This document shows positions 1-64,000 of a stretch of DNA of 64,000 bases, one piece after another (within the stretch, counting starts at the first letter, position 1; the number at the start of each line of letters is the position of its first letter). The notes under the pieces are model-generated. The model saw only the letters and a list, made by a program, of their open reading frames with translations. It was not told where the DNA came from and ran no database searches. This stretch comes from an uncultured bacterium (lineage in GTDB: Bacteria > Zixibacteria > MSB-5A5 > CAIYYT01). The position numbers were made by a program, and so were the translations under genes. Location of the stretch: the NCBI GenBank assembly GCA_963707485.1, contig CAVPQS010000077.1, positions 646-64,645 on the forward strand, given 5' to 3'.

Positions 1-631
1 CCTTTCCCGAACCCTTCCGATACAACCGGCTCTCCGGATCGGTCGTCGATTGATGCGTCTCATTGCTCCGCTTCTCGCCGTGAAAGTTTACGTTCGGATT
101 GCCTGGATCATCATCGTCATCAGACCGATCACTCTCCTTGCGCCGAAAACTCTTCAGCGAGGCCCAGGCCTCAATCAACGTCGAGTCCACCGTAAAATGA
201 TCGGCGCTCAGCAATCCCCCGTTCTGCGCTGTCTTCACCACACCATCAAAAAATAGCTTCCCGACCTCATGCTCCAGCAGTCGCTGCCGATTCTTGCTGA
301 ACACCGTCGCGTCGAAACTGTCCTCGACCTGATTCATGTCCAGAAACCAGCGAAATAACAGATTGTAATCCAACTGCTCGCACATCTGGCGCTCGCTGCG
401 CACCGAATACAGCGCCATCAGCAGGAGAGCCTTCAACACCCGCTCCGGCGGAACCGATGGTCGGCCAGTATGCGAATACATCGTGTCAAACACCGGCGAT
501 AACCGTTTCAGTTCCTGATCCGCCAACTTCTTAATCCTTCGGATCGGATGATCGGCCGGAACCCGCTGTTCCGGCGTCCACAAACTCAAAAATGTCTCCT
601 GCCGATTCGACTCTCCGCGCATGGCAAACTC
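1..631 (-). mobile_element. IS5/IS1182-family (DDE) transposase, N-terminal portion; the gene runs off the left window edge
   Basis: The reverse-strand reading frame from the ATG at 629-631 translates to MRGESNRQETFLSLWTPEQRVPADHPIRRIKKLADQELKRLSPVFDTMYSHTGRPSVPPERVLKALLLMALYSVRSERQMCEQLDYNLLFRWFLDM..., which matches the conserved N-terminal domain (DUF772-like) of IS5-family transposases. There is no stop before the window start. Confidence 0.75.
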
Positions 632-737
632 CTTCTACGAAAATCCGCCAAACGATAACCCCGCCTCTTTTACTTTTCAACTACAACAAGTAGAGTTTTT
701 CAGCAAACTGCTAGACAATTTGAAGTTTATGTCCTGG

Positions 738-1382
738 GGGTTTGGCGACCTGAATAGCGACAAGATAATGGACTACTGCCGGGTTTTCACGCAAGGGGGC
801 CGAGACGAATTCAAGACAGTTGTCGAAATATACCTGGCATCAGGACAGGGAGGGTTTTCGCAGCGTCCGTCCAAGCGAATCGTTCTGGACCAATACTGTG
901 TGGGTCTTATGGTGACCGATCTGGACGGCGACGGTTCGGCGTCGGCGGTTGTGGCGACGGTCGCGGTCAGCTCAACGAGCCTGGTGAAATCGCTTTTGGT
1001 GAAGCGCATGCAAGTAGATTTGAATGTCTTTCAAGCGGATGGCGGCATTCTTTCCGAGCAGCCGTCTTCGATAAAGAAGGTGACTTGCGCGGTTGATTTC
1101 TTTGGCGGTGATGTGCCGACGCGTTTGATCGGTTGTCTCCATGGCGATTTTGACAAAGACAAGCTGAAGGAACTGGTTACAATCAACGATGACGACGAAA
1201 TCGAGATATTCAAGGGCGCCAGGAATCCGCAGTTTTCCGACAAGCCGATGCTGATCAGGCAGACACAGCGCTGTAATTGGCTTGGCTCGACCGATTTGAA
1301 CATTGACGGCAAGGCGGATTTGATCCTGCATTTGGTCGACGAGACCGGTCGCGATGTGACTTCACTTCTCTGGTCAAAATAA
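738..1382 (+). CDS. Hypothetical protein with FG-GAP/VCBS-like D-x-D-G-D-G motifs; N-terminus uncertain and possibly truncated by the adjacent IS
   Basis: Long ORF 621..1382. Motifs DLDGDGSASAV and DLNIDGKADLIL resemble FG-GAP calcium-binding repeats. The first 100 bp or so overlap the transposase start, so the true start is probably an internal Met (738 or 768). Confidence 0.35.
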   Translation, partial: GFGDLNSDKIMDYCRVFTQGGRDEFKTVVEIYLASGQGGFSQRPSKRIVLDQYCVGLMVTDLDGDGSASAVVATVAVSSTSLVKSLLVKRMQVDLNVFQADGGILSEQPSSIKKVTCAVDFFGGDVPTRLIGCLHGDFDKDKLKELVTINDDDEIEIFKGARNPQFSDKPMLIRQTQRCNWLGSTDLNIDGKADLILHLVDETGRDVTSLLWSK

Positions 1383-1470
1383 TCAATTCAATTGACATCG
1401 ACTCGATTGGCAATTAAGTTGCGACGTGACCCTAAAAGAGTAACTGCAACCGCCAAAGGAATGTAGTATC

Positions 1471-1662
1471 ATGGATGCTCAGCTTCCAGAATGTCTCAAG
1501 TGCAAGGTCGGACATTTGCTCCCGTTATCGGATTATGGGCGCGACGGCGCTTCGATTCGGTATAAAGCGTGGGCTTGTTCGAACCCGGAGTGTGGTTTCA
1601 ACCTGCGGATAGATAACGGTGAAATCTCTTTCGGCAAGACCATCTTGCCTTCCAACAAGTAA
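1471..1662 (+). CDS. Small zinc-ribbon protein (CxxC ... CxxC)
   Basis: 63-aa ORF with CLKC...CSNPEC spacing typical of a zinc ribbon. Confidence 0.4.
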   Translation: MDAQLPECLKCKVGHLLPLSDYGRDGASIRYKAWACSNPECGFNLRIDNGEISFGKTILPSNK

Positions 1663-1687
1663 TTGCTTTCCCCGCGCGTGAGGTGAC

Positions 1688-2611
1688 ATGCGCTTTAATC
1701 CCCTCAATAACTTGACCCTGAAAATCGGGGCGGTTTTGCTTGCCCTATTGCTTTGGGTCCATGTCGCTACGAATAAGACTTACGAGCACCAGATTGATTT
1801 GCAGCTCAAGGTCGTCAACGTGCCAACTGGCTTGGCGCTTGTCAGCGACGTACCGCCAATAGTGACGGTCAGAGTCAAGACGACCGGCAAGCAATTAATT
1901 GCGCTTTCTACGAGACAGCATTCATTGGCAATTGACGCCTCGGAGTATCGGGAGGGTTCATTTGAACGCGACCTGACTGATCGCGATGCCGCCACGGCCT
2001 TTGACCAGGCGTACGAACAGGTGGGAATTGTTTTCCCGCGCAAGCTCTTCTTCCGATTCGAGCGTGAAACGGCAAAGAACCTGTTGGTTGAACCGAAGAT
2101 TCGAGCGGTCGCTGGACCGGGATTCATAATTGTGGGAGACCCTAAGGTCGAACCGGAAATGGTCACAGTTACCGGACCAAATTCGAGCGTTCGCGGGCTG
2201 AAGGCAATAGAGACGCTGCCAGTCGAGTTGAACGGTCTAACGACGTCGACTTCGCACAAAGTGGAGCTTCTCCTTCCAGATTCACTTCACCTGACATTAG
2301 GCGATTCGGCAGTTACAGTATCGTTCACTATCGAACCGATGGTAGAACGGACTTTGTCCGACATTGCGGTCAAAGCCCCGCGCGATTTCAATAATTCGCG
2401 ATATTCGTTTAGCCCGGCAACAATAGCCGTTCGCCTGGGATTTCCAGCATCATTGAGGGACTCGCTGGATTTCCGGCAAGTTCGCGCATCATTCTCGCTT
2501 GGCGACGACTATCGAGATTCCGTTCGCGCCGCGATTAGGTACACACTTCCCGCGAATGTCACCGTGATCGGCAACTCGCTCGACTCAGTGCTGATATTGC
2601 AGCGTTTATGA
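1688..2611 (+). CDS. YbbR-like domain-containing protein (CdaR-like)
   Basis: N-terminal transmembrane helix (IGAVLLALLLWVHV) followed by repeated beta-rich V-x-V-x-V segments characteristic of YbbR repeats. Overlaps the downstream tsaD by 4 bp. Confidence 0.6.
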   Translation: MRFNPLNNLTLKIGAVLLALLLWVHVATNKTYEHQIDLQLKVVNVPTGLALVSDVPPIVTVRVKTTGKQLIALSTRQHSLAIDASEYREGSFERDLTDRDAATAFDQAYEQVGIVFPRKLFFRFERETAKNLLVEPKIRAVAGPGFIIVGDPKVEPEMVTVTGPNSSVRGLKAIETLPVELNGLTTSTSHKVELLLPDSLHLTLGDSAVTVSFTIEPMVERTLSDIAVKAPRDFNNSRYSFSPATIAVRLGFPASLRDSLDFRQVRASFSLGDDYRDSVRAAIRYTLPANVTVIGNSLDSVLILQRL

Positions 2612-3609
2612 TCGTTCTCGGCATCGAAACTTCCTGCGACGAGACAGCAGTTGCGGTTGTCAAAGACGGCAAGCATGTGCTGGCCGACTTCGTCTATTCT
2701 CAAGTTGAGCATACTGAGTTTGGCGGGATCGTCCCGGAAATCGCTTCGCGGCAGCAGTTACGCAAGATTACGCCGGTATTCGAGAGCTGCAAGAAAGCCC
2801 ATCCAATATCTCCGGAGACCATTGATTGTATCGCGGTGACACGAGGACCGGGTTTGATCGGATCGCTAATGGTCGGGCTAAATTTTGCCAAGGCACTGTC
2901 TTATGGCTGGAATATTCCGCTGGTAGGAATTAACCATCTGGAGGGACACATATTCGCGAATTTACTGGCGGACAATTCGCTGAAGCCGCCGTTTATTACT
3001 CTGATTGTCTCCGGTGGGCATACGCTGCTGGTCAGGGTCGACGACTGGTGCAGCTACACGATGCTTGGCTCGACTCGCGACGATGCCGCCGGCGAAGCAT
3101 TCGACAAGGTCGCCAAACTATTAGGTCTCGGGTACCCGGGCGGTTACAAGATCGATCGACTCGCATCAGTGGGCGACCGCGAATATCATCGCTTCCCCAA
3201 GTCGCAGTTCAAAAAGGGCGAATACCAATTCTCGTTTTCGGGGCTGAAGACGTCGGTAGCGATCTATCTCAAGGGCAAGTCCGAGGAGTTCAAAATAGAG
3301 CGGCTGAATGACATCTGCGCTTCGTTCCAAGAGCGGGTTGTCGATATGCTGGTCATGCCGACGCTTAATGCGGCGCTGGATCATGGAATTGACTTAATAG
3401 CCGTTGGTGGCGGGGTTGCTGCGAATTCGCGCTTACGCGAAGCTTTTGCGGAACGGGCTGCCGCACATGGAATCCGAACTTTGTTTCCCGACATCAAGTT
3501 TTGCACCGACAACGCAGCGATGATTGCCTCGGCGGGATATTTCCGACACAGCCGCGGTGAGCGTGCGGATCTGGCTTTAACTGCAGTACCGTATTTGCCA
3601 CTTTCGTAG
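2608..3609 (+). CDS. tsaD: tRNA N6-adenosine threonylcarbamoyltransferase TsaD (Kae1/Gcp family)
   Basis: MIVLGIETSCDETAVAVV...HLEGHIFA...SGGHTLL... are canonical TsaD motifs. Length 333 aa. Confidence 0.92.
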   Translation: MIVLGIETSCDETAVAVVKDGKHVLADFVYSQVEHTEFGGIVPEIASRQQLRKITPVFESCKKAHPISPETIDCIAVTRGPGLIGSLMVGLNFAKALSYGWNIPLVGINHLEGHIFANLLADNSLKPPFITLIVSGGHTLLVRVDDWCSYTMLGSTRDDAAGEAFDKVAKLLGLGYPGGYKIDRLASVGDREYHRFPKSQFKKGEYQFSFSGLKTSVAIYLKGKSEEFKIERLNDICASFQERVVDMLVMPTLNAALDHGIDLIAVGGGVAANSRLREAFAERAAAHGIRTLFPDIKFCTDNAAMIASAGYFRHSRGERADLALTAVPYLPLS

Positions 3610-3616
3610 CTTTCTC

Positions 3617-3638
3617 GGACAGACAAGAATGTCTGTCC
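3617..3638. terminator. Hairpin between convergent tsaD and the 3654..4493 gene
   Basis: GGACAGACA-agaa-TGTCTGTCC perfect 9-bp stem immediately after the tsaD stop. Confidence 0.45.
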
Positions 3639-3653
3639 TACCCAGTTTTCCAG

Positions 3654-4493
3654 TTAGACATTATAGGGGCAATAGCGGTAGTCAGCGACGCCTTTGGTGC
3701 AATACATCAGCCGGCGCGGCTGTGAACGACCGTCGCCATTGACGGAATCGATCAACAGTCCATGCTGACAACGTAAGCACTTTGCCGGCTGACCGTCGAT
3801 CATGGTGCCAGTGAATTTTACTTGTCGAAACTGGCTTGTCGTTATTGGTGTCTCGCCCGATTCATACAACTTCTCGATAGATCCGACTCGCTCAAACACG
3901 AATCTGCCGCGATCGATCTCCAGTTGGCCCTTCAAATCGACCTCATCGCCAACAGCCAACTCCGCCCGTTCATACACATCGAATGATAGACGCGCATAAA
4001 AGGGATCCAAGAACTTGTCGTAGCCAAAAATGCCTTCGCGGAAATAGAGCAAGACGCCGCGACCGGCGATTTTGAGGTTGCCGTTCTCGCCGTGATTGAC
4101 GAGCAAGGGGTTAATCGAGTGAACAGTGCCGCGAACTTCGATCCGTTTTCCCTGCAAGCTACTGACCCACTCTTCGAATTCGTCGAATTGGCGGAGAAAC
4201 TTGTCATACTCTGCCTGTTCGATTTTCAGGTCGGGTTGGTGCGATTCCTTCAGGTCATAGAAAAAGGGGCAGGAGAAGCAGTCTTTGCCGACATGCTTCT
4301 TGTCGCGATGGCATTTCTGACCGCTCTCGAATTTCTGACAGCGCCAGCGGAACGACATGCAGCCTTGGGGGAAGCAGCCCTTGTTCTTGAGAATGTGCCA
4401 TGCGGAGGTCCCGTTTTCGCGATGTTTGTGCAGCCGGTGCGGACAAAAGAAGATGTCGGACCGTTTGTAGAGATTGCGCCATTCTGTCTGCAT
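3654..4493 (-). CDS. Cys-rich hypothetical protein (putative Zn-binding N- and C-terminal clusters around a central beta-rich domain)
   Basis: 279-aa ORF. N-terminal CPHRLHKH...CFPQGC...RWRC...CH...CFSCP and C-terminal CLRCQHG...YCTKG...YCP clusters. No family recognised by eye. Confidence 0.5.
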   Translation of the reverse strand: MQTEWRNLYKRSDIFFCPHRLHKHRENGTSAWHILKNKGCFPQGCMSFRWRCQKFESGQKCHRDKKHVGKDCFSCPFFYDLKESHQPDLKIEQAEYDKFLRQFDEFEEWVSSLQGKRIEVRGTVHSINPLLVNHGENGNLKIAGRGVLLYFREGIFGYDKFLDPFYARLSFDVYERAELAVGDEVDLKGQLEIDRGRFVFERVGSIEKLYESGETPITTSQFRQVKFTGTMIDGQPAKCLRCQHGLLIDSVNGDGRSQPRRLMYCTKGVADYRYCPYNV

Positions 4494-4694
4494 ACTGAAA
4501 TAACATACGCGATATCTGAAAGCAGCTTAAGGACTTTCTCCCTACGATATGGGAGCGCTCCCACAAATTCACGCCTGCAAAATCCCCGCGCAGCCGCTGT
4601 TTCCTTTTGAACAGGGGCTCAAGCTCAATCCCAGCAACGATATAAGCGCCTGAGAAAACTTAAGTGCATCTCGGCAAAATATCTGCACAGAGAG

Positions 4695-4964
4695 ATGCCG
4701 GAGAATATGCCCGAAGGAGGAGGCGCAATGCGAGTGAAGTTCACGCTGACGATGGATGATTTGACGGTAGATGACCAGCATTACGATTCGGTCGTGATTG
4801 ACTGGGTTACCGAGGTCGAACAGCAAGAGGTGCTTGACTTGTCGCAAAAGTGGATCACTTCGCAGAATTTCCTCACCCGGAGGATGATCGGTCTGCAGCG
4901 CGTCGGCGAGTCCTCGCTGACGATCGAGCCGATCGACGAGACAATTTCATCTGATTACGAGTAG
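4695..4964 (+). CDS. Small hypothetical protein
   Basis: 89-aa ORF divergent from 3654..4493. Alternative start at MRVKF (4728). Confidence 0.35.
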   Translation: MPENMPEGGGAMRVKFTLTMDDLTVDDQHYDSVVIDWVTEVEQQEVLDLSQKWITSQNFLTRRMIGLQRVGESSLTIEPIDETISSDYE

Positions 4965-4976
4965 GGGAACGAGAAG

Positions 4977-5300
4977 ATGTTTGCCGGGTGGAAAGCGCAA
5001 CTATCGCAACTAACCGGGGAAGCGCCGGGTCGTCTCGCGGATGCGGTCGTCGCGTTTCACGGCTACTTAAGCGCCGAGTACGGACCGCTGACCGCGTGGG
5101 CGGTGTATCTCGCGATTGCGTCGCTGTTGGCGCTGTTGCTGTGGCGCCTGGTAAAGTTCTCGTTCGATGTCGTTCGCTGTGTGGCAATACCGTCGATGGC
5201 AGTCGCCCTGATCGGGGCATGGTTATCGCCACTCAGCTTCATGCACATCCTGCCGGTGGCAGCATTGGTGTTCACCGGAGTGATGGTCTTTCGAGGATAA
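4977..5300 (+). CDS. Small membrane protein (2-3 predicted TM helices)
   Basis: Hydrophobic stretches AWAVYLAIASLLALLLW and LPVAALVFTGVMVF. Contiguous with neighbouring small genes. Confidence 0.4.
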   Translation: MFAGWKAQLSQLTGEAPGRLADAVVAFHGYLSAEYGPLTAWAVYLAIASLLALLLWRLVKFSFDVVRCVAIPSMAVALIGAWLSPLSFMHILPVAALVFTGVMVFRG

Positions 5301-5368
5301 GCACGTTCTGGCAGACAGATTGGCAACACGGACTTTGAGTCGAGCAAAGCGCTCGCTGGGGAGAGACT

Positions 5369-5545
5369 ATGAGGCCGTTCAAACGCCGTAAAAGAACGAA
5401 TTGCCCGCTATGCAGCGGCAAGCTGGTGAAGGCCCAGGGCAGTATACGTTGCCCGGCATGTCGGATCGAGGTCAACGGCGATTCCTGCCGTTTCCTGAAT
5501 CTCCCGGCTTCAGTCCAGGGCGCTGCCGATAGCGGTAAGGGATAG
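5369..5545 (+). CDS. Small zinc-ribbon protein (58 aa), absent from the supplied ORF track because it is under 60 aa
   Basis: ATG at 5369, stop TAG at 5543-5545. Translation MRPFKRRKRTNCPLCSGKLVKAQGSIRCPACRIEVNGDSCRF... has CxxC-x14-CxxC. Confidence 0.4.
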   Translation: MRPFKRRKRTNCPLCSGKLVKAQGSIRCPACRIEVNGDSCRFLNLPASVQGAADSGKG

Positions 5546-5550
5546 GCACG

Positions 5551-6027
5551 ATGGATACGAATCCGCAGCGATGCCACATCTGTGGCAAAGTCATGCACGA
5601 GTTCAAGGGCGTCTATCTATGCCTACCGTGCAACGAGAAGTACGGCGACTTCTATGGCTTCTTCAATTCGGCCTCGCGCGACTACCACGAGGAAAAGGAA
5701 TATGTCATTATCGATTGCCCGGGAGTGACGATTTATGACGAATCCAATTCCCGCGTCGTGCAGGGTGTGAAATGGCACGATGATCGCGATCACTCAAAAG
5801 GGTATGAAATTGTCGGCAAACAAATATACGCGCCAAACCACACCAAGACACGCCGAGTCCCCAAGGACAAGGCAGGCAATATCAGCCGCTGCCAGTCATG
5901 TCAGGATTTCACGGTGCGTATGCGCATCTATAATTCACAGGTGGGCAAATCAGACTATCAGCAGAGTTCACCGCTCATGCCGAAGGATGCCGACAAATTC
6001 ACGCGTCCCGATATTCACGGGAAATAA
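5551..6027 (+). CDS. Hypothetical protein with N-terminal zinc ribbon
   Basis: RCHICGKVMHEFKGVYLCLPCNEK at the N-terminus. 158 aa. Confidence 0.45.
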   Translation: MDTNPQRCHICGKVMHEFKGVYLCLPCNEKYGDFYGFFNSASRDYHEEKEYVIIDCPGVTIYDESNSRVVQGVKWHDDRDHSKGYEIVGKQIYAPNHTKTRRVPKDKAGNISRCQSCQDFTVRMRIYNSQVGKSDYQQSSPLMPKDADKFTRPDIHGK

Positions 6028-6030
6028 GCT

Positions 6031-7167
6031 CTAATCTTTACAGACCGACAAGACCTGATACGGGCAAATTTTTCGCAGGATGCATGCTTCATCCGGACGA
6101 AACGCCAGAACTCTGACACTCTCCACCGGGATCTGATTCAGGTCAATATCTCCAAGTGATCTCCATTCGGCTTCCGGCCGCCAATCCGCGACTTCGGATC
6201 CGGCGTTTTGGAAGAAAGGTCGGTCGACCTCGGGCATTTGCTTGAATTCATCGATCGTTCCATAGCGAACTTCGCGACATCCGAAAGAGCCGGCAATGAC
6301 CTTGCGGAAGGCGATTCCATATGGCTCGAAGCTGTAGTAGCCATATCGCCTCCGCCAACGCATCAACGGAAGAGCATCCGGCGGACGAAGCGCGGTGAGC
6401 GAAACGACAGGATAGGCTCCCCGGATGAACCGATTCGACGCACGGATGCGATTCTCTTCGAGTATGTGGAGCAGGGCATGAAATGCCGAGCCCGGAAATG
6501 TTGATGACTTTAGAATCGAGTCGTAATAAGAGAATCGATCCTGACCGAGGAGTGGACCCTGTGCCGAGCGGGTCCAATGCGTCAGGTAGTCCCATTCGCC
6601 ACTGAGTTCGCGGCTAAACGTCATCGATCTCCAGTCGTAGTGAACGGAGTCGACAGATTTGCAGTAGCCGGCACGAAAGGAGTCATTGACGCAGGCAGGC
6701 CGGCGTGCTACGAGCTTCGCCAGGTTGCCATCTGGTCGCAGCGAGATCGGGACAAGCACTCGGGCGTGGGCTGCAAGGAATTCATCGCGCCGGTTCGGCC
6801 AGGTTTCGGCATCGACGGAATCCAAGCGGAAGAGTTGGGCTCGATCCGGGCTCAGCCGGAAACTAGACATAAGTTCGGCTGGAGAGCTAAACCCATACTC
6901 ATCAAGCTGCTGAGGCACCACAATTATCTGCCGGTAGCCGAGTCGGTTCACGAGATGCAAGACAAGCTCCCAGGTATTCTGGCCAATCGATGTTAGGAAA
7001 AGGTAGTTTTCGTCTTTTAGCGAATGAACGGTGGTTTCGGTAGCCTGAACCCAGTTGTCGCGAGCGGACGGGCGGCGCGATTGACGCGAGTTGAGCAGAA
7101 CGCAGGTTTTGGCTGCGGACACATCCCGAAAGAACTGGTCGGGAGATATTTCGTTGATCAATTTCAT
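6031..7167 (-). CDS. Hypothetical protein, 378 aa, Trp/Arg-rich, no recognisable domain
   Basis: Long uninterrupted ORF, convergent with the 5551 gene. No motif that can be assigned from sequence alone. Confidence 0.5.
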   Translation of the reverse strand: MKLINEISPDQFFRDVSAAKTCVLLNSRQSRRPSARDNWVQATETTVHSLKDENYLFLTSIGQNTWELVLHLVNRLGYRQIIVVPQQLDEYGFSSPAELMSSFRLSPDRAQLFRLDSVDAETWPNRRDEFLAAHARVLVPISLRPDGNLAKLVARRPACVNDSFRAGYCKSVDSVHYDWRSMTFSRELSGEWDYLTHWTRSAQGPLLGQDRFSYYDSILKSSTFPGSAFHALLHILEENRIRASNRFIRGAYPVVSLTALRPPDALPLMRWRRRYGYYSFEPYGIAFRKVIAGSFGCREVRYGTIDEFKQMPEVDRPFFQNAGSEVADWRPEAEWRSLGDIDLNQIPVESVRVLAFRPDEACILRKICPYQVLSVCKD

Positions 7168-7312
7168 TTGGCTGAGCGCCCTAACCGTCAGTTTGGCTGT
7201 CTCAGTATGTTAATTGGGCGCAAAAAAATCAACCCGCGTCTTCACAGACGCGGGTTGCAAGATCACTTTACTATCAGGCGATAAAGCCTGTGCAAAGCAG
7301 AAGGGGGCAAGA

Positions 7313-7618
7313 TTACTTCTTGCCGGCTTTCTTTGTACCCTTCTTGGCAGTCGACTTCTTAGCGGTCGACTTCTTGGCCGTGCTCTTCTTAGCTGCTGCT
7401 TTTTTCTTCACGGGACCCTTCTTTAGGTTTAAGGTTGCGGCTTTAGCACGAACGGCGTCGATCGATCTGCCGAGACGCTTGGCGATCTCGCGTGCGGTTT
7501 TCGATTTGTAGTTCGCCTTAAGAAAAGCGACGTTAGCAGTCGACCACTCGTTCGCACCCTTCTTTGTTGACTTCCTATTAGTTGATTTCTTAATCGTTTT
7601 TTTCTTCGCAGTAGCCAT
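7313..7618 (-). CDS. Lys/Ala-rich histone H1-like (Hc1-like) nucleoid protein with KKSTAKK tandem repeats
   Basis: MATAKKKTIKKSTNRKSTKK...AAAKKSTAKKSTAKKSTAKKGTKKAGKK. The DNA carries 15-bp tandem repeats (gtcgacttcttagcg x3). ORF could start at 7648, but the Met at 7618 is more plausible. Confidence 0.6.
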   Translation of the reverse strand: MATAKKKTIKKSTNRKSTKKGANEWSTANVAFLKANYKSKTAREIAKRLGRSIDAVRAKAATLNLKKGPVKKKAAAKKSTAKKSTAKKSTAKKGTKKAGKK

Positions 7619-8454
7619 TTTTACCGCCACAACGAACTCCTCTCGCAATGGTTCAAAGGTTGATCATTTGGATTTATCTTAGAGGCGGGATGATCAAATG
7701 ATCTACCCATCTGTGATTGCAAGAAGTCAACATCAGCCGCGGAGCGCCGTGCTGATGCTGGAGAGACGAGTTCGCGACGATCATTGTTCTTCATCTTCGC
7801 TTGTCTTTTTGTTCTGTCGCTCATCTTTCGAACTCGTGTCTTCAGCATCTCTGCCGGTTTTAAAATCAATCGCATGTAAGAGTGAATGTCGGAGCAAACT
7901 AAATCAACAAAAACTTTTTGGTATTCCGCAAAAAAACTTCAGATCGCTCTCGACTCGTTCCTGAATAATTTCACTTTCTACATCTCTTCATCGGAATTTT
8001 CAAAATCATCTTGAACATTTCTGATGATTTTGTGCTGTAAATCTGCGGTGATCACATTAACGGCGAGATCGTAATCCATGTTCAGCCGAAGTCGGCGATC
8101 TTCTGAAGGGAGAAGACATCTCATGAGAAAGGAGTGGAAAGTTTTTTTGATTTTTTCAATTCGAGCGCTTGACAACAATTCGATTCCGTTGAAAAATCGC
8201 GAAGAGAGTCGGCTGAATTTTCGCAAAGGCATGATCGGGCAGAACGTCACGCGCCGATTTTAGCAGCGAATTCCGACTCGAAGCAAAACTGTTCCGATCG
8301 AGGCGACACAGACGAGGCGAATCCGCGCTACCATTCGATTTCGATTCCCGTCGGGTGTCGACAGGCTCCAGAGAGCATGAATATTGGCTACAATGAGGCT
8401 CCAAGAATTTGCTTGACAATTCCGCGCCGGAGGAATTTCTTGCTGTTCGCTAAT

Positions 8455-8528
<74 letters not shown>

Positions 8529-8873
8529 TTTTTCTTTGCCTGCTGGACTTTCTTCCCGGCCTCGCTGCACAGATTTAGGTCAATGCGCGGAGATTCAGAG
8601 TCTTGCCCACTCCGGGAGGTATCTCCTGTTTCTGCTGCGAATTCGAATCCACGAGCAGTGGGTCATCGATAAAGTAAAGAGTCATGTTGCCTGGTGAAGG
8701 CTGCCCGACTGTCGGAAATGTCTAAAGTCGCGGCCAACCGTGTAGATTCGGGTTCCGTTGCCAATTGACGAGCCCGTGAACCGGACGCGGCTGGTTGAGA
8801 CGATTTCCTGCGACAGGATCGGCGACAGCGCGATGGTTGGACTGCGATAGCAAGCGGGACGCTGGCAATCGAA

Positions 8874-9608
8874 CTAATCGGTATCGTACTTTTTGCGTTC
8901 GCTCTTGGACACTTCGGTTGAAAGGGGATATATCTGGATTTCGGGAATCTGGGCGTAAGCCGGCGCATCGGCGACATCGCCAATCAGTCTGGCAACATCG
9001 GCGGTTTCGAGCAACTGCTGTCGTTTTGGATCGCCAGAGGAAACAATCTCACCCGCAGAGTTCATGTTATTCGGGAAGACGCTGGTAACGCGAATTTTAA
9101 ATGGCTTGAACTCAAGACGCAGCGAGTCGGCCAGACCCTGGAGCCCGAACTTGGAGGCGCAATAGGCGGAGATATTAGCCTGACCCTGTTTACCTCCGAT
9201 CGAATTAATGAAAACGATCTGCCCATGTGATTTTTTTAGGAGCGGAGCGGCTGCCTTGGTCATTAGGTAGTGCGATTTCAGGTTTACCGAGATGATTTGG
9301 TCCCAGGAAGCCTCGTCAAATTCCTCGATTGCACCCATCAAGAAAATGCCGGCATTATTTACAAGCAAGTCGAGTTGGCCAAACGATTCGCGGCAGATAC
9401 GCGCGACCTCGATACAAGTCCCCGCCTTGGTGATGTCGCCGGAAACGTACTTCACCTCAGGATGATCCGTCAAGATGCGAAGGGCATTTTGGGCCAATTG
9501 CTTTTCGAGCCCGACCAAGAGGAGTCGAAATCCGCGCGCCTGCAATTCCTTTGCCGTAGCCAGTCCGAGTCCCCGCGATCCACCGGTAACTATTGCCACA
9601 CGTTCCAA
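8874..9608 (-). CDS. SDR-family oxidoreductase (sepiapterin-reductase-like context)
   Basis: VAIVTGGSRGLGLATAKEL Rossmann motif, NNAG, YCASK (YxxxK). Confidence 0.85.
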   Translation of the reverse strand: MERVAIVTGGSRGLGLATAKELQARGFRLLLVGLEKQLAQNALRILTDHPEVKYVSGDITKAGTCIEVARICRESFGQLDLLVNNAGIFLMGAIEEFDEASWDQIISVNLKSHYLMTKAAAPLLKKSHGQIVFINSIGGKQGQANISAYCASKFGLQGLADSLRLEFKPFKIRVTSVFPNNMNSAGEIVSSGDPKRQQLLETADVARLIGDVADAPAYAQIPEIQIYPLSTEVSKSERKKYDTD

Positions 9609-9655
9609 AACTTTTCCTCCGCTTTAGTTATTCAGCACCAAAGAATCGAAATTCA

Positions 9656-10063
9656 CTATCGAGCCACTTCAAACCGGTTGTTTTCGGATTCCCAGAGAAC
9701 TACCCGAGAAAGCAGGTTCTTTCCAAGCGCAACATCGAGAATCTCAAAGATCTTGCCGGCGAATGCTTCCGTCGTTGGTATCAGTCCTTTCATAAACGGA
9801 ACATCGAGATTCAAGTTCTTGTGATCGACCTTGGATACGACTTCTGATTCGATAATCTGCTTCAGGGTTTTGAGATTGATAATCATCCCGTTTGCCGGAT
9901 CAATCTCGCCGGTGACGCTGACCTCAAGGATATAGTTGTGGCCATGTCCGTTGGGGTTAGAGCACTCGCCGAAAATTGCGCGATTTTCATCGTCCGACAG
10001 GCCGGGCTTATGCAGCCGATGTCCGGCGCAGAAGGTCATGCGTCTGGTAATTGTTGTTTTCAT
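9656..10063 (-). CDS. queD: 6-carboxy-5,6,7,8-tetrahydropterin synthase / 6-pyruvoyl-tetrahydropterin synthase family (QueD/PTPS)
   Basis: RRMTFCAGHRLH...ECSNPNGHGHNY carries the CxxH and HGH zinc-ligand motifs of the PTPS fold. 135 aa. Confidence 0.85.
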   Translation of the reverse strand: MKTTITRRMTFCAGHRLHKPGLSDDENRAIFGECSNPNGHGHNYILEVSVTGEIDPANGMIINLKTLKQIIESEVVSKVDHKNLNLDVPFMKGLIPTTEAFAGKIFEILDVALGKNLLSRVVLWESENNRFEVAR

Positions 10064-10069
10064 AGTCCA

Positions 10070-10840
10070 TCACGCCGGCGCTATGCCGGTAAGAATAATG
10101 TTTTCTCCAGTAAGAGGTTCTGAATCATCGGATGCGAGGTACAAGACGTGTTTTGCCACCTGTTCAGCCGCGAGATTGGCTTTTACGCCCGGAGGCAATG
10201 CCGACCGCATCATCTGCGTATCAACTCCAGACAGGGAAATCTGGTTCACGCGGATATTGTTGTTCATGTTTTCAAGCGCAAGCATCTCGGTAAGTCCCCA
10301 CAAAGCGTACTTTGTCATATCGTACGCGCCGAAGCCGGGGAATTTTTGCACTCCGAAACAGCCGGACAGAGAGGAAATATTGACGATCGTCCCGCCGCCG
10401 CGCTCGATCATCATCGGCAGTACCTTCTGGCTCAACAATAGCGGGGCGGTCACATTAATAGCCAGCATCGCCTGAAAATCGGCGGGCTTGTACTCTGCCA
10501 GCAGCGACTTAATCAAGATCGCCGCGTTGTTCACGAGAACGTCGATTTTGATATCAGCGGATGCCACTTTCGCGAACAGTTGTTCAATTTGCAACTGTTG
10601 CGCGAGGTCCATTGATTCGGCCATCACGTCTGCGCCACGACGGCTGCAGGACAGCGCCGCCTGACCAAGCTCATCTTTGGATCGGGCAACGATCACAAGG
10701 TTAGCGCCGGCATCGGCAAAAGCTTCGGCGATAGCGCGGCCGACGCCACGTCCGGCACCGGTGACCAACGCGGTCTTGCCGGCGAGTTTCTTTTTTATCT
10801 CCATTGCTTCCAAATAATGACAATCGAGTCGCTTTGGCAA
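10070..10840 (-). CDS. SDR-family oxidoreductase
   Basis: TALVTGAGRGVGRAIAEAFA, NNAA, YDMTK. Likely start at MEIKKK (10804). Confidence 0.85.
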   Translation of the reverse strand: MPKRLDCHYLEAMEIKKKLAGKTALVTGAGRGVGRAIAEAFADAGANLVIVARSKDELGQAALSCSRRGADVMAESMDLAQQLQIEQLFAKVASADIKIDVLVNNAAILIKSLLAEYKPADFQAMLAINVTAPLLLSQKVLPMMIERGGGTIVNISSLSGCFGVQKFPGFGAYDMTKYALWGLTEMLALENMNNNIRVNQISLSGVDTQMMRSALPPGVKANLAAEQVAKHVLYLASDDSEPLTGENIILTGIAPA

Positions 10841-10998
10841 TGGTTGAAATGCGGATTGACCGGAACAGAAAGGACTGGATACGGTTGCAAAGTGGAACGG
10901 ATTTGTTTATGTTCGTTCAAGCGTTAGAATTTCAGCCGAGTACGACCTTTCTCGACTACATAATTAGAAGAATCTCACTCTATGCATAGAGGAAAACG

Positions 10999-12366
10999 AT
11001 GCCAAAGTTGAATAACATTCTTGAAGCCATCGGCAATACGCCGCTTGTGCAACTCAGGCGCATGATGCCGGAAGGCTCCGCCGATGTCTTTGCCAAGCTT
11101 GAATTCATGAATCCGGGTGGTTCGATCAAGGACCGCATGGCGCGCTATATTATCGAAGATGCCGAGAAGCGCGGCGAACTCAAATCTGGGATGATCGTAG
11201 AAAACACCTCGGGCAATACCGGTGTTGGTGTCGCCATTGTGGCCGCAGTAAAAGGATACAGGGCGATATTCACGATTCCCGACAAGATGTCGGATGAGAA
11301 GATCAACCTGCTCAAAGCTTTTGGCGCCAAGGTCATTGTTACCAAGACTAATGTGCCGGCCGACAGCCCGGAGTCGTACTACGAGACGGCCAAGCGCATC
11401 CATCGCGAAAACCCGGGGTCGTTCTACCTCAATCAATATCATAACCCAAAGAACATCGAGGCTCATTACAATCTCACAGGTCCGGAAATCTGGAAGGACA
11501 TGGACGGCAAGATAGACTATTTCGTCGCGGGTATCGGCACAGGCGGGACATTGTCAGGAGCCGGCAAGTTTCTCAAGGAGAAAGACAAGAATATCAAGAT
11601 CATTGCTGTTGATCCGTACGGGTCGGTGTTTTACGACTTCTTTAAGACCGGCAAACCGGGCAAACCGGAGGTCTATAAGGTTGAAGGCATCGGCGAGGAC
11701 ATGATCACCCAAGCGATGGATTTCTCGGTTGTCGACGATATGATTCAGGTCAACGACCGCGACTGTTTTCTGACCGGACGCGAGTTGACGACGAAGGAAG
11801 GCATATTTGCCGGCGGATCTTCGGGCGCAGCGGTCTGGGGTGCGATTCAAGTGGCTAAGAAGGTCGGTCCCGGGAAGCGGATTGTTGTTGTTCTGCCGGA
11901 TAGCGGCACGCGCTATCTTTCAAAGATGTTCAACGAGACCTGGATGCGCGATTATGGATTTCTCGAAGAGCGCCCGGAGCTTGGAACGGTACAGCAAATA
12001 CTCGACCGCAAGAACGGTCAGGAGATTATTTCGGCAGCCAACGACGACACGCTTCACAATGTGATCGATAAGATGAAGAAGTTCGATATCTCGCAGTTGC
12101 CGGTATTAGAAGCTGGAGAATTGATTGGATTGATTCGCGAATCCGATTTACTGAGCCTGATGGTAGCGGGCCGATATTCGCCGTCACATCCGATAAGAGA
12201 TGCGGTCGTTCACGATTATCATATGGCGGCGCGCTCGATGCCGGTTTCGCGGTTGGCGGAGTTATTCTCAAAATCGAATGCAGATGTCGTTTTTGCTGTT
12301 GATAACCGCAAGCTGGTTGGTATCTTGACCAAGATTGATTTAATCGACTATCTCGCAGGAGCATGA
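10999..12366 (+). CDS. Cystathionine beta-synthase (PLP cysteine-synthase fold plus C-terminal CBS-domain pair)
   Basis: GNTPLV...GGSIKDR...SGNTG and a C-terminal roughly 120-aa CBS pair (DTLHNVIDKM...VLE..GLIRESDLL..). 455 aa. Confidence 0.85.
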   Translation: MPKLNNILEAIGNTPLVQLRRMMPEGSADVFAKLEFMNPGGSIKDRMARYIIEDAEKRGELKSGMIVENTSGNTGVGVAIVAAVKGYRAIFTIPDKMSDEKINLLKAFGAKVIVTKTNVPADSPESYYETAKRIHRENPGSFYLNQYHNPKNIEAHYNLTGPEIWKDMDGKIDYFVAGIGTGGTLSGAGKFLKEKDKNIKIIAVDPYGSVFYDFFKTGKPGKPEVYKVEGIGEDMITQAMDFSVVDDMIQVNDRDCFLTGRELTTKEGIFAGGSSGAAVWGAIQVAKKVGPGKRIVVVLPDSGTRYLSKMFNETWMRDYGFLEERPELGTVQQILDRKNGQEIISAANDDTLHNVIDKMKKFDISQLPVLEAGELIGLIRESDLLSLMVAGRYSPSHPIRDAVVHDYHMAARSMPVSRLAELFSKSNADVVFAVDNRKLVGILTKIDLIDYLAGA

Positions 12367-13535
12367 TTTTGAAAGATTACGTACCTTCGCAGCATCAATT
12401 TGAGACAAACGCCATTCATGCCGGTCAACCGCCTGATCCGAGCACTGGCGCAATCACTTTTCCGATTTACGCAACTTCGACGTATGTGCAGGAAGGCATC
12501 GGCGGCCACAAGGGATTCGAATACTCTCGGACGGCGAATCCGACGCGTTGCGCGTTGGAAGAGTGCCTTGCGTCTCTTGAGGGCGCAAAGTACGGGCTAT
12601 GTTTCGCCTCCGGTATGGCGGCAACTTCAAATATTCTGACGCTGCTCAAGGCCGGCGATCATGTCGTGTGTTCAGATGATCTTTATGGCGGGACCCCGCG
12701 CGTCTTCAACAAGGTCTACGCCGATTTCGGCATAGAGTTTACCTATGTCGACACCTCATATACAGATAGAATTGAGAGCGCAATCAAGCCGAACACGAAG
12801 ATGGTCTTTATAGAGACTCCAACCAATCCGATGTTGAAGATTACCGAAATTCGGGCTGTTGCGACGCTGACGAGCAGGAAGAACTTGATATTAGTCGTCG
12901 ACAACACTTTTGCCTCGCCGTTTTTGCAGCGTCCATTGGATTTGGGAGCAGATATTGTTGTGCATTCGACCACGAAATATATAAATGGACATGCCGATTC
13001 AGTTGGCGGGGCGGTACTGACTTCGAACGAGAAGTGCCATGAGCGAATGAAGTACTGTCAGAATGCAGTCGGCGGAATTATGGGACCGTTCGACGCGTTT
13101 CTTACCATGCGCGGCGTCAAGACGCTGGCTCTGCGAATGGAACGCCAGTGCGAAAACGCAATGAATCTTGCGATTTACCTGGAGAGCCATCCCAAGGTGG
13201 AACACGTCTACTACCCGGGCCTCGAGTCATTTCCACAACACAAGATTGCCGAGCGCCAAATGCGGCTGTATGGCGGAATGATTTCGTTTGTGATTAAGGG
13301 AGGACTCGAATCCGCCAAGAAGATGTTGGCAAACACACCAATTTTTGGTCTGGCGGAGTCGCTGGGCGGCGTCGAGTCGCTGATCCAGCATCCCGCGATG
13401 ATGACTCATGCTTCGGTTGCCAAGGAAGTTCGCGACAAGATCGGCATCAGCGATGGTCTTGTGCGTGTCTCGGCCGGAATCGAAGCCTACGAGGACCTTA
13501 AGCGCGCATTAGATGTCGGCTTTAGCTACGTATAG
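12363..13535 (+). CDS. Cystathionine gamma-lyase/gamma-synthase family PLP enzyme (reverse transsulfuration)
   Basis: AIHAG...YSRTANPTR...VVHSTTKYINGHAD (PLP-Lys) motifs. Overlaps the CBS stop by 4 bp. Confidence 0.85.
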   Translation: MILKDYVPSQHQFETNAIHAGQPPDPSTGAITFPIYATSTYVQEGIGGHKGFEYSRTANPTRCALEECLASLEGAKYGLCFASGMAATSNILTLLKAGDHVVCSDDLYGGTPRVFNKVYADFGIEFTYVDTSYTDRIESAIKPNTKMVFIETPTNPMLKITEIRAVATLTSRKNLILVVDNTFASPFLQRPLDLGADIVVHSTTKYINGHADSVGGAVLTSNEKCHERMKYCQNAVGGIMGPFDAFLTMRGVKTLALRMERQCENAMNLAIYLESHPKVEHVYYPGLESFPQHKIAERQMRLYGGMISFVIKGGLESAKKMLANTPIFGLAESLGGVESLIQHPAMMTHASVAKEVRDKIGISDGLVRVSAGIEAYEDLKRALDVGFSYV

Positions 13536-13589
13536 TAACCCCGAAGCGGACCGATTTCCGGCCTGCTTCATCTTAGACAGGTTGTCTCC

Positions 13590-13985
13590 ATGTACAATAC
13601 CAGCTACACATTCGGAGTCGAAACGACAATGGGATTTGACGATGCGCGCAAGCGTGTCGAAGAATTGCTTAAAGAGGTCGGGTTCGGCATTTTAACTGAA
13701 ATTGACGTCAAAGCGACGATGAAGAAGAAGCTTGATGTAGAATTTCGCCCCTATGTTATCCTTGGCGCCTGCAATCCCAAGATCGCCCATGAGGCATTCA
13801 AGCGCGAACTTGAGATCGGGTCGTTGTTGCCGTGTAATGTCATCGTATATGCTAATGACAAGGGCGGCACCAATGTTTCGTTTATGGATCCGCTGGCGGT
13901 ATTGGGGTTGACCGGCAACAAGGATCTGACTGCGCAGGCAACCCAGGTGCGCGAATTGCTGCAGACGGTGGCCGGCAAGATTTAG
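13590..13985 (+). CDS. DUF302 domain protein
   Basis: YVILGACNPKIAHEAF and overall 130-aa length match the DUF302 pattern. Confidence 0.6.
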   Translation: MYNTSYTFGVETTMGFDDARKRVEELLKEVGFGILTEIDVKATMKKKLDVEFRPYVILGACNPKIAHEAFKRELEIGSLLPCNVIVYANDKGGTNVSFMDPLAVLGLTGNKDLTAQATQVRELLQTVAGKI

Positions 13986-14063
13986 AGATCCCGAGAGCTC
14001 GGCGGGGCTGTTCGCTGATTTTTCTCGTCCAAAGCGCGTCAACACCACATCTTCGCCGTTGCT

Positions 14064-15176
14064 ATGAAAGCAACCGCAACACCACGAATAGTTCAGATCG
14101 GCGCCGTGCCGCCGCCTTACGGCGGCGTGTCGGTGCATTTGAGCCGACTCATGGAGCGCCTGCGCCATGAGGGACTGGCCTGTCAGTTGATCGATATCAG
14201 CGGGATTTCCAAGCAGCAAGATGGCGTCATTTGCCTGTCATGGCGAAAGGCGCTGATGGCTTTGTTGCGACATAAATCGGCAATTGTGCATTTCCACAAC
14301 TTTGCGCCGCGAAACCTCTATCCTTATTCGATCCTGGCGACCCGGCATCGGACGGTGCTTTCCTTTCACAATGAGCGATTTGCCGCTGAGATGAAGAAAT
14401 ACAGCGCCATTGAACAGGGTTTGTTCATTCGGATGCTCGACAATTTCGACTCGATAGTTGTCGACAGTGACGCCAACCTTGAGCTCGCGCGGTCGCTCGG
14501 AATAAGCGACACGAAGCTATTGGTTATTCCGGAGTTTCTGTTACCAAGCAGCTTACCGAACTCAGTTCAGTCGCTGCCACAGGAAATTTCGGAGTTGCGA
14601 ACGAAGCATCGCTGTATGCTCGCCACCAATGCCTTCAGTCTGGCTTTTTATCGGGGCGAAGACCTCTATGGGATCGATCTAATTATTGAATTGATGGGAC
14701 GACTTGGAGAGAAGTCGGATTTAGATGTTGCGGCTGTGATCCTTCTTCCAAATCCTGACAATCCTGAGTATTTAGCGAGATTACAGTCGCGAATACGTGA
14801 ACTGTCAATTCAGGATCGCTGTTTGATCGTGACAACGCCGTTGGCGGAGACATCGCTGCTATGGAAGAATGCCGACGTGGTAATCCGGGCGACAAACACG
14901 GACGGCAATTCGATGAGCATTCTTGAAGCTCTTGCCTGCGGCACACCGGTCATTGCCAGCGACTGCGTCGAAAGGCACCGGGCAGTACAATTGTTCGAAA
15001 ATCGCAATGTCGATAGTCTGACGACAACAACACTGCAAGTATTGGCCAATCTCGAACACCACCGTTCAATGGCGAAAGCAGCGCAGCTTGAGGACAACGG
15101 GGCAAAGTTCGTTGCGCTGTATCGCCGACTTTTGGCGACATTTGAGTTTGGCACACGACCGATGGAAAAGTCGTGA
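14064..15176 (+). CDS. Glycosyltransferase family 4 (GT-B, retaining)
   Basis: EALACGTPVIASD and the E-x7-E region of GT4. 370 aa. Confidence 0.7.
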   Translation: MKATATPRIVQIGAVPPPYGGVSVHLSRLMERLRHEGLACQLIDISGISKQQDGVICLSWRKALMALLRHKSAIVHFHNFAPRNLYPYSILATRHRTVLSFHNERFAAEMKKYSAIEQGLFIRMLDNFDSIVVDSDANLELARSLGISDTKLLVIPEFLLPSSLPNSVQSLPQEISELRTKHRCMLATNAFSLAFYRGEDLYGIDLIIELMGRLGEKSDLDVAAVILLPNPDNPEYLARLQSRIRELSIQDRCLIVTTPLAETSLLWKNADVVIRATNTDGNSMSILEALACGTPVIASDCVERHRAVQLFENRNVDSLTTTTLQVLANLEHHRSMAKAAQLEDNGAKFVALYRRLLATFEFGTRPMEKS

Positions 15177-16480
15177 GCAAGATTGCGGCGGCTATTTCCG
15201 GGGCGATTAGGAATGCCGGCGCTAAAGGGTTCTTTCACTTGTTTTCGGCAAACATCGTTATCAGCGTGCTTGCGTTTGGTTCGCAGTTGCTGGTAATCAA
15301 GTTTCTCACGCCATCGGAAATGGCGGATATCAAGACAATGCAGTCGTTTGCAGGTATCGGTGCGATTATCGCCGGGTTTGGATTCAATGCCGCAGTTTTG
15401 AAACTATGTTCGGAGTCTCGACCTGAAGGCGAACGGAGCGCGATCTTTCGCCGGAGTCTGACCCTGACGATACCGCCAATTTTAGCGGTACTGGTAGTCG
15501 GCGTAATTGCTGCCTGGCTCGGATTGTTCTCGCCCGAACAACGCGTGAACCAATGGATGATCGTTTTCTTGCTGTCGATCCCGGCGACGGTGATTACGTC
15601 GCTCATCATGATGTATCTTCAGGCGCGCAAGCAGATCAAGCTGATGGCGACAACGCAGACGGCGATTCGCGTCATCGGGTTGACCGTAATTGTTGCGGCC
15701 AGCTATGTGTATGGATTTCAAGGTTTTGTGGCGGCGACGGTGATAGTGGCAACGGCGGCGGTTATTCCGTTGCTGCGGATGGTTCGCGCCGACCTGCTGG
15801 TCGCTAAAGGAACGGCGGCGGTTACGAAAATCTGGTATTATGCGCGCTGGAGCATGGCGGCCAACTTGGTCGCTGCGATCAACAGCTATCTGGACATCTT
15901 GATGCTGAATTATCTGGTTGATGATCGCGTGGGTATCGGCTTCTATAGCGTAGCGACGATTTTCGTACTCGGGCTGAACCAGGCAACGGCGACCGTTCAG
16001 GCGATTGCGACACCTTACTTTTCCGAATACAGTCACAACGAAGCGCAGTTCATGCGGGTGCTGCGAAAGTACCAAAAGTTGCTGATACTACTTGCATTGG
16101 TTCTGACCGCAATTTCGATGATAGTTGTGCCTTGGTTTATTCAGGCGGTTTACGGCGACAGTTACGCGCAGGCGGGAATGTTTTTTCGAATCCTCGCAGT
16201 AAAGTACTTCCTCTGGAGCTGCTACGCGTTGTTAGGTATTGCGATCTGGGGCATAGGGAAAATGAAATTTAGCTTTTATAGCGTACTGGCGGCTTTGATC
16301 GTTTCCTCAGTAGTCAGCTATTGGCTCATACTGGACCGGGGAATTCAGGGAGCGGCCATCGCTCAAGTTGTGTCTTATTTGTTGAACTTGATTATCGTAG
16401 CAGTGATGACAAAATTGGCACTGCGCGATCATTTCGCCAGGATGCCTGGCAAACCAGCAAATGACGAGGGCATTAAATGA
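15173..16480 (+). CDS. Polysaccharide biosynthesis / oligosaccharide flippase (Wzx-like, MOP superfamily)
   Basis: 435 aa with 12 or more hydrophobic segments. Overlaps the GT stop by 4 bp. Confidence 0.65.
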   Translation: MSKIAAAISGAIRNAGAKGFFHLFSANIVISVLAFGSQLLVIKFLTPSEMADIKTMQSFAGIGAIIAGFGFNAAVLKLCSESRPEGERSAIFRRSLTLTIPPILAVLVVGVIAAWLGLFSPEQRVNQWMIVFLLSIPATVITSLIMMYLQARKQIKLMATTQTAIRVIGLTVIVAASYVYGFQGFVAATVIVATAAVIPLLRMVRADLLVAKGTAAVTKIWYYARWSMAANLVAAINSYLDILMLNYLVDDRVGIGFYSVATIFVLGLNQATATVQAIATPYFSEYSHNEAQFMRVLRKYQKLLILLALVLTAISMIVVPWFIQAVYGDSYAQAGMFFRILAVKYFLWSCYALLGIAIWGIGKMKFSFYSVLAALIVSSVVSYWLILDRGIQGAAIAQVVSYLLNLIIVAVMTKLALRDHFARMPGKPANDEGIK

Positions 16481-17123
16481 GATTGTCGAGCCTGGTAAAT
16501 CCGATGAGCTACTATACCTACTTTCGCAAGCGCACGCTGCTTAGTCGCTTTCGAGGGGTAGGCGCCAATTTTCTGTTCGATCCGCTCAGCACTATTCTGA
16601 CGCCGGAGCAGATCGAAATAGGGGACAATGTCTTTATCGGCGAGCGGGCGCATATCTCGGCGGAAGTCAGTATTGGCAACAATGTGATGTTTGGTCCGCG
16701 GCCGATGCTGATCGGAGGCGACCACTACTTTGCGGTGCGAGGCAAAAGTGTGCGATTTATGCATCCACAGGGGCGGGAAAATATCGAGCCGATTGTGATC
16801 GAAGACGAGGCATGGTTTGGCGCCGGTGTGATTATTCTGGGGAATGTCACTGCCGGCATGGGTTGCGTGGTCGGAGCCGGGAGTCTGGTTTCAAAATCGA
16901 TACCACCATCTTTACGGTGGCCGTCGGGAATCCGTGCCGTCCGGTAAAACGGATCTTCGACGATGTGATCCTCAGCGAGCATTTGCTCATGATTGGCTGC
17001 AATGAAAATCGCGCAAACGAGATAGTCGCGCGAAGGCAGAGTGAATTGAGAGCTTGGCGCTGCGCCGACTTGGCGACAATCGGCAAGACTGACCTTTACT
17101 GGGAAACCCGTCCCAACAATTAA
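16477..17123 (+). pseudogene. Hexapeptide-repeat (LbH) O-acetyltransferase disrupted by a frameshift near 16912
   Basis: Frame A (16477..16947) reads ...GAGSLVSKSIPP then junk, and frame B (16812..17123) continues TIFTVAVGNPCRPVKRIFDD.... Together these reconstitute the canonical ...IPPxxIAVGNPARxIKxRFDD C-terminus, so one base is missing after CCACCA near 16911. Confidence 0.7.
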
Positions 17124-17183
17124 AACGCAGAGGCTGCATTTGCAGCCTCTGCGCATCGAATTTAGTTCACAGGCAAAATCCAG

Positions 17184-18692
17184 TTAACACGTAGAGCAGG
17201 GCGCGGGGCCTCCCGAGAAAATGTAATTGATAAGATACACGGCGTCGGAGATTGTGACAATGCCATTGCAGTCGGAATCGCCGGCGCTCAGCGGACTCGG
17301 CGCCGGACCGCCGGCAAAGATGTAGTTGATGAGATAAACTGCGTCGGAGATCGTGACGATGCTGTTGCCGTCGGCGTCGCCGCAGATGGGTCCGATTGGA
17401 TCGCAACTATCCGGGATGCCGTTTGAGTTGGTGTCGGGGACGACGCCATAGGCGATTTCGCAACTGTCCACTAAACCGTTCGAATTACAGTCGGTGATTG
17501 CAATATCCGGCACGATTTTGTAAATCTGGCCGCTTTGATAAATAAGGTACATTTCTCCGTAGTTGTCTTCACCAAACGAGACGAGCGAGGACGTAGAGGT
17601 CAATCCGAGTTCTGCGGTTCGATCCTGAAATTCTGTTTTACTTATGCCGTCATATCGGAACGACCAGACCGTGCCTTGACAATAGTCGCCGAAGAAATAG
17701 GTGCCCTGAAGATCGGGGATGGCGCAGCCGCTGTACGAATAACCGCCGGTCACGGAGCAACCGGAACCATGGCTGTATTCGTGTATGGGATCAATGGTTA
17801 TGCCGAGAGGATCGCAGTTAACGGAAGGATTGTAGCAATGTGCGCCCTCGCGCAATCTCCAGCCGAAGTTGATGTTGCCGGAGTCTGAAGCGGGGCGCCA
17901 GTCGATTTCTTCCCATTGATTCTGCCCGACATCAGCAATAAAGAGGTTGCCGGTCAGCCGATCGAAGCTGTTTCGCCAGGGATTGCGCAGGCCCCAATAG
18001 AATATTTCCTGTTGTTGAGGTCCGCCGAAAAACGGGTTACTGGGCGGAATAGCGTATGGTGATCCGGAATCGACGTCAATTCGGAGCATCTTGCCGAGCA
18101 TAGTATTCAAGTTTTGGCCGTTGTTGTTGGGGTCACCGCCGCCGCCGCCGTCACCGACGCCGATATAGAGGTAGCCATCTGGGCCGAAGCCAATCCAGCC
18201 GCCATTGTGGTTGTCTTCAACAGGGTGGCTGATGGTAAATAACGGGGTTCCGCTGGCGGGATTGGCGCTATCCGGGTTGGCGCCTGAGACTTGCCAGCGA
18301 GTTAGTACGTTGTTGCCGGCAGAATTTGTGTGGTAGGTAAAGAAGTAGCCATTGTTGGCGTAGTTCGGGTGAAACGCGAGCCCAAGCAAGCCTTCTTCGC
18401 TCGAAGTACTGACGGGACTGATCGTGTGGAACGGTTTGGGGTACATCGCATGAGTCGTGAGGTTCATTATTCGAATGTCGGCACGTGCAGCAGTTCCTCC
18501 CGACCCACGTTGCTCGACAATGAAGAGTCGCTGCAAGTCCCCCGGCGGTGATGTCGCAAAAACCGGGCGGGTCAAACTGCTGATGATCAAATCGGCCTTG
18601 ATCGGAGTTTGAGCTTCGAGAAAATCAGGTGGTGCAATTATCAAAGTGAGTATTGTGAATATGATGAGGTGGGCCAGATTTCGCGATTGCAT
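17184..18692 (-). CDS. PQQ-dependent sugar dehydrogenase (soluble glucose/sorbosone dehydrogenase family) with two C-terminal dockerin-like repeats
   Basis: GLLGLAFHPNYANNGYFFTYHT matches the sGDH family. Signal peptide present. The C-terminus reads CGDADGNSIVTISDAVYLINYIFAGGPAP, repeated twice (dockerin type I-like). Confidence 0.75.
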   Translation of the reverse strand: MQSRNLAHLIIFTILTLIIAPPDFLEAQTPIKADLIISSLTRPVFATSPPGDLQRLFIVEQRGSGGTAARADIRIMNLTTHAMYPKPFHTISPVSTSSEEGLLGLAFHPNYANNGYFFTYHTNSAGNNVLTRWQVSGANPDSANPASGTPLFTISHPVEDNHNGGWIGFGPDGYLYIGVGDGGGGGDPNNNGQNLNTMLGKMLRIDVDSGSPYAIPPSNPFFGGPQQQEIFYWGLRNPWRNSFDRLTGNLFIADVGQNQWEEIDWRPASDSGNINFGWRLREGAHCYNPSVNCDPLGITIDPIHEYSHGSGCSVTGGYSYSGCAIPDLQGTYFFGDYCQGTVWSFRYDGISKTEFQDRTAELGLTSTSSLVSFGEDNYGEMYLIYQSGQIYKIVPDIAITDCNSNGLVDSCEIAYGVVPDTNSNGIPDSCDPIGPICGDADGNSIVTISDAVYLINYIFAGGPAPSPLSAGDSDCNGIVTISDAVYLINYIFSGGPAPCSTC

Positions 18693-18863
18693 AGGAATCC
18701 TCCAGACTCGTTCTGAGAAGTAACGTTTTTAAGGACCTTTTAGATTATTCGTCGGTTGACAACCGAGAAGTACTTAGGTCGAGGGTAAACCTTTGTCGAA
18801 AAATGTACGCATCATGGAGCAATTTTGATGACGTTCGCGGGCAGCTTTTCGGAATACTTGCAG

Positions 18864-18897
18864 AAAACGGCCGCCAAATTTAATCGGCGACCGTTTT
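18864..18897 (-). terminator. Hairpin terminator candidate downstream of the 18932..19747 gene
   Basis: AAACGGCCGCC-aaatttaat-cGGCGaCCGTTT. On the minus strand it is followed by TTTTCTGC. Confidence 0.35.
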
Positions 18898-18931
18898 AGT
18901 AAACTTTTGTGGGGTAGTGTTTTACGGCTGG

Positions 18932-19747
18932 TTATTTCCCGCCGCCCGCCGGTGGCACGACTTTTGGTGTTTCCGCGGGTTCCGGCGCGGCGCCAGGCGT
19001 CGGCATCGGTTTGGCATTCTTGGGCATGACAAATAACGAATCGGCGATGGGGATATTGACGGCAACAGAGTCAAAAGTGATCATTTGCTGCATCGACTGT
19101 CCGCCCATTTCGAGTTGGGAGGAAATGCTGAATGGAAAAACGATTCCGCCGACTTCCTTGTGTTTGGAGAAATTCTGACTAGTAGCGGCGCTCGTTTCCC
19201 GCAACAGATAGTACGTCTGCGCGTCAAAGAAATATTGCGTTGTGTCGTGGCCAGCCGTCACAAATTCGACTTTATAGGCCTTTGCGCCCTTGACGACGTC
19301 TTCCCCAAGATTTTTGGCGGTTGCGCCCTTCTTTTTGTAATCGAGGAAAACAAATTGGTCGGATTGCTTGTCCGCCTCTTCCTTCTGCTTGCCGGTCAAC
19401 ACGTAAGTTTCACCCATCTGAGTTGCCCAGGCTTCGGTACCGTTGGTGCCACCGCCGCCGACCACCATATTGTTCATTGAAACTTCAACATAGCTTTTAG
19501 CGGGCGGTATCAAATAGGTTTGCATCTCTAAAGCCATTCCCTGTGCGAACATACTGCCCTTCAAGTACAGGCTTTTGACGCCGCGCATAGCGGCTTCGCC
19601 GCCGGAGGCTTCGACATGCTTGGCGATAATTTCATCGCCGGTCATTTCCGCCATAACGGGGACTGCCGACAACACGAACAGCGCTAACATCAGTGCACAA
19701 ATCTTCTTCATCAAAAATACTCCTTCAGACTCTCGGTTTAGTGTCAT
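18932..19747 (-). CDS. LolA-like outer-membrane lipoprotein-sorting family protein (secreted)
   Basis: Signal peptide MKKICALMLALFVLSAVPVMA (Met at 19711), beta-rich body, Pro/Ala-rich tail. Confidence 0.45.
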   Translation of the reverse strand: MTLNRESEGVFLMKKICALMLALFVLSAVPVMAEMTGDEIIAKHVEASGGEAAMRGVKSLYLKGSMFAQGMALEMQTYLIPPAKSYVEVSMNNMVVGGGGTNGTEAWATQMGETYVLTGKQKEEADKQSDQFVFLDYKKKGATAKNLGEDVVKGAKAYKVEFVTAGHDTTQYFFDAQTYYLLRETSAATSQNFSKHKEVGGIVFPFSISSQLEMGGQSMQQMITFDSVAVNIPIADSLFVMPKNAKPMPTPGAAPEPAETPKVVPPAGGGK

Positions 19748-19907
19748 GTACTACGTTAGATTCTAAAAAATTGCTTGAACCAGCGCAACAAGTTTGAATC
19801 CGGCTCGCCGCGATTTTAGTTGCTAAGGATAAATCCTACCTCTATAATAACTGCATCAAGAGTCTACAATAAAGGGAGTCGAAGGTTTCAAACCAAACGG
19901 AGGTAAA

Positions 19908-20498
19908 ATGAACCTAAAGGCTAAGTTGTTAATAGTCATGCTCAGTGTCCTGCTGATCAACACAACGAGCTACGGCTTTCGCTTCTCGGTCGGCGGCTTT
20001 GGCGGTCTGAATATTCCGATCGCGCAAGAAGACACCGAGTCAGGGACGGCATTTGGGGCTAAGGCGCGCATTCCTCTTTTGGGCTCAATTGGTATCGAAC
20101 CGAATATCATGTGGGCAGAGAATGGCGACGCCCAATTTGATATTGAGGGCGGTTGGAACACTTCGATGGAACACGAGGGCGGCAAGTATACCAGCTTTGG
20201 CGTCGATCTGGTATTTGGAAGCATCCAGGGCTACAAGGGTTTTGGAGCTTACGGCATCCTGGGTTATTCTTCCTCAAAATTTGAAAAGAAGGGTATTCCA
20301 GATCTAACGGAAGGCACTTACTGGTTGGGTTTGGGATTCGAGTACGGATTCACCGATCAAATTTCCCTCGACGTTCGCGGCAAGGCGTTCATCTTTCCAT
20401 ACAAGGATGAAACCAATCCAAACAATGACGACAAGGGTTCCCGCAAGAACGGTCTGATCACGGTCGGTTTGAACTATTACTTTGGTTTTACGGAGTAA
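19908..20498 (+). CDS. Outer-membrane beta-barrel protein (OmpW/OmpA-like small barrel)
   Basis: Signal peptide, alternating-hydrophobic strands, Gly/Tyr/Phe-rich, C-terminal ...NYYFGFTE. Confidence 0.55.
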   Translation: MNLKAKLLIVMLSVLLINTTSYGFRFSVGGFGGLNIPIAQEDTESGTAFGAKARIPLLGSIGIEPNIMWAENGDAQFDIEGGWNTSMEHEGGKYTSFGVDLVFGSIQGYKGFGAYGILGYSSSKFEKKGIPDLTEGTYWLGLGFEYGFTDQISLDVRGKAFIFPYKDETNPNNDDKGSRKNGLITVGLNYYFGFTE

Positions 20499-21050
20499 GT
20501 GAAAATGAAAAAAATTCTGCCGATTGCTATCAAGACATTGATTATCGGGCTGATTGCATTTTTGTCGATGGGAGCGAACTGTATCACCAGCGGGAACGTG
20601 ATGGTTGTTGAGTATTTGCTTCCAATGCACGCCCAGACTGGGGTGACGATTACTCCCGGCGATGTTGACTTGTCAACCAATTCGGATTGGAATGATCACA
20701 AGGAGGACATCAACGGTATCGACGACCTTGGATTTGCGTGCCGGATAACGAACAATACCGCCGCCGCCGCGTCGGGACAGCTTTACGTTTCTGCCAATGA
20801 CAAGGATTACACGACGGAGGGGGCGATTCGCAACAACGCGATTCTCGTTCTTGACGGAATTGTCGTACCGGCAGGGGGAACTCGCGCGATCGAGTGGCAG
20901 GAGTCATACGACTATCTGAAGAACTTTGATCAGGTCAAAGAGGTAATTTTTGGCGAGCAGTTTCATTACTACTTTATCGCCGCAGAGACGCCATTCAATA
21001 TCGATGTGACGGACATCGTGTTATTCATGTCGATCAACGGCAAGCCGTAA
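20499..21050 (+). CDS. Putative lipoprotein, hypothetical
   Basis: Signal peptide ending LSMGANC (lipobox-like). 183 aa. Confidence 0.45.
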   Translation: MKMKKILPIAIKTLIIGLIAFLSMGANCITSGNVMVVEYLLPMHAQTGVTITPGDVDLSTNSDWNDHKEDINGIDDLGFACRITNNTAAAASGQLYVSANDKDYTTEGAIRNNAILVLDGIVVPAGGTRAIEWQESYDYLKNFDQVKEVIFGEQFHYYFIAAETPFNIDVTDIVLFMSINGKP

Positions 21051-21076
21051 TCAACTCGAAATCTATTTTCTATATA

Positions 21077-21106
21077 GGGGCCCCGATTCGTCGGGGTCTT
21101 TTTTTT
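21077..21106. terminator. Rho-independent terminator between convergent genes, possibly serving both strands
   Basis: GGGGCCCCGA-ttcg-TCGGGGTC followed by T8. Confidence 0.7.
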
Positions 21107-21119
21107 GCTTTGGCTGCCT

Positions 21120-21752
21120 TTACCCAAGCCCAGGGAATAATTGGAGCAAGCCGGTAGCGATAAACTCGACGGCAATTGCCGAGAGGATCATTCCCATTGT
21201 GCGAGTCAGAGTGTTAACTCCTGTGCGTCCCAGTTTGTGACTAAGCGGTATAGAGAGTCGGAGCAGTATCCATGTCAAGAACGATACAAAAATGACAGAA
21301 AAGATGACAAATCCTTTGGCGGACCAGCCTTCGCCACGGTGAGCAAAGACAATCACGGTGCTAATTGCCGCCGGTCCCGCGAGCAGCGGCACGGCGAGCG
21401 GAACAACAGCCACGTTTTCCTTGGTAACAGCTTCTTTTTCTTCTTCGGGTGTTTGTTTTGCGGGGCTGACCTTGGCGTTGAGCATCGAGATCGCCAATAG
21501 TAGTATCAGAATTCCGCCGCCGACTTGAAATGATGCCAGCCGGATTCCGAGCAATTTCAGCATTGGTTCGCCGGCAAGTGCGGCGGCAATCAGGACGACT
21601 GCGGCGGCAATCGATGCAACTCTGGCGGTATGTGCCCGTTGTTTCGAGTTTTCGTCGGCGGTGATGCTGATAAAGATCGGAATCGCACCGAATGGGTCGA
21701 CAATGACGATGATCGCCGTTAAGATTTCCAGATATTGATACCAGTCTAACAT
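21120..21752 (-). CDS. MarC-family integral membrane protein (UPF0056)
   Basis: AIIVIVDPFGAIPIF N-terminal motif. 210 aa, about 6 TM. Confidence 0.8.
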   Translation of the reverse strand: MLDWYQYLEILTAIIVIVDPFGAIPIFISITADENSKQRAHTARVASIAAAVVLIAAALAGEPMLKLLGIRLASFQVGGGILILLLAISMLNAKVSPAKQTPEEEKEAVTKENVAVVPLAVPLLAGPAAISTVIVFAHRGEGWSAKGFVIFSVIFVSFLTWILLRLSIPLSHKLGRTGVNTLTRTMGMILSAIAVEFIATGLLQLFPGLG

Positions 21753-21855
21753 AGTTTGTTACCCTCAATATGTTAGCTTTAGCATTAGCGACAACGACAT
21801 TTTCGGTGGCGACTGACGCGGCCAAGGCATACCTTATTGGTCGACTAAGGGCGAT

Positions 21856-23766
21856 TTGAGTCAAAGAGCCGATTTGAACAGGAGGAATTCGATGGATCCC
21901 AATGAAATTCGGGAGTTCCTGAATCATATTGAATTATTCAAAGACCTCGACCACGATGAAAGAGAGTTGCTCGTTGCCGGCATTGTGGTGCATGAATACG
22001 AAGCGCACACGCTGCTTTTCGAAGAGAACACAGCGCGTTTAGAGATGTATATCATCTTTCAGGGGGAGATTGAGCTGCTTAAGCGGACGCCTTACGGCGA
22101 GGACGCGCGGCTGACGGTATTTTCACGGTTTGATTTCTTTGGCGAAGGCGCAATCATGGAAGACTACCCGCACAACACCTCAGCGCGAACTCTGCTCAAA
22201 TCGACTATTCTCACTATCAGCCGCGATCGTTTTTACGAGTTGTCGCAAGAGCGGCCGACAATCGGACTCAAGTTAATCTCCCGAATCGCCCGGGTTATAT
22301 CGCGGCGGATGCGTCAGGCCAGCACGCGAGTGGTAAACGTTGCCGCGCAGTACGTATCGGGTCAGACGCGGTCAGAGCACGACTTGCTCGGTGACCGCGA
22401 GGTGCCGTCGGAATATCTCTACGGTATTCAAACCATGCGAGCACTGGAAAACTTCAATATCAGCGGAATCTCGCTGGCATACTATCCGGATTTTATCAAT
22501 GCACTTGCCATGGTCAAGATGAGCGCTGCGAAAGCGAATATGGAACTGGGGCTGCTCACCGAGCCGGTGGGGCAAGCGATCATACAGGCTTGCACCGAGA
22601 TCAGGCACGGCCGTTGGCATACGCAATTTGTCGTGGACATGATTCAGGGCGGCGCCGGGACCTCGACCAACATGAATGCGAATGAAGTTATCGCCAATCG
22701 TGCCCTTGAAATCCTCGGGTATGAACGCGGCGATTACAAGCATTGCCATCCCAATAATCACGTAAACTTGTCGCAGTCGACAAATGACGCTTATCCAACG
22801 GCATTAAAGATCGCACTCATCAACGCCAACGGCAACCTGGTGGCAGTGTTGAAGAAGCTGATTGCATCTTTCTACGCGAAAGCGGAGGAGTTCAAGGGCG
22901 TCATCAAAATGGGGCGAACGCAGTTGCAGGATGCTGTGCCGATGACCATGGGGCAGGAGTTTGAAGCTTATGCGGTGATGCTGGAAGAAGAAATAGATCG
23001 ATTGAATCAGAATGCCTCACTCTTCCTGGAAGTCAATATGGGCGGGACGGCGATTGGCACTGGGATCAATGCCGATCCGCGCTATTCGAGCATTGTGATC
23101 AGCCATCTTCGCGAAATCACCGGTATGGATATAAAGCTCGCGAAAAATCTGGTGGAAGCGACGCAGGATACGGGCGCCTTCGTGATGTATTCGTCGGCGA
23201 TCAAGCGGCTGGCAGTAAAGCTTTCAAAGATTGCCAACGACCTGCGGCTGTTGTCATCGGGTCCGCGCGCGGGGCTCAATGAGATCAATTTGCCGCCGAT
23301 GCAGCCGGGATCGTCAATTATGCCGGGCAAGGTCAACCCGGTCATTCCTGAAGTGGTGAATCAGATTGCCTTTCTGGTAATCGGCAATGACCTGACTGTA
23401 ACCATGGCTGCCGAGGCCGGCCAGTTGCAGCTAAATGTAATGGAGCCGATCATAGCTCACAGCATATTCGAGTCAATCGAAGTGCTCAAAAACGGCATGT
23501 TTACTCTCAAGCACCGCTGTATTGACGGGATTACGGCCAATATCGAACATTGCCGCAAGACAGTGCTTAATTCAATTGGATTGGTGACGGCTCTTAATCC
23601 TGTTTTAGGGTATGAAGCTTCGACCGAGTTGGCAAAGGAAGCGCTTCGGACGGACCGCAGCGTCTACGACTTGGTTTTGGAAAAAGGTCTCCTTTCGCCG
23701 GCGCAGCTTGACAAACTCTTATTACCGGAAAACATGATCCAACCCATCGATCGAGATAATGCTTGA
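21856..23766 (+). CDS. aspA: Aspartate ammonia-lyase (fumarase/aspartase class II) fused to an N-terminal cyclic-nucleotide-binding domain
   Basis: Residues 15-160 or so read ...LFKDLDHDERELL...FGEGAIMEDYPHNTSARTL..ISRDRFYEL..RIARVISRRMR, a Crp-type cNMP-binding domain. The rest matches aspartase: LLGDREVPSEYLYGIQTMRALENFNISG ... GSSIMPGKVNP signature. Confidence 0.8.
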   Translation: MSQRADLNRRNSMDPNEIREFLNHIELFKDLDHDERELLVAGIVVHEYEAHTLLFEENTARLEMYIIFQGEIELLKRTPYGEDARLTVFSRFDFFGEGAIMEDYPHNTSARTLLKSTILTISRDRFYELSQERPTIGLKLISRIARVISRRMRQASTRVVNVAAQYVSGQTRSEHDLLGDREVPSEYLYGIQTMRALENFNISGISLAYYPDFINALAMVKMSAAKANMELGLLTEPVGQAIIQACTEIRHGRWHTQFVVDMIQGGAGTSTNMNANEVIANRALEILGYERGDYKHCHPNNHVNLSQSTNDAYPTALKIALINANGNLVAVLKKLIASFYAKAEEFKGVIKMGRTQLQDAVPMTMGQEFEAYAVMLEEEIDRLNQNASLFLEVNMGGTAIGTGINADPRYSSIVISHLREITGMDIKLAKNLVEATQDTGAFVMYSSAIKRLAVKLSKIANDLRLLSSGPRAGLNEINLPPMQPGSSIMPGKVNPVIPEVVNQIAFLVIGNDLTVTMAAEAGQLQLNVMEPIIAHSIFESIEVLKNGMFTLKHRCIDGITANIEHCRKTVLNSIGLVTALNPVLGYEASTELAKEALRTDRSVYDLVLEKGLLSPAQLDKLLLPENMIQPIDRDNA

Positions 23767-23852
23767 TCGGCGCGAATTAAGCTGTATCATTATCTCGATG
23801 TTGGATTTTCTGACTATTCCTGCACAAACGGTAACGATAAGGACAGGTTTAA

Positions 23853-25532
23853 ATGGGTAACAACCTGCGCTATAATGTAGCTGATCAGCGCCTTTCATAC
23901 AGTGGTCCGGTGGTAGAATTCGGATTTGAAAGGGACCGGGTAATCGAGTTTAATCACCGCCATGGTGCGGCGCTCGGGAATTATGAACTTCAATTGGAGT
24001 CCTGTTCCATACTAAATCTGTGTGATCGGATCAATCATACATCAAACCTCGGGGCATTGCGCAATCGCCAAGTGCGGCAATCAGTTATTGTTTCGGCTGC
24101 GATGTCAGCGATTTCGGTTGGTCTCCATGGACGCGGCAGCCTAAATGCGGTGCCCAAGCATCTGGTGACTTCCGAACTCAAGAACAATCTCAAACGCGCC
24201 AATGACCGCACGGCTGCGCAGGTCATGTCGGAAGTCCTGCAGACGACGACCGAGACATTGCCGGTTGGCGAAGAGGTCATTATCGAATCGGCGATTACCG
24301 AGGGTGTGCGCGTAAAACCGGGTGTTGAAGCGGGCGGCAATCCGACAATTGCGGTCGGCGCAGTTTTTGGCAAGCCGGAACATCGGGCGAAGTACGGACT
24401 TAAACTTCCGCAAAATGTATCCCTGCTATCGCTCGGCAATGACGTCATCGACGGTACGACCAAGTCAGTTGAGGGCTCGCACTCGAGCTTCACAGCTATG
24501 GTCGTGACCGAATCGGGGGTTAAACGTCACTTGCCTGATACTTACGTTCAGCGCTGGTTGGCTGGTGTTCATTTCGAAGAATTCAACCCGCGCGAAACGA
24601 AACTGGTCGAGATCGCAGAAATTTTGTCGGGCGCCTACGGTTATTCGTCCAAGGATAAGCTCAGCACATTTTTCCTTGATCGGCCGCGACACACCTATGC
24701 GATGGATATTCTCAACAAAGCCGGAGTGGCGACGCCTTTTGATAAAGACGGCGATTTGATGCCGGGAATAGTGCTGGGATTTCAGGGTCTGGCGTTTCCG
24801 GATGGACGGTCGCTGTCATCGATGATCGGTGAAATCGGCGGTTCGGCCGAGTGGGCCGTAGGAGTATTGCCGCTCGTTTGGCGCGGCGGCCAGGCAATCG
24901 GAATGCTGACCAGCCAATCCTCGCTGACGCGCAAAGATCTGTCGCCGGAGGAATTGTGGAAGGAACGCTTCCACTTCACCGAAGAAGAATTCATGCTGAT
25001 TCAAGATGCACGCTTCCAACGCAAACCATACTTCACGATTAGCGACATTCTCGACAACCCGATGGCAGGCGGCATCAGCGCCTTTGGCGCGATCACGGAC
25101 AATTTTTTCATTCCTTATCTGGAGGGTGTCCGCGCCGACGCAGAGCTCAACCGCGTTAGTGTCAACGTCCTGACAGTGAATTCGATTGGGATGGTTGATG
25201 TGTGGCAGATGGTTTATCGCTGCAACAATAATCTCGCAGAAACTGCCAGTTTAATGGTGTCACCAAAAGAGAATTTTGAACATCTTTGCGGAGCCGAGCT
25301 CGAAGAGGCAATCGGCAAGATGCTCAACGACAAGCGAACTCGCGAACGCTATTTGATATTTTTCGGTAATGAGTATTATCCCGCGCTGATTCCGATCCAT
25401 GATAAGATGGTTCTGCTATTGAAAGCAGTGCACGGCCTAATAGAACGCGGCGCGTGGACAGAGAAGGACCGCGAGATAATAAATTGCACTCAGCGATTGG
25501 CTCCGGAGCTGTTCGTGAACTCGGTGTCGTAA
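23853..25532 (+). CDS. glpX: Class II fructose-1,6-bisphosphatase (GlpX family) with N- and C-terminal extensions
   Basis: LGNDVIDGTTKSVEGSHSSFTAMVV is close to the GlpX DPIDGTT motif, and DRPRH and FDKDGDL match GlpX KPRH and IPDGDVA. At 559 aa it is well above the usual 330 or so. Confidence 0.6.
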   Translation: MGNNLRYNVADQRLSYSGPVVEFGFERDRVIEFNHRHGAALGNYELQLESCSILNLCDRINHTSNLGALRNRQVRQSVIVSAAMSAISVGLHGRGSLNAVPKHLVTSELKNNLKRANDRTAAQVMSEVLQTTTETLPVGEEVIIESAITEGVRVKPGVEAGGNPTIAVGAVFGKPEHRAKYGLKLPQNVSLLSLGNDVIDGTTKSVEGSHSSFTAMVVTESGVKRHLPDTYVQRWLAGVHFEEFNPRETKLVEIAEILSGAYGYSSKDKLSTFFLDRPRHTYAMDILNKAGVATPFDKDGDLMPGIVLGFQGLAFPDGRSLSSMIGEIGGSAEWAVGVLPLVWRGGQAIGMLTSQSSLTRKDLSPEELWKERFHFTEEEFMLIQDARFQRKPYFTISDILDNPMAGGISAFGAITDNFFIPYLEGVRADAELNRVSVNVLTVNSIGMVDVWQMVYRCNNNLAETASLMVSPKENFEHLCGAELEEAIGKMLNDKRTRERYLIFFGNEYYPALIPIHDKMVLLLKAVHGLIERGAWTEKDREIINCTQRLAPELFVNSVS

Positions 25533-25651
25533 GGCTCTCTCGCTCAAGCTCTTTTTCGGCAGTGGCTTAGCGCTATTGTGGTTGCGCGGCAATTAATCAA
25601 ATCTTAACCAAAAACTCGCCACATCTTTAAGTCTCCCCGGTTATCAGTACG

Positions 25652-26494
25652 ATGAATGCTTTTGACCACCAACCGGAGAATGATGTGAATCTTGAATTTC
25701 TCGAAAACGGAAATCTGCCTGAGCCGGTCCACACGTTGATTGTCTCGGACGTGCACTTGGGCTCGCGGGTAAGCCGCGCAAGTGAGTGCCTGGAATTGCT
25801 TGAATCATACCGAACCGACAAGCGTCGGTGGAAATTCAAGCAACTTGTCCTGCTTGGAGATATCTTTGACGATCTGAACTTCAACCGCTTGAATAAGCAC
25901 GCCTGGAAACTTGTCAGCTTGATCCGCGAGATAACCGACGAAGAGAGCAGCGCCAAAGTGGTCTGGATCCTTGGCAATCACGACGAACTCCTTGTTCCAC
26001 TCATGGCGCATCTGGTCGGAATCACGGTTCATGAAGAATACGAATGGGGCATCGGCAACAAGCGCTTCTTTGCGATGCATGGCCAGCAGTTCGACAAGTG
26101 GATCATGAAGTACCCGAATATCAGCAAGATTCCATCCTGGATGTATGACGTTATCCAACAACTCGACGGTCCCAAGCAGCGATTGAGTCGCTTCGTCAAA
26201 GAAAAGAGCAAGACCTGGCTGCGCATAAACGCCGAAGTTGCGCGTGGAATCGTGAACTATGCTTCGCGCAAAGGTTACAAAATCGACGCGGCGTTTTGCG
26301 GGCATACGCACATTGCGGAAACAATCGAGTTTGCGGAGCAGGGAATTAGTTACTACAACACGGGGTGTTGGACCGGGAAGCATGCGCCAACGTTTGTCAC
26401 GATTTCGAATGCCGGCGAAGTTCAATTGCACGAGTATCAGTTCGAAGCGGAGGCGAGGTCCCCGCACGGACAACTAATTGGCGCCGTCGCATAA
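25652..26494 (+). CDS. Calcineurin-like metallophosphoesterase
   Basis: DVHLG...GDIFD...GNHD...GHTH metal-ligand motifs. Confidence 0.75.
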   Translation: MNAFDHQPENDVNLEFLENGNLPEPVHTLIVSDVHLGSRVSRASECLELLESYRTDKRRWKFKQLVLLGDIFDDLNFNRLNKHAWKLVSLIREITDEESSAKVVWILGNHDELLVPLMAHLVGITVHEEYEWGIGNKRFFAMHGQQFDKWIMKYPNISKIPSWMYDVIQQLDGPKQRLSRFVKEKSKTWLRINAEVARGIVNYASRKGYKIDAAFCGHTHIAETIEFAEQGISYYNTGCWTGKHAPTFVTISNAGEVQLHEYQFEAEARSPHGQLIGAVA

Positions 26495-26511
26495 GTTTCG
26501 AAAACCGATAA

Positions 26512-27381
26512 TCACTGCGTCTTAGTTCGCTTTTGCGCGATGTAAACCCCAGACAAAACTAAAAATCCGCCGATTGCTGTGAACAGCCCGAATTGCTCAT
26601 TCAAGTACGGAACCGCCAAAGTCGTTGTGGCAATCGGTTCGAGGAAGAGGAAAATCCCTGCCCTTGATGCGCCAATGCGCTTGACACCTTCCTGCCAAAA
26701 CCAGTGCGCCAAAGCTGTCGCCAGCACTGCCAGCACCAGGAGGGCGACATACACATGTGCGGGCATGTGCAGGAAGCTACCCCAGTCTGAAGTGAACAAC
26801 ATATAAGCAAGCATGAGCACGCCCGCAGGAAGGAGAACGCCAATTGTGACTATTAAGGGGGGCTGCGAGCGCGTGAGGTTGCGGGTGACTACCGTATAAA
26901 TCGCCCAGGTATGAGCGGATGCCAGGATCAACCAATCCCCGCCGTTTTTCAGCCATTCCAGATTCATTGGATTGCCATGCGAGACAAGCAGAAGAACTCC
27001 GATTGTGGCGACAAAGATTCCGGCGATTTCGAAACGGCCAATGCGCTCTTTGAGAAATAAGTAAGACAACACGACTGTCACCAGCGGTGTGATTGAAATT
27101 ATCCAGCCGGTATTTGTCGCTGATGTGTACTGGAGTCCGGTAATCTGAATTAGGAAGTGTGCGGTAATCACGGTCGTCCCGATGGCAAGTTGCTTCAACA
27201 CCAGCGGGTTGCGATCGAATTTGGCGCCGTTTAATCGAGCCATGATGAAGAGAATCGGGAGCGCAATGAAGACGCGGAGGCCCAGCAGTTCAACGGGCGA
27301 GAGTACCTCAAGGCAGACCTTTGTCGCGACGAACGACCATCCCCAAACGATTACAGCGAAGAGCAAGAAGAACGCAGACAT
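26512..27381 (-). CDS. EamA/DMT-family transporter
   Basis: Ten hydrophobic helices and two EamA-like halves. Confidence 0.8.
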   Translation of the reverse strand: MSAFFLLFAVIVWGWSFVATKVCLEVLSPVELLGLRVFIALPILFIMARLNGAKFDRNPLVLKQLAIGTTVITAHFLIQITGLQYTSATNTGWIISITPLVTVVLSYLFLKERIGRFEIAGIFVATIGVLLLVSHGNPMNLEWLKNGGDWLILASAHTWAIYTVVTRNLTRSQPPLIVTIGVLLPAGVLMLAYMLFTSDWGSFLHMPAHVYVALLVLAVLATALAHWFWQEGVKRIGASRAGIFLFLEPIATTTLAVPYLNEQFGLFTAIGGFLVLSGVYIAQKRTKTQ

Positions 27382-27420
27382 ATTAATTAATGGTGAGTTT
27401 ATGCAGTCGCCAAAAGCGAG

Positions 27421-28515
27421 CTAAAGCCATTTATTCCGCCGGAAGAACCAAATCAAGCCTCCGACTGTTGCCAGGGTTACCGCCCAGAACATGACATAGC
27501 CATATTTGAAGCCGAGCTCAGGCATGTTCAGCGGCCCGGCGCCGGTGTCAAAATTCATTCCGTACACGCCTACCAAGAAGGTCAGTGGTATGAAAATGGT
27601 GGAGATGACCGTTAGCAGGCGCATAATCTCGTTGGTTCGGTTGCTCAGGCTGGTCAGGTAGATTTCGAGCAGACCCGAGACCATTTCGCGGTTGGTCTCG
27701 ACGCTGTCTGCGACCTGCACGACATGCTCGTATAGATCGCGCATGTAAATGCGAGTATAGTCATGGATTAGCGACGAGTCGGATCGTTCAAATGATCCGA
27801 GCACTTCCCGCAGCGGCCAAATCGAGCGCCGCAATTCGATAAGCTTGCGCTTGAGTTCGTAAATCTCTTCCAGATTATCCGGGCGTGGATTTTTTACCAG
27901 TCGATTTTGGCAGAGTTCGATCTTGTCACCGACATGCTCGAGAACAATGAAGTAGTGGTCAACAACGGCGTCGATTAACGCATGCGCAAGATAATCGGTG
28001 CCGAGAAATTTCTGTCGGGGTACGGTTTTTCGCAGGCGTTCACGGATAGGATCGAAAACGTCTCCGGCCACTTCCTGAAAAGAGACTACATAGTTCTTGC
28101 CGATCACGAGGCTGACTTGCTCGGTGAGAATGTTGGCTCCGCCGTCTGGGACGTAGAGCATTTTCAGCATGGCGACAATGTATCCACCCATATCGTCAAA
28201 CTTGGGACGCTTGTTGGTGTTGACGATGTCTTCAAGAATTAGCGGATGCAAGCCAAATTTCTTGCCAACGCTATCGACGATGTTGATATCATGCACGCCC
28301 TCAATGTTGATCCAGACTACCTCCGTAGACTCCGGGGCAACGACGATTTCATCCATTGAAGCAGCACGGAATTCCTTGATACTTGTCTGGTCGTATTGGA
28401 GGACGTCGATTGTGACTTTATCAGTTCGCTCGACGCCGACGTAGATTAGCGACCCGGGTGTGGCGCCAAGTTTGCTGGATATGCGATTTGATGGCTTCTT
28501 CATAACGGGTATCAA
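27421..28515 (-). CDS. corA: Magnesium/cobalt transporter CorA
   Basis: C-terminal ...YGMNF... signature and two C-terminal TM helices. 364 aa. Confidence 0.88.
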   Translation of the reverse strand: MIPVMKKPSNRISSKLGATPGSLIYVGVERTDKVTIDVLQYDQTSIKEFRAASMDEIVVAPESTEVVWINIEGVHDINIVDSVGKKFGLHPLILEDIVNTNKRPKFDDMGGYIVAMLKMLYVPDGGANILTEQVSLVIGKNYVVSFQEVAGDVFDPIRERLRKTVPRQKFLGTDYLAHALIDAVVDHYFIVLEHVGDKIELCQNRLVKNPRPDNLEEIYELKRKLIELRRSIWPLREVLGSFERSDSSLIHDYTRIYMRDLYEHVVQVADSVETNREMVSGLLEIYLTSLSNRTNEIMRLLTVISTIFIPLTFLVGVYGMNFDTGAGPLNMPELGFKYGYVMFWAVTLATVGGLIWFFRRNKWL

Positions 28516-28756
28516 AGAATATTTCGAATCTCTTCAGACAATCAAAGATAGTTCATGTCCGGCGGCAAGAATAATTGCGCAACAAGCCAAGGAGCTTGCC
28601 GAAATAAGTTTACAGACAATCTTCGCTTTCAACACATGCCTGCAGCCCAATAAAAACAGGATTGGCGGCAGTTAATACCAGCTTCCGTAAAACGGGAGGA
28701 CTGGAGAATGTGCGTCCGGCAGGGAACTGGTTTTTTTTCCGTCTTTTTCTATTATT

Positions 28757-29770
28757 TTGGCGGGTCTGCGGGCCGAAAATTTGACGGCCCAATCCTCGAG
28801 CAACTCGATCCGCAAGAACATTCGCGCCACTAAAGCGAACCCAGACGCACCAAAGGTCGACGGCAAGCTTAATGATCCGATTTGGGCGACGGCCGAATTT
28901 CACTCTGATTTTTTACAGCGACTTCCGAACGAATGCGCCCAGCCCGGTGAAAAGACCGAGGTCGCGATTGCTTACGACGAGAACACGCTGTATGTCGGTG
29001 CGGGAATGTACTGTGACCACCCCGACAAACTCCGGATGCATCGCGAACGCCGCGATAATCAAGCACCAGCCGAGCAGTTCATCGTATCCATTGACTTGTA
29101 TTACGACAGGCGCACCGGGTTTGGGTTTGGCGTGTATACAGGGGTTCGTTTCGACCGCTATTATCCCGAGGACAGCGAGGGCGGCGCGGATTACTCGTTT
29201 AATCCGGTCTGGCGGGGGCATGCTAATGTCGACGAAACCGGGTGGGTTGCCGAAATCACCATACCGTTCTCCCAACTGCGCTTTGCCGCGAAGCCGCAGC
29301 AGACCTGGGGAATCAGCTTCAATCGCTGGATACCCGAGCGCAACGAAGATCCGTACTGGGTTTACACTCCTCGCGAAGAGGCCGGATTTGTTTCGCGTTT
29401 CTATGATCAAAGCGAAGGCGGCCCGATTGAGCTCGACAAGAATGAGGTCACCGGCGAGGAATATTACTCCGTAACAGATGGCGCCGAATCATTTACTGTG
29501 CCATATCTTGACTTTGGGGCACGATCGTTCAGAAGCAATATTGTATTGCGCTGGGAGTTCATGCCCGGCAGCGGAATCTCGGCGAAGACCGGGAGATCGG
29601 TAAGACTGTCGGTCCGGGCTCTTTGTTCGACTCTTTTGGTGCGCAAGGCGAAGATTTTGTCGCCTTCAAGATTGCGTACCGGATTCCCATTTCATAGGGA
29701 TAGACTTCCAAATTGCTGACTCGCAGAAAGACGGACAGGTCGATCAACCTTCCCGACTCGCTTGGTGATT
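28757..29770 (+). pseudogene. Truncated, frameshifted paralog of the DUF5916/CBM9-like protein encoded at 38428..40686
   Basis: The first 250 aa or so align with the N-terminal domain of the 752-aa paralog. After about 29500 the homologous reading (LFDSFGAQGEDF.. then GIDFQIADSQKDGQVD, matching DFSQIESDAAQVDV) switches frames twice. The gene ends against the convergent ABC permease, so roughly 450 aa of beta-barrel are missing. Confidence 0.6.
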
Positions 29771-29777
29771 CGGTTTG

Positions 29778-31244
29778 CTATCGCACGTCATAGCGAACGA
29801 ACGCTTCGAACGCGCCGCCGAAGGCAATTATGTTGAACAAGAACAACAGGCCGAGATCAAGCACGATTGTCGAGAGTGCATCGCCCAACGTGTAAGTCGG
29901 CGGGACGAAGGTCGGAATTTGGCCGGCATCGATAGTCGCCTGCTCACGCGGCGAGCCGATTTGGACGCCCTTTTCGGTGTCAATCTGGATCGTAAAGGCG
30001 CCCGCCCCCGGTCCGGATTCCGCCTGTTTGCTTTCGACGAATTTGTTGAAGTCGCTACGATAGACATCCATTGCCGCTTCATTACGCGCCTTCAGGTCGA
30101 TGTCGGACCCCGCCAGGTCCATGGCAGCAAGCTGGTACAACGAAGCCGGCGAAACTCGTGACATGGTGAAGGCCAGTCGCTCCTGCGCAGCGCGACGATG
30201 GCGCAGGTCGTCATTCAACTTGCGGTCGAACTCATCAATTTCGGTTTGGACGGATTTGCGAGCCTTGTCGTCTTCCTCAAGGTATTTCCAGAGTTGTTCA
30301 TCTTGGTAGCCATCGGTGCCATGATCACCAGTTGTAGCATTTTTGCTGCGTTCGAGCCAGCGCTCCTCTTGAGCTTTGTAGAATGACGCCCACCGATCCT
30401 TGGAGAACCCCTGCACCTGACCCTCAACTTCAGCAACGCTTGGCACGGGCACGATTTGGCCGGCAGCGATAACGCCAGCTCTGGGTATGATCAGGACGAA
30501 AACAATCCACGCGACCAGTGACAACAGGAACGACACGCTGGAACGTTTGGTAATTGATGAAATCAGGACTCCCAGAATTATGAAAAATGAGAAGTAGGCG
30601 ATTGAAGCAATAATCAAGGTTATCAGCCGCAGCCAATGGTCAGAACCGAACGGCACGTCAAACAACATGACGAGCAGTACACTGAGCAGAATGGGCAGAC
30701 AGATCGGTATAACGAGGCCGAGCCACCCGCCAATGCACTTCGCAAAAATATAGCGAGCGCGCGGCACCGAATTGGCAAAGACCAACTTGAGCGTGCCCTC
30801 CTCGCGTTCGCCGTTTACTGCGTCGTATGTGAACATGATCGCAAACAGCGAGAGTACGACCTGGACGATGAAACAGAAATCGACAAATCGAAAGACTGCG
30901 AAGATCGGGTCATCGGAGTATGAGCTGTTGCGGAGCTTGACCATGTTTTGCGAGTTTATCGCTGACCAGCGGCCGATGTCGTAGTTGAGTCCCGATACGA
31001 ATACCATCATCGGGTCGGGAGCGCGGTAGGTTCGATAGCGGAGGCTGTTCCAAGAGTTGGCTTCGCGTGCTCCTTCTTCGATTAACTGCCGACCGACGTC
31101 ATACTGCCTGGTGGAATTACGAGATTCTTGAATGCCGATGTATACGCTGAGGAGCATGAGCAGGGAGCAAATGACGAATGTAGCCGTGAACTTGGGGCTG
31201 AGGATGATTGCCTTTAGTTCCTTTTGTATCAAAACTGAGAGCAT
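29778..31244 (-). CDS. ABC-2 family transporter permease with large C-terminal extracytoplasmic domain and terminal TM anchor
   Basis: Six N-terminal TM segments, a roughly 230-aa hydrophilic domain and a final TM helix. It is a paralog of the adjacent upstream permease. Confidence 0.7.
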   Translation of the reverse strand: MLSVLIQKELKAIILSPKFTATFVICSLLMLLSVYIGIQESRNSTRQYDVGRQLIEEGAREANSWNSLRYRTYRAPDPMMVFVSGLNYDIGRWSAINSQNMVKLRNSSYSDDPIFAVFRFVDFCFIVQVVLSLFAIMFTYDAVNGEREEGTLKLVFANSVPRARYIFAKCIGGWLGLVIPICLPILLSVLLVMLFDVPFGSDHWLRLITLIIASIAYFSFFIILGVLISSITKRSSVSFLLSLVAWIVFVLIIPRAGVIAAGQIVPVPSVAEVEGQVQGFSKDRWASFYKAQEERWLERSKNATTGDHGTDGYQDEQLWKYLEEDDKARKSVQTEIDEFDRKLNDDLRHRRAAQERLAFTMSRVSPASLYQLAAMDLAGSDIDLKARNEAAMDVYRSDFNKFVESKQAESGPGAGAFTIQIDTEKGVQIGSPREQATIDAGQIPTFVPPTYTLGDALSTIVLDLGLLFLFNIIAFGGAFEAFVRYDVR

Positions 31245-31268
31245 GGTTTCAATCTCCTTGCCGTGCGG

Positions 31269-32694
31269 TTAGCGGACATCGTAGCGCAGGAACGAGATGA
31301 ATGCTCCCGCGAAAAATATCAGGTTAAAGAGTGCCAGTACGCCTATGTCGAGCAAAGCGAGCGAAAACGAATCCGCGAGTCCGGCGACGGAATAATTGAA
31401 TTGCGGCAATTCTTGCGGGTTAATCGGCTCAGGCGCATTTTCTTCCTCGCCATCGATCTTCATCTTAAAGACCATCATCCGGCCGCCGGGATTCGAGCCG
31501 GTTTTTTCCTTCATGAATTTGCCATATTCGGTCTGATACGCTTTCGCTTCGTCGTTGTAGTGGCCCTTCAATGCGATTGAAGTTCCAGCGAGAGTCGTCA
31601 TTCCCAGCGACAGTGCGGCCGCGGGAGAGATGCGCGCCAAACCAAATGCCAGACGCTGCTGCTCGAGTTGCTTATTGTGGCGCTGTTCATTCAGACGGGA
31701 GGTGAATTCCTGCATTTTCTTTTCGCGAATATCCGCTTGTTCTTCCATGAAGCGATTGAGTTCGGCCATGGTTGCCTCGGGATCGTCGCTCGTAGACGGT
31801 TTAAACGTGCCCCAACTGGCGCGATCCTCCTGCCACTGCTGTTGCTGAAAGCGCGCCTTTTGAGATGCGAGTTCATCAACCGAAGGCACATCAACGGCGC
31901 GTCCGGCCAGCAAAACCGAGGCGTGCGGAACGATTAACACGAAGAGAATCCAGACGACTAATAGCACCAGGAACGAGTGAGACGACCGTTCGGTGCGGGC
32001 GGAGACGAATATCGACAAAGTCAGAAAAAGCGGCGAAGTAGAGTAAGCCGGTCGCGATGACAAGAGCAAGTCTCATCCAGTCGTCTCCCGATAACGGGAC
32101 GCCAAGTACCGGAAGAATCAGGCAGCCAATCGACAATGCGACCAGCAGCGGTACCGCAAGCGCTGCCAAGCTCCCAATGATTTTGCCGAGAATGTATTTG
32201 TAGTGCGGAACGGAATTGGCGAAAGATAATTTGAGCGTCCCGCGTTCCTTCTCGCCACTGATGGCATCGTAACCGAGTAATACGGCGAACAACGACAGCA
32301 CAATCTGGAACATGAATTCCAAATCGAGAAATCGAAATACGGCGTAGATGGGTTCGTCTCCAAATTTGCTGTCTTGCGCCGAGAGCTCTCCGCGTCCCCA
32401 AATTTCCGTGGTACGTCCGATGTCATTCGAGACTCCGCTGACGAGCGCTGCGAGCGGTTGTGGCGGAAGAAAAACGCGATATTGCTGTACGCTGAACCAG
32501 TCGGTTAATCCTTCGAATTGCCGGAGGTTCTCAGCTTTGGCGGCTTCGTACTGCGACTGATTCGCTTGGTATGTTCTCGCGCCGACGTAGAAGGAGACGA
32601 GAACTAATACGGCGCAGGCGCCGAAAATAACCGCAAACTTGGTTGAGCCGATGATGTCGCGGATTTCCTTTTCGATGAGTACTTTCAACATCAC
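31269..32694 (-). pseudogene. ABC-2 permease paralog split by a -1 frameshift in an A5 homopolymer at about 32025-32029
   Basis: ORFs 31891..32694 and 31269..32069 are the N- and C-halves. Reading GCC GCT TTT TT(T) CTG ACT restores ...LYFAAFFLTLSIFVSAR..., which is colinear with the intact paralog (..FSFFIILGVLISS..). Confidence 0.7.
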
Positions 32695-32703
32695 TTGCTC
32701 CGA

Positions 32704-33465
32704 TCAAGCGACCGCTTCTTCCGAGCGGCCAGCCATGTATTGCATATAGAGTTCTTCGAGGTTCAGTCCCACCAGCTCTGCGGCAGGCCGTTGCATTATG
32801 ATCCGGCCGTTGTTCATGATCGCAACCGTATCCGCAACTTCCTTGGCGCGAAAGATGTCGTGAGTAGACATCAGGATCGCCTTGCCTTCGGAACGCAGTG
32901 ACTCCAGAAGTTTGATAAAGTCGTGGCCGGCCTTGGGATCCAGTCCTGAAGTCGGTTCGTCGAGCAGGATGGCGGGAGCATCTTTGAGAATGGCAATTGC
33001 GATACCGCATTTTTGCCGCATGCCCTTGGAGTAGCCTTTCAAGCGCTTGTTATGGGCGTCCTCAGCGAGTCCGACGCGCAGCAGGACGTCGCGATAGTCG
33101 TTTTTTGTATACTGTGATTTGCCGCCGAGACGAGCGAAGAAATCGAGATTCTGCAGTGCTGTGAAGTTGGCATAGAGCATGACATTTTCCGAGACGAACG
33201 CAATGTGTTGCTTGGCGCTCAGCGGGTCAACATGAGTGGCGATGCCATTGATTCGCGCTTCGCCGTCGGTCGGTTCGATGAAATTCAAGAAGATGTTAAT
33301 TGTGGTCGTCTTGCCGGCGCCGTTGCCGCCCAGCATTGCGAAAACTTCACCGGCGTGTACCTGGAAGGAGACGCGATCAAGCGCTAAAATGCCGTCTTCG
33401 TAGCGCTTGGTCAAGTTGACTGCTTCGAGCAGCGGCTGAGTCCGATTGAGAGGATTGTCATTCAC
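32704..33465 (-). CDS. ABC transporter ATP-binding protein
   Basis: Walker A GGNGAGKTT, signature LSGGMRQK-like YSKGMRQK, Walker B ILLDEPTSGLD. Confidence 0.9.
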   Translation of the reverse strand: MNDNPLNRTQPLLEAVNLTKRYEDGILALDRVSFQVHAGEVFAMLGGNGAGKTTTINIFLNFIEPTDGEARINGIATHVDPLSAKQHIAFVSENVMLYANFTALQNLDFFARLGGKSQYTKNDYRDVLLRVGLAEDAHNKRLKGYSKGMRQKCGIAIAILKDAPAILLDEPTSGLDPKAGHDFIKLLESLRSEGKAILMSTHDIFRAKEVADTVAIMNNGRIIMQRPAAELVGLNLEELYMQYMAGRSEEAVA

Positions 33466-33497
33466 GATATACCTCGCATTTTATTGAGACACTTTAT

Positions 33498-35000
33498 TTA
33501 TCTGCGTGAGAGTTTGATGCCGAAGACGACGATTCCGGCCACTAGCCCGATGATTAGAATGAGTATCAGCAGCGTGCCGAGCACATTTGAGTCAGGCAGA
33601 ATCTCCACAGTGACGCTCTTGTCCTCGCTGACAATCGGCTGCGAATTCGACACGGCGGTGGTGCGCAAGCGGACCTCGTACTTGCCGGGCGAGACGTCCT
33701 CTGGAGGCGAGAACTTGAGATTAATGCGGTGTTCGGCGCCGATTTCGAGCGTTGAGACAATAACGGGATCAATCTGTTTGGTCCAATTGAGCGGCATGTC
33801 GGCTTTGACTTCGATGTTGTCAAGCCGATGGCTGCCCTCATTGACCAAATCGATGTTCATATCGACGCTTGCGTCGGATTTGATCGAGTGATAGAGCTGC
33901 GGGGCGCGCACGAGCAGTTTGCCTTTGCCGCGCGGGAGAATTTCCATACGGGCATAGCCGACGCCGAGAGCTCCGATTTCCTCTTGAGACCATGATTTGG
34001 AACGAAGGTCGGGTAGGTCCTTGAGGCGATCGCGCGGGATCACGAGCACGAAGAAGGCGATCGGCTGATCCATCGCCACCTGCTCGGTCGGGCGGTCGGG
34101 TAGCGTAATCTCAAGTGAAGCTTTCTTGGTGTGTGTGCTTTCGGTAAACTTCAGTTGGCTCAAGCGTGCCGACCCGGAAGGCTCCTTAAAGTAGCGGCTG
34201 ATTTGATCAGGCAGGTTGACGACTTCAAGACTGAACGTATTTTCAGTTCCGCTGAAGAGCTCAAGAGTCAGGTCAAATGACGTGGACTTTCCGAGCTCGA
34301 GTTCCTGCGAGAACTGCTCGGACTGTACGGCGACTTTATTTACGGTAGCGTCCTTCTGCAAGAAGACCTTCATGTTGCGTTGAGTGCCAGAGCCGTAAAT
34401 GAGGTAGACGGTCACGACGTCAAGGTCCTGCAACAGTGCAAAATCAATCACGGTGGGACTACCGTAACGCAATTCTTCTACCTTTATTTCGTATGGCTGG
34501 CTGATGGTGGCGCTGTTATCATTGAGCAACGAAACGTAGATGTTGTTGATTACATCGGGTTGAAGAGATCGGAAGAGTTCGTCTTCCATTTCGATCAGCT
34601 TATAAAACTCTGCGCTGCCGCCGGAAGCGTTAACCAGCGTCAGTCGCACGTGCTTGCGGCCGTCCTGGGATTGGTACTTGACTGCGCCTTCAACCGAAAC
34701 GTACTGCTCTTCGAACAGTACTGCGAGCAGTGATTGTTGATAGTTCACCTCGGCGTCGGAAAAGACACTTCGGGCTCTTTCGAGTTCCGCTTTCGTGATC
34801 AACTCGCGTTGAAACATCTCTTCCTGCCGGTGATACTCTGAGCGTGCGACTTCGTATGCCTCTTTGGCGCGTTTCAACCCAAGCAGGCGGTACTTGTCAT
34901 CACGTTGATTAAATGGATTGCTGTTTTGTGCGGTAGTTGAGGGTGCAAACATCGCGAGCAGCATGGCAGTTAGTGCGACTGAAAGTGCGAATCGTTGCAT
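33498..35000 (-). CDS. Exported hypothetical protein (signal peptide, N-terminal coiled coil, repeated beta domains, C-terminal TM anchor), accessory to the ABC exporter
   Basis: Signal peptide MQRFALSVALTAMLLAMFAPSTTAQ and C-terminal LLILILIIGLVAGIVVFGI. 500 aa. Confidence 0.5.
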   Translation of the reverse strand: MQRFALSVALTAMLLAMFAPSTTAQNSNPFNQRDDKYRLLGLKRAKEAYEVARSEYHRQEEMFQRELITKAELERARSVFSDAEVNYQQSLLAVLFEEQYVSVEGAVKYQSQDGRKHVRLTLVNASGGSAEFYKLIEMEDELFRSLQPDVINNIYVSLLNDNSATISQPYEIKVEELRYGSPTVIDFALLQDLDVVTVYLIYGSGTQRNMKVFLQKDATVNKVAVQSEQFSQELELGKSTSFDLTLELFSGTENTFSLEVVNLPDQISRYFKEPSGSARLSQLKFTESTHTKKASLEITLPDRPTEQVAMDQPIAFFVLVIPRDRLKDLPDLRSKSWSQEEIGALGVGYARMEILPRGKGKLLVRAPQLYHSIKSDASVDMNIDLVNEGSHRLDNIEVKADMPLNWTKQIDPVIVSTLEIGAEHRINLKFSPPEDVSPGKYEVRLRTTAVSNSQPIVSEDKSVTVEILPDSNVLGTLLILILIIGLVAGIVVFGIKLSRR

Positions 35001-35003
35001 CGG

Positions 35004-35834
35004 CTACTTGTTCTTGATCGTTTTGATCATCATGGGGCGTTCGTCCGGGGCCGTCTTGGTCGCCTTGGCGCTGACAGCTTTGCCGTCATGTTGAAAAACC
35101 ACGGAGAATTCGTCACCGACTTTTAGCTTGCTATATACCTCGTTAAATTCTTTGATCGATTTGACATTGATTGATTGGATCTCGGTCACCACGTCGTTGA
35201 GTCCAATCCCTGTTTGCTTAATGATGGAATTCTCAGAATCCATGATGCCTGTGACTGCGACTTTCGAATCGACTTCAGACAGGATGAGCGCAAGTTCCGA
35301 AACGATGGCGATATTGCCTTCGCCGGGTCCAAACTTCATCACCTTTTTGTTGCCGTCACCAAGTGCGATATCTCCACCGGCTTCGGAATCGAATGTCATC
35401 ACTTGTTGTTGAGCAATTTTGGATTGATCAGCCTTGGCAAATGTCGCAATCATCATGTTTTTCCCGCGGCGAATGCCGAATTTTATCTCCTGACCGACTG
35501 ATGCGGAATCATAAGCGATTTTGAGATCGGCAAGAGCAGTCGCTTTTTTGCCGTTGACCATCATGATCACGTCGTCTTTCTTGACGTCCACCATTTGGTA
35601 CTCTTTGGAGCGCTGATTCGGAGGATTCACCATGTCGACGATGATGTTCTTGTCGCGGAGCATTAGAACGGCGCCCAGTTCGTGGATAAAGACGACGTCG
35701 CCGGAGCTGAAGAATTGCATCTGCGGTTTGCCTTCTCCTTTGCCCTCCGTCGCTGCAAGTGCGGACGCGCTGATGCAGGAGCTAATAGTGGTGACCAGCA
35801 GGGCCACCGCGATTTCCACTATAATTCTGAACAT
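35004..35834 (-). CDS. PDZ-domain protein (two PDZ-like domains), secreted
   Basis: Signal peptide. GDVVFIHELGAVL...VNG and GLNDVVTEIQSINV segments resemble PDZ binding loops. Confidence 0.5.
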   Translation of the reverse strand: MFRIIVEIAVALLVTTISSCISASALAATEGKGEGKPQMQFFSSGDVVFIHELGAVLMLRDKNIIVDMVNPPNQRSKEYQMVDVKKDDVIMMVNGKKATALADLKIAYDSASVGQEIKFGIRRGKNMMIATFAKADQSKIAQQQVMTFDSEAGGDIALGDGNKKVMKFGPGEGNIAIVSELALILSEVDSKVAVTGIMDSENSIIKQTGIGLNDVVTEIQSINVKSIKEFNEVYSKLKVGDEFSVVFQHDGKAVSAKATKTAPDERPMMIKTIKNK

Positions 35835-35988
35835 TATTCTACCTCATTGTAAGTGGTGACTGTTCCGATAGCATCCGTACGGCAACGATATGTTAAGGGT
35901 TGCCAAGGGCATAGTTAATGGTTGTTAGGGGCTGTTAAGAAGTGTTAAGAGCTATAGTGCAGGGCGCGGTCATGCGTATATTGTATCA

Positions 35989-37701
35989 ATGAACCTGTCT
36001 CGTCGAACCGTCGGTGTGGTCATCACGTTAATGGTCGTCTCTCTTGGCGGTCTGGTGAGCCTGCAGGTATATCTGCTCAAGCTTGCTATGGAGCAGAAGG
36101 AGCAAATTTTTCGACGCAATGTTTTTGCGGCGATGAATACTGTGTCGCAGCGACTCGAGAAAACGGAGGCGTTTACGTTTGCGTTTGGTTCGACTGGAAG
36201 AACCGAGGCGAATTGGCAGGTTAATGTTTCAAGTTTGCGACCTCCGCTGCATGATTCGATTCAAATTCAAGGAATGTTCATTGAGGGCAACGGCCCGTTT
36301 GGCGCCAACTTTGCTGAACCCCCGATTTCGGTCGTGGATGGAATTCTGCGTTATGAGATCACGAATCCACAACACGTTATGATCAAAATGTACGATCAAG
36401 CGCAGGGTACAGATCACGTTGTCGTCGACACTTTCAGGGCAGCGGGAAAATATGAGGTTGATCTGAAGGGGATGCCGGTATCGGAAAGCCGGATGATGTA
36501 TATGTTCCGCACTGATTCGAATTCTGCGATCTTTGAAATGCAGAACGGATCGCACCTGACTTCACTTGTCCCAATGATGGCGCGAACGAACAAGGAGGAC
36601 TATGTCAAACGAGTCGTCACCGATCTGGTTGTTGCCGAGCTCGAACCGATCGAGGAACGCATCACACAGAAAGAACTCGACACGCTGATATCTTCCGCGC
36701 TGGGTGAATCGGGGATCAATCTTGCTTTTGCCTACGGCGTTTTTAGCGGTGCGAATGATTCGCTGCGGTTGGTTTCAGCGATGCCGGCACGGGAGCAGTT
36801 GCGCAAGTCGGAGTTTCGGACTCGCTTGTTTCCCAATGATATGCTTTCTGCGCGCTCGGATTTGGCTCTGCATTTTCCGGACCGGGCAGTGTATTTGTGG
36901 AAGCAAATGGGCGTGCTGGTGATGACTAATCTTTTGTTTATAGGGGTAATTGTTGCCGTGTTCATATACACGCTGCGAGTTATGTTGGCGCAACAGCGAT
37001 TTTCGGGCCGAATTGTGGATTTCATTAATAACATGACGCACGAATTCAAAACGCCGATTTCGACGGTTGCGCTTGCCTGCGAGGCGATTATGCGGCCCGA
37101 TGTGATCGAGCAGCCGGAGCGCATCGGCAAATACGGCCGAATGATTCTCGATGAGAATCAGAGAATGCGCCATCAGGTCGAAAAGATTTTGCAGATGGCT
37201 GTGATTGAAGAGCGGGACTATGATCTGCACCTTGCCAATGTCGATGTCCACCAGATTATTCGCACAGCAATTGAAGGGATCAGTCTGCAGATCGAAAATC
37301 GAAAAGGGAAACTGACGCAGTCGCTGAGCGCGGAAAACGCGATCATCAAGGGCGATAGTCTGCATCTCACCAACATTATCAATAATCTACTCGACAACGC
37401 GAACAAGTATTCGCCGGAGGCGCCAGAGATTTTCGTGACCTCAAGAAACGACGGGAGCGAATTGGTCGTTGCTATATCCGACAAGGGAATGGGTATCGCC
37501 GAATCCGATCAAAAGGCCGTATTCGACAAGTACTTTCGGGTGCCTTCCGGAAACCTGCATAATGTTAAGGGCTTTGGGCTGGGATTGAGCTACGTAAAAA
37601 TGATGGTTGAAGCCCACCACGGAGGGATTCATCTTGAGAGCAAGCCGGGTGATGGAACGACGATCGAGCTGCGCTTTCCGGCAGTGATTGCGAGCGAGTG
37701 A
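35989..37701 (+). CDS. Sensor histidine kinase (TM sensor, HisKA, HATPase_c)
   Basis: H-box FINNMTHEFKTPIST, N-box LLDNANKYS, G-boxes DKGMGI and GLGLSYVK. Confidence 0.9.
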   Translation: MNLSRRTVGVVITLMVVSLGGLVSLQVYLLKLAMEQKEQIFRRNVFAAMNTVSQRLEKTEAFTFAFGSTGRTEANWQVNVSSLRPPLHDSIQIQGMFIEGNGPFGANFAEPPISVVDGILRYEITNPQHVMIKMYDQAQGTDHVVVDTFRAAGKYEVDLKGMPVSESRMMYMFRTDSNSAIFEMQNGSHLTSLVPMMARTNKEDYVKRVVTDLVVAELEPIEERITQKELDTLISSALGESGINLAFAYGVFSGANDSLRLVSAMPAREQLRKSEFRTRLFPNDMLSARSDLALHFPDRAVYLWKQMGVLVMTNLLFIGVIVAVFIYTLRVMLAQQRFSGRIVDFINNMTHEFKTPISTVALACEAIMRPDVIEQPERIGKYGRMILDENQRMRHQVEKILQMAVIEERDYDLHLANVDVHQIIRTAIEGISLQIENRKGKLTQSLSAENAIIKGDSLHLTNIINNLLDNANKYSPEAPEIFVTSRNDGSELVVAISDKGMGIAESDQKAVFDKYFRVPSGNLHNVKGFGLGLSYVKMMVEAHHGGIHLESKPGDGTTIELRFPAVIASE

Positions 37702-38399
37702 GGAAAATGACGAAACAGAGAATACTCTTGCTGGAAGACGACGCGAATCTGGGGTTCATATTGCAGGAGCACCTGCAAATGCAAAACTTTGAAGTTACCC
37801 TGTGCGTCAACGGAGAGGATGGGTGGAGCGCCTTCCAGACCGGAAAATTCCAACTTTGTCTGGTCGACGTCATGATGCCGAAATTGGATGGCTTCAGTTT
37901 CGCGCGCAGGGTCCGCCAACGTGACAGTGAGGCGCCGCTGATCTTCTTGACGGCAAAATCGCTGAAGGAGGACAAGATTGAGGGATTCAAAATCGGTTGC
38001 GACGATTATCTCACCAAGCCGTTCAGCATGGAAGAACTGATGCTGCGAATTATGGCAGTACTGCGGCGCGCCAAACCGAGCAGCAAGCCGGTTGAGCTGC
38101 CCGTGATGTTTCAAATCGGCAAATTCACGTTTGACTACAATCGCCAACTACTAACGGTTGGGTCAAATCAGGAAAAGCTGACTCCCAAGGAGGCCGACTT
38201 GCTGCGGTTGCTGTGCGTACACAAGAATCAGACTTTGGAGCGCGAAGTGGCATTGCGCGAAATCTGGGGCGATGAGAGTTACTTTTCCGGTCGAAGCATG
38301 GATGTCTTTATTTCGAGGTTGCGGAAGTACCTAAAGGAGGATAGCAGCGTCGAGATTATGGGGATTCATGGCAAGGGGTTTCGCTTAATCGTGAGTTAA
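37698..38399 (+). CDS. OmpR-family response regulator
   Basis: Receiver LLLEDD...VDVMMPKLDG and a winged-helix C-terminus. Overlaps the kinase stop by 4 bp. Confidence 0.9.
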   Translation: MRKMTKQRILLLEDDANLGFILQEHLQMQNFEVTLCVNGEDGWSAFQTGKFQLCLVDVMMPKLDGFSFARRVRQRDSEAPLIFLTAKSLKEDKIEGFKIGCDDYLTKPFSMEELMLRIMAVLRRAKPSSKPVELPVMFQIGKFTFDYNRQLLTVGSNQEKLTPKEADLLRLLCVHKNQTLEREVALREIWGDESYFSGRSMDVFISRLRKYLKEDSSVEIMGIHGKGFRLIVS

Positions 38400-38427
38400 G
38401 AGTTAAAGGGCATTTCCGAAATTCGTA

Positions 38428-40686
38428 TCAAGCGCGCAGCAAATATTGGAACTTGAAAAAGAACTGGCGGCTGGTCTGTGTCATCTCGCTCGTGTCGATC
38501 AAATTCTGATACGAGTGTGTAGATCCGAGATAGAAGATGGAAAATGGATTGAGTTTGTAGCTTAACAGTGGTTCGAGCGCCATCACGCGCTCGAAGTTAT
38601 CATACTGGACAATTAACCGAAGGAACCACTCGCGCGAAAACTGATAATTGAGCTGAGTGCGGAGAATATAACCGGAGTAAATCTTGCCGCCGTCATTGGG
38701 GTAATTGAGTTCAGAGTAGCTGTATTCGGGGCGAATGATTAACCGCTGCAACAGTTTGATGGTACTGAAGGCCTCGAATTCCCAACCTTCGCCGAGTACA
38801 GGCGTCTTTATCTGCCGTGCGATATACTTGATTCGCTTAACTTGGCCACCCAGACTGACCGGGTCGGAAAAGCGGCTGTCGACATAGACGCGATAGTGGC
38901 GAATTCCCGGGAAGAACTGACCTTGAAATGTTTCGCGGCTATACAACCACCCCAATTGCACCTGTGTTTGCAAGGGCAGCAGCAGAGACAATTCCGGCGA
39001 GAACCATTCATCTTTGCGTGCTCCGGAGAAATTCCAAATCCTGCCGATCGAAAGAGTAGGCGAAACCTCAATGAAGACTTTCGATTTGGGCCGGAAAAAG
39101 AGTCCGGTCCAGAAACCGCCTTCGCGCTGATTGTTGCGAAACACGAAGCCGTTGTCGGCTCGGAAGGTCGGACTCGCCTGAATGAATTCGAGCTCAAAGT
39201 TCCAAAGACGCGCTTCGCGCAACACCGCTGCATAGATTGAGCTGCCCCAGTATTTTTCGCCGTCAAAAGCAACGGTATGGCGACCGCGATCAAAAGTGGT
39301 TGAATCGCCATTGAGATTCAAATCACTGAGTTCTTTTGTGTGGCTCGCTAAGAATTGCGCGCCGATGCGATAATTTTTGTCAAGGCGGAGACTGAAGTCG
39401 GCTCCAAACGCGCTGCCCGAACCGGCGTCATCAAGGCGGCGATCGGTTAAAATCGCACCAATAAATGAATCCTCGCCGAGGCTCTGTTTGACGCGCGCAA
39501 TGTTGGAGACACTCTTGCCGGCTTCGGCAAGTTCGGTGTGTTCCTCAAACGGCATCAAAAGCGGCGAGCGGTCGTCGCGGGCTCCGATATATCCAATTGC
39601 AGTGCGGCTTGTTAAATGTCCGGTTAGCTTCGTGGCAAAAATCGGGTCGTTGATTGAACGAGTGTAGACGACATTGGTGTATGTTTGGAATAAATCGGAC
39701 CCCTCCTGGAAGAACGGTCTCTTTTCGGGATAGAATAGTGCGAAGTTGTTATTGACGTCGACTTGCGCTGCGTCCGACTCGATCTGGCTGAAGTCGGGGT
39801 TGCATGTCATGTCGGCAGTCAGGTCCGAGCTGAGCAGATAGCGAACGTTCAGTGACGCTTCGCCATCAGGATTCTTATTATCGAGTCCAGAGAGCGGGTT
39901 GTCGAAATCGTGGAGCGCGGCCGATTGGAATCCGATGATGGAGGGAAGAATTTCGAGGCGGCTTCCCGGTCTGACATTTTCGAATCCGACTAATGTCCCA
40001 AACTGACAGGGAAAACAGGCCAGGTCGCGATCAATAGCGGCCCAAGTGGACTTCTCGCGGTCCGATCGCGGACGGTTACGCCAGAACGTTGCGCGCCATT
40101 CCTGAATCGGCTTAACAGGAAATCGCAAACTGCTAAAGGGCACGGCGACTTCAACCTGCCAGCCGTCTTCGGTAACGCGGCCGCGCGAATTGAATACGAT
40201 GTCAAAGCGCATGTCCTCTTCACCATTTGGAACCCAGCGGAGATCGCCCTGAAGGCCAAGCGGATTAACAAATATCTCATACGCCCACGCGGCATCGCCA
40301 TAAGTGTCGAGCAGTATGCCGACATAGTCGTCGTCGAAAATTTCATCGCGGTCGCGCATCGATGCGCGGACGGTTTTCGGATCATCGTGGCAGATGAACG
40401 CCATATAGAAATTGTCGTCGTCATACGTGACGAGGACCTCGGTCTCGACCGCGGGCTTGACCCTCTCGCGCGGTGTGTTTTCGGCAAAATTGGCGGCTTT
40501 GGCGGCACTTTGCCAGCCTGAATCGCTTAAGTCGCCGTCGATCTCGATCGATCCAGCGCAACGAGCGACACTAAGCAGCGGTTTGTCGTTGGGGATAAAT
40601 AGGTCTTGTGCCGCAATAGGAGCGGAAAAACACAGAAGCGCAATTGCGAGCAACCATGATATCGAAGAGCGAAACGTATCCGGCAT
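38428..40686 (-). CDS. DUF5916-family protein (CBM9-like N-terminal domain plus large beta-barrel-like C-terminal domain), secreted
   Basis: Signal peptide. The N-terminal domain is homologous to the 28757 fragment. 752 aa. Confidence 0.65.
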   Translation of the reverse strand: MPDTFRSSISWLLAIALLCFSAPIAAQDLFIPNDKPLLSVARCAGSIEIDGDLSDSGWQSAAKAANFAENTPRERVKPAVETEVLVTYDDDNFYMAFICHDDPKTVRASMRDRDEIFDDDYVGILLDTYGDAAWAYEIFVNPLGLQGDLRWVPNGEEDMRFDIVFNSRGRVTEDGWQVEVAVPFSSLRFPVKPIQEWRATFWRNRPRSDREKSTWAAIDRDLACFPCQFGTLVGFENVRPGSRLEILPSIIGFQSAALHDFDNPLSGLDNKNPDGEASLNVRYLLSSDLTADMTCNPDFSQIESDAAQVDVNNNFALFYPEKRPFFQEGSDLFQTYTNVVYTRSINDPIFATKLTGHLTSRTAIGYIGARDDRSPLLMPFEEHTELAEAGKSVSNIARVKQSLGEDSFIGAILTDRRLDDAGSGSAFGADFSLRLDKNYRIGAQFLASHTKELSDLNLNGDSTTFDRGRHTVAFDGEKYWGSSIYAAVLREARLWNFELEFIQASPTFRADNGFVFRNNQREGGFWTGLFFRPKSKVFIEVSPTLSIGRIWNFSGARKDEWFSPELSLLLPLQTQVQLGWLYSRETFQGQFFPGIRHYRVYVDSRFSDPVSLGGQVKRIKYIARQIKTPVLGEGWEFEAFSTIKLLQRLIIRPEYSYSELNYPNDGGKIYSGYILRTQLNYQFSREWFLRLIVQYDNFERVMALEPLLSYKLNPFSIFYLGSTHSYQNLIDTSEMTQTSRQFFFKFQYLLRA

Positions 40687-40788
40687 TATGGAAGAACTTA
40701 CGTTTTGTAGCGGAAAAAGTTGCGGGAAAGCTCTATTCTCAAAATCGGCCCCAATCCATACCGGAAAGGGGCCGAATTCCGTCAGTGG

Positions 40789-42105
40789 CTACAACTTTTC
40801 AATCTTCTTGCGGTTGCGTTTGACCTTCTTGGTAGCGTTGCGGGTGTCGAAAACAGCCGGAGCGTTATCGACGATCCACTGGTAATCGTAACTTGAATGG
40901 TCGGTGACGATAACGACGAGGTCCGAAGATTTGATCAGTTGAGCAGTAATCTTGGTCGACTTCATATCGATCTTGTGATGCTCATCAAAGCGAATTTGCG
41001 GCACGTAGGGGTCATTGTAGTAGACCCTGGCGCCGGAGCGCTGAAGCAAACTGATGCAGTCGAGTGCGGGGGACTCGCGGACATCGGCGATATCGCGCTT
41101 ATACGCGACTCCGAGCACGATGACTTTGGAGCCGTTAATCGATTTCTTGCGTTGGTTCAAATTGCGGGCAATGCGATCAAGCACGTACTCCGGCATATGC
41201 GAATTCACGTCGCCGGCAAGTTCGATAAAGCGGGAGTAATAATTCAGGCTTTTCAGTTTCCACGACAAGTAATGCGGGTCGATCGGAATACAATGTCCGC
41301 CAAGGCCGGGGCCGGGGAAAAAGGGCATAAAGCCGAACGGCTTGGATGATGCCGCGTCAATGATTTCCCAGACATTAAGTTTGAGGCGGTCGCACATCAA
41401 GGCGACTTCATTGACGAGTCCGATATTGACAGACCGGAAGGTATTCTCGAGCAATTTCACCATTTCGGCGGCCTGGGTCGAACTGACCATATAGACTTTG
41501 TTGATTGCAGCTTCGTAAAAGATTTTAGCCATTTGCTGGCAGCGAGGCGTGTGTCCACCGACGACGCGGGGAGTATTCTTTGTCTGATAGACGGCGTTAC
41601 CGGGATCGACGCGTTCGGGACTAAAGGCGAGATAGAAGTCCTTGCCGCATTTCAGTCCCTTTTCTTCGAGTTCGGGCAGAATCAATTCTTCAGTCGTTCC
41701 CGGATATGTTGTCGACTCGAGGATGACAAGCATTTCCTTGTGAAGGTACTTTTTTAACTCCATAACGGCGGTCAGAATATAGGAGACGTCGGGATCTTTG
41801 GTTTTGGACAGCGGCGTCGGCACGCAAATGGCACAGACGTCGCATTCTTTCATTAGCGAGAAATCGCGAGTCGCCTTGAGCTTTTTAGCAGCGACGGCTT
41901 TCTTGACTTCCTTGGGCGGCACATCGCCGATGTCGGACCCGCCTGAGTTGATCAGCTTGATCTTGCGATCAGAAATTTCAAAGCCGACGACGCGGTAACC
42001 GGCATGGACATACTCAATGGCGAGCGGTAGCCCAACATAGCCAAGACCAATAATGCCGATGACGGCCGACCGGTCCTTCAACTTTTGCGCCAATTGATTC
42101 TTCAA
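40789..42105 (-). CDS. Nucleotide-sugar dehydrogenase (UDP-N-acetyl-D-glucosamine/mannosamine 6-dehydrogenase family)
   Basis: N-terminal GIIGLGYVGLPLA Rossmann motif and catalytic-Cys region ...GGHCIPIDP. Confidence 0.85.
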   Translation of the reverse strand: MKNQLAQKLKDRSAVIGIIGLGYVGLPLAIEYVHAGYRVVGFEISDRKIKLINSGGSDIGDVPPKEVKKAVAAKKLKATRDFSLMKECDVCAICVPTPLSKTKDPDVSYILTAVMELKKYLHKEMLVILESTTYPGTTEELILPELEEKGLKCGKDFYLAFSPERVDPGNAVYQTKNTPRVVGGHTPRCQQMAKIFYEAAINKVYMVSSTQAAEMVKLLENTFRSVNIGLVNEVALMCDRLKLNVWEIIDAASSKPFGFMPFFPGPGLGGHCIPIDPHYLSWKLKSLNYYSRFIELAGDVNSHMPEYVLDRIARNLNQRKKSINGSKVIVLGVAYKRDIADVRESPALDCISLLQRSGARVYYNDPYVPQIRFDEHHKIDMKSTKITAQLIKSSDLVVIVTDHSSYDYQWIVDNAPAVFDTRNATKKVKRNRKKIEKL

Positions 42106-43049
42106 TTCATCCTCCAGAAATCCAAAGTATCAAGCAGCGTTTGCTCGATTCTATATTTGGGATTGTAATCTAATTCTTTTTTCGATTTAGAAATGCTTCC
42201 GACCAGAAGCGGTACTTCCACCGGGCGGAGCAATTCCTTTGCAACCTTGATATCTATTTCGGCAGTTGACATATTTGTCAGCAGCTTCAAGTAGCGCCGA
42301 ATACTGTGTGCTTTTCCGCTCGCAAGAATGTAAGGCTCTCCCGGCCGGCCATTTTTTGCCGCCAGACGGTAACCATTGACAATATCCCGCACATCAGCAA
42401 TATCGCGTTTGGCTGTGACATTTCCGACCTTTATCATTCCCGGCTTTTTCGACCGCTCGATTTTGGCAATTTGTGAACAAAGATCAGGCACTACATATCC
42501 GGTCGATTGCCTGGGACCGGTATGGTTAAAAGCGCGAACACGGACGATTGGGAGGCCATAGGCACGGAAATACTGGTATGAAAGTATGTCTGCGGCGGCT
42601 TTGGAGGCGCCATAGGGGGACACAGGATTCAGCGGGTAATCCGGCTTTATGGGCATTTTGGACGGCGGAAGCGGTCCAAAAACGTCGGCGGACGAGACAA
42701 ATATGACTTTTTCCAACGATTTGGAGTTCCGGAGAATTTCGTATAGCTCCAAAGTCCCGAAAAGGTTCACTTTCATGGTTTCTACCGGAGCCGAAAACGA
42801 CCTACCGACGGAGGCGAGTGCTGCAAGATGAAACACCCACTGCGGTTTGATCCGGTTGATCGCAGTTCGAAGCGTACGCGTATCGTCGAGCGAAGCCCGA
42901 ATCAAGGTAATCTGCCGTTTGAAGTCCGCCACATTGACTTGAGTCTCGCCTCTTTGAGTGGTCCCGAAGACTTCAATGTTGTGTTTGAGAAGATTTTCGG
43001 CAAGATGCGAACCGGCGAAGCCGGTAATGCCGGTTATGAGGGCTCTCAT
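42102..43049 (-). CDS. rmd: GDP-4-dehydro-6-deoxy-D-mannose reductase-like (Rmd) NAD-dependent epimerase/dehydratase
   Basis: [23 protein letters not shown]. It sits immediately downstream of gmd with a 4-bp overlap. Confidence 0.7.
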
Positions 43050-44017
43050 AGACTGTGTTTTTTCTTCAACGCCGCCAAATCAGAATCAACCATCATTTCG
43101 ACAAGCTGGCGGAATGAGACTTTGGGTTGCCAGCCTAACTTCTTACGGGCTTGGGTCGAATCGCCAAGGAGAATGTCAACCTCGGCCGGGCGTACATAGC
43201 GTTGGTCGATTTTCACATACTGTTCATATTCAAGGCCGAGTCGCGAGAAGGCGATTTCGGCAAATTCGCGCACGGAGTGATTTTCGTTGGATGAGATCAC
43301 AAAGTTCTCCGGCTGGTCTTGCTGCAGCATCAACCACATGGCGACAACGTAGTCGCCGGCGTATCCCCAATCGCGTTTGGCGTCGAGATTGCCAAGATAG
43401 AGTACGTTAGCCAAACCGAGTTTGATTCTGGCGGCGCCATCGGAAATCTTGCGGGTGACAAATTCGAGTCCGCGACGGGGCGACTCATGGTTGAATAAGA
43501 TGCCTGATGATGCATGGATGTTGTATGATTCACGATAATTCACCGTGATGAAGTGGCCGTAAACCTTGGCAACTCCATAAGGTGAACGCGGATAGAATGG
43601 TGTTTTCTCTGTTTGCGGGACTTGCTGAACTTTGCCGAACATCTCCGAAGACGAGGCTTGATAGAACTTGATCTTGGTGTCGACTTTGCGAATAGCTTCC
43701 AGCAGCTTGGTAACGCCGATTGCATCGAACTCGCCGGTCAATACCGGTTGCGTCCAAGATGTCGGCACAAACGACTGCGCGGCAAGATTGTAAACCTCGT
43801 CGGGATGGATGTCCTCGATCATATCGAGCAATGAGCCTTGATCGAAAAGGTCGGCCTGGATCAAGCGCAATTTATCTTTGATATGATTGATTCGCTCGAA
43901 ATTTTCGGTTGAGGAACGCCGGACCATGCCATAGACCTCGTAGCCCTTTTCCAAGAGCAGCTCGGCGAGGTAAGATCCGTCCTGTCCGGTAACTCCGGTT
44001 ATTAATGCACGCATCAT
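43046..44017 (-). CDS. gmd: GDP-mannose 4,6-dehydratase
   Basis: [29 protein letters not shown]...NHESPRRG is the canonical Gmd sequence. Confidence 0.92.
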
Positions 44018-44145
44018 AGTCTCCCATTAGGGTTGGCTGGAATATATAAGCGGACCTGCCGATGTCAAGCTCTGACACAAACGTCCCGGGGATGGCCAGA
44101 ATGCTGCTTGCCGCCGCCTTACACTAATACTATATATACCCCCTA

Positions 44146-44559
44146 ATGGTTAAGTTCGACAAAAAGCTGTTCTACTATAAACTCCCGCCGGTACTGTTAG
44201 CGGCGTTGATAATCCTGCTGTCTTCGCTCCCAAATGCTCATCCGCCGTCCTTTAATATCCGAAATATTGACAAGTTCTATCATGGATTGGAGTATTTCCT
44301 ATTCGGATTACTGCTGTTTCGGGCATTTCCGGACCTTCACGGCTCGCCTCGAAAGGCGATTTACTACGCGCTGCTGTTCGGTTTTGGTTTTGCATATGCC
44401 GGTTTGGACGAGACGGTTCAGTCGTTCGTGCCGAACCGTGATTCTTCGATTGGAGACTGGCTGGCGGATGCGACCGGATATACGGTCGCCGGAGTTGTCA
44501 CTATTTGGTACCGACTCAAGCGAAGGACTCAGGAGCCCGACTTGACGAGTTTGCGTTGA
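44146..44559 (+). CDS. VanZ-family membrane protein
   Basis: 137 aa, 4 TM, GLDETVQSFVPNRDSSIGDWLAD motif. Confidence 0.7.
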   Translation: MVKFDKKLFYYKLPPVLLAALIILLSSLPNAHPPSFNIRNIDKFYHGLEYFLFGLLLFRAFPDLHGSPRKAIYYALLFGFGFAYAGLDETVQSFVPNRDSSIGDWLADATGYTVAGVVTIWYRLKRRTQEPDLTSLR

Positions 44560-44592
44560 CATTGCCGGGTTGATTTCTATCTTGGAATTACT

Positions 44593-45849
44593 ATGAAATA
44601 TCAGCGAATCAAAGGCACCTTCGATATTCTGCCTGAGGAATCGGGAAAGTGGGTGTATCTGGAGCAGATCGTTCGCGACGCAATGCGCCGGTTCAATTAC
44701 CAGGAAATCCGCCCGCCCGTATTCGAGATGACCGAGCTGTTCGCTCGCGGCATCGGCGAAGGCACAGATATTGTCTCGAAAGAAATGTTCAGTTTCACCG
44801 ACATGGGTGGACGAAATTTGACTCTTCGCCCGGAAGCGACGGCATCGGTTGTGCGGGCATATATCGAAGAGTCGCTCGGTAAGAAATCACCGTTAAACAA
44901 AGTCTATTATATTGGGCCGATGTTTCGGCAAGAGAAGCCGCAAAAAGGCCGGCAACGGCAATTCCATCAATTCGGCGCCGAGGCCATTGGGTCAGTTGAT
45001 CCGAAAATCGATGCCGAAATAATAGCCATTAGTGTGCAAGTATTGAGAGATTGCGGAATCAATCAATTTGAGGTAGCGCTTAATTCGGTTGCTACGCCGG
45101 AAATTCGAGCCAAACACAGGATCGAGCTCTTGAGATTCGTTCAGCCCAAAGCGGCCGAGTTTCCTGCTGTCGATCGGGAGAAGATTGAGCGAAATCCGCT
45201 GCGCTTGTTCGACAGCAAAGAGCAATTGACGAGGTCGTTGATGACGGATGCGCCGTTGCTTGAACAATTCTACGACGAGCCTGTCCGGCGAGATTTTGAT
45301 TTGGTCATGGCGACGCTGGAGAAGCTCAATATTCCCTTTACCGTCGATCCGCGCTTAGTCCGCGGGTTGGATTACTACACCAGAACCGCTTTCGAAATCC
45401 GCTCGGAATTGCTGGGTGCGCAAGATGCGCTGTCCGGCGGCGGCCGCTACGATCTGCTGATTCAGGAACTAGGGGGAGACCCAACACCGGCAGTCGGTTT
45501 TGCAGCAGGTATGGAGCGGACGTTATTGGCGATGGAGGCGACGGGGAACAAGGGATTCGAGGCAAAACCGTTGGATGTCTTTGTCATCGCCACGAATCCT
45601 GATGAGCGGACCGAAGCTGCGACTTTGGCAGGCAAGCTGCGCGAGGCCGGGGTTTCCGTCGATCTCGACTATCTCGAACGTTCGCAGAAGTCGCAAATGA
45701 AGGAAGCCGCGCGGCAGAACGCTCGCTTTGCGATCTTTGTATTTAGCGACGACATCCAGGAGCGGCATTATACGATCAAGAACATGACGACGACCGAACA
45801 GCAGAAGCTGCCATATGAGGGTGTTATGCGCGTAATCGTATCGATGTAG
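44593..45849 (+). CDS. hisS: Histidine--tRNA ligase
   Basis: Class II motifs ...FRQEKPQKGRQRQFHQFG... and GGGRYD. 418 aa. Confidence 0.92.
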   Translation: MKYQRIKGTFDILPEESGKWVYLEQIVRDAMRRFNYQEIRPPVFEMTELFARGIGEGTDIVSKEMFSFTDMGGRNLTLRPEATASVVRAYIEESLGKKSPLNKVYYIGPMFRQEKPQKGRQRQFHQFGAEAIGSVDPKIDAEIIAISVQVLRDCGINQFEVALNSVATPEIRAKHRIELLRFVQPKAAEFPAVDREKIERNPLRLFDSKEQLTRSLMTDAPLLEQFYDEPVRRDFDLVMATLEKLNIPFTVDPRLVRGLDYYTRTAFEIRSELLGAQDALSGGGRYDLLIQELGGDPTPAVGFAAGMERTLLAMEATGNKGFEAKPLDVFVIATNPDERTEAATLAGKLREAGVSVDLDYLERSQKSQMKEAARQNARFAIFVFSDDIQERHYTIKNMTTTEQQKLPYEGVMRVIVSM

Positions 45850-45887
45850 GGGATAGGTCGGTTAGTTCAGCAGTCGATTCTGCAATC

Positions 45888-46778
45888 TTAGTCCTCAACG
45901 TTCACAGAAGATTTGCGGATGCTCTCGATTACCTCACCATAGTATGGTTTTTCCTTTAGGCTGGCATAGGCGCCAGGGAAGAGGACGACAGTCAATTCGG
46001 CGCCCATATCAGAGTAATTGCTCATTGTAATAGCAAAGCGTTGGCCGTTGGGCAATCGCGTGTTGTCGATCATAGGGAAGTCGTAAAATCCCACGCTAAA
46101 GGAAACGTTCTTGGAGATCGGATCTCCGGCGCCACTGTGGCTGCGAATTGTGACATCAAGCCGAAGTTCCTTTGCCTCGCGATCGATGTCGACGACATCA
46201 ACCACCAAAGTCGTCTGGACGCTGTCGAGCATCAACTCTGCGGGTTCAAGAGCGACGCCTTCGAAATCTCCCTCAAGATTTACGCCCCAGTCTTTCTTGA
46301 CGCCGACGCCTTCAAGAACAACCATTTGTTTCTTGGTGATTTCGCGGGCAACGCGTTCGAGTCGGCGTTGATATGCCGTATAGCGTTCGACCGAGTCCGG
46401 CCTTGTCTCGTTTTTCAGACGTTCGCCGATACTTTGGCGCAGGTCGGTGAACAGCGGCTTGAGATTAAGCGACTCGTGGAAATTGTAGGCGAGCAATTCG
46501 AGATTTAGTACTGCCGCACCGATTGTCGATTCTTGGGGACGCAAGAATGTCCCGATAATCGAAACGAACATGTCCTTGCGCAGGGCGCTTTCAGACTGTT
46601 CGCGATTGCTCATGAGCTCCGAATACAGGCGCGTATTGGCGTCCATTGATTGTTGGCGTTCGAGATACTTCGAAGTAATAAAACCGATCAGTGTTATTGC
46701 GATGGCTGTGAACAATCCGCCCAGCGGCTGGAGAATGATAGTCAGCTTATCCCAAAAGTCGCGCTGCTTACTCTCCAT
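45888..46778 (-). CDS. Hypothetical membrane-anchored protein
   Basis: N-terminal TM helix LGGLFTAIAITLIGFI, then a roughly 260-aa soluble part. Last gene of the pdxS operon. Confidence 0.45.
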   Translation of the reverse strand: MESKQRDFWDKLTIILQPLGGLFTAIAITLIGFITSKYLERQQSMDANTRLYSELMSNREQSESALRKDMFVSIIGTFLRPQESTIGAAVLNLELLAYNFHESLNLKPLFTDLRQSIGERLKNETRPDSVERYTAYQRRLERVAREITKKQMVVLEGVGVKKDWGVNLEGDFEGVALEPAELMLDSVQTTLVVDVVDIDREAKELRLDVTIRSHSGAGDPISKNVSFSVGFYDFPMIDNTRLPNGQRFAITMSNYSDMGAELTVVLFPGAYASLKEKPYYGEVIESIRKSSVNVED

Positions 46779-46781
46779 AGA

Positions 46782-47174
46782 TTACTTCCGCTTCAAGTTG
46801 TACTTGCCGTCTTTGTCTTTCTCGAGTATCAGGTCGTAGCGAGTGGCGTTGGTATAGGAATTGACTTCGATTGTCGGGGTCTGCTTTTCAATGTAGACTG
46901 TCAAAACGCACTTGCCTTCTTCTTTCACAGTCATTCTGTACGCTCCGAACTTGTCGGTTGCGGATGAGTCAGCGATGACCGGCGCCGGTGCGGGTTTCAC
47001 AGCTTTTACAGGCGCTGTGATGGTCAACTTGGTGCCCTCCGGCAGCGGTTTGTCACCCATTTTTATGTCGCCGAAAATACGACCGGCAAATAGCTGAGTC
47101 AACGGGAGCAATGTTAAGACTAAGATCAACAAAATACGCATCGATTCCTCCTTCAGGTTTCCCCTATTAAACAA
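46782..47174 (-). CDS. Small secreted protein with carboxypeptidase-regulatory/transthyretin-like features
   Basis: Signal peptide MRILLILVLTLLPLTQLFA. Probable start at 47141. Confidence 0.4.
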   Translation of the reverse strand: MFNRGNLKEESMRILLILVLTLLPLTQLFAGRIFGDIKMGDKPLPEGTKLTITAPVKAVKPAPAPVIADSSATDKFGAYRMTVKEEGKCVLTVYIEKQTPTIEVNSYTNATRYDLILEKDKDGKYNLKRK

Positions 47175-47222
47175 ATGACATTGAACTTTGTATCCAAGGA
47201 AATTCTCGCAAGCAAATTGGGA

Positions 47223-47807
47223 TTAGCCTATTGACATCGACAAGAAATACTGCTGAAATCGGAGCGAGCCGGTCAATTCAGGATGGAATGAAGTCGCAAT
47301 TACATTGCCTTTGCGAACAATCACAGTTTCGTTGCGGCACTTTCCCAGGATTTCGACGTCGTCGCCAATGTTTGATATTTTCGGCGCCCGAATAAACACC
47401 ATTTCGAGTTGTTCGGACTTTGGTCCAAGTGTGACTTCGCCGTTGTCTACAAATGATTCGAATTGTCGGCCATAGCCATTTCGCTCGACAGTGATTTCAA
47501 GGAGGGCCAGCGGCGAAATATGCTTGTCGTTCGTCAGATGCGATGCCAGCATGATCATTCCGGCGCAGGTTCCCCAAACCGGCTTGGAGTGCGCGAATTC
47601 TTTGATGGCTTTGCCCAGTCCGGTAGACTTGATGAACCGGTCGATGACTGAGGATTCACCGCCGGGAATGATGAAATAATCGCAATCAGCCAGTTGTGCG
47701 GGCGACTTAACCAGGCGGACGGCGCATTTCAGTTTGGCAAATGCCTGTTGATGCCTGGCAAAATCCCCTTGAAATGCGAGTATACCAACAATCGGCTTGA
47801 CGATCAT
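47223..47807 (-). CDS. pdxT: Pyridoxal 5'-phosphate synthase glutaminase subunit PdxT
   Basis: GILAFQGDF...GTCAG catalytic Cys. 194 aa. 4-bp overlap with pdxS. Confidence 0.9.
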
Positions 47808-48688
47808 CTGTACTGAAGCAGCTCTTCCTTTGGAAGTTTGCTGATTTCCAGGCCGGGCATTGCGTCACCAAGCGAACGGCTCGCTTCGAGTACGATAGCA
47901 GGATCGTCATAATGCGTAGTCGCAGTAACGACGGCCTTGGCAAGACGAGCGGGATCGGATGATTTGAAAATTCCAGAGCCGACAAAAACGGCTTGGGCAC
48001 CGAGCTTCATGCAAAGTACAGCGTCGGCCGGTGTCGCGATTCCGCCGGCGGCGAAATTAGGAACTGTCAGATTTTGCAGATCGGCGGTTCTTTTGACCAG
48101 TTCAACCGGCACGCGGTATTCCTTGGCCATTTTTTTGAGCTTTTCTTTATCCATTTTCTTAAGGGCGTGAATTTCGCCGTAAATTTGGCGGAGGTGACGC
48201 ACCGCCTCGACGATATTTCCGGAGCCGGCTTCGCCTTTGGTGCGAATCATCGCCGCGCCTTCGTGAATTCTACGCAATGCTTCGCCGAGATTGCGGCAGC
48301 CACAAACGAACGGGATTCTAAAAGGATGCTTGTCGATGTGATGCTCTTCGTCGGCCGGCGTGAGGACCTCTGATTCATCGATGTAATCGACCTTGAGTTC
48401 CTGCAGTAATTCAGCTTCAGCGAAGTGTCCGATGCGGCACTTGGCCATAACCGGAATCTGGACGGTAGCTTGGATTTCTTCGATCTTTTCAACGGGTGAC
48501 ATGCGCGCCACGCCGCCGGCTTTTCTGATATCGGCCGGGACGCGTTCAAGCGCCATCACGGCGACAGCGCCGGCGTCCTCAGCGATTTTGGCCTGTTGGG
48601 CGTTGGTAACGTCCATAATGACGCCGCCCTTGAGCATTTCGGCCAAGCCAACTTTTAATACGTATTCTTTATTATCCATTACAAACAC
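47804..48688 (-). CDS. pdxS: Pyridoxal 5'-phosphate synthase lyase subunit PdxS
   Basis: GGVIMDV...AEDAGA...RTKGEAGTGN-like [16 protein letters not shown] is the canonical PdxS sequence. Confidence 0.92.
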
Positions 48689-48812
48689 CTCGTATCAGAA
48701 ATCCCGTGCCCGCTCCACAATTGGTGGGCCATTTCACGCCGGACACAACGCTTCCGGACATAGACAATCTATATACGTGGATTTTCAGAAAAAGGCAAGC
48801 TGACTTAGCCTA

Positions 48813-49985
48813 TTAGTGGATGGTCGTCGACAATTGAATTGCAATTGTCTCATCGTCGAGCGGCGCATCATCGACTCCACGAACGATCTGCGTAATTACC
48901 TTTAGCAGAACAGACTGATCGATCCGGTAGCCGACGCCCAACTCAAAGCGGTTCAAGGGGTAATCCCAGTCTTGTTTGCCGATCGTTTCGCCAAAATCGT
49001 GTTCGGAGAAACGCATGGTTTCGATTCGGCCCGCGACGAACCACTGTGGCGCAAGCTTGTAACGGGCGTCAAAATAGGCGCTGTAGACATCGAGGTTCTC
49101 AAATACCGGGTGTTCCCAACGCGCAAAGAACGCTTCCGAGTACATTTCCAACATTCCGTAATCGTAGTGAGCGCCGAATCCGCCGCCGAGATTCAGGTAG
49201 TCTTTAGTTTCGTGACTCAGGTTGACAGCGGTCAACTTGGAATACTCTGTCTCTTCGGCTGAGAAGAAGATCGAAGCGTCATCCATGTATGGGCCGGCAA
49301 ATCCAGAGAACGACAAGCTAAATACCGGAGAAAAATAGAGGCCCAATTTGCCCGTCAACTGCGGGACATCTTTTTCCGGCTGGATTCTTGGCGCCGACAC
49401 CGAGCCGCTAAGCGCTCCCACCGACCAATCGAGCATTCCCGCCGATCCGAAAACTTCAAGGCCGGTATTCCAGCAAGGGTCGTAGATAATCGGCAAGCCG
49501 TAGTGATCATAACCTTCGCCGCGCATTGCAAAAAGCTGCTCATTGGTGGTTTGATACTGGGTCGGACTAAGCGCCGTGTGGTATAAATACATTAGCGGCT
49601 GCCCGATCAGCGGATTTTTGTCGGAATAGGCTCGCGGTCCCCAGAGGCCCACTGTGTTGGGAATTAGGCCGGCGTGGAGATTTACATTGGCGCCGCCAAT
49701 TTTTGACAGCCGTACATAAGCGCCATAAAGTTGAAATTCCGAATTGTTGACGAGGACCTGCGTAAAGACGCTGACTTTTTCGGACGGCTGGGCATCAAAG
49801 AATAAGCGCGCACGAACATAGTCGAAATTCGAAAATCCCTTAAATGTCTTATTGCTGGCGTCTTCCGACGACAGATTGCGAAGCACGAGATCAAGCATGC
49901 CGGTTACCTGGTACTGGGCGGTTGCAAGCGTCGGAAGCGTGAATATGAAAACACAGATGGCCATTGTCAGAGTTTTCGATTTCAT
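48813..49985 (-). CDS. Exported hypothetical protein, possibly an outer-membrane beta-barrel/porin-like protein
   Basis: Signal peptide MAICVFIFTLPTLATAQ, aromatic-rich alternating pattern. Shares an operon with the upstream histidine kinase through a 4-bp overlap. Confidence 0.4.
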   Translation of the reverse strand: MKSKTLTMAICVFIFTLPTLATAQYQVTGMLDLVLRNLSSEDASNKTFKGFSNFDYVRARLFFDAQPSEKVSVFTQVLVNNSEFQLYGAYVRLSKIGGANVNLHAGLIPNTVGLWGPRAYSDKNPLIGQPLMYLYHTALSPTQYQTTNEQLFAMRGEGYDHYGLPIIYDPCWNTGLEVFGSAGMLDWSVGALSGSVSAPRIQPEKDVPQLTGKLGLYFSPVFSLSFSGFAGPYMDDASIFFSAEETEYSKLTAVNLSHETKDYLNLGGGFGAHYDYGMLEMYSEAFFARWEHPVFENLDVYSAYFDARYKLAPQWFVAGRIETMRFSEHDFGETIGKQDWDYPLNRFELGVGYRIDQSVLLKVITQIVRGVDDAPLDDETIAIQLSTTIH

Positions 49986-51766
49986 GCTGAGGCTCCTTGA
50001 GAAGTTGGCGCAAGTTCTGCCGCATTGTTGACCAGCGATGCCGGAAGTCGAATTACGAAATGTGCTCCCATTCCGGGTTGCGAAGTCACTGAAAGTTCAC
50101 CGCCGTGATCGGCAACGATCTTGTGACTAATGGCTAATCCGAGCCCGGTGCCGGAACTTTTTCCATGTGTAACGAAAGGCTTGAAAATGTCGGCGACTAT
50201 TTCCGGCGGAATTCCCGGACCGTCGTCGCGAACGTGAATGAACATACCTCTGCTATTGGATTCGACCAAGACTGTCACCGAGTTGCCGGGCGAGAGCGCT
50301 TCAAAGGCGTTGTTCAGCAAGTTATCGAACACCCTACGGAACTTGTGCGGATCGATCGCTGCAACAAAATCCGGGTGATCGACAAATGTCAAACCGATTC
50401 GTTGTTTCTCGAAGCGCTCCGAATGAAATTCAACCTGCTGCCTGATAGTCTGCACGACTGGAAGGAGCTCCAAGTGCAGGGATTTATTGCCGTGAGCGTA
50501 GTCGAGCAGGTCTTGGGTCATGTTTACCATTCGCTGGACCTGGCTTTTGATACCAAGGCAATATGCCTCCCGCTTGGCTTCTCCACCAAGTCCGTGGATG
50601 ACAGCTTCAACCGAAAGAGCGATCGCGGTCATCGGGCTCTTGAAATCGTGAATGATACCGGCCGCCAATTGGCCAATAGTCGCGAGCCGCTCGGCGTTGA
50701 TTCGCTCTTCTTGGACACGCGCAATCGTCTCGCGATTTGTAATCAGCGTTTGGCGCATGTTGTCGAAGCATGAAGCCAGATAGCCAAGTTCGTCGTTGCT
50801 CAGGGGCTGAATTGGATCATCGAGTTGACCGGTCGATATTTTGCCGGCGGCGGTGACGAGTTTATCAACGGCGGCGGTGAGCTTTGTTGATGTGAATCGA
50901 TAGATCAAAATCAGGGACAAAATTGAGGCCGCCAGTGCGAGTACTATCAGATAAAGAGAGATATTGGCGATGGCCGGTTCAAGTTGGGCATCGAGCGAAC
51001 GAACCAGAATCATCGACAACCCTGATCCGTTGCCCAGGCGATAATTGCGCAGGAGGTGATCCTCACCGTTCAAACTGACCGTGTTTACTGCGATCAGGCG
51101 ATTGTGGCTGTCGTTGCTTAGGTGCTGCGTGAGTTCCGACTGGCGGAGCAACTCGGGATCGGTGGCAGAGATTACTTTGTCATTAGCCATAAGCATGATG
51201 TCGCTGCCGGTGAGCATTTTGAGGCGCCGGAGTAGTTCGAGATTGACCTGATACCCGACTAACAGTTTGCCCATCTGGTATTGTTCGCCGAAACTCAGCG
51301 GTGTTGTCAGCGTCTGGTAGATGTTGTCACCGATATATTTGTACTGCTCTTTGTGATTGCGTTCATACTTGCTGACGCTAAGATCGAGTGACTCGGGATT
51401 GGTGATCTTTACAGTATTGTCCTGGGCAAAGACATGTCCGGCGGTGTCGACAATAACGAAAATATCGGCTTGGACCAGATTGCGGAAATCTGCAACCTCG
51501 TGCTGTGCTGTGGTAGGATCGCCCTCGGCAATTGCCGCCATAAATCGGGGATCAGACAGCATGATATCAATTCCCGATTTGAGCAGGGCAAAGCGACTCT
51601 GGAGATAGTTGTCCAGCACAAGCTGGGCAGTTTCAATTTCCTGCGAGAAGTGATAAGTGTACTGCTGCTTGATCACGTTGCGGACAATCACGAAAGTCAG
51701 GATCGCGCCGGCAATAATTATGCCGGTGACATAAAGCTGGAATTTTCTCCCGATTGAGATTTGCAT
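49982..51766 (-). CDS. Sensor histidine kinase with periplasmic sensor domain and HAMP
   Basis: H-box IIHDFKSPMTAIALS, G-boxes DDGPGI and GTGLGLAISH. N-terminal TM plus a roughly 250-aa sensor. Confidence 0.88.
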   Translation of the reverse strand: MQISIGRKFQLYVTGIIIAGAILTFVIVRNVIKQQYTYHFSQEIETAQLVLDNYLQSRFALLKSGIDIMLSDPRFMAAIAEGDPTTAQHEVADFRNLVQADIFVIVDTAGHVFAQDNTVKITNPESLDLSVSKYERNHKEQYKYIGDNIYQTLTTPLSFGEQYQMGKLLVGYQVNLELLRRLKMLTGSDIMLMANDKVISATDPELLRQSELTQHLSNDSHNRLIAVNTVSLNGEDHLLRNYRLGNGSGLSMILVRSLDAQLEPAIANISLYLIVLALAASILSLILIYRFTSTKLTAAVDKLVTAAGKISTGQLDDPIQPLSNDELGYLASCFDNMRQTLITNRETIARVQEERINAERLATIGQLAAGIIHDFKSPMTAIALSVEAVIHGLGGEAKREAYCLGIKSQVQRMVNMTQDLLDYAHGNKSLHLELLPVVQTIRQQVEFHSERFEKQRIGLTFVDHPDFVAAIDPHKFRRVFDNLLNNAFEALSPGNSVTVLVESNSRGMFIHVRDDGPGIPPEIVADIFKPFVTHGKSSGTGLGLAISHKIVADHGGELSVTSQPGMGAHFVIRLPASLVNNAAELAPTSQGASA

Positions 51767-51769
51767 AAT

Positions 51770-52423
51770 CTAATTGACATCCACGGTAACGGACTCTTTT
51801 TGCGGTACCGTAACCTTTAGTTCGACTTCGGGGAGCGGCTCCTGCCAGACTCTGAGTGTGTATTCTCCCGGAGGAACATTTTCGATCCGGTAATTGCCGT
51901 CGGTATCGCTAACCGTAAAGTACGGGTGCTCCAGCACCAGAATGTGTGCACGCATCGCAGAGTGGATTTCGCAGAAGACTTTGATCAAGCCCGGAGCGTC
52001 GAAAGTAACCGATTTGGAGTGGCCCTTTGGATAGCGCCCGAGATCGAATTTCTTTGCCTTCGAGTAGGAAAACACATTATGAAAGACCGGATCGAGATTG
52101 GGAAAGTCAACGGTAGTACCAACCAAAATCGGCAGCAATTCCGGGACGAAGGCCTGACCCTGCTGAACCATTTTAGGATGATCGGTTGGTATCACGTATG
52201 AGCTCTTATTGTCACCTACCAGATAGACAATAGCCATCGGCGGTGGTGCTTCGTTCTCCGTGGACTTGGTGGCCACCGATTCGCGTCCTGAGTAACGGTT
52301 GATTTGAGCAGTCTTACTGCGAGGCGCCAGGCGCATTACTTTGCCAACGACAGTTGTCGCGAAAGTTGGACCTGCCGAGCCGCATAGAAGCAACAAGAGA
52401 ATCGTCATGAAACATTTTAGCAT
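51770..52423 (-). CDS. Secreted cupredoxin-like (type-1 copper site) protein fused to a carboxypeptidase-regulatory-like domain
   Basis: Signal peptide. HNVF...CEIHSAM gives the His/Cys-x2-His-x2-Met ligand pattern of blue copper proteins. The C-terminal SDTDGNYRIENVPPGEYTLRV is a CarbopepD_reg-like motif. Confidence 0.55.
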   Translation of the reverse strand: MLKCFMTILLLLLCGSAGPTFATTVVGKVMRLAPRSKTAQINRYSGRESVATKSTENEAPPPMAIVYLVGDNKSSYVIPTDHPKMVQQGQAFVPELLPILVGTTVDFPNLDPVFHNVFSYSKAKKFDLGRYPKGHSKSVTFDAPGLIKVFCEIHSAMRAHILVLEHPYFTVSDTDGNYRIENVPPGEYTLRVWQEPLPEVELKVTVPQKESVTVDVN

Positions 52424-52654
52424 TGTTTTTCCTCTTCAATAGTTGTCGGAAGGTCAGCAAATTTATTGATCAAATGGACCCAAGTTGTTGTACTCAGCGA
52501 CAGTTACGGCTTCGGGTGTGGAGTTCTCGATGCGGCGGCCATTGTTTCAGATTGAGTCATTTACCAATGGACGGGAGCTTTATGTTACAGGTAACATTTG
52601 CGCAATGTTCAAGATCGGGTTACCCTAATACCAAGGGCAACCAAGGTTTGAATC

Positions 52655-54574
52655 ATGTGTGGAATTTGCGGAATATATCATTTTCAAAATAACCACGCGG
52701 TAGACCGGGAAATTATTCGCCGAATGAGCGACCGGATCAGTCACCGCGGGCCGGACGACTCCGGCGAATATATTAGTTCGGACGGAAAGCTGGCACTGGG
52801 GCACCAGCGGTTATCCATCATTGATTTGTCGTCCGCGGGCAGACAGCCGATGGCCGACTCTTCGGGCAGACTCCAAATCGTATTCAACGGCGAAATCTAT
52901 AATCACCGTCAACTGCGCGCGACGCTGGAATCAAAGGGATATGTATACAGGACTCACACTGATACTGAGACGGTCTTGAATGTATGTCGCGATCTCGGAA
53001 TCGCCGGACTCAATCGCTTGCGGGGGATGTTTGCGTTTGCACTGTGGGAAGAAGACAAGGGCGAGCTTACGTTAGTGCGCGATCGCATAGGCATCAAGCC
53101 GCTCTACTACACGATTCAGAACGGCATGGTGATATTCGCATCGGAGATTAAGGCGATACTCGTCCATCCCGAGGTCTCAGCCCAGTTAGACCCGGAAGCG
53201 CTTTATCATTATTTGACTTTGGCGGCAGCGCCGGCGCCAATGACGATGTTTGCAGGAATCAAGAAACTGCCGGCCGGTTTTTGGTTGCGCGTAGATCGAA
53301 AGGGAAAACTCACACTAACGCGATGGTGGGACGCCGTTCGCAATCAGCCGATGCTCGAAGACGATGAAGCCGGTATCGCTGCGGGAATATTGCGTCATCT
53401 GCGGGATGCCGTGGAATCGCATATGATTTCGGACGTGCCCTTCGGCGTGTTTCTTTCCGGTGGAATTGACTCGACAACAAATATCGCACTCATGTCGGAA
53501 TTGATGGATCGGCCGGTAGAGACGTTTTCGGTGAGTATTGCCGGACAGGACCAGTTCAACGAGTTTGAATATGCACGGCGCATGGCGAAGCATTTCGGCT
53601 GCAACCACCACGAGGTCGAAATCGGCGATGACGAGTTTATCGCCCTGTTTGATCAACTGGCATACTTGCAGGATGAACCGTTGGCAGACCCGGTGTGTGT
53701 GCCGCTTTACCACGTTTCGAAACTGGCGCGACAAAATGGGGTACCGGTAATACAGGTTGGCGAGGGAGCGGACGAGTTGTTCTGCGGCTATCCCAAATTC
53801 CTGCTGGCGCTGCAGCTCATTGGTAAGTGGGAGAAACTCCAATCGTTGCCGCGCCCGATGTGGATCGCTCTTTACCGATTTGCCGGCGGGTTTCTGGATG
53901 CGGCTGGAAGGCAACTGGAGCGCGAGCATCTGCGCAGAATGGGTGGAGACGAGGAGTTGTTCTGGGGCGGCGCGATTGCATTTCTCGAATATGAGAAGAA
54001 GGCGCTGCTATCCCCCGAGATGTACGCGCAATGCCGAAAGTACAGGACCTCGTCGGTGATCGACTCCCTCTATGATCAGGACGGGGATGAAGGTTATTTC
54101 GCTCGCATGATGTACCTGGAGTTGAAGCAGCGACTGCCAGAGCTGTTGCTGATGCGAGTCGACAAGATGGCGATGGCGCATTCGATCGAAACGCGAGTTC
54201 CATTTCTCGATCACCTGCTTGTTGAATACGTTCTGCGGATTCCGTCGCACTTACATTACAAGGAAAACACACTGAAGTATTTGCTGAAAAAAGCAGTGGC
54301 GGGAATCGTGCCGGATGAGATATTGAATCGTCCGAAGGTAGGATTTTGCGGTTCCGCCAAGAACATGGTTTCGCCGCGCGTGGACCGGTTTGCATATGAG
54401 CTGCTGATCTCAGACTCCGATTTCCTGAGCGAACTGGTAAACCGCGATTATATTGAGAAGATATTTGCCCGGCACCGACGCGGAGATAACCAGGGCATGC
54501 GCATTTGGAATTTGCTAAACCTTGCGCTTTGGCACCGTCAGTGGATTGGGCGTCCGCAGTATTCGCAACTATAA
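52655..54574 (+). CDS. asnB: Asparagine synthase (glutamine-hydrolysing)
   Basis: N-terminal MCGICGI (Cys2 nucleophile) and PP-loop SGGIDS. Confidence 0.9.
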   Translation: MCGICGIYHFQNNHAVDREIIRRMSDRISHRGPDDSGEYISSDGKLALGHQRLSIIDLSSAGRQPMADSSGRLQIVFNGEIYNHRQLRATLESKGYVYRTHTDTETVLNVCRDLGIAGLNRLRGMFAFALWEEDKGELTLVRDRIGIKPLYYTIQNGMVIFASEIKAILVHPEVSAQLDPEALYHYLTLAAAPAPMTMFAGIKKLPAGFWLRVDRKGKLTLTRWWDAVRNQPMLEDDEAGIAAGILRHLRDAVESHMISDVPFGVFLSGGIDSTTNIALMSELMDRPVETFSVSIAGQDQFNEFEYARRMAKHFGCNHHEVEIGDDEFIALFDQLAYLQDEPLADPVCVPLYHVSKLARQNGVPVIQVGEGADELFCGYPKFLLALQLIGKWEKLQSLPRPMWIALYRFAGGFLDAAGRQLEREHLRRMGGDEELFWGGAIAFLEYEKKALLSPEMYAQCRKYRTSSVIDSLYDQDGDEGYFARMMYLELKQRLPELLLMRVDKMAMAHSIETRVPFLDHLLVEYVLRIPSHLHYKENTLKYLLKKAVAGIVPDEILNRPKVGFCGSAKNMVSPRVDRFAYELLISDSDFLSELVNRDYIEKIFARHRRGDNQGMRIWNLLNLALWHRQWIGRPQYSQL

Positions 54575-54626
54575 TCTGGAACTCGTCTGGGCATCCCCAC
54601 GTTGATCTTGCGAAGGAGTAAATGAA

Positions 54627-56831
54627 TTGGATCACATCTATCTTGACTACAACGCCACCACGCCGATTCACCCGGAAGTTGCCGAGGCAATGGCCCCATT
54701 CCTGCGCGATCATTTTGGCAATCCATCCAGTTCACACTGGTTTGGCGTGCAGACGCGAAAAGCCGTTGAAACGGCGCGCGCCCGGGTTGCGGCGATGCTT
54801 AGCTGCAATTCGGACGAGATAATTTTCACTTCCGGCGGAAGCGAATCGGACAATTTTGCGATTGCCGGTTACGTACTCAAAAATCGCTCGCGAGGGAATC
54901 ACATCGTGACATCGCAGATCGAGCATCCGGCGGTGCTGGAGATTTGCCGGTACCTTGAGGGGCAAGGATTTCAGGTAACTTACTTGTCGGTAGACGGCAC
55001 TGGAATGGTCGATGTCGAAAAATTGCGCAGAGCACTTAGACCAACGACGATTCTTGTTTCAATCATGCAGGCGAACAACGAGGTCGGCACAATTCAGCCT
55101 GTCAAAGAAATAGCGGAGATTTGTCATGAGCGGGGAGTCGCATTTCACACTGATGCCGCGCAGGCAGTCGGAAAGATTCCAGTCACGATTGCTGCAACGG
55201 GAGCTGACTTAATCACTATCGCCGGGCACAAACTCTATGCACCAAAGGGAATCGGGGCGCTTTACGTTCGTCGCGGGATCGAATTACAGAAACTGATTCA
55301 CGGCGCCGCGCACGAACAGAATCTTAGAGCCGGAACGGAAAATGTGCTCGAAATCGTGGGTCTGGGGAAAGCCTGCGAAGTAGTCGGCCGCGAGATGGCA
55401 AAACAGGCGCCGGTCATGGCGCGACTACGCGATCTACTTGAAAATGAATTGGAATCGCGGCTGCCGCAGTGCCAGATCAATGGCGACCGCGCAAGGCGAT
55501 TGCCAAACACTCTTTCCGTTTCGTTTCCTGGGATTGAGGCAAATGCGATCATCTCGGAATTGGAAGAGGTCGCATGTTCGCCCGGGGCTGCTTGTCACTC
55601 CGACAAAGTGATGATGTCGCACGTACTGGAGGCGATGCAGGTTCCCGTCGAGTATGCGATGGGGACGATTCGGTTTTCGGTTGGCTACATGACGACTGAG
55701 GCTGAAATTCGCGTGGCGGCTGATGCGATTGAGGCAACCATCACCCGACTCGCGCCTTCGGGGATGAGTACAATTCGCGTCGCTGACAGCGATGAAGAAA
55801 TTCGCCTGACAAAGTACACGCATGGACTTGGCTGCGCGTGCAAATTGCGTCCGCAGGCACTTGAGAAGATTCTCGCCCAATTGCCTCGAACTACTGATGC
55901 GAATGTCCTGGTTGGATCGGAGTCATCAGATGACGCGGCGGTTTACCGGTTGAGCGAAGAGATGGCGGTTGTGCAGACAGTTGATTTTTTCACACCGATA
56001 GTCGACGATCCATATCATTTTGGCGCAATCGCGGCGGCCAATGCCTTGAGCGACATTTATGCGATGGGAGGCAAGCCGTTGTTTGCGCTAAGCGTGGTGG
56101 GGTTTCCATCGAATCGGTTGCCGATGCAGGTGTTGCAGCAGATTCTCAAGGGCGCCGCGGATAAGGCTGCGGAAGCGGGTATCAACATCATCGGTGGCCA
56201 CACAGTAGACGACACTGAGCCGAAATACGGCCTTGCGGTCACGGGAATCGTGGATCCCAAAACGATCAAACGCAATAATACTGCACGAGTTGGCGATCTG
56301 CTAATCTTGACCAAACCGATCGGCACCGGTATTATCTCAACGGCAATTAAGCGCCAGATGGTTAATAACGGATTGCGCGATCGCGTCATCAAGATCATGA
56401 GCACGCTAAATGCAAGCGCCGCTGATGTTATATCGCGTTACGATGTGTCGACGTGCACGGACGTTACCGGATTCGGGCTCCTTGGCCATCTCAGGGAAGT
56501 GACTGTCGGAAGCGGCGTAACGGCGCGAGTCGATTCAAAGCGAGTTCCGATCATTGATGATGCAGTTGCACTGGCATCATCGGGTGTTGTGCCGGGCGGA
56601 ACCGAGAACAACCTTGAATACGTGTCTCCCATTGTGACTTGGGGTACAGGTGTTTCGCGCGTTATGAAAATACTGCTGGCAGATGCTCAGACATCGGGCG
56701 GGCTTTTGATGGCCGTCGCGAAGGATCAGTCTGGGGCCATGATGCGCGCGTTAATTGAAAAAGGAGTGGTTGATGCTGCGATAGTCGGAGAAATCACCGG
56801 ACGGGGTGACGGGAAAATCTCAGTCGTCTAA
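54627..56831 (+). CDS. selD: Fusion protein: NifS/IscS-like cysteine desulfurase (N-terminal, about 390 aa) plus selenide, water dikinase SelD (C-terminal)
   Basis: N-terminal half: YLDYNATTP...HKLYAPKGIGALYVR (PLP-Lys region). C-terminal half: LTKYTHGLGCACKLRPQALEKIL (Cys-type SelD active site, compared with E. coli GAGCGCK), then the PurM-like fold DDAAVY...GG..DNTE-like. Confidence 0.85.
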   Translation: MDHIYLDYNATTPIHPEVAEAMAPFLRDHFGNPSSSHWFGVQTRKAVETARARVAAMLSCNSDEIIFTSGGSESDNFAIAGYVLKNRSRGNHIVTSQIEHPAVLEICRYLEGQGFQVTYLSVDGTGMVDVEKLRRALRPTTILVSIMQANNEVGTIQPVKEIAEICHERGVAFHTDAAQAVGKIPVTIAATGADLITIAGHKLYAPKGIGALYVRRGIELQKLIHGAAHEQNLRAGTENVLEIVGLGKACEVVGREMAKQAPVMARLRDLLENELESRLPQCQINGDRARRLPNTLSVSFPGIEANAIISELEEVACSPGAACHSDKVMMSHVLEAMQVPVEYAMGTIRFSVGYMTTEAEIRVAADAIEATITRLAPSGMSTIRVADSDEEIRLTKYTHGLGCACKLRPQALEKILAQLPRTTDANVLVGSESSDDAAVYRLSEEMAVVQTVDFFTPIVDDPYHFGAIAAANALSDIYAMGGKPLFALSVVGFPSNRLPMQVLQQILKGAADKAAEAGINIIGGHTVDDTEPKYGLAVTGIVDPKTIKRNNTARVGDLLILTKPIGTGIISTAIKRQMVNNGLRDRVIKIMSTLNASAADVISRYDVSTCTDVTGFGLLGHLREVTVGSGVTARVDSKRVPIIDDAVALASSGVVPGGTENNLEYVSPIVTWGTGVSRVMKILLADAQTSGGLLMAVAKDQSGAMMRALIEKGVVDAAIVGEITGRGDGKISVV

Positions 56832-57919
56832 CTTGCCTTGCGACGGTGCTTCAAGAAATCCCAAAAAACATAATCTCCGAGATTTTGTGCCGAAGCAAAA
56901 TACGCCCGACCATGGTTCAGTTCGGTGAGCTTCTGAACGAATTGCTGCAAGTAGGGGTCTTCGGCAATCATGAATGTCGTGATCGGAATCTTCTTCTTAC
57001 GGCAGACAATTGCTTCGTCGAGCGTGCGGTTGACTACGATCGGATCAAGGCCGAAGGGGTTTTTGTAAATGCTGCCGTCGCTGCGATTAATCATGGATGG
57101 CTTACCGTCGGTGATCATGAAGATTTGCTTATTGGCGCTTTTGCGGCGGAGTAATATCTGCCGTGCCAACTGAAGTCCAGCTTTGGTATTGGTGTGGTAT
57201 GGTCCGACGCCCACATACGGCAGATCTTTGATTTTGATCTCTTGAGCGAAGTCACCAAACAAGACGATGTTGAGCGTGTCCTTGGGGAAGCGAGTCAGGA
57301 TCATCTCGGTGAATGCCATTGCTACCTGCTTTGCGGGAGTTATGCGATCCTCGCCATAGAGTATCATCGAATGGGAGATGTCGATCAACATCACCGTGGA
57401 ACAGTTTGTGACCTGTTCGGTTTCGTAAACTTCGAGGTCCTCTTCCTCCATGCTCAGTCCTAAATCGGCAGTCCGCGAAATGTTATTCAAAAGCGAACTT
57501 TGGAAGTCGATATTGCGGAGATTGTCGCCGAAAGAGTACTTCTTGCGTTCAGGCAGCACCTCTTCGGAATTACCGCCTTCTTTTGGAATCGGATGTCCGC
57601 CACCGGTAGACGATTTGAGCTGGTCGAATATTTTATCGAAAGAGTCTTTGCGGAGCGAACGCTCGCCCTTGCGCGTCAAGTTCATTCCCGATGGATTAAT
57701 GTTGATTATCTGGCTTTCTTCGAGATTGCGCTTGAAATCTTCGAGATCGGCGTCCTTGGGCAGGTAACCCATGCGCTTGAGCTGATCCATGATTTGCAGG
57801 GCCATTTTGACATTCCCGTTGACCTGCAGTAGCAAGTAATTGAAAATCGACATCAAGTCGCGCATTTGGCGCAACTGGTCAATCAGCGAATCGTCCCATT
57901 CTGAGTAAATGAAACGCAT
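56828..57919 (-). CDS. von Willebrand factor A (VWA) domain protein, partner of the upstream AAA+ ATPase
   Basis: MIDAS motif LIDISHSM (DxSxS), a Thr in TNTKAGL, and ITDG. 363 aa. Start is 3 bp after the AAA+ gene stop. Confidence 0.75.
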   Translation of the reverse strand: MRFIYSEWDDSLIDQLRQMRDLMSIFNYLLLQVNGNVKMALQIMDQLKRMGYLPKDADLEDFKRNLEESQIININPSGMNLTRKGERSLRKDSFDKIFDQLKSSTGGGHPIPKEGGNSEEVLPERKKYSFGDNLRNIDFQSSLLNNISRTADLGLSMEEEDLEVYETEQVTNCSTVMLIDISHSMILYGEDRITPAKQVAMAFTEMILTRFPKDTLNIVLFGDFAQEIKIKDLPYVGVGPYHTNTKAGLQLARQILLRRKSANKQIFMITDGKPSMINRSDGSIYKNPFGLDPIVVNRTLDEAIVCRKKKIPITTFMIAEDPYLQQFVQKLTELNHGRAYFASAQNLGDYVFWDFLKHRRKAS

Positions 57920-57921
57920 GT

Positions 57922-59382
57922 TTAGTCCTTTAACATGTTCTCAAGCATGTCGACGTAAATGAACTTGTTATCCGGTGATTCCTTGGCAATGAGATTGTGT
58001 TTGTGCAATCCTTCAAGGATCAACTCCATCGCCAGGATCACGCCGCGTTCATCTTCTGTATGATAATGCGCTTTGGCGATTTCTTTAAGACCCGCTATTT
58101 GCAGCAAAGCGGCCTTATAGCTTTTGTAAGACATTTCGTCGGATATTTCGAGCCGTTTACCGGTTGAAAAGTAGTCGGTAACTGCCTCGTAGACATTTTC
58201 GCGCGGTCTCTGGTCGGCGCCGGTTTTGATCTTGCGCGGTTGCGGGAAGTGCTCATTGAAGACCTTCTTCGTGGCTTCGCCTATCAGGTTGAACGCGATG
58301 ATATTCGGTCCCTCAAGCTCGCCTTCGTAAACAAGTTCGACCTTGCCGACGATTGAAGCGACCACGGAGAAGAGGTCGCAAATACGCGGATAGTAGTCCT
58401 TCTCGTTATTGAGCGCAGCACGCCGCTCGACGTTCGAGATCAAGTTCTCGTAGGCGGAAATTGTCAATCGTGCCGACACTCCGGAAGTTTGATCGACGTG
58501 TTCACTTTTGCGGGCCTCGAATGCAATCTGCTCGATGATATCATGAATAATTTCCGGCACTTCGACTTTGCCTGACCGATTGCGCCATGCCTCCTGCAAT
58601 GTAATTTTCTTGGCAGTCTCGGCGTCGTTCGGGTAGTGCGTGTTAATCTGCGAGGCAATGCGGTCCTTCAACGGTGTAATAATATTGCCGCGGTTGGTGT
58701 AGTCCTCGGGATTAGCAGTAAATGCCAGCATCATATCGAGAGGCATGCGAATCGGAAATCCACGAATCTGGAAATCGTTTTCTTCGAGAATATTCAGCAA
58801 TGCGACCTGAATGCGCGGCTGCAAGTCGGGTAGTTCATTAATTGCAAAGATACCGCGATTGGTACGGGGAATAATGCCCCAGTTGATCACGTTTTCATCC
58901 GAAAGATCGAGCCGTTCTTTGACGGCCTTGATCGGGTCCAGATCACCGATCAGATCGGCAACAGAGACATCCGGTGTGGCTAACTTTTCGTGATAGCGCG
59001 ATTCGCGCGCCAACCAGGCGATTTCGAGATTATCGCCGACTTTCGAGATCATTTCCTTCGAGGCCTTTGTGATCGGCATCAAAGGATCTTCGTTTAGGGG
59101 GCTGCCTTTGATGACTGGAACAAACTCATCGAGGAAGTTTACCAACTGTCTGAGAATTCGTGTCTTGGCTTGTCCGCGCAGACCGAGGAGGAGAATGTCA
59201 TGTTTGGACAAGATTGCGTTTTCCAGTTGCGGCAGGACGGTACGGTCGTAGCCGATAATTCCGGGCCAGCGCTGCTGTCCAGAGCGCATTTGGTCAAGTA
59301 GATTTTCGCGCAGTTCGTCCTTGAGGCTGCGCGATTTGTAACCGGAGGCTTTGAGCGCTCCCAATGTCACTGGTAATTGCAT
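57922..59382 (-). CDS. MoxR/ChlI-clade AAA+ ATPase-like protein with atypical Walker motifs
   Basis: Colinear with Mg-chelatase ChlI and MoxR: ILLLGLRGQAKTRIL (Walker A-like with A-K-T), GIFAINELPDLQPRIQVALLNILEE (Walker B position NE instead of DE, sensor-1 region conserved). 486 aa, with a roughly 200-aa C-terminal extension. Confidence 0.65.
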   Translation of the reverse strand: MQLPVTLGALKASGYKSRSLKDELRENLLDQMRSGQQRWPGIIGYDRTVLPQLENAILSKHDILLLGLRGQAKTRILRQLVNFLDEFVPVIKGSPLNEDPLMPITKASKEMISKVGDNLEIAWLARESRYHEKLATPDVSVADLIGDLDPIKAVKERLDLSDENVINWGIIPRTNRGIFAINELPDLQPRIQVALLNILEENDFQIRGFPIRMPLDMMLAFTANPEDYTNRGNIITPLKDRIASQINTHYPNDAETAKKITLQEAWRNRSGKVEVPEIIHDIIEQIAFEARKSEHVDQTSGVSARLTISAYENLISNVERRAALNNEKDYYPRICDLFSVVASIVGKVELVYEGELEGPNIIAFNLIGEATKKVFNEHFPQPRKIKTGADQRPRENVYEAVTDYFSTGKRLEISDEMSYKSYKAALLQIAGLKEIAKAHYHTEDERGVILAMELILEGLHKHNLIAKESPDNKFIYVDMLENMLKD

Positions 59383-59622
59383 AATGCCTTTCTCAATAGG
59401 TCAATCTCATTACGAATTATACGCAGGGCAGTGCGAGAAAATGGGAAGTATGGATTTATAAAGTCGATTTAATTTCTTATTGCGACTTCAACGGTCGACT
59501 ATTGGTTGTATTAATGAAAGGAACAACTTGGCGTGATCGTGCGGAAGCATTATCTTGACGTGCGAAAGTTTGTTACCGCCCACATGTAAGGAATATGTCG
59601 CTGCGGTCGATAAAGACAGGGA

Positions 59623-62199
59623 ATGCAGATGGTTAAAGCCTTAAGGTACATTCAGGTAGAGCCGGTGCTTCCGCCCGGACTCAGACCTCTCCGCGAAATC
59701 GCCTATAATCTCAGTTGGTGTTGGAATCAACAGGCAATTCAGTTGTTGCGTCGCATAGATACGAAACTGTGGGAGGACTCTGGACACAACCCGGTCCGCC
59801 TGCTTTCAATGATTCCCCAGCAGAAACTTGACAAGCTTGATAAGGACTCTTCGTTCCGATCTCACCTGGATGCTGTCTACCGCGACCTTCAGGTATATAT
59901 GGACAATGATACTTGGTTCGGCGAGCAACACTTCAAGACCGACAAGCGCGAGATCGCCTATTTTTCAGCCGAGTTTGGATTTACCGAATCGTTGCCGATT
60001 TATTCCGGCGGCCTCGGAGTCCTTGCTGGTGATCATCTTAAGTCGGCCAGCGATCTCGGAGTTCCTTTGGTTGGTGTCGGTTTGCTTTATCAGCGCGGGT
60101 ATTTTCAGCAATACTTAAACGCAGATGGATGGCAGGGTGAATACTACCCCGAACTCGACTTTTCAATGTTGCCGCTCACGGAGGCCGTTGATTCAAAGGG
60201 CGAGGCCCTGATGGTTTCGATCGACTTGGCCGGCCGACGAGTCTTGATAAAAGTATGGAAGCTTCAGGTGGGTCGCGTGCCGCTTTATCTGCTCGACACC
60301 AATCTGCCGCAAAATTCTGTCGAAGACCGCGATATTACGAGCGAGCTGTACGGCGGCGATATCGATATGCGGATTCGCCAGGAATTGGTGCTTGGCATTG
60401 GCGGTGTGCGCGCGTTGGAAGAGGCCGGGCATTCACCTTCGGTATATCACATGAACGAGGGCCACAGCGCGTTTTTGGCGGTTGACCGAGTACGGCGCCG
60501 TATGCAAAATGACGGATTGTCATTTGGCGAAGCGTCACTTTTAGTCAAGCAGACCACGGTTTTTACGACGCATACTCCGGTTCCGGCAGGTATCGATAGA
60601 TTTCCACGCGAATTGGTAGAAAAGTATCTGCGCGCTCATTACACAGTCTTGGGGATTAGCTTCAATGACTTCTTTGCGCTGGGGAGTCAAAACGGCGCTT
60701 TTGGCGCATCGGAATTCAATATGGCGTATCTGGCGATGAACTTCTCATCTTACATCAATGGCGTTAGTAAGCTCCACGCCGAAGTTTCGCGCAAGATGTG
60801 GCAAGGTTCCTGGGTCGACGTGCCGCTTAACGAAGTTCCGATCGACTCGGTGACAAACGGCATTCACACCCGTTCGTGGATTTCGCAGGAGATATCTGAG
60901 CTTTACAGCCGCTATCTGGGACTCGATTGGATGGAACAACCGGCAAATCACAATTGCTGGGCGAATGTTGACGACATCCTGGATGGTGAATTGTGGCGAA
61001 CGCACGAACTACGGCGCGAGAAAATGATCTCGCTGATCCGTCAACGCCTTAAGGAACAATTCCAGCGCCGTGGCGCGACGCCGCGGGAGCTGAGACTTGT
61101 GAGCGAGGTTCTGCACTCGGAATACCTGACAATCGGCTTTGCCCGACGGTTCGCTTCTTATAAACGCGGTGCGCTGTTATTCCGGGACACCGAGCGTCTC
61201 AAACGCATCGTGAACAACTCGCAATTTCCGGTGCAAATCGTCTTTGCCGGCAAGGCGCATCCGCGCGACAACATCGGCAAGGAATTGATCAAGTCGATCA
61301 TCCATAGCATCCGCGATCCGCAGTTGCGCGACCGCATCGTATTTCTGGAAAACTACGACCTTTCAATGGCGCGTTATTTGGTGCAGGGCGTAGATGTGTG
61401 GCTAAATACGCCACGCCGCCCGATGGAAGCCTCTGGAACCAGCGGCATGAAAGTCATATTTAACGGCGGTCTTAATCTGAGCGTGCTCGACGGCTGGTGG
61501 TGCGAGGGCTATCGCCCTGACGTCGGCTGGGCGATCGGCTCCGGCGAGGAATATGACAACCACGACTATCAGGACGAAGTTGAAGCGAATGCTATTTATG
61601 ACCTGTTAGAGAAGGAAATTGCTCCGACGTTTTATGATCGCGGTCGAGATGGAATTCCGCGCGAGTGGGTCGCCAAGATGAAGCGTTCGATCAAACTTTT
61701 GAGCCCGGTATTCAATTCAAACCGAATGGTGCAGGAATATACTGATCGCTTTTACACGAATGCCTACCGCCAGTACAAGATTCTCTTGAATAACAACTAT
61801 GAGGAATTGCGTTCTTTGGCGGGCTGGTACAGACACCTTCGCGATAAGTGGGCCGATATTCGCATTCTCGAGATAGAGTCGGTCACTCCACCCAAGCTTG
61901 ATGTTACTCAGGAGATACAAGTAAACGCGAAAGTATTCGTTGGTGAATTCAAAGCGGAGGATCTTTTGGTCGAGTTGTACCTGGGCAGAATTTCACAGCG
62001 CGGCGAAATCGCCGACGCCAGAAGCGTCGAAATGAATTCAATTGGCAATCCCCAGGCAGGCATCTATACCTATTCTTGCAAAGCGCCCCTGACCGCCAGC
62101 GGCCGTTTCGGATACTCAGTCCGCGTGTTGCCCGGTCATCGCAGCTCGGTGCACCCGCATGAATTTGGATTGATTACCTGGGCAAACGGCGATCTTTGA
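59623..62199 (+). CDS. glgP: Alpha-glucan phosphorylase (GT35, GlgP-like with DUF3417 N-terminal region)
   Basis: 858 aa. AYFSAEFG, GGLGVLAGD, the PLP-Lys region TSGMKVIFNGG-like EASGTSGMK, and EGYRPDVGWAIG. Confidence 0.88.
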   Translation: MQMVKALRYIQVEPVLPPGLRPLREIAYNLSWCWNQQAIQLLRRIDTKLWEDSGHNPVRLLSMIPQQKLDKLDKDSSFRSHLDAVYRDLQVYMDNDTWFGEQHFKTDKREIAYFSAEFGFTESLPIYSGGLGVLAGDHLKSASDLGVPLVGVGLLYQRGYFQQYLNADGWQGEYYPELDFSMLPLTEAVDSKGEALMVSIDLAGRRVLIKVWKLQVGRVPLYLLDTNLPQNSVEDRDITSELYGGDIDMRIRQELVLGIGGVRALEEAGHSPSVYHMNEGHSAFLAVDRVRRRMQNDGLSFGEASLLVKQTTVFTTHTPVPAGIDRFPRELVEKYLRAHYTVLGISFNDFFALGSQNGAFGASEFNMAYLAMNFSSYINGVSKLHAEVSRKMWQGSWVDVPLNEVPIDSVTNGIHTRSWISQEISELYSRYLGLDWMEQPANHNCWANVDDILDGELWRTHELRREKMISLIRQRLKEQFQRRGATPRELRLVSEVLHSEYLTIGFARRFASYKRGALLFRDTERLKRIVNNSQFPVQIVFAGKAHPRDNIGKELIKSIIHSIRDPQLRDRIVFLENYDLSMARYLVQGVDVWLNTPRRPMEASGTSGMKVIFNGGLNLSVLDGWWCEGYRPDVGWAIGSGEEYDNHDYQDEVEANAIYDLLEKEIAPTFYDRGRDGIPREWVAKMKRSIKLLSPVFNSNRMVQEYTDRFYTNAYRQYKILLNNNYEELRSLAGWYRHLRDKWADIRILEIESVTPPKLDVTQEIQVNAKVFVGEFKAEDLLVELYLGRISQRGEIADARSVEMNSIGNPQAGIYTYSCKAPLTASGRFGYSVRVLPGHRSSVHPHEFGLITWANGDL

Positions 62200-62220
62200 T
62201 TCGCGAATTCGAATGGCAAG

Positions 62221-62260
62221 AAAAAAGGTCGGAACCTTGCGGTTTCGACCTTTTCTATTT
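62221..62260. terminator. Hairpin with flanking A and T tracts, between convergent glgP and the dockerin gene and possibly serving both strands
   Basis: A6-GGTCGGAACC-ttgc-GGTTTCGACC-TTTTCTATTT. Confidence 0.55.
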
Positions 62261-62275
62261 GGCCGCAAATCAAAA

Positions 62276-62665
62276 TTAGGGACAGTGTGGCGCTGGTCCG
62301 CCGGCAAATATGTAGTTGATCAATTACACAGCATCCGAAATAGTTTTGATTGCATTTCCGTCGGCGTCGCCGCAAAAACAGCGGCAACTGAAATTCTGTT
62401 GAAATCCATGATTGATTTTATAGTTGGCTGATGATTCCGGACCGGCTGCCGTCTGGCCAACAGTGCTCGAAAGTTTGTAACTCGGTGAACTGCCGTTGGT
62501 CGAACCTCCGCCGGCTACGACCTGCCATTTAAGTGTTTCGCCCGCCATGGAGGCACCGTCATCGGCGACCAACACTTCCGCAAGCAACAAACTGACCAGG
62601 CAAACAGCGGACGCAGAGAACTTGTTAACAGACTTGAACATAAGGCAACCTCTCTCAAAGAGCAA
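62276..62665 (-). pseudogene. Small secreted protein with a C-terminal dockerin-like repeat interrupted by an in-frame TAA
   Basis: Signal peptide MFKSVNKFSASAVCLVSLLLAEVLVA. It ends ...CGDADGNAIKTISDAV-TAA-LINYIFAGGPAPHCP-TAA. The paralogous repeat in the 17184..18692 gene has Tyr (DAVYLINYIFAGGPAP) where this copy has the stop (+ strand tta at 62324-62326). Confidence 0.6.
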
Positions 62666-62878
62666 AGTTCTTCTGGTTCCAGCGCCGGTCCGCCCGGCAA
62701 TGTGTCAGATTGAGAGATCGGTAAGATGGGCAATATCAAGTTGATATGTCCGTTATGCTATCAAAAACGATTCTGTCAAGCGGGATTGTAAATCTGGTTG
62801 GGAGACACTTTACTGGCCGAATGCCGTTGTTTTTTGCCTTAGCACCCCGGCTATAAACGTACTGGGCTATATGACTAC

Positions 62879-63118
62879 TTACGGCAGTTCTTTGTGAGTG
62901 CCATCGCAAAAGGGCGGCGTCTTCGTCCGCTTGCACTGACAGTACGACCGAAGCTTCTTCTCGACAATCGTGAATTGAAGGGGCTGGATGTCGGTAACGG
63001 CGTGGGAATTATCGCAAAATGGTTGATCGGCAGAGCGTCCGCAACGGCACCAAAAATAGGTGCCAGTTTCGAGCTCGAGTTTAATTGATTTTTTGTCGGC
63101 GATAATTGGATCGGTCAA
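62879..63118 (-). CDS. CDGSH iron-sulfur domain protein (two CDGSH motifs)
   Basis: CRCGRSADQPFCDNSH and CQCKRTKTPPFCDGTH. Confidence 0.85.
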   Translation of the reverse strand: MTDPIIADKKSIKLELETGTYFWCRCGRSADQPFCDNSHAVTDIQPLQFTIVEKKLRSYCQCKRTKTPPFCDGTHKELP

Positions 63119-63315
63119 TTCATTTCCCTCTAATCTTAAGTAACTCGGTTAGTCAATTTAGCAACGCGTAAAAATACGGACTAACTGTCGGAATGCGCAA
63201 TGAAATTCCGCGGCGGCGAAGTTGTTGGAAGAAGCGCAGGCGGAAGTCAAGTCGCACTGGAATTTCTACAAGCAGTTAGCGCTGATTGATTATACGGCGG
63301 ACAAGCGATAGCAAT

Positions 63316-63347
63316 TCGCAGTTGAGATTATTTCAAAAGGCGTCCGG
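63316..63347. terminator. Imperfect hairpin with flanking A and T tracts
   Basis: AAAAGGCGtCCGgcgcaagtCGGgCGCCTTTTT. Confidence 0.4.
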
Positions 63348-63404
63348 CGCAAGTCGGGCGCCTTTTTGTTGAGACTGATACCACCTCAGGGACTGTTGAA
63401 ACAG

Positions 63405-63880
63405 TCAATTCTTGTCATTCTGAGCGAAGCGAAGAATCTGTAAGTTGTTCATTGGCAACCGAAGCAGATCCTTCACTTCGTTCAGGATGACATGGGCGAG
63501 GACTTCTTCAACAGTCCCCTCAAAAGGGGTAGTTGAAAAACCATGCTTCCAAGGAATCGAACTCGGAATCAAAAATGAGCCTTGCTGGGTTCCCGCCTTC
63601 GCGGGAACGACTTGACCCGGAGTCTGCAATACATGGTCCTGTGACTGAGCAAACATCACGCGCTTTTCAACAATCGCCTTCGCGGGAACGAGTTGACCCG
63701 GAGTCTGCAATACATGGTCCTGTGACTGAGCAAACTTGACGCACTTTTCAACAATCGCCTTCGCGGGAACGACTTGACCCGGAGTCTGCAATACATGGTT
63801 CAGTGACGGAGCAAACTTGACGCGCTTTTCAACAATCGCCTTCGCGGGAACGAGTTGACGAGACGAAGACACATGATTGG
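63405..63880. repeat. Repeat element: imperfect 22-bp palindrome (63412-63433 / 63472-63493) followed by about 3.6 tandem copies of an 81-bp unit (63590-63880)
   Basis: tgtcattctgagcgaagcgaag versus cttcacttcgttcaggatgaca (19 of 22 complementary). Units beginning ccttcgcgggaacga(c/g)ttgacccggagtctgcaatacatggt... recur at 63590, 63664, 63745 and 63826. The 155-aa minus-strand ORF over it encodes 27-aa VPAKAIVEKRVKFAQSQDHVLQTPGQV repeats and may be spurious. Confidence 0.6.
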
Positions 63881-63924
63881 AAAGTCGTATTCATGGTCGA
63901 CTCGGCTTGTTGAAAGTCCCCAAC

Positions 63925-63955
63925 AAAAAAGGGGCATCCGTTGTCGGGATGCCCC
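63925..63955 (-). terminator. Rho-independent terminator for a minus-strand gene lying beyond the right window edge
   Basis: GGGGCATCC-gttgtcg-GGATGCCCC preceded on the + strand by A6, which becomes a T-run on the minus strand. Confidence 0.55.
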
Positions 63956-64000
63956 TTGCGGGGTTGCTGTGTAAGTCCCGAGTGGTTACGGGAGAGTAGT

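Follow-up and report, generated by a model that had tools for sequence, protein, structure and literature searches.

Within the window (the whole stretch of DNA that was analysed, 64,000 nucleotides), a gene on the + strand joins a predicted CRP-type cyclic-nucleotide-binding (CNB) domain to an aspartate ammonia-lyase (aspartase), the enzyme that converts L-aspartate into fumarate and ammonium. The 636-aa open reading frame from TTG (21856..23766, +) given in an earlier note on this DNA does run without internal stop, but its start has to be corrected. The true start is probably the ATG at 21892, because a Shine-Dalgarno motif (AGGAGG, 21880..21885, +, read directly) lies 6 nt upstream, an identical product is called by NCBI in GCA_049664025.1 and the same start methionine is found in 118/123 homologues. 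The complete coding sequence of the fusion would then be 21892..23766 (+), that is 624 aa and a stop codon. Promoter, terminator and Rfam scans near the gene gave nothing informative.

The Pfam scan matched three domains, all above threshold (636-aa numbering): cNMP_binding (PF00027) at 46-132, with 53.7 bits against a cut-off of 27.5 (E 2e-14), Lyase_1 (PF00206) at 180-510 with 328 bits, and FumaraseC_C (PF10415) at 576-628 with 77.6 bits. In the 624-aa numbering used from here on, PF00027, the AF2 model and Foldseek delimit a CNB sensor domain at residues 1-121 (22254 being its last nucleotide; 21892..22254, +), which is predicted to consist of N-terminal helices, an eight-stranded beta-roll and the B-helix. 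It is followed by a long C-helix and a junction of about five residues (residues 122-157, 22255..22362, +) ending in RVISRRMRQASTRVVNVAAQYVSG, as placed by the AF2 helix (122-156) and a MAFFT alignment with E. coli CRP.

Judged by its sequence, the remainder (residues 158-624, 22363..23763, +) is a complete aspartate ammonia-lyase with intact catalytic motifs. The fusion scores 716.8 with the NCBIfam aspA equivalog TIGR00839 (cut-off 681.2) and also exceeds the cut-off of NF008909, whereas the fumC model reaches 473.9 and stays below its own cut-off of 664.75. The aspartase structure PDB 6wng matches residues 159-618 with an E-value of 5e-194. This half opens with the N-terminal beta-hairpin R-x-EHDLLGDREVP and contains the substrate-binding motifs TSTNMN (at 257), SQSTND (at 294) and RTQLQDA (at 342), conserved in 68-80 of 80 homologues. 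The catalytic SS-loop signature GSSIMPGKVNP, already recognised in the earlier note, occupies residues 473-483 (23308..23340, +) and is identical in 68/80 species homologues, with GSTIMPGKVNP in 7 more; the C-terminal FumaraseC_C domain covers residues 564-616 (23581..23739, +). Residues 158-624 thus correspond to a full-length member of the class II aspartases (E. coli AspA, 1jsw; Bacillus YM55-1 AspB, 1j3u; Elizabethkingia, 6wng). The solved or characterised aspartases that were matched start at the beta-hairpin, whereas the fusion has 157 extra N-terminal residues that form the sensor domain.

The direct joining of a Crp-type domain to a full class II aspartase, the central claim of the earlier note, is borne out by these profiles, and no frameshift was found. 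That a misassembly or a frameshift has fused aspA to the separate gene of a small Crp-like regulator has a negligible probability: about 70 genomes, each assembled independently, and at least 120 protein clusters show the same architecture and length, and the residues at the junction do not vary. Nothing beyond prior suspicion speaks for such an artefact except one related MAG locus that is split in three pieces, a break that probably reflects long-read indel errors. With an uninterrupted junction in about 70 independent genomes, an artefact due to a frameshift or stop is excluded for the window, and the fusion is real and widespread. A word-index search with the N-domain alone returned 12 proteins and missed obvious fusions, and an exhaustive search of representatives was used instead. 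The same three-Pfam architecture was found in at least 120 protein clusters (90% identity) and in at least 196 species-level genomes, all of them MAGs, so that related metagenome bins do carry it. The carriers belong to Ignavibacteria, Zixibacteria, Kapabacteria, Bacteroidales, Gemmatimonadota, Acidobacteriota and others, and a cluster look-up for a cultured carrier found MAG or metagenome sources alone. Among the 80 loci fetched (80 species genomes from the at least 196 matches), about 70 hold a single continuous open reading frame, and the homologues measure 613-633 aa. In the databases the protein is named plainly "aspartate ammonia-lyase". A literature search with aspartase or the Pfam names together with cNMP/cAMP-binding domains found no relevant paper on the fusion, in agreement with the earlier statement that this architecture was not known to have been described.

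Residue conservation was counted in a set of 123 homologues and in the set of 80 species. Among homologues the N-domain has a median identity of 43% and the aspartase one of 74%; the divergence of the two halves co-varies (r = 0.65). Given that the pocket and junction residues are invariant while the N-domain has otherwise drifted, and that the halves co-vary, the comparison indicates that both have long been inherited together by vertical descent, with selection acting on the pocket.

The N-domain can be assigned confidently to a CRP/GlxR-like fold on the basis of its AF2 model (pLDDT 84), in which strands and helices follow the order expected for an eight-stranded beta-roll, a cassette helix and B/C helices. 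Foldseek aligned this model with the sensor domains of GlxR and Mtb CRP (TM 0.72, rmsd ~2.4 A, 23% identity); there were 642 PDB matches at E <= 1e-3, and the best 50 of these 642 are all CNB-fold domains. The C-helix, which carries an RR motif, and the hinge align with E. coli CRP, and the aspartase starts where the CRP hinge and DNA-binding domain would be. As residue 2 of E. coli AspA (1jsw) moreover aligns to fusion residue 156, there appears to be essentially no linker. Around this junction Y154, S156 and G157 are invariant, R139 is found in 78/80 and R160 in 80/80 species; in the AF2 model of the full-length monomer, pLDDT is below 50 across residues 139-194. The fusion hence shares with the CRP/GlxR cAMP receptors a common fold and a long C-helix with an RR motif, and its domain boundary falls at the CRP hinge; these receptors differ in having a winged-helix domain and the cassette Arg (CRP R82), where the fusion has an enzyme, a His and an extra Arg between b2 and b3. 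The protein does not qualify as a CRP/FNR transcription factor, as it has no winged-helix DNA-binding domain and the aspartase directly follows the C-helix. The Pfam scan found no HTH family (HTH_Crp_2 or Crp winged helix) in the fusion, and the NCBIfam CRP and FtrB models match the sensor part alone, with scores far under their cut-offs.

In canonical CNB domains, the cassette Arg (CRP R82, PKA RIa R209) neutralises the cyclic phosphate and the cassette Gly-Glu contacts the ribose 2'-OH. The equivalent of the phosphate-binding cassette in the fusion, F82-FGEGAIMEDYPHNTSA-R99 (22135..22188, +; alignments and conservation counts), keeps the ribose-contact residue Glu85 (G84-E85) in 123/123 homologues and 80/80 species, as well as the Ser/Thr hydroxyls after position 94. 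The canonical Arg is replaced by His94 (codon cac, 22171-22173, +) in 123/123 homologues and 77/80 species, with Tyr or Gln in the rest; the register was confirmed with HMMER, which places the family profile 'tpHsts' on 'EPRTAS' of solved PKG domains. The conserved Glu is followed by Gly (GEG) instead of Leu or Met. A further Arg49 (codon cgt, 22036..22038, +) lies on the b2-b3 loop in the slot of PKA RIa Gly169 and is conserved in 123/123 homologues and 79/80 species; all 170 canonical CNB domains that were compared, each with the cassette Arg, lack an Arg at this position. The predicted proximity of R49 and H94 derives from the alignment to PKA G169/D170-R209 and from established CNB structures, and R49, K64, H94, R99, R138 and R139 would be the basic residues of the pocket. 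In a search of 1.8 billion representatives, the 150 best relatives show the R49/H94 signature on aspartase fusions only. Domains of this type on other enzymes were sought and not found, all matches of useful length being aspartase fusions or fragments of them. A single fusion lineage (P0140), the sole one with a cassette Arg, has a canonical PRTTSAR.

Taken together, the N-domain is very probably a ligand sensor, and its ligand may be other than a canonical cyclic nucleotide. The earlier note had proposed that the enzyme responds allosterically to cAMP, to cGMP or to a nucleotide related to them; the sensor domain stands, but such a response is not established because the pocket is non-canonical (His for the cassette Arg, Gly after the Glu, a family-specific Arg49). 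As the canonical phosphate-binding Arg is absent, it is uncertain whether the domain binds nucleotides at all. A heme sensor like CooA or DNR was given low weight, the pocket being polar and basic and DNR appearing among the structural matches at ranks 24-25 only; His94 presumably does not occupy the position of CooA His77.

A canonical second-messenger switch, in which cAMP or cGMP is bound as usual with His94 and/or Arg49 neutralising the phosphate, and in which deamination follows cNMP levels, is possible, if somewhat unlikely. Both the Pfam score above threshold and the top structural matches, which are genuine cAMP receptors, are consistent with it, as are the retained Glu85 and Ser/Thr hydroxyls, and the PRTTSAR kept in P0140 suggests a cNMP-binding ancestor. 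Moreover, a cassette-Arg mutant of PKA RIa was still activated by cAMP, with an EC50 only 5-fold weaker, and specificity could not be predicted there from sequence alone, although the same study makes substitution of this Arg a hallmark of the kinetoplastid PKA ligand switch (PMC6440977). In the fusions, the change to His shows no reversion in the main clade, and the hydrophobic residue after the Glu has been lost. No nucleotide cyclase gene was found in the 64-kb window, where most genes were annotated with Pfam, nor beside the fusion in the 80 loci, which also argues against such a switch.

The strongly basic pocket might instead bind an anionic metabolite of nitrogen or carbon status, such as 2-oxoglutarate (as in NtcA), a C4-dicarboxylate or an amino acid, for feedback or feed-forward control. 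CRP-family sensor domains with switched ligands (2-oxoglutarate, heme, others) are a precedent, and the pocket is non-canonical and family-specific; yet Glu85, which never varies, and the cassette hydroxyls are typical of sites that recognise a ribose phosphate, and the nearest solved structures are cAMP receptors and not NtcA, CooA or FNR. A metabolite sensor of this kind is therefore unlikely, even if E. coli aspartase is tied to nitrogen status via PII/GlnB (bioRxiv 10.1101/2021.03.01.433382). Still less probable is a ligand-free structural module for oligomerisation, stability or partner binding, like the CNB-homology domains of KCNH channels. The loss of the key cassette Arg would fit such a module, and CRP-type C-helices dimerise and could brace the tetramer, but across phyla the pocket-lining residues do not vary, in a domain that has otherwise drifted to ~43% identity, which points to a functional site rather than a scaffold. 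Most likely, the ligand is nucleotide-like and phosphate-bearing, whether cyclic or not. As a tentative proposal, the His94/Arg49 pocket might define a new ligand class for the CNB fold (a non-cyclic nucleotide or nucleoside, or a metabolite of nitrogen or carbon status) and give protein-level control of aspartate catabolism.

With fair confidence, we thus propose that the fusion is a ligand-gated aspartase, in which occupancy of the pocket switches activity through the C-helix. A small molecule would bind in the beta-roll pocket, with Glu85 and the Ser/Thr hydroxyls kept, His94 in place of the Arg and the new Arg49 on the neighbouring b2-b3 loop. We infer that the C-helix changes position when this molecule binds, as it does in CRP, in PKA and in the cAMP-activated acetyltransferase of mycobacteria. 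The C-helix, welded to the enzyme via about five invariant residues, would then move the N-terminal hairpin and domain 1 of the aspartase, and since both would contribute to the shared active sites, activity might be switched. Relief of autoinhibition is the favoured direction of the effect.

The closest functional analogue of this proposed ligand-gated aspartase is the mycobacterial lysine acetyltransferase (MtKat Rv0998, MsKat MSMEG_5458), in which an N-terminal CNB domain is fused to a GNAT domain and controls it allosterically, and which is reported to be activated directly by cAMP (PMC5861322). The likeness is one of architecture only, a CNB domain preceding a catalytic domain in one polypeptide: the GNAT domain is replaced by an unrelated tetrameric lyase in the fusion, and cAMP activation has been reported for the mycobacterial enzyme. 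The cAMP-independent, nucleoside-binding regulatory subunit of kinetoplastid PKA offers a case in which replacement of the phosphate-neutralising Arg went with a changed ligand (PMC6440977). There, V, T, A or N stands in place of the Arg, the phosphate site is obstructed by an additional Glu and the output is a kinase, whereas the fusion has His, a compensating Arg nearby and a lyase output. The activity of E. coli AspA is allosterically stimulated in trans by PII/GlnB (bioRxiv 10.1101/2021.03.01.433382), so the earlier remark that aspartases normally have no regulatory domain, while fair as regards the known enzymes, leaves this control aside. The latter is likewise post-translational and allosteric and follows the status of the cell, but it is exerted by a separate signal protein, whereas the fusion would hold its sensor in the same polypeptide. 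Direct support for cAMP-CRP control of E. coli aspA was sought in the literature and not found.

Aspartase links amino-acid catabolism with nitrogen supply and with fumarate/TCA metabolism, and to our knowledge its regulation in characterised cases is transcriptional or in trans. A built-in sensor conserved across several little-studied phyla, in which second-messenger biology is, as far as we know, almost unexplored, would suggest that central metabolism receives a signalling input so far overlooked. The altered pocket, with Arg changed to His and a relocated Arg, can be seen as a natural experiment on the ligand specificity of the CNB fold, be it changed or preserved. If the reading of a new ligand class holds, aspartate catabolism in Ignavibacteria, Zixibacteria, Bacteroidales and related phyla would be under direct signal control, and this would be the first demonstration that a lyase of central metabolism is gated by a CNB sensor in its own polypeptide. 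As the fusion is a single soluble protein that can be assayed by simple spectrophotometry, it could be used as a model of CNB-to-enzyme allostery; aspartases being industrial enzymes, it might also supply a part for engineering versions under ligand control.

An all-against-all comparison of the open reading frames within ±6 kb of the fusion in 80 loci revealed no conserved neighbour gene, and any control must therefore be built into the fusion protein. Near the fusion, an asparaginase-like open reading frame was seen in 4/80 loci and members of a large paralogous sensor family in 16/80.

The ORF at 21856..23766 (+) described in the earlier note, 636 aa when counted from a TTG, is present and free of internal stops, but its start is corrected here to the ATG at 21892. 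AGGAGG at 21880-21885 precedes this ATG by 6 nt, NCBI calls an identical product of 624 aa in the MAG assembly GCA_049664025.1, and the equivalent Met is the start in 118 of 123 homologues; the gene is therefore placed at 21892-23766 and residues are numbered from this ATG. The claim that a Crp-type domain is fused to an aspartase holds according to Pfam, NCBIfam and the continuous ORF, with no frameshift or stop hidden at the junction. The N-terminal region passes the Pfam cNMP_binding threshold (53.7 bits vs a gathering cut-off of 27.5, E 2e-14), and Lyase_1 (328 bits) and FumaraseC_C (77.6 bits) follow. The C-terminal 467 residues pass the aspA equivalog cut-off (NCBIfam TIGR00839, 716.8 vs 681.2) and remain far under that of fumC (473.9 vs 664.75). 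Among solved structures, the enzyme half is closest to the Elizabethkingia aspartase 6wng (E 5e-194, residues 159-618); next come further aspartases, E. coli AspA and Bacillus AspB among them, and fumarases score much lower. The SS-loop GSSIMPGKVNP and the motifs TSTNMN, SQSTND and RTQLQDA are kept in 68-80 of the 80 homologues, and the aspartase half is predicted to be intact.

The same architecture is found well beyond this contig. Among 5.8 billion protein clusters, at least 120 carry an identical set of three precomputed Pfam domains (616-656 aa, identity 70-90%). They originate from Zixibacteria, Ignavibacteriales, Melioribacteraceae, Calditrichota and Bacteroidota and are named, where a name is given, just "aspartate ammonia-lyase". 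A GTDB scan, with one genome per species and patterns built from the junction and the N-domain (the cNMP-binding-type, or CNB, part preceding the aspartase), gave at least 196 confirmed matches, all of them in MAGs, and 80 loci were fetched. It added Kapabacteria, GN15, Rhodothermaceae, Lentimicrobiaceae, Gemmatimonadota and Acidobacteriota, as well as a small number of bins labelled Desulfobacterota, Proteobacteria or Chloroflexota, labels that may in part be unreliable. Of the 80 loci, about 70 have both halves in a single ORF of 613-633 aa; in the others the contig ends within the gene or the frame is broken, as in L074, with an in-frame interruption, and L004, with three HSPs. The latter (CAVOPW010000014.1, 6001-6480 and downstream) is the closest GTDB homologue among the matches listed (87% identity), and its split into three tblastn segments probably reflects indel errors of long-read MAG assembly and not a real pseudogene. 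An assembly artefact as the source of the fusion is ruled out by its recurrence in these clusters and continuous loci.

An exhaustive HMMER search with the N-domain alone against 1.84 billion 50%-identity representatives recovered more fusion lineages, whose N-domains are just 37-60% identical and all continue into an aspartase N-terminus. Queried with the 158-aa N-domain, a word-index search gave just 12 proteins, although more than 120 fusions share long identical stretches with this query; such a search can overlook obvious relatives when the query is short. Among 70 full-length species homologues, the N-domains have a median pairwise identity of 43% and the aspartases one of 74%, and the two identities are correlated (r = 0.65). 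This correlated divergence fits an old fusion that has been inherited as a unit.

AF2 modelled residues 1-175 with confidence (mean pLDDT 84), and the fold comprises N-terminal helices, an eight-stranded β-roll whose cassette helix is short (85-88), a B-helix (111-120), a long C-helix (122-156) and a two-stranded hairpin (159-164, 167-172) corresponding to the hairpin that opens aspartases. The full-length monomer model is of moderate quality (pLDDT 70.7) and poor over residues 139-194. In Foldseek searches against the PDB, GlxR and M. tuberculosis CRP rank first (TM 0.72, rmsd about 2.4 Å, 23% identity), ahead of PKG, PKA and other CNB domains. MAFFT places the family stretch SRRMRQASTRVVNVAAQY over RRLQVTSEKVGNLAFLD of E. 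coli CRP, which spans the C-helix through the hinge, and residue 156 of the fusion is matched by residue 2 of E. coli AspA. Thus, the fusion shares the sensor fold and C-helix of CRP but carries, at the hinge, an aspartase in place of the DNA-binding domain, with essentially no linker. Y154, S156, G157, R160 and the EHDLLG motif are invariant at this junction.

The canonical phosphate-binding cassette of CNB domains reads F-G-E-[LIM]-A-L-x(4)-P-R-[ST]-A-[ST], whose Glu makes contact with the 2'-OH of the ribose and whose Arg balances the charge of the cyclic phosphate. In the fusion it reads F82-F-G-E85-G-A-I-M-E-D-Y-P93-H94-N-T-S-A-R99, His94 occupying the Arg slot (Glu +9). Two independent alignments confirm this register: one made with MAFFT against CRP, the other a HMMER match between the family profile and solved PKG domains ('ddtpHsts' over 'DEPRTAS'). 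His94, Pro93, Glu85 and Arg49 are each present in 123 of 123 family proteins, and in 77, 71, 80 and 79, respectively, of the 80 species genomes, the remainder at position 94 being Tyr or Gln and never Arg. Arg49 lies in the β2-β3 loop, where canonical domains have Gly; on the PfPKG register and the RIα sequence, we take it to correspond to Gly169 of PKA RIα. The adjoining Asp170 of RIα pairs with Arg209. Among domains aligned from the best 150 relatives, Arg occurs at position 49 in none of 170 non-fusion CNB domains with the canonical Arg, and within these relatives the His94 and Arg49 pair is restricted to aspartase fusions or short pre-junction fragments. All longer His-type matches inspected run into an aspartase or are frameshifted or truncated fragments of such fusions. 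Among the fusion-type N-domains found, that of P0140, a lineage known from a 168-aa fragment, is alone in having a canonical cassette (PRTTSAR); it also has Arg49, and the fragment runs on into the start of the aspartase, SEYDMLGSRDIPH. This combination suggests that the ancestor was a true cNMP binder, and P0140 might represent an ancestral-type lineage still binding cNMP.

The pocket is thus conserved yet non-canonical. From its residues we infer that positive charge has been moved, not lost, and that GEG instead of GE[LM] enlarges the cavity; such remodelling could keep phosphate binding in a new geometry or reflect a changed ligand. Since Glu85 and the cassette hydroxyls are retained, a nucleotide-like, phosphate-bearing ligand is favoured. 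The earlier note had proposed a response to cAMP, cGMP or a related nucleotide; its architecture stands, but the cassette speaks against the canonical mode of binding, and we regard cAMP or cGMP specifically as a doubtful ligand. Work on kinetoplastid PKA lends weight to both possibilities, retained phosphate binding and a changed ligand: an RIα Arg mutant is still activated by cAMP, with a 5-fold weaker EC50, and in kinetoplastid PKA the loss of these arginines by replacement is a hallmark of a switch from cAMP to nucleosides, the authors stressing that specificity is not predictable from sequence alone (PMC6440977). A non-nucleotide anionic metabolite seems unlikely, and an N-domain having no ligand at all quite improbable.

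Our preferred reading, by analogy and with reasonable though limited confidence, is a ligand-gated aspartase whose mechanism would resemble that of CRP, of PKA or of MtKat, a mycobacterial acetyltransferase. Binding of a small molecule in the β-roll pocket would move the C-helix and shift the aspartase parts attached directly to it, namely the N-terminal hairpin and domain 1, so that activity changes; as to the sign of the effect, relief of autoinhibition is favoured as a guess. As a precedent, the N-terminal CNB domain of MtKat and MsKat directly activates the catalytic domain fused to it (PMC5861322). Likewise, stimulation of E. coli AspA by GlnB exemplifies post-translational control of an aspartase by cell status (bioRxiv 10.1101/2021.03.01.433382).

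No paper on a CNB-aspartase fusion was found in open-access full texts; the sequences themselves are already public, solely under the enzyme's name. Each half comes from a well-known family and there are earlier examples of CNB-enzyme fusions, so the protein is not categorically new. For an enzyme of central metabolism it would nevertheless be a regulatory architecture not described before, and its His94/Arg49 pocket signature is distinctive and widespread in the FCB group and neighbouring phyla. The finding is solid and testable, and should moderately surprise specialists of cNMP signalling or lyase enzymology.

Upstream lies a divergently oriented MarC-family gene, and 87 bp downstream a long GlpX-like ORF (23853-25532, +), whose 559-aa product has a weak partial FBPase_glpX match (35.7 bits, residues 196-361, Pfam model of 307 positions) and could be a GlpX-like enzyme that has diverged or has several domains. 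This gene is not beside the fusion gene in L002, the one other genome inspected in detail, and the flanks are wholly different in a complete Zixibacteria genome. ORF families that include a window ORF each occur in at most 5 of the 80 loci, and clustering of all ORFs within ±6 kb revealed nothing common to more than 16, the cluster present in 16 being a large paralogous sensor family. Without conserved neighbours, the fusion protein is a self-contained unit whose regulatory clue is the fused domain. In 4 of the 80 loci (L006, 9922-10893, -, and three others), an asparaginase-like ORF (MKKLLIVFTGGTFSM) is found no more than 6 kb from the fusion gene; this would fit a route from Asn through Asp to fumarate, but at so low a frequency the ORF does not count as conserved. 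No nucleotide cyclase was seen among the annotated or scanned window genes, and the promoter and terminator scan gave nothing informative.

Elsewhere in the window, a single tRNA gene (8455-8528, +) is the sole Rfam gathering-level match. At 10999-13535 (+), the genes for a cystathionine beta-synthase-like protein with PALP and CBS domains (455 aa) and for a Cys_Met_Meta_PP enzyme (390 aa) share 4 nt and look like a transsulfuration pair. The 502-aa product of 17184-18692 (-) combines a GSDH (glucose/sorbosone dehydrogenase) domain with a weak Dockerin_1 match, a module that, if real, would be unexpected for the lineage. Finally, a 734-aa ORF at 54627-56831 (+) joins in a single protein Aminotran_5, of the cysteine desulfurase/selenocysteine lyase-like type, and selenophosphate synthetase-like AIRS and AIRS_C.

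Follow-up and report, generated by a model that had tools for sequence, protein, structure and literature searches.

A Zixibacteria protein joining a NifS-like domain to Cys-type selenophosphate synthetase as a probable selenium-mobilising and selenium-activating enzyme

A single open reading frame in a 64-kb window of Zixibacteria DNA (the window being the whole stretch that was analysed) encodes both a NifS-like PLP enzyme and a selenophosphate synthetase (SelD), which raises the questions of whether the two are truly one protein and whether the first supplies the second with selenium. The gene (54627..56831, stop included, on the plus strand like all features given below) opens with a TTG codon and encodes 734 aa. 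A Shine-Dalgarno sequence, GAAGGAG, can be read at 54612..54618, 8 nt 5' of the TTG, and the start residue is shared by homologues, which begin M[DNK]HIYLDYNATTP. Pfam assigns residues 4-361 of the 734-aa protein to Aminotran_5 (PF00266, 1e-78), residues 435-542 to AIRS (PF00586, 6e-31) and residues 554-733 to AIRS_C (PF02769, 4e-19). A preliminary description made from the sequence had proposed that two complete domains lie in this one reading frame, and the Pfam and NCBIfam profiles together with the catalytic residues verify this, confirming that the frame encodes a single protein in which a NifS-type PLP domain of group I and a SelD of the Cys type are both complete. GenBank already holds the exact protein (P0001) as 'MAG: selenide, water dikinase SelD [Candidatus Zixiibacteriota bacterium]', and automatic annotation of such proteins as "SelD" only or as "cysteine desulfurase" only conceals their bifunctionality. 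Judging from its sequence, we consider it likely, with a probability of roughly 70 %, that the gene product is a bifunctional enzyme that first mobilises selenium and then activates it.

The NifS half, a class-V aminotransferase fold spanning residues 4-376 (54636..55754, from PF00266 and alignment to 1P3W), has its closest solved structures in E. coli IscS and A. vinelandii-type NifS, with 335 bits to IscS 1P3W across these residues and Foldseek TM-scores of 0.90 to NFS1/IscS and 0.87-0.88 to selenocysteine lyase (SCL). It shares with IscS and NifS the PLP-binding lysine, the catalytic histidine and the mobile cysteine loop, and the NifS-side catalytic set is intact by comparison with IscS (His100, Asp176, Gln179, Lys202, Cys323 and the Arg of IRFS, with His100, Lys202 and Cys323 equivalent to IscS His104, Lys206 and Cys328). 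Alignment places the catalytic His100-Pro101 at 54924..54929 (IscS His104-Lys105, human SCL (hSCL) His145-Asp146), Ala199-Gly-His-Lys202, which includes the PLP-binding lysine, at 55221..55232, and the mobile catalytic loop G-A-A-Cys323-His324-S-D, the predicted persulfide or perselenide carrier, at 55584..55604. In IscS and NifS, however, the loop is SSGSACTS and a serine precedes the PLP-lysine, whereas the fusion has GAACHS and Ala199; the group-I consensus SSGSAC(T/S)S is absent, the loop here reading CSPGAACHS. The fusion also differs from these enzymes in that its PLP domain is covalently joined to SelD and has no NifU or IscU partner nearby, and in scoring under the curated cutoffs for both NifS (TIGR03402, 487.5 bits full-length against 530.75) and IscS (NF010611 and TIGR02006, 412 against 548 and 407.7 against 643.2). 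Enterococcus faecalis SclA (NF040779), a bacterial Sec lyase that has been characterised and whose gene adjoins selD, is likewise a NifS-like PLP enzyme tied to SelD, but it belongs to group II (SufS/CsdB-like, RXGXHCA) whereas the NifS half is group I, its model gives 115.8 bits against a cutoff of 525, and its link with SelD is one of neighbourhood, serving a Se-cofactor trait, in contrast to the fusion seen here.

What the present analysis adds to the published fusion class is the placement of its NifS half in a subclade with a GAAC-H-SD loop. All seven residues of this loop, GAACHSD, are the same in the fusion protein and in mammalian SCL (3GZC), and the hSCL motif is also given by primers in PMC3266270. 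The mammalian enzyme, SCLY (PDB 3GZC, 3A9X), further shares the group-I NifS fold, the lack of a serine before the PLP-lysine and a proposed role in handing selenium over to selenophosphate synthetase. It differs in having Asp146 and Val256 where the fusion has Pro and Ala, in an identity of only ~40 %, and in standing alone as a polypeptide and carrying an insertion (hSCL residues ~110-130) with no counterpart in the fusion. In a neighbour-joining tree of 97 sequences, 100 % of bootstraps, or 94 % with the diagnostic columns masked, put SCL on the same side of the main split as the Cys-His sequences, a grouping that comes from a distance method only and accompanies a small identity margin (41.0 vs 39.5 %). 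The histidine directly after the catalytic cysteine is found in 120/120 fused homologues, as is Ala199, which occupies the position of hSCL Val256 and of the desulfurase serine and matches neither, so that the Ser-to-Ala and Thr-to-His changes are invariant at two of the three SCL-discriminating positions. The third is the position of hSCL Asp146, a residue necessary for the Sec specificity of the human enzyme (Collins 2012, PMC3266270), where all 120 fused homologues have Pro, as at Pro101 here. Rhizobial NifS likewise has Pro there, and Pro101 was therefore rejected as a selenium-specific signature. Because the Asp146 equivalent is Pro, as in true NifS, strict Sec specificity cannot be inferred, and the NifS domain may cleave cysteine as well as Sec.

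These features bear directly on an alternative that we regard as unlikely, in which a general cysteine desulfurase makes up the N-terminal half and acts on cysteine for Fe-S clusters or thio-cofactors, and SelD is fused to it only for co-expression, or persulfide chemistry reduces or captures inorganic selenium. Such an enzyme would be consistent with best curated matches to NifS and IscS (487 and 412 bits), with an overall identity to IscS/NFS1 (~43 %) above that to SCL (~40 %), with a Pro101 common to true NifS in place of the Asp of Sec-specific SCL, and with stand-alone clade members that are unlinked to selD. E. coli IscS has roles in both sulfur and selenium supply, including the supply of selenium to SelD, and this dual role also fits a general desulfurase. 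Yet the scores lie under both the NifS and the IscS equivalog cutoffs, neither NifU nor IscU was found beside fused or stand-alone members of the Cys-His clade, two of the three positions that set SCL apart are invariantly altered from the desulfurase state, and the partner of the domain, in at least eight phyla, is a selenium-specific enzyme.

The C-terminal half, residues 393-734 (55803..56828), had been described as a complete SelD, and profile search bears out the PurM-like SelD fold, with both Pfam domains of that architecture (PF00586 and PF02769), scores well above the curated SelD cutoffs (TIGR00476, 402 bits against 125; NF002098, 391 against 299) and matches to solved SelD structures (E. 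coli 3U0O, 295 bits, E = 5e-87). The N-terminal Gly-rich loop HGLGCACK, residues 399-406 (55821..55844), aligns with HGAGCGCK of 3U0O, in agreement with the earlier reading of Cys rather than Sec at the catalytic position; Cys403 corresponds to E. coli Cys17 and is Cys in 118/120 homologues, Lys406 corresponds to Lys20, Cys405 also lies in the loop, and the A1 alignment shows the loop as invariant. The motifs DDAAVY, VDFF, NALSDIYAMGG and TDVTGFG match those of E. coli SelD exactly or with conservative changes. It is highly improbable that this half is instead a sulfur-specific paralogue, producing thiophosphate or a similar compound in the manner proposed for Thermoproteales SelD-like proteins and receiving its sulfur from the desulfurase half. 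Sulfur-related SelD-like families do exist (PMC4210487), and a desulfurase partner would suit sulfur delivery. However, both curated SelD equivalog cutoffs are passed by a wide margin, the loop that carries Cys17 and Lys20 in E. coli SelD is present, the 'fusion_not_SelD' model TIGR04369 gives only 142.4 bits against a cutoff of 700, and one fused homologue adjoins selU. The commonest SelD fusions, those with an NADH-dehydrogenase-like domain (TIGR04369-related), also combine SelD-Cys with an N-terminal accessory domain presumed to ready the selenium substrate, but there the accessory domain is a flavoprotein reductase, whereas here it is a PLP lyase.

That the single frame is an artefact, arising from mis-assembly of adjacent genes or from a sequencing error that erased a stop codon, is effectively refuted even though the source is a metagenome-assembled genome, since three further assemblies (GCA_049664025.1, SRR28061197 and ERR12036780) match the gene and its 300-nt flanks at 100 % identity, GC/GC3 is equal between the halves (0.546/0.587 and 0.537/0.574), more than 120 full-length homologues exist, with the same ~734-aa architecture in 120/120 of the top homologues, and in-frame fusions occur in ten species-representative genomes on contigs that include long ones of 0.4-10 Mb. 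The continuity of the fusion, for which assembly error had been named as the alternative, is thereby upheld. The ten genomes represent at least eight phyla (Zixibacteria, Calditrichota, Caldisericota, Planctomycetota, Chloroflexota, Bacteroidota, Desulfobacterota and KSB1), approximately 29 representatives of 50 % clusters span the junction, and the close matches include P0118, a homologue from Caldithrix sp. with 60 % identity. NifS-SelD (NifS-SPS) fusions have been published by Xu et al. 2014 (PLoS Genet, PMC3916229) and Mariotti et al. 2015 (Genome Res, PMC4561486), with hosts including Geobacter sp. FRC-32, Caldithrix abyssi and the protists Naegleria, Acanthamoeba and Spironucleus. NifS is N-terminal and SelD C-terminal in all cases (Mariotti 2015, PMC4561486). 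Our protein has the same domains in the same order and the same functional reading, and it carries SelD-Cys, the form found in all published fusions but the Geobacter example. The novelty of the finding is low because this fusion class is published; Zixibacteria is a new host lineage for it, and as a marker of selenium use the gene is solid but ordinary. The earlier accounts, however, counted one or two bacterial instances, and the fusion, thought to be rare in bacteria and reported in 2014-2015 from one or two genomes, is in fact broadly distributed.

Both domains are there with every catalytic residue, and the fusion is genuine and conserved; from this we infer a substrate of Sec rather than Cys, a transfer from Cys323 to Cys403, and a downstream selenium trait. 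In the proposed mechanism, free L-selenocysteine would bind at Lys202-PLP and alanine would be eliminated, with Cys323 of the mobile loop retaining the selenium as a selenosulfide (perselenide). The selenium would then move from Cys323 to Cys403 on the flexible N-terminal loop of SelD, a loop that starts only ~25 residues past the last NifS helix, and the SelD domain would use ATP to form selenophosphate, AMP and phosphate. Such a tether between donor and acceptor may keep reactive selenide from being released and make selenocysteine reusable as a selenium source, and the selenophosphate would supply a trait encoded elsewhere, namely tRNA 2-selenouridine, Sec insertion or both. The linker itself, residues 377-392 (55755..55802), is poorly conserved, its consensus being 'x' throughout, and is of near-constant length, with the distance from IRFS to HGxGC at a median of 51 and a maximum of 53 residues in 120 homologues. 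In the AF2 model, pLDDT falls below 50 in the NifS loop (residues 322-328), the linker (378-390) and the SelD loop (399-407), and elsewhere only in a NifS surface loop (225-233). The pTM is 0.55, so no fixed interface between the domains is predicted and a fixed one was rejected.

That a NifS-like domain can pass Sec-derived selenium to SelD, as the preliminary description had held, is supported as the accepted reading of the fusion in the literature, going back to the delivery of selenium from Sec to SelD by NifS-like proteins (Lacourciere 2000, as cited in PMC4561486 and PMC3916229), and is strengthened by the SCL-type loop. The same functional reading was given for the protist fusion (Xu 2014, PMC3916229). 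The catalytic loop common to the fusion and mammalian SCL offers a testable handle on discrimination between selenium and sulfur. The broad distribution of the fusion makes it a convenient natural system in which to study the passage of toxic selenide from lyase to selenophosphate synthetase.

SelD is a universal marker of biological selenium use, and the earlier view that the fusion marks its host as a selenium user stands. It follows that selenium is used, and selenocysteine probably recycled, in the Zixibacteria lineage and in many other uncultured phyla rich in anaerobes. A search for literature on selenium use in Zixibacteria returned nothing specific. Further selenium-trait genes had been reported as absent from the window, and this holds: Pfam and NCBIfam scans of the open reading frames, with Pfam scans of the syntenic loci, revealed no selA, selB, selC, selU, yqeB or yqeC in the 64 kb, tblastn of the window with E. 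coli SelA, SelB, SelU, YqeB and YqeC gave nothing at E<=1e-3, and no tRNA-Sec was found in the window or in 14 fused loci. In-frame TGA candidates for selenoprotein genes in the window proved to be neighbouring but distinct genes that share a reading frame, or shadows on the antisense strand, none of them convincing. A downstream selenium gene was likewise absent from the window and from 13 of the 14 fused loci, and in Lentimicrobiaceae the fused gene lies immediately behind selU. Synteny (a VWA protein, an AAA_5 ATPase, GlgP and sometimes AsnB) is confined to close Zixibacteria relatives, and no neighbours conserved across distant fused loci were found. Sec machinery was reported in all genomes with extended SelD genes (Mariotti 2015, PMC4561486).

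Approximately 27 genome loci, one of them in Geobacter, match the NifS half alone at 48-59 % identity. They were rejected as fusions interrupted by Sec at an in-frame TGA, being closed by real stops followed by more stops. Neither SelD nor selD was detected within 10 kb of any of these ~27 stand-alone Cys-His clade loci, and the Cys-His loop is therefore not a proven selenium marker. A Microvirga megaplasmid copy had no selenium neighbours, and a DsrE-like neighbour at 4 of 25 stand-alone loci was only a weak match to YedF (34 bits against a cutoff of 110). For the stand-alone Cys-His genes P0166 and P0171, the contigs were too short or truncated to give context. A tentative and rather doubtful proposal is that the NifS half and its stand-alone relatives, united by the Cys-His loop and the Ala before the PLP-lysine, may form an unrecognised, widespread bacterial group-I selenocysteine-lyase subfamily that is sister to, or the source of, eukaryotic SCLY. 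If so, the SelD fusion would be a 'Rosetta stone' for the function of the subfamily, and the fused enzyme would genuinely be a machine for channelling selenium. The stand-alone relatives are at present annotated as 'cysteine desulfurase family protein' in Geobacter, Desulfobacter, Dehalococcoidia, Clostridium, Microvirga and others.

The fusion gene reads as one open reading frame of 734 codons at 54627..56831 (+), as the preliminary description had placed it, with a TTG start 8 nt downstream of a Shine-Dalgarno sequence, GAAGGAG (54612-54618, +), and with the start residue of its homologues. Pfam assigns Aminotran_5 to residues 4-361 (1e-78), AIRS to 435-542 and AIRS_C to 554-733, so that a desulfurase-type domain and SelD share a single ORF. 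The C-terminal half exceeds the NCBIfam SelD cutoffs (TIGR00476, 402 against 125 bits; NF002098, 391 against 299), which upholds by profile search its earlier identification from the sequence, and the Cys-type motif HGLGCACK is present at residues 399-406 (nt 55821-55844, +). For the N-terminal half the nearest NCBIfam models are NifS and IscS, and it misses both equivalog cutoffs (487.5 against 530.75 and 412 against 548, respectively).

The fusion is real, and its conserved parts are present. Mis-assembly of two separate genes is contradicted by the identical DNA in other assemblies, the gene and its 300-nt flanks being 100 % identical on three other contigs (GCA_049664025.1, SRR28061197 and ERR12036780), by GC and GC3 that are equal between the NifS and SelD halves, and by many full-length homologues. 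The identical protein (P0001) already has an NCBI entry, titled 'MAG: selenide, water dikinase SelD [Candidatus Zixiibacteriota bacterium]', and the best 120 database matches all have both domains (712-787 aa, 59-100 % identity). With a 151-residue junction query, about 29 representatives of 50 %-identity clusters span the junction, long eukaryote-like forms among them. When each GTDB species was surveyed through one genome and the results were verified by tblastn, in-frame fusions, every one Cys-type, emerged from Zixibacteria, Calditrichaceae, Caldisericaceae, Phycisphaeraceae, Anaerolineae (two), Lentimicrobiaceae, a Deltaproteobacteria MAG, KSB1 and Bacteroidetes. The spacing from the IRFS motif of NifS to HGxGC of SelD is near constant (median 51, maximum 53 residues), despite a linker of unconserved sequence. 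Two of the 120 closest fused homologues carry VGLGKACK, with Lys at the Cys17 equivalent and the second Cys and the Lys retained; the NifS Cys loop might stand in for the absent SelD cysteine in these proteins.

Aligned to E. coli IscS (1P3W, 335 bits), the NifS half retains His100, Asp176, Gln179, Lys202 as the PLP-lysine, Cys323 on its loop and, in IRFS, the Arg that binds substrate. Aligned to E. coli SelD (3U0O, 295 bits, E = 5e-87), the SelD half retains Cys403 and Lys406, which we take to be Cys17 and Lys20 in E. coli numbering, together with the DDAAVY, VDFF, NALSDIYAMGG and TDVTGFG motifs. An AlphaFold2 model was obtained with mean pLDDT 86.5; its NifS half matches the fold of NFS1/IscS at TM 0.90 and that of selenocysteine lyase (SCL) at TM 0.87-0.88, and among the PDB matches listed no chain extends over more than half of it. 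Besides a NifS surface loop (225-233), pLDDT drops below 50 in the loop of Cys323 (322-328), in the linker (378-390) and in the SelD loop (399-407). This is compatible with two swinging loops, low pLDDT not being a measurement of mobility, and the model gives no fixed inter-domain interface (pTM 0.55).

Three active-site positions set Sec-specific human SCL apart from non-specific desulfurases (Collins et al. 2012, PMC3266270): D146 is Lys in group-I and His in group-II desulfurases, V256 is Ser or Thr, and H389 is Thr or Ala, and among the changes D146K alone conferred cysteine desulfurase activity. We compared these positions using human and rat SCL sequences confirmed against PDB 3GZC and 3A9X, and annotated rhizobial nifS genes as NifS references. 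Mammalian SCL has Asp, Val and His, with the loop GAACHSD in human and GASCHSD in rat; rhizobial NifS has Pro, Ser and Thr (GSACTS or GTACTS), and IscS and NFS1 have Lys, Ser and Thr (GSACTS). The window protein has Pro101, Ala199 and His324 with the loop GAACHSD, and Pro, Ala and Cys-His (His directly after the loop Cys) recur in 120/120 closest fused homologues. The Pro, being shared by rhizobial NifS and the fused homologues, is a NifS-type trait and uninformative on selenium. At the Ala and His positions, residue identity points to a shift of the fused proteins from NifS/IscS toward SCL.

Many NifS-like proteins that stand alone share the Cys-His loop. They have 48-59 % identity to the NifS half of the fusion and generic or absent annotation, and their hosts include Geobacter argillaceus, Desulfobacter, Dehalococcoidia, Clostridium sp. 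MB05 and a Microvirga megaplasmid (loci L023-L035, L037-L040, L042, L044-L046, L048, L050, L051 and L075; L011:5626-7143). That these genes are Sec-interrupted fusions is ruled out by genuine stops and by no SelD within 10 kb. No NifU/IscU gene lies beside them; 4 of 25 loci have as neighbour a small DsrE-like CGXC protein, whose sole curated match is the selenium protein YedF (sub-threshold, 34 bits), and three an ArsR-rhodanese protein, with no further recurring neighbour. Neighbour-joining was applied to 97 sequences (48 with Cys-His, 47 ordinary Cys-Thr/Ser desulfurases from many phyla and two SCL; 200 bootstraps). The main split put SCL with the Cys-His sequences in 100 % of replicates (94 % with the diagnostic columns masked), and the immediate sister of SCL was purely Cys-His in 92 % (78 % masked). 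The method is distance-based with simple correction, the SCL branch is long, and the mean identities differ by little (41.0 % against 39.5 %). A smaller tree of 30 sequences gave 71 % support. This moderate evidence would place the SelD-fused NifS domain in the subfamily of the eukaryotic Sec lyase, a membership that does not of itself prove Sec specificity. A tentative and rather doubtful extension would make the Cys-His clade as a whole a family of bacterial Sec lyases, widespread and either the ancestor or the sister group of eukaryotic SCLY. A Dehalococcoidia MAG carries a selA-selB operon (L056:3460-6694, -; 44 % and 32 % identity to E. coli) at a distance of some 3.3 kb from a NifS-like gene of the ordinary Cys-Ser-loop type, a proximity that may be coincidental.

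The window holds no other selenium-trait gene, as had been noted from the sequence: Pfam/NCBIfam scans of its ORFs found none, tblastn gave no match to E. coli SelA, SelB, SelU, YqeB or YqeC at E<=1e-3, the sole Rfam family was one tRNA-Arg, with no tRNA-Sec, and there was no credible in-frame TGA gene. Precomputed Pfam matches across syntenic loci covering ~42-62 kb likewise contained no further selenium gene. The gene of a glutamine-hydrolysing asparagine synthetase (AsnB, 52655-54574) precedes the fusion gene by 52 nt, and the two probably share a transcript. Close relatives do not all keep this arrangement: the asnB gene is missing in the Zixibacteria relative L005, and in another, L004 (8028-9951), it is split into ORFs of 271 and 384 aa, possibly by a frameshift or as a pseudogene. 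Downstream and convergent lie the genes of a VWA protein (Rv0959_3rd/VWA_2) and of an AAA_5-like ATPase of 486 aa (the pair at 56828-59382, -), followed by GlgP; the VWA gene and the 3' end of the fusion share 4 nt. The VWA-ATPase pair is conserved in all the close Zixibacteria relatives (L001-L005), to which conservation of the fusion's neighbours is confined; distant fused loci have unrelated neighbours and no tRNA-Sec was found near them. One of 14 fused loci has a selenium gene in its flanks: in a Lentimicrobiaceae MAG (L020), the fused gene (ORF called 1345 to 3291, +, 5' end masked by Ns) comes directly after the gene of a 346-aa SelU, the tRNA 2-selenouridine synthase (26-1066, on the same strand; E = 3e-39 and 40 % identity to E. 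coli SelU). In that genome, at least, this ties the fusion to the selenouridine trait. SelA and/or YbbB occur in 93 % of SelD-bearing species, and every genome that was known in 2015 to have an extended SelD gene also had Sec machinery (PMC4561486).

We infer the substrate, the selenium transfer and the downstream trait, and most likely the fused enzyme is a lyase-to-SelD relay. The PLP domain would convert L-selenocysteine to alanine, holding selenium as Cys323-S-Se(-) on a mobile loop, from which it would pass to Cys403 of the SelD N-terminal loop, and SelD would use ATP to phosphorylate it to selenophosphate. The preliminary description had read the fusion correctly, though the literature had already explained it. 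Xu et al. 2014 (PMC3916229) described the Spironucleus fusion and remarked on one in Caldithrix abyssi, and Mariotti et al. 2015 (PMC4561486) found two bacterial instances among 8,263 genomes, that of Geobacter sp. FRC-32 containing Sec, with protist fusions acquired by horizontal transfer and retained selenophosphate synthesis predicted. Zhang et al. 2008 (PMC2432076) discussed an NADH-oxidoreductase fusion and did not mention NifS. E. faecalis SclA, the bacterial Sec lyase with a link to SelD that has been characterised, is a group-II enzyme of another family than the window protein. As the fusion class is published, the window gene is its Zixibacteria member; modestly new are a distribution far wider than the literature states, and the SCL catalytic loop of the NifS half and of many generically annotated stand-alone proteins, which group with SCL.

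Elsewhere in the window, about 1 kb (4493-5551) lacks a credible gene: its ORFs are all short (92-119 aa), overlapping and on the minus strand, and their translations are odd and rich in Arg, His and Thr. A 636-aa protein (21856-23766, +) joins a cyclic-nucleotide-binding domain (residues 46-132) to the N-terminus of a class-II fumarase/aspartase lyase (Lyase_1 and FumaraseC_C), an unusual regulatory fusion, and the sole Pfam signal of a 559-aa ORF (23853-25532, +) is a weak partial match to GlpX-type fructose-1,6-bisphosphatase in its middle (residues 196-361, E = 6e-9), with no assignment for the remainder. The stretch 10999-13985 contains a gene resembling cystathionine beta-synthase, which scores 478 bits with TIGR01137 (under the 510 cutoff) and shares 4 nt with the gene of a PLP enzyme of Cys/Met metabolism from the cystathionine gamma-lyase/synthase family; a DUF302 gene is next. 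Two enzymes of reverse transsulfuration could in principle make selenocysteine, which the fusion presumably uses, from selenomethionine. A DUF302 gene also adjoins the fusion at another compared locus (L006, 9476-9760).
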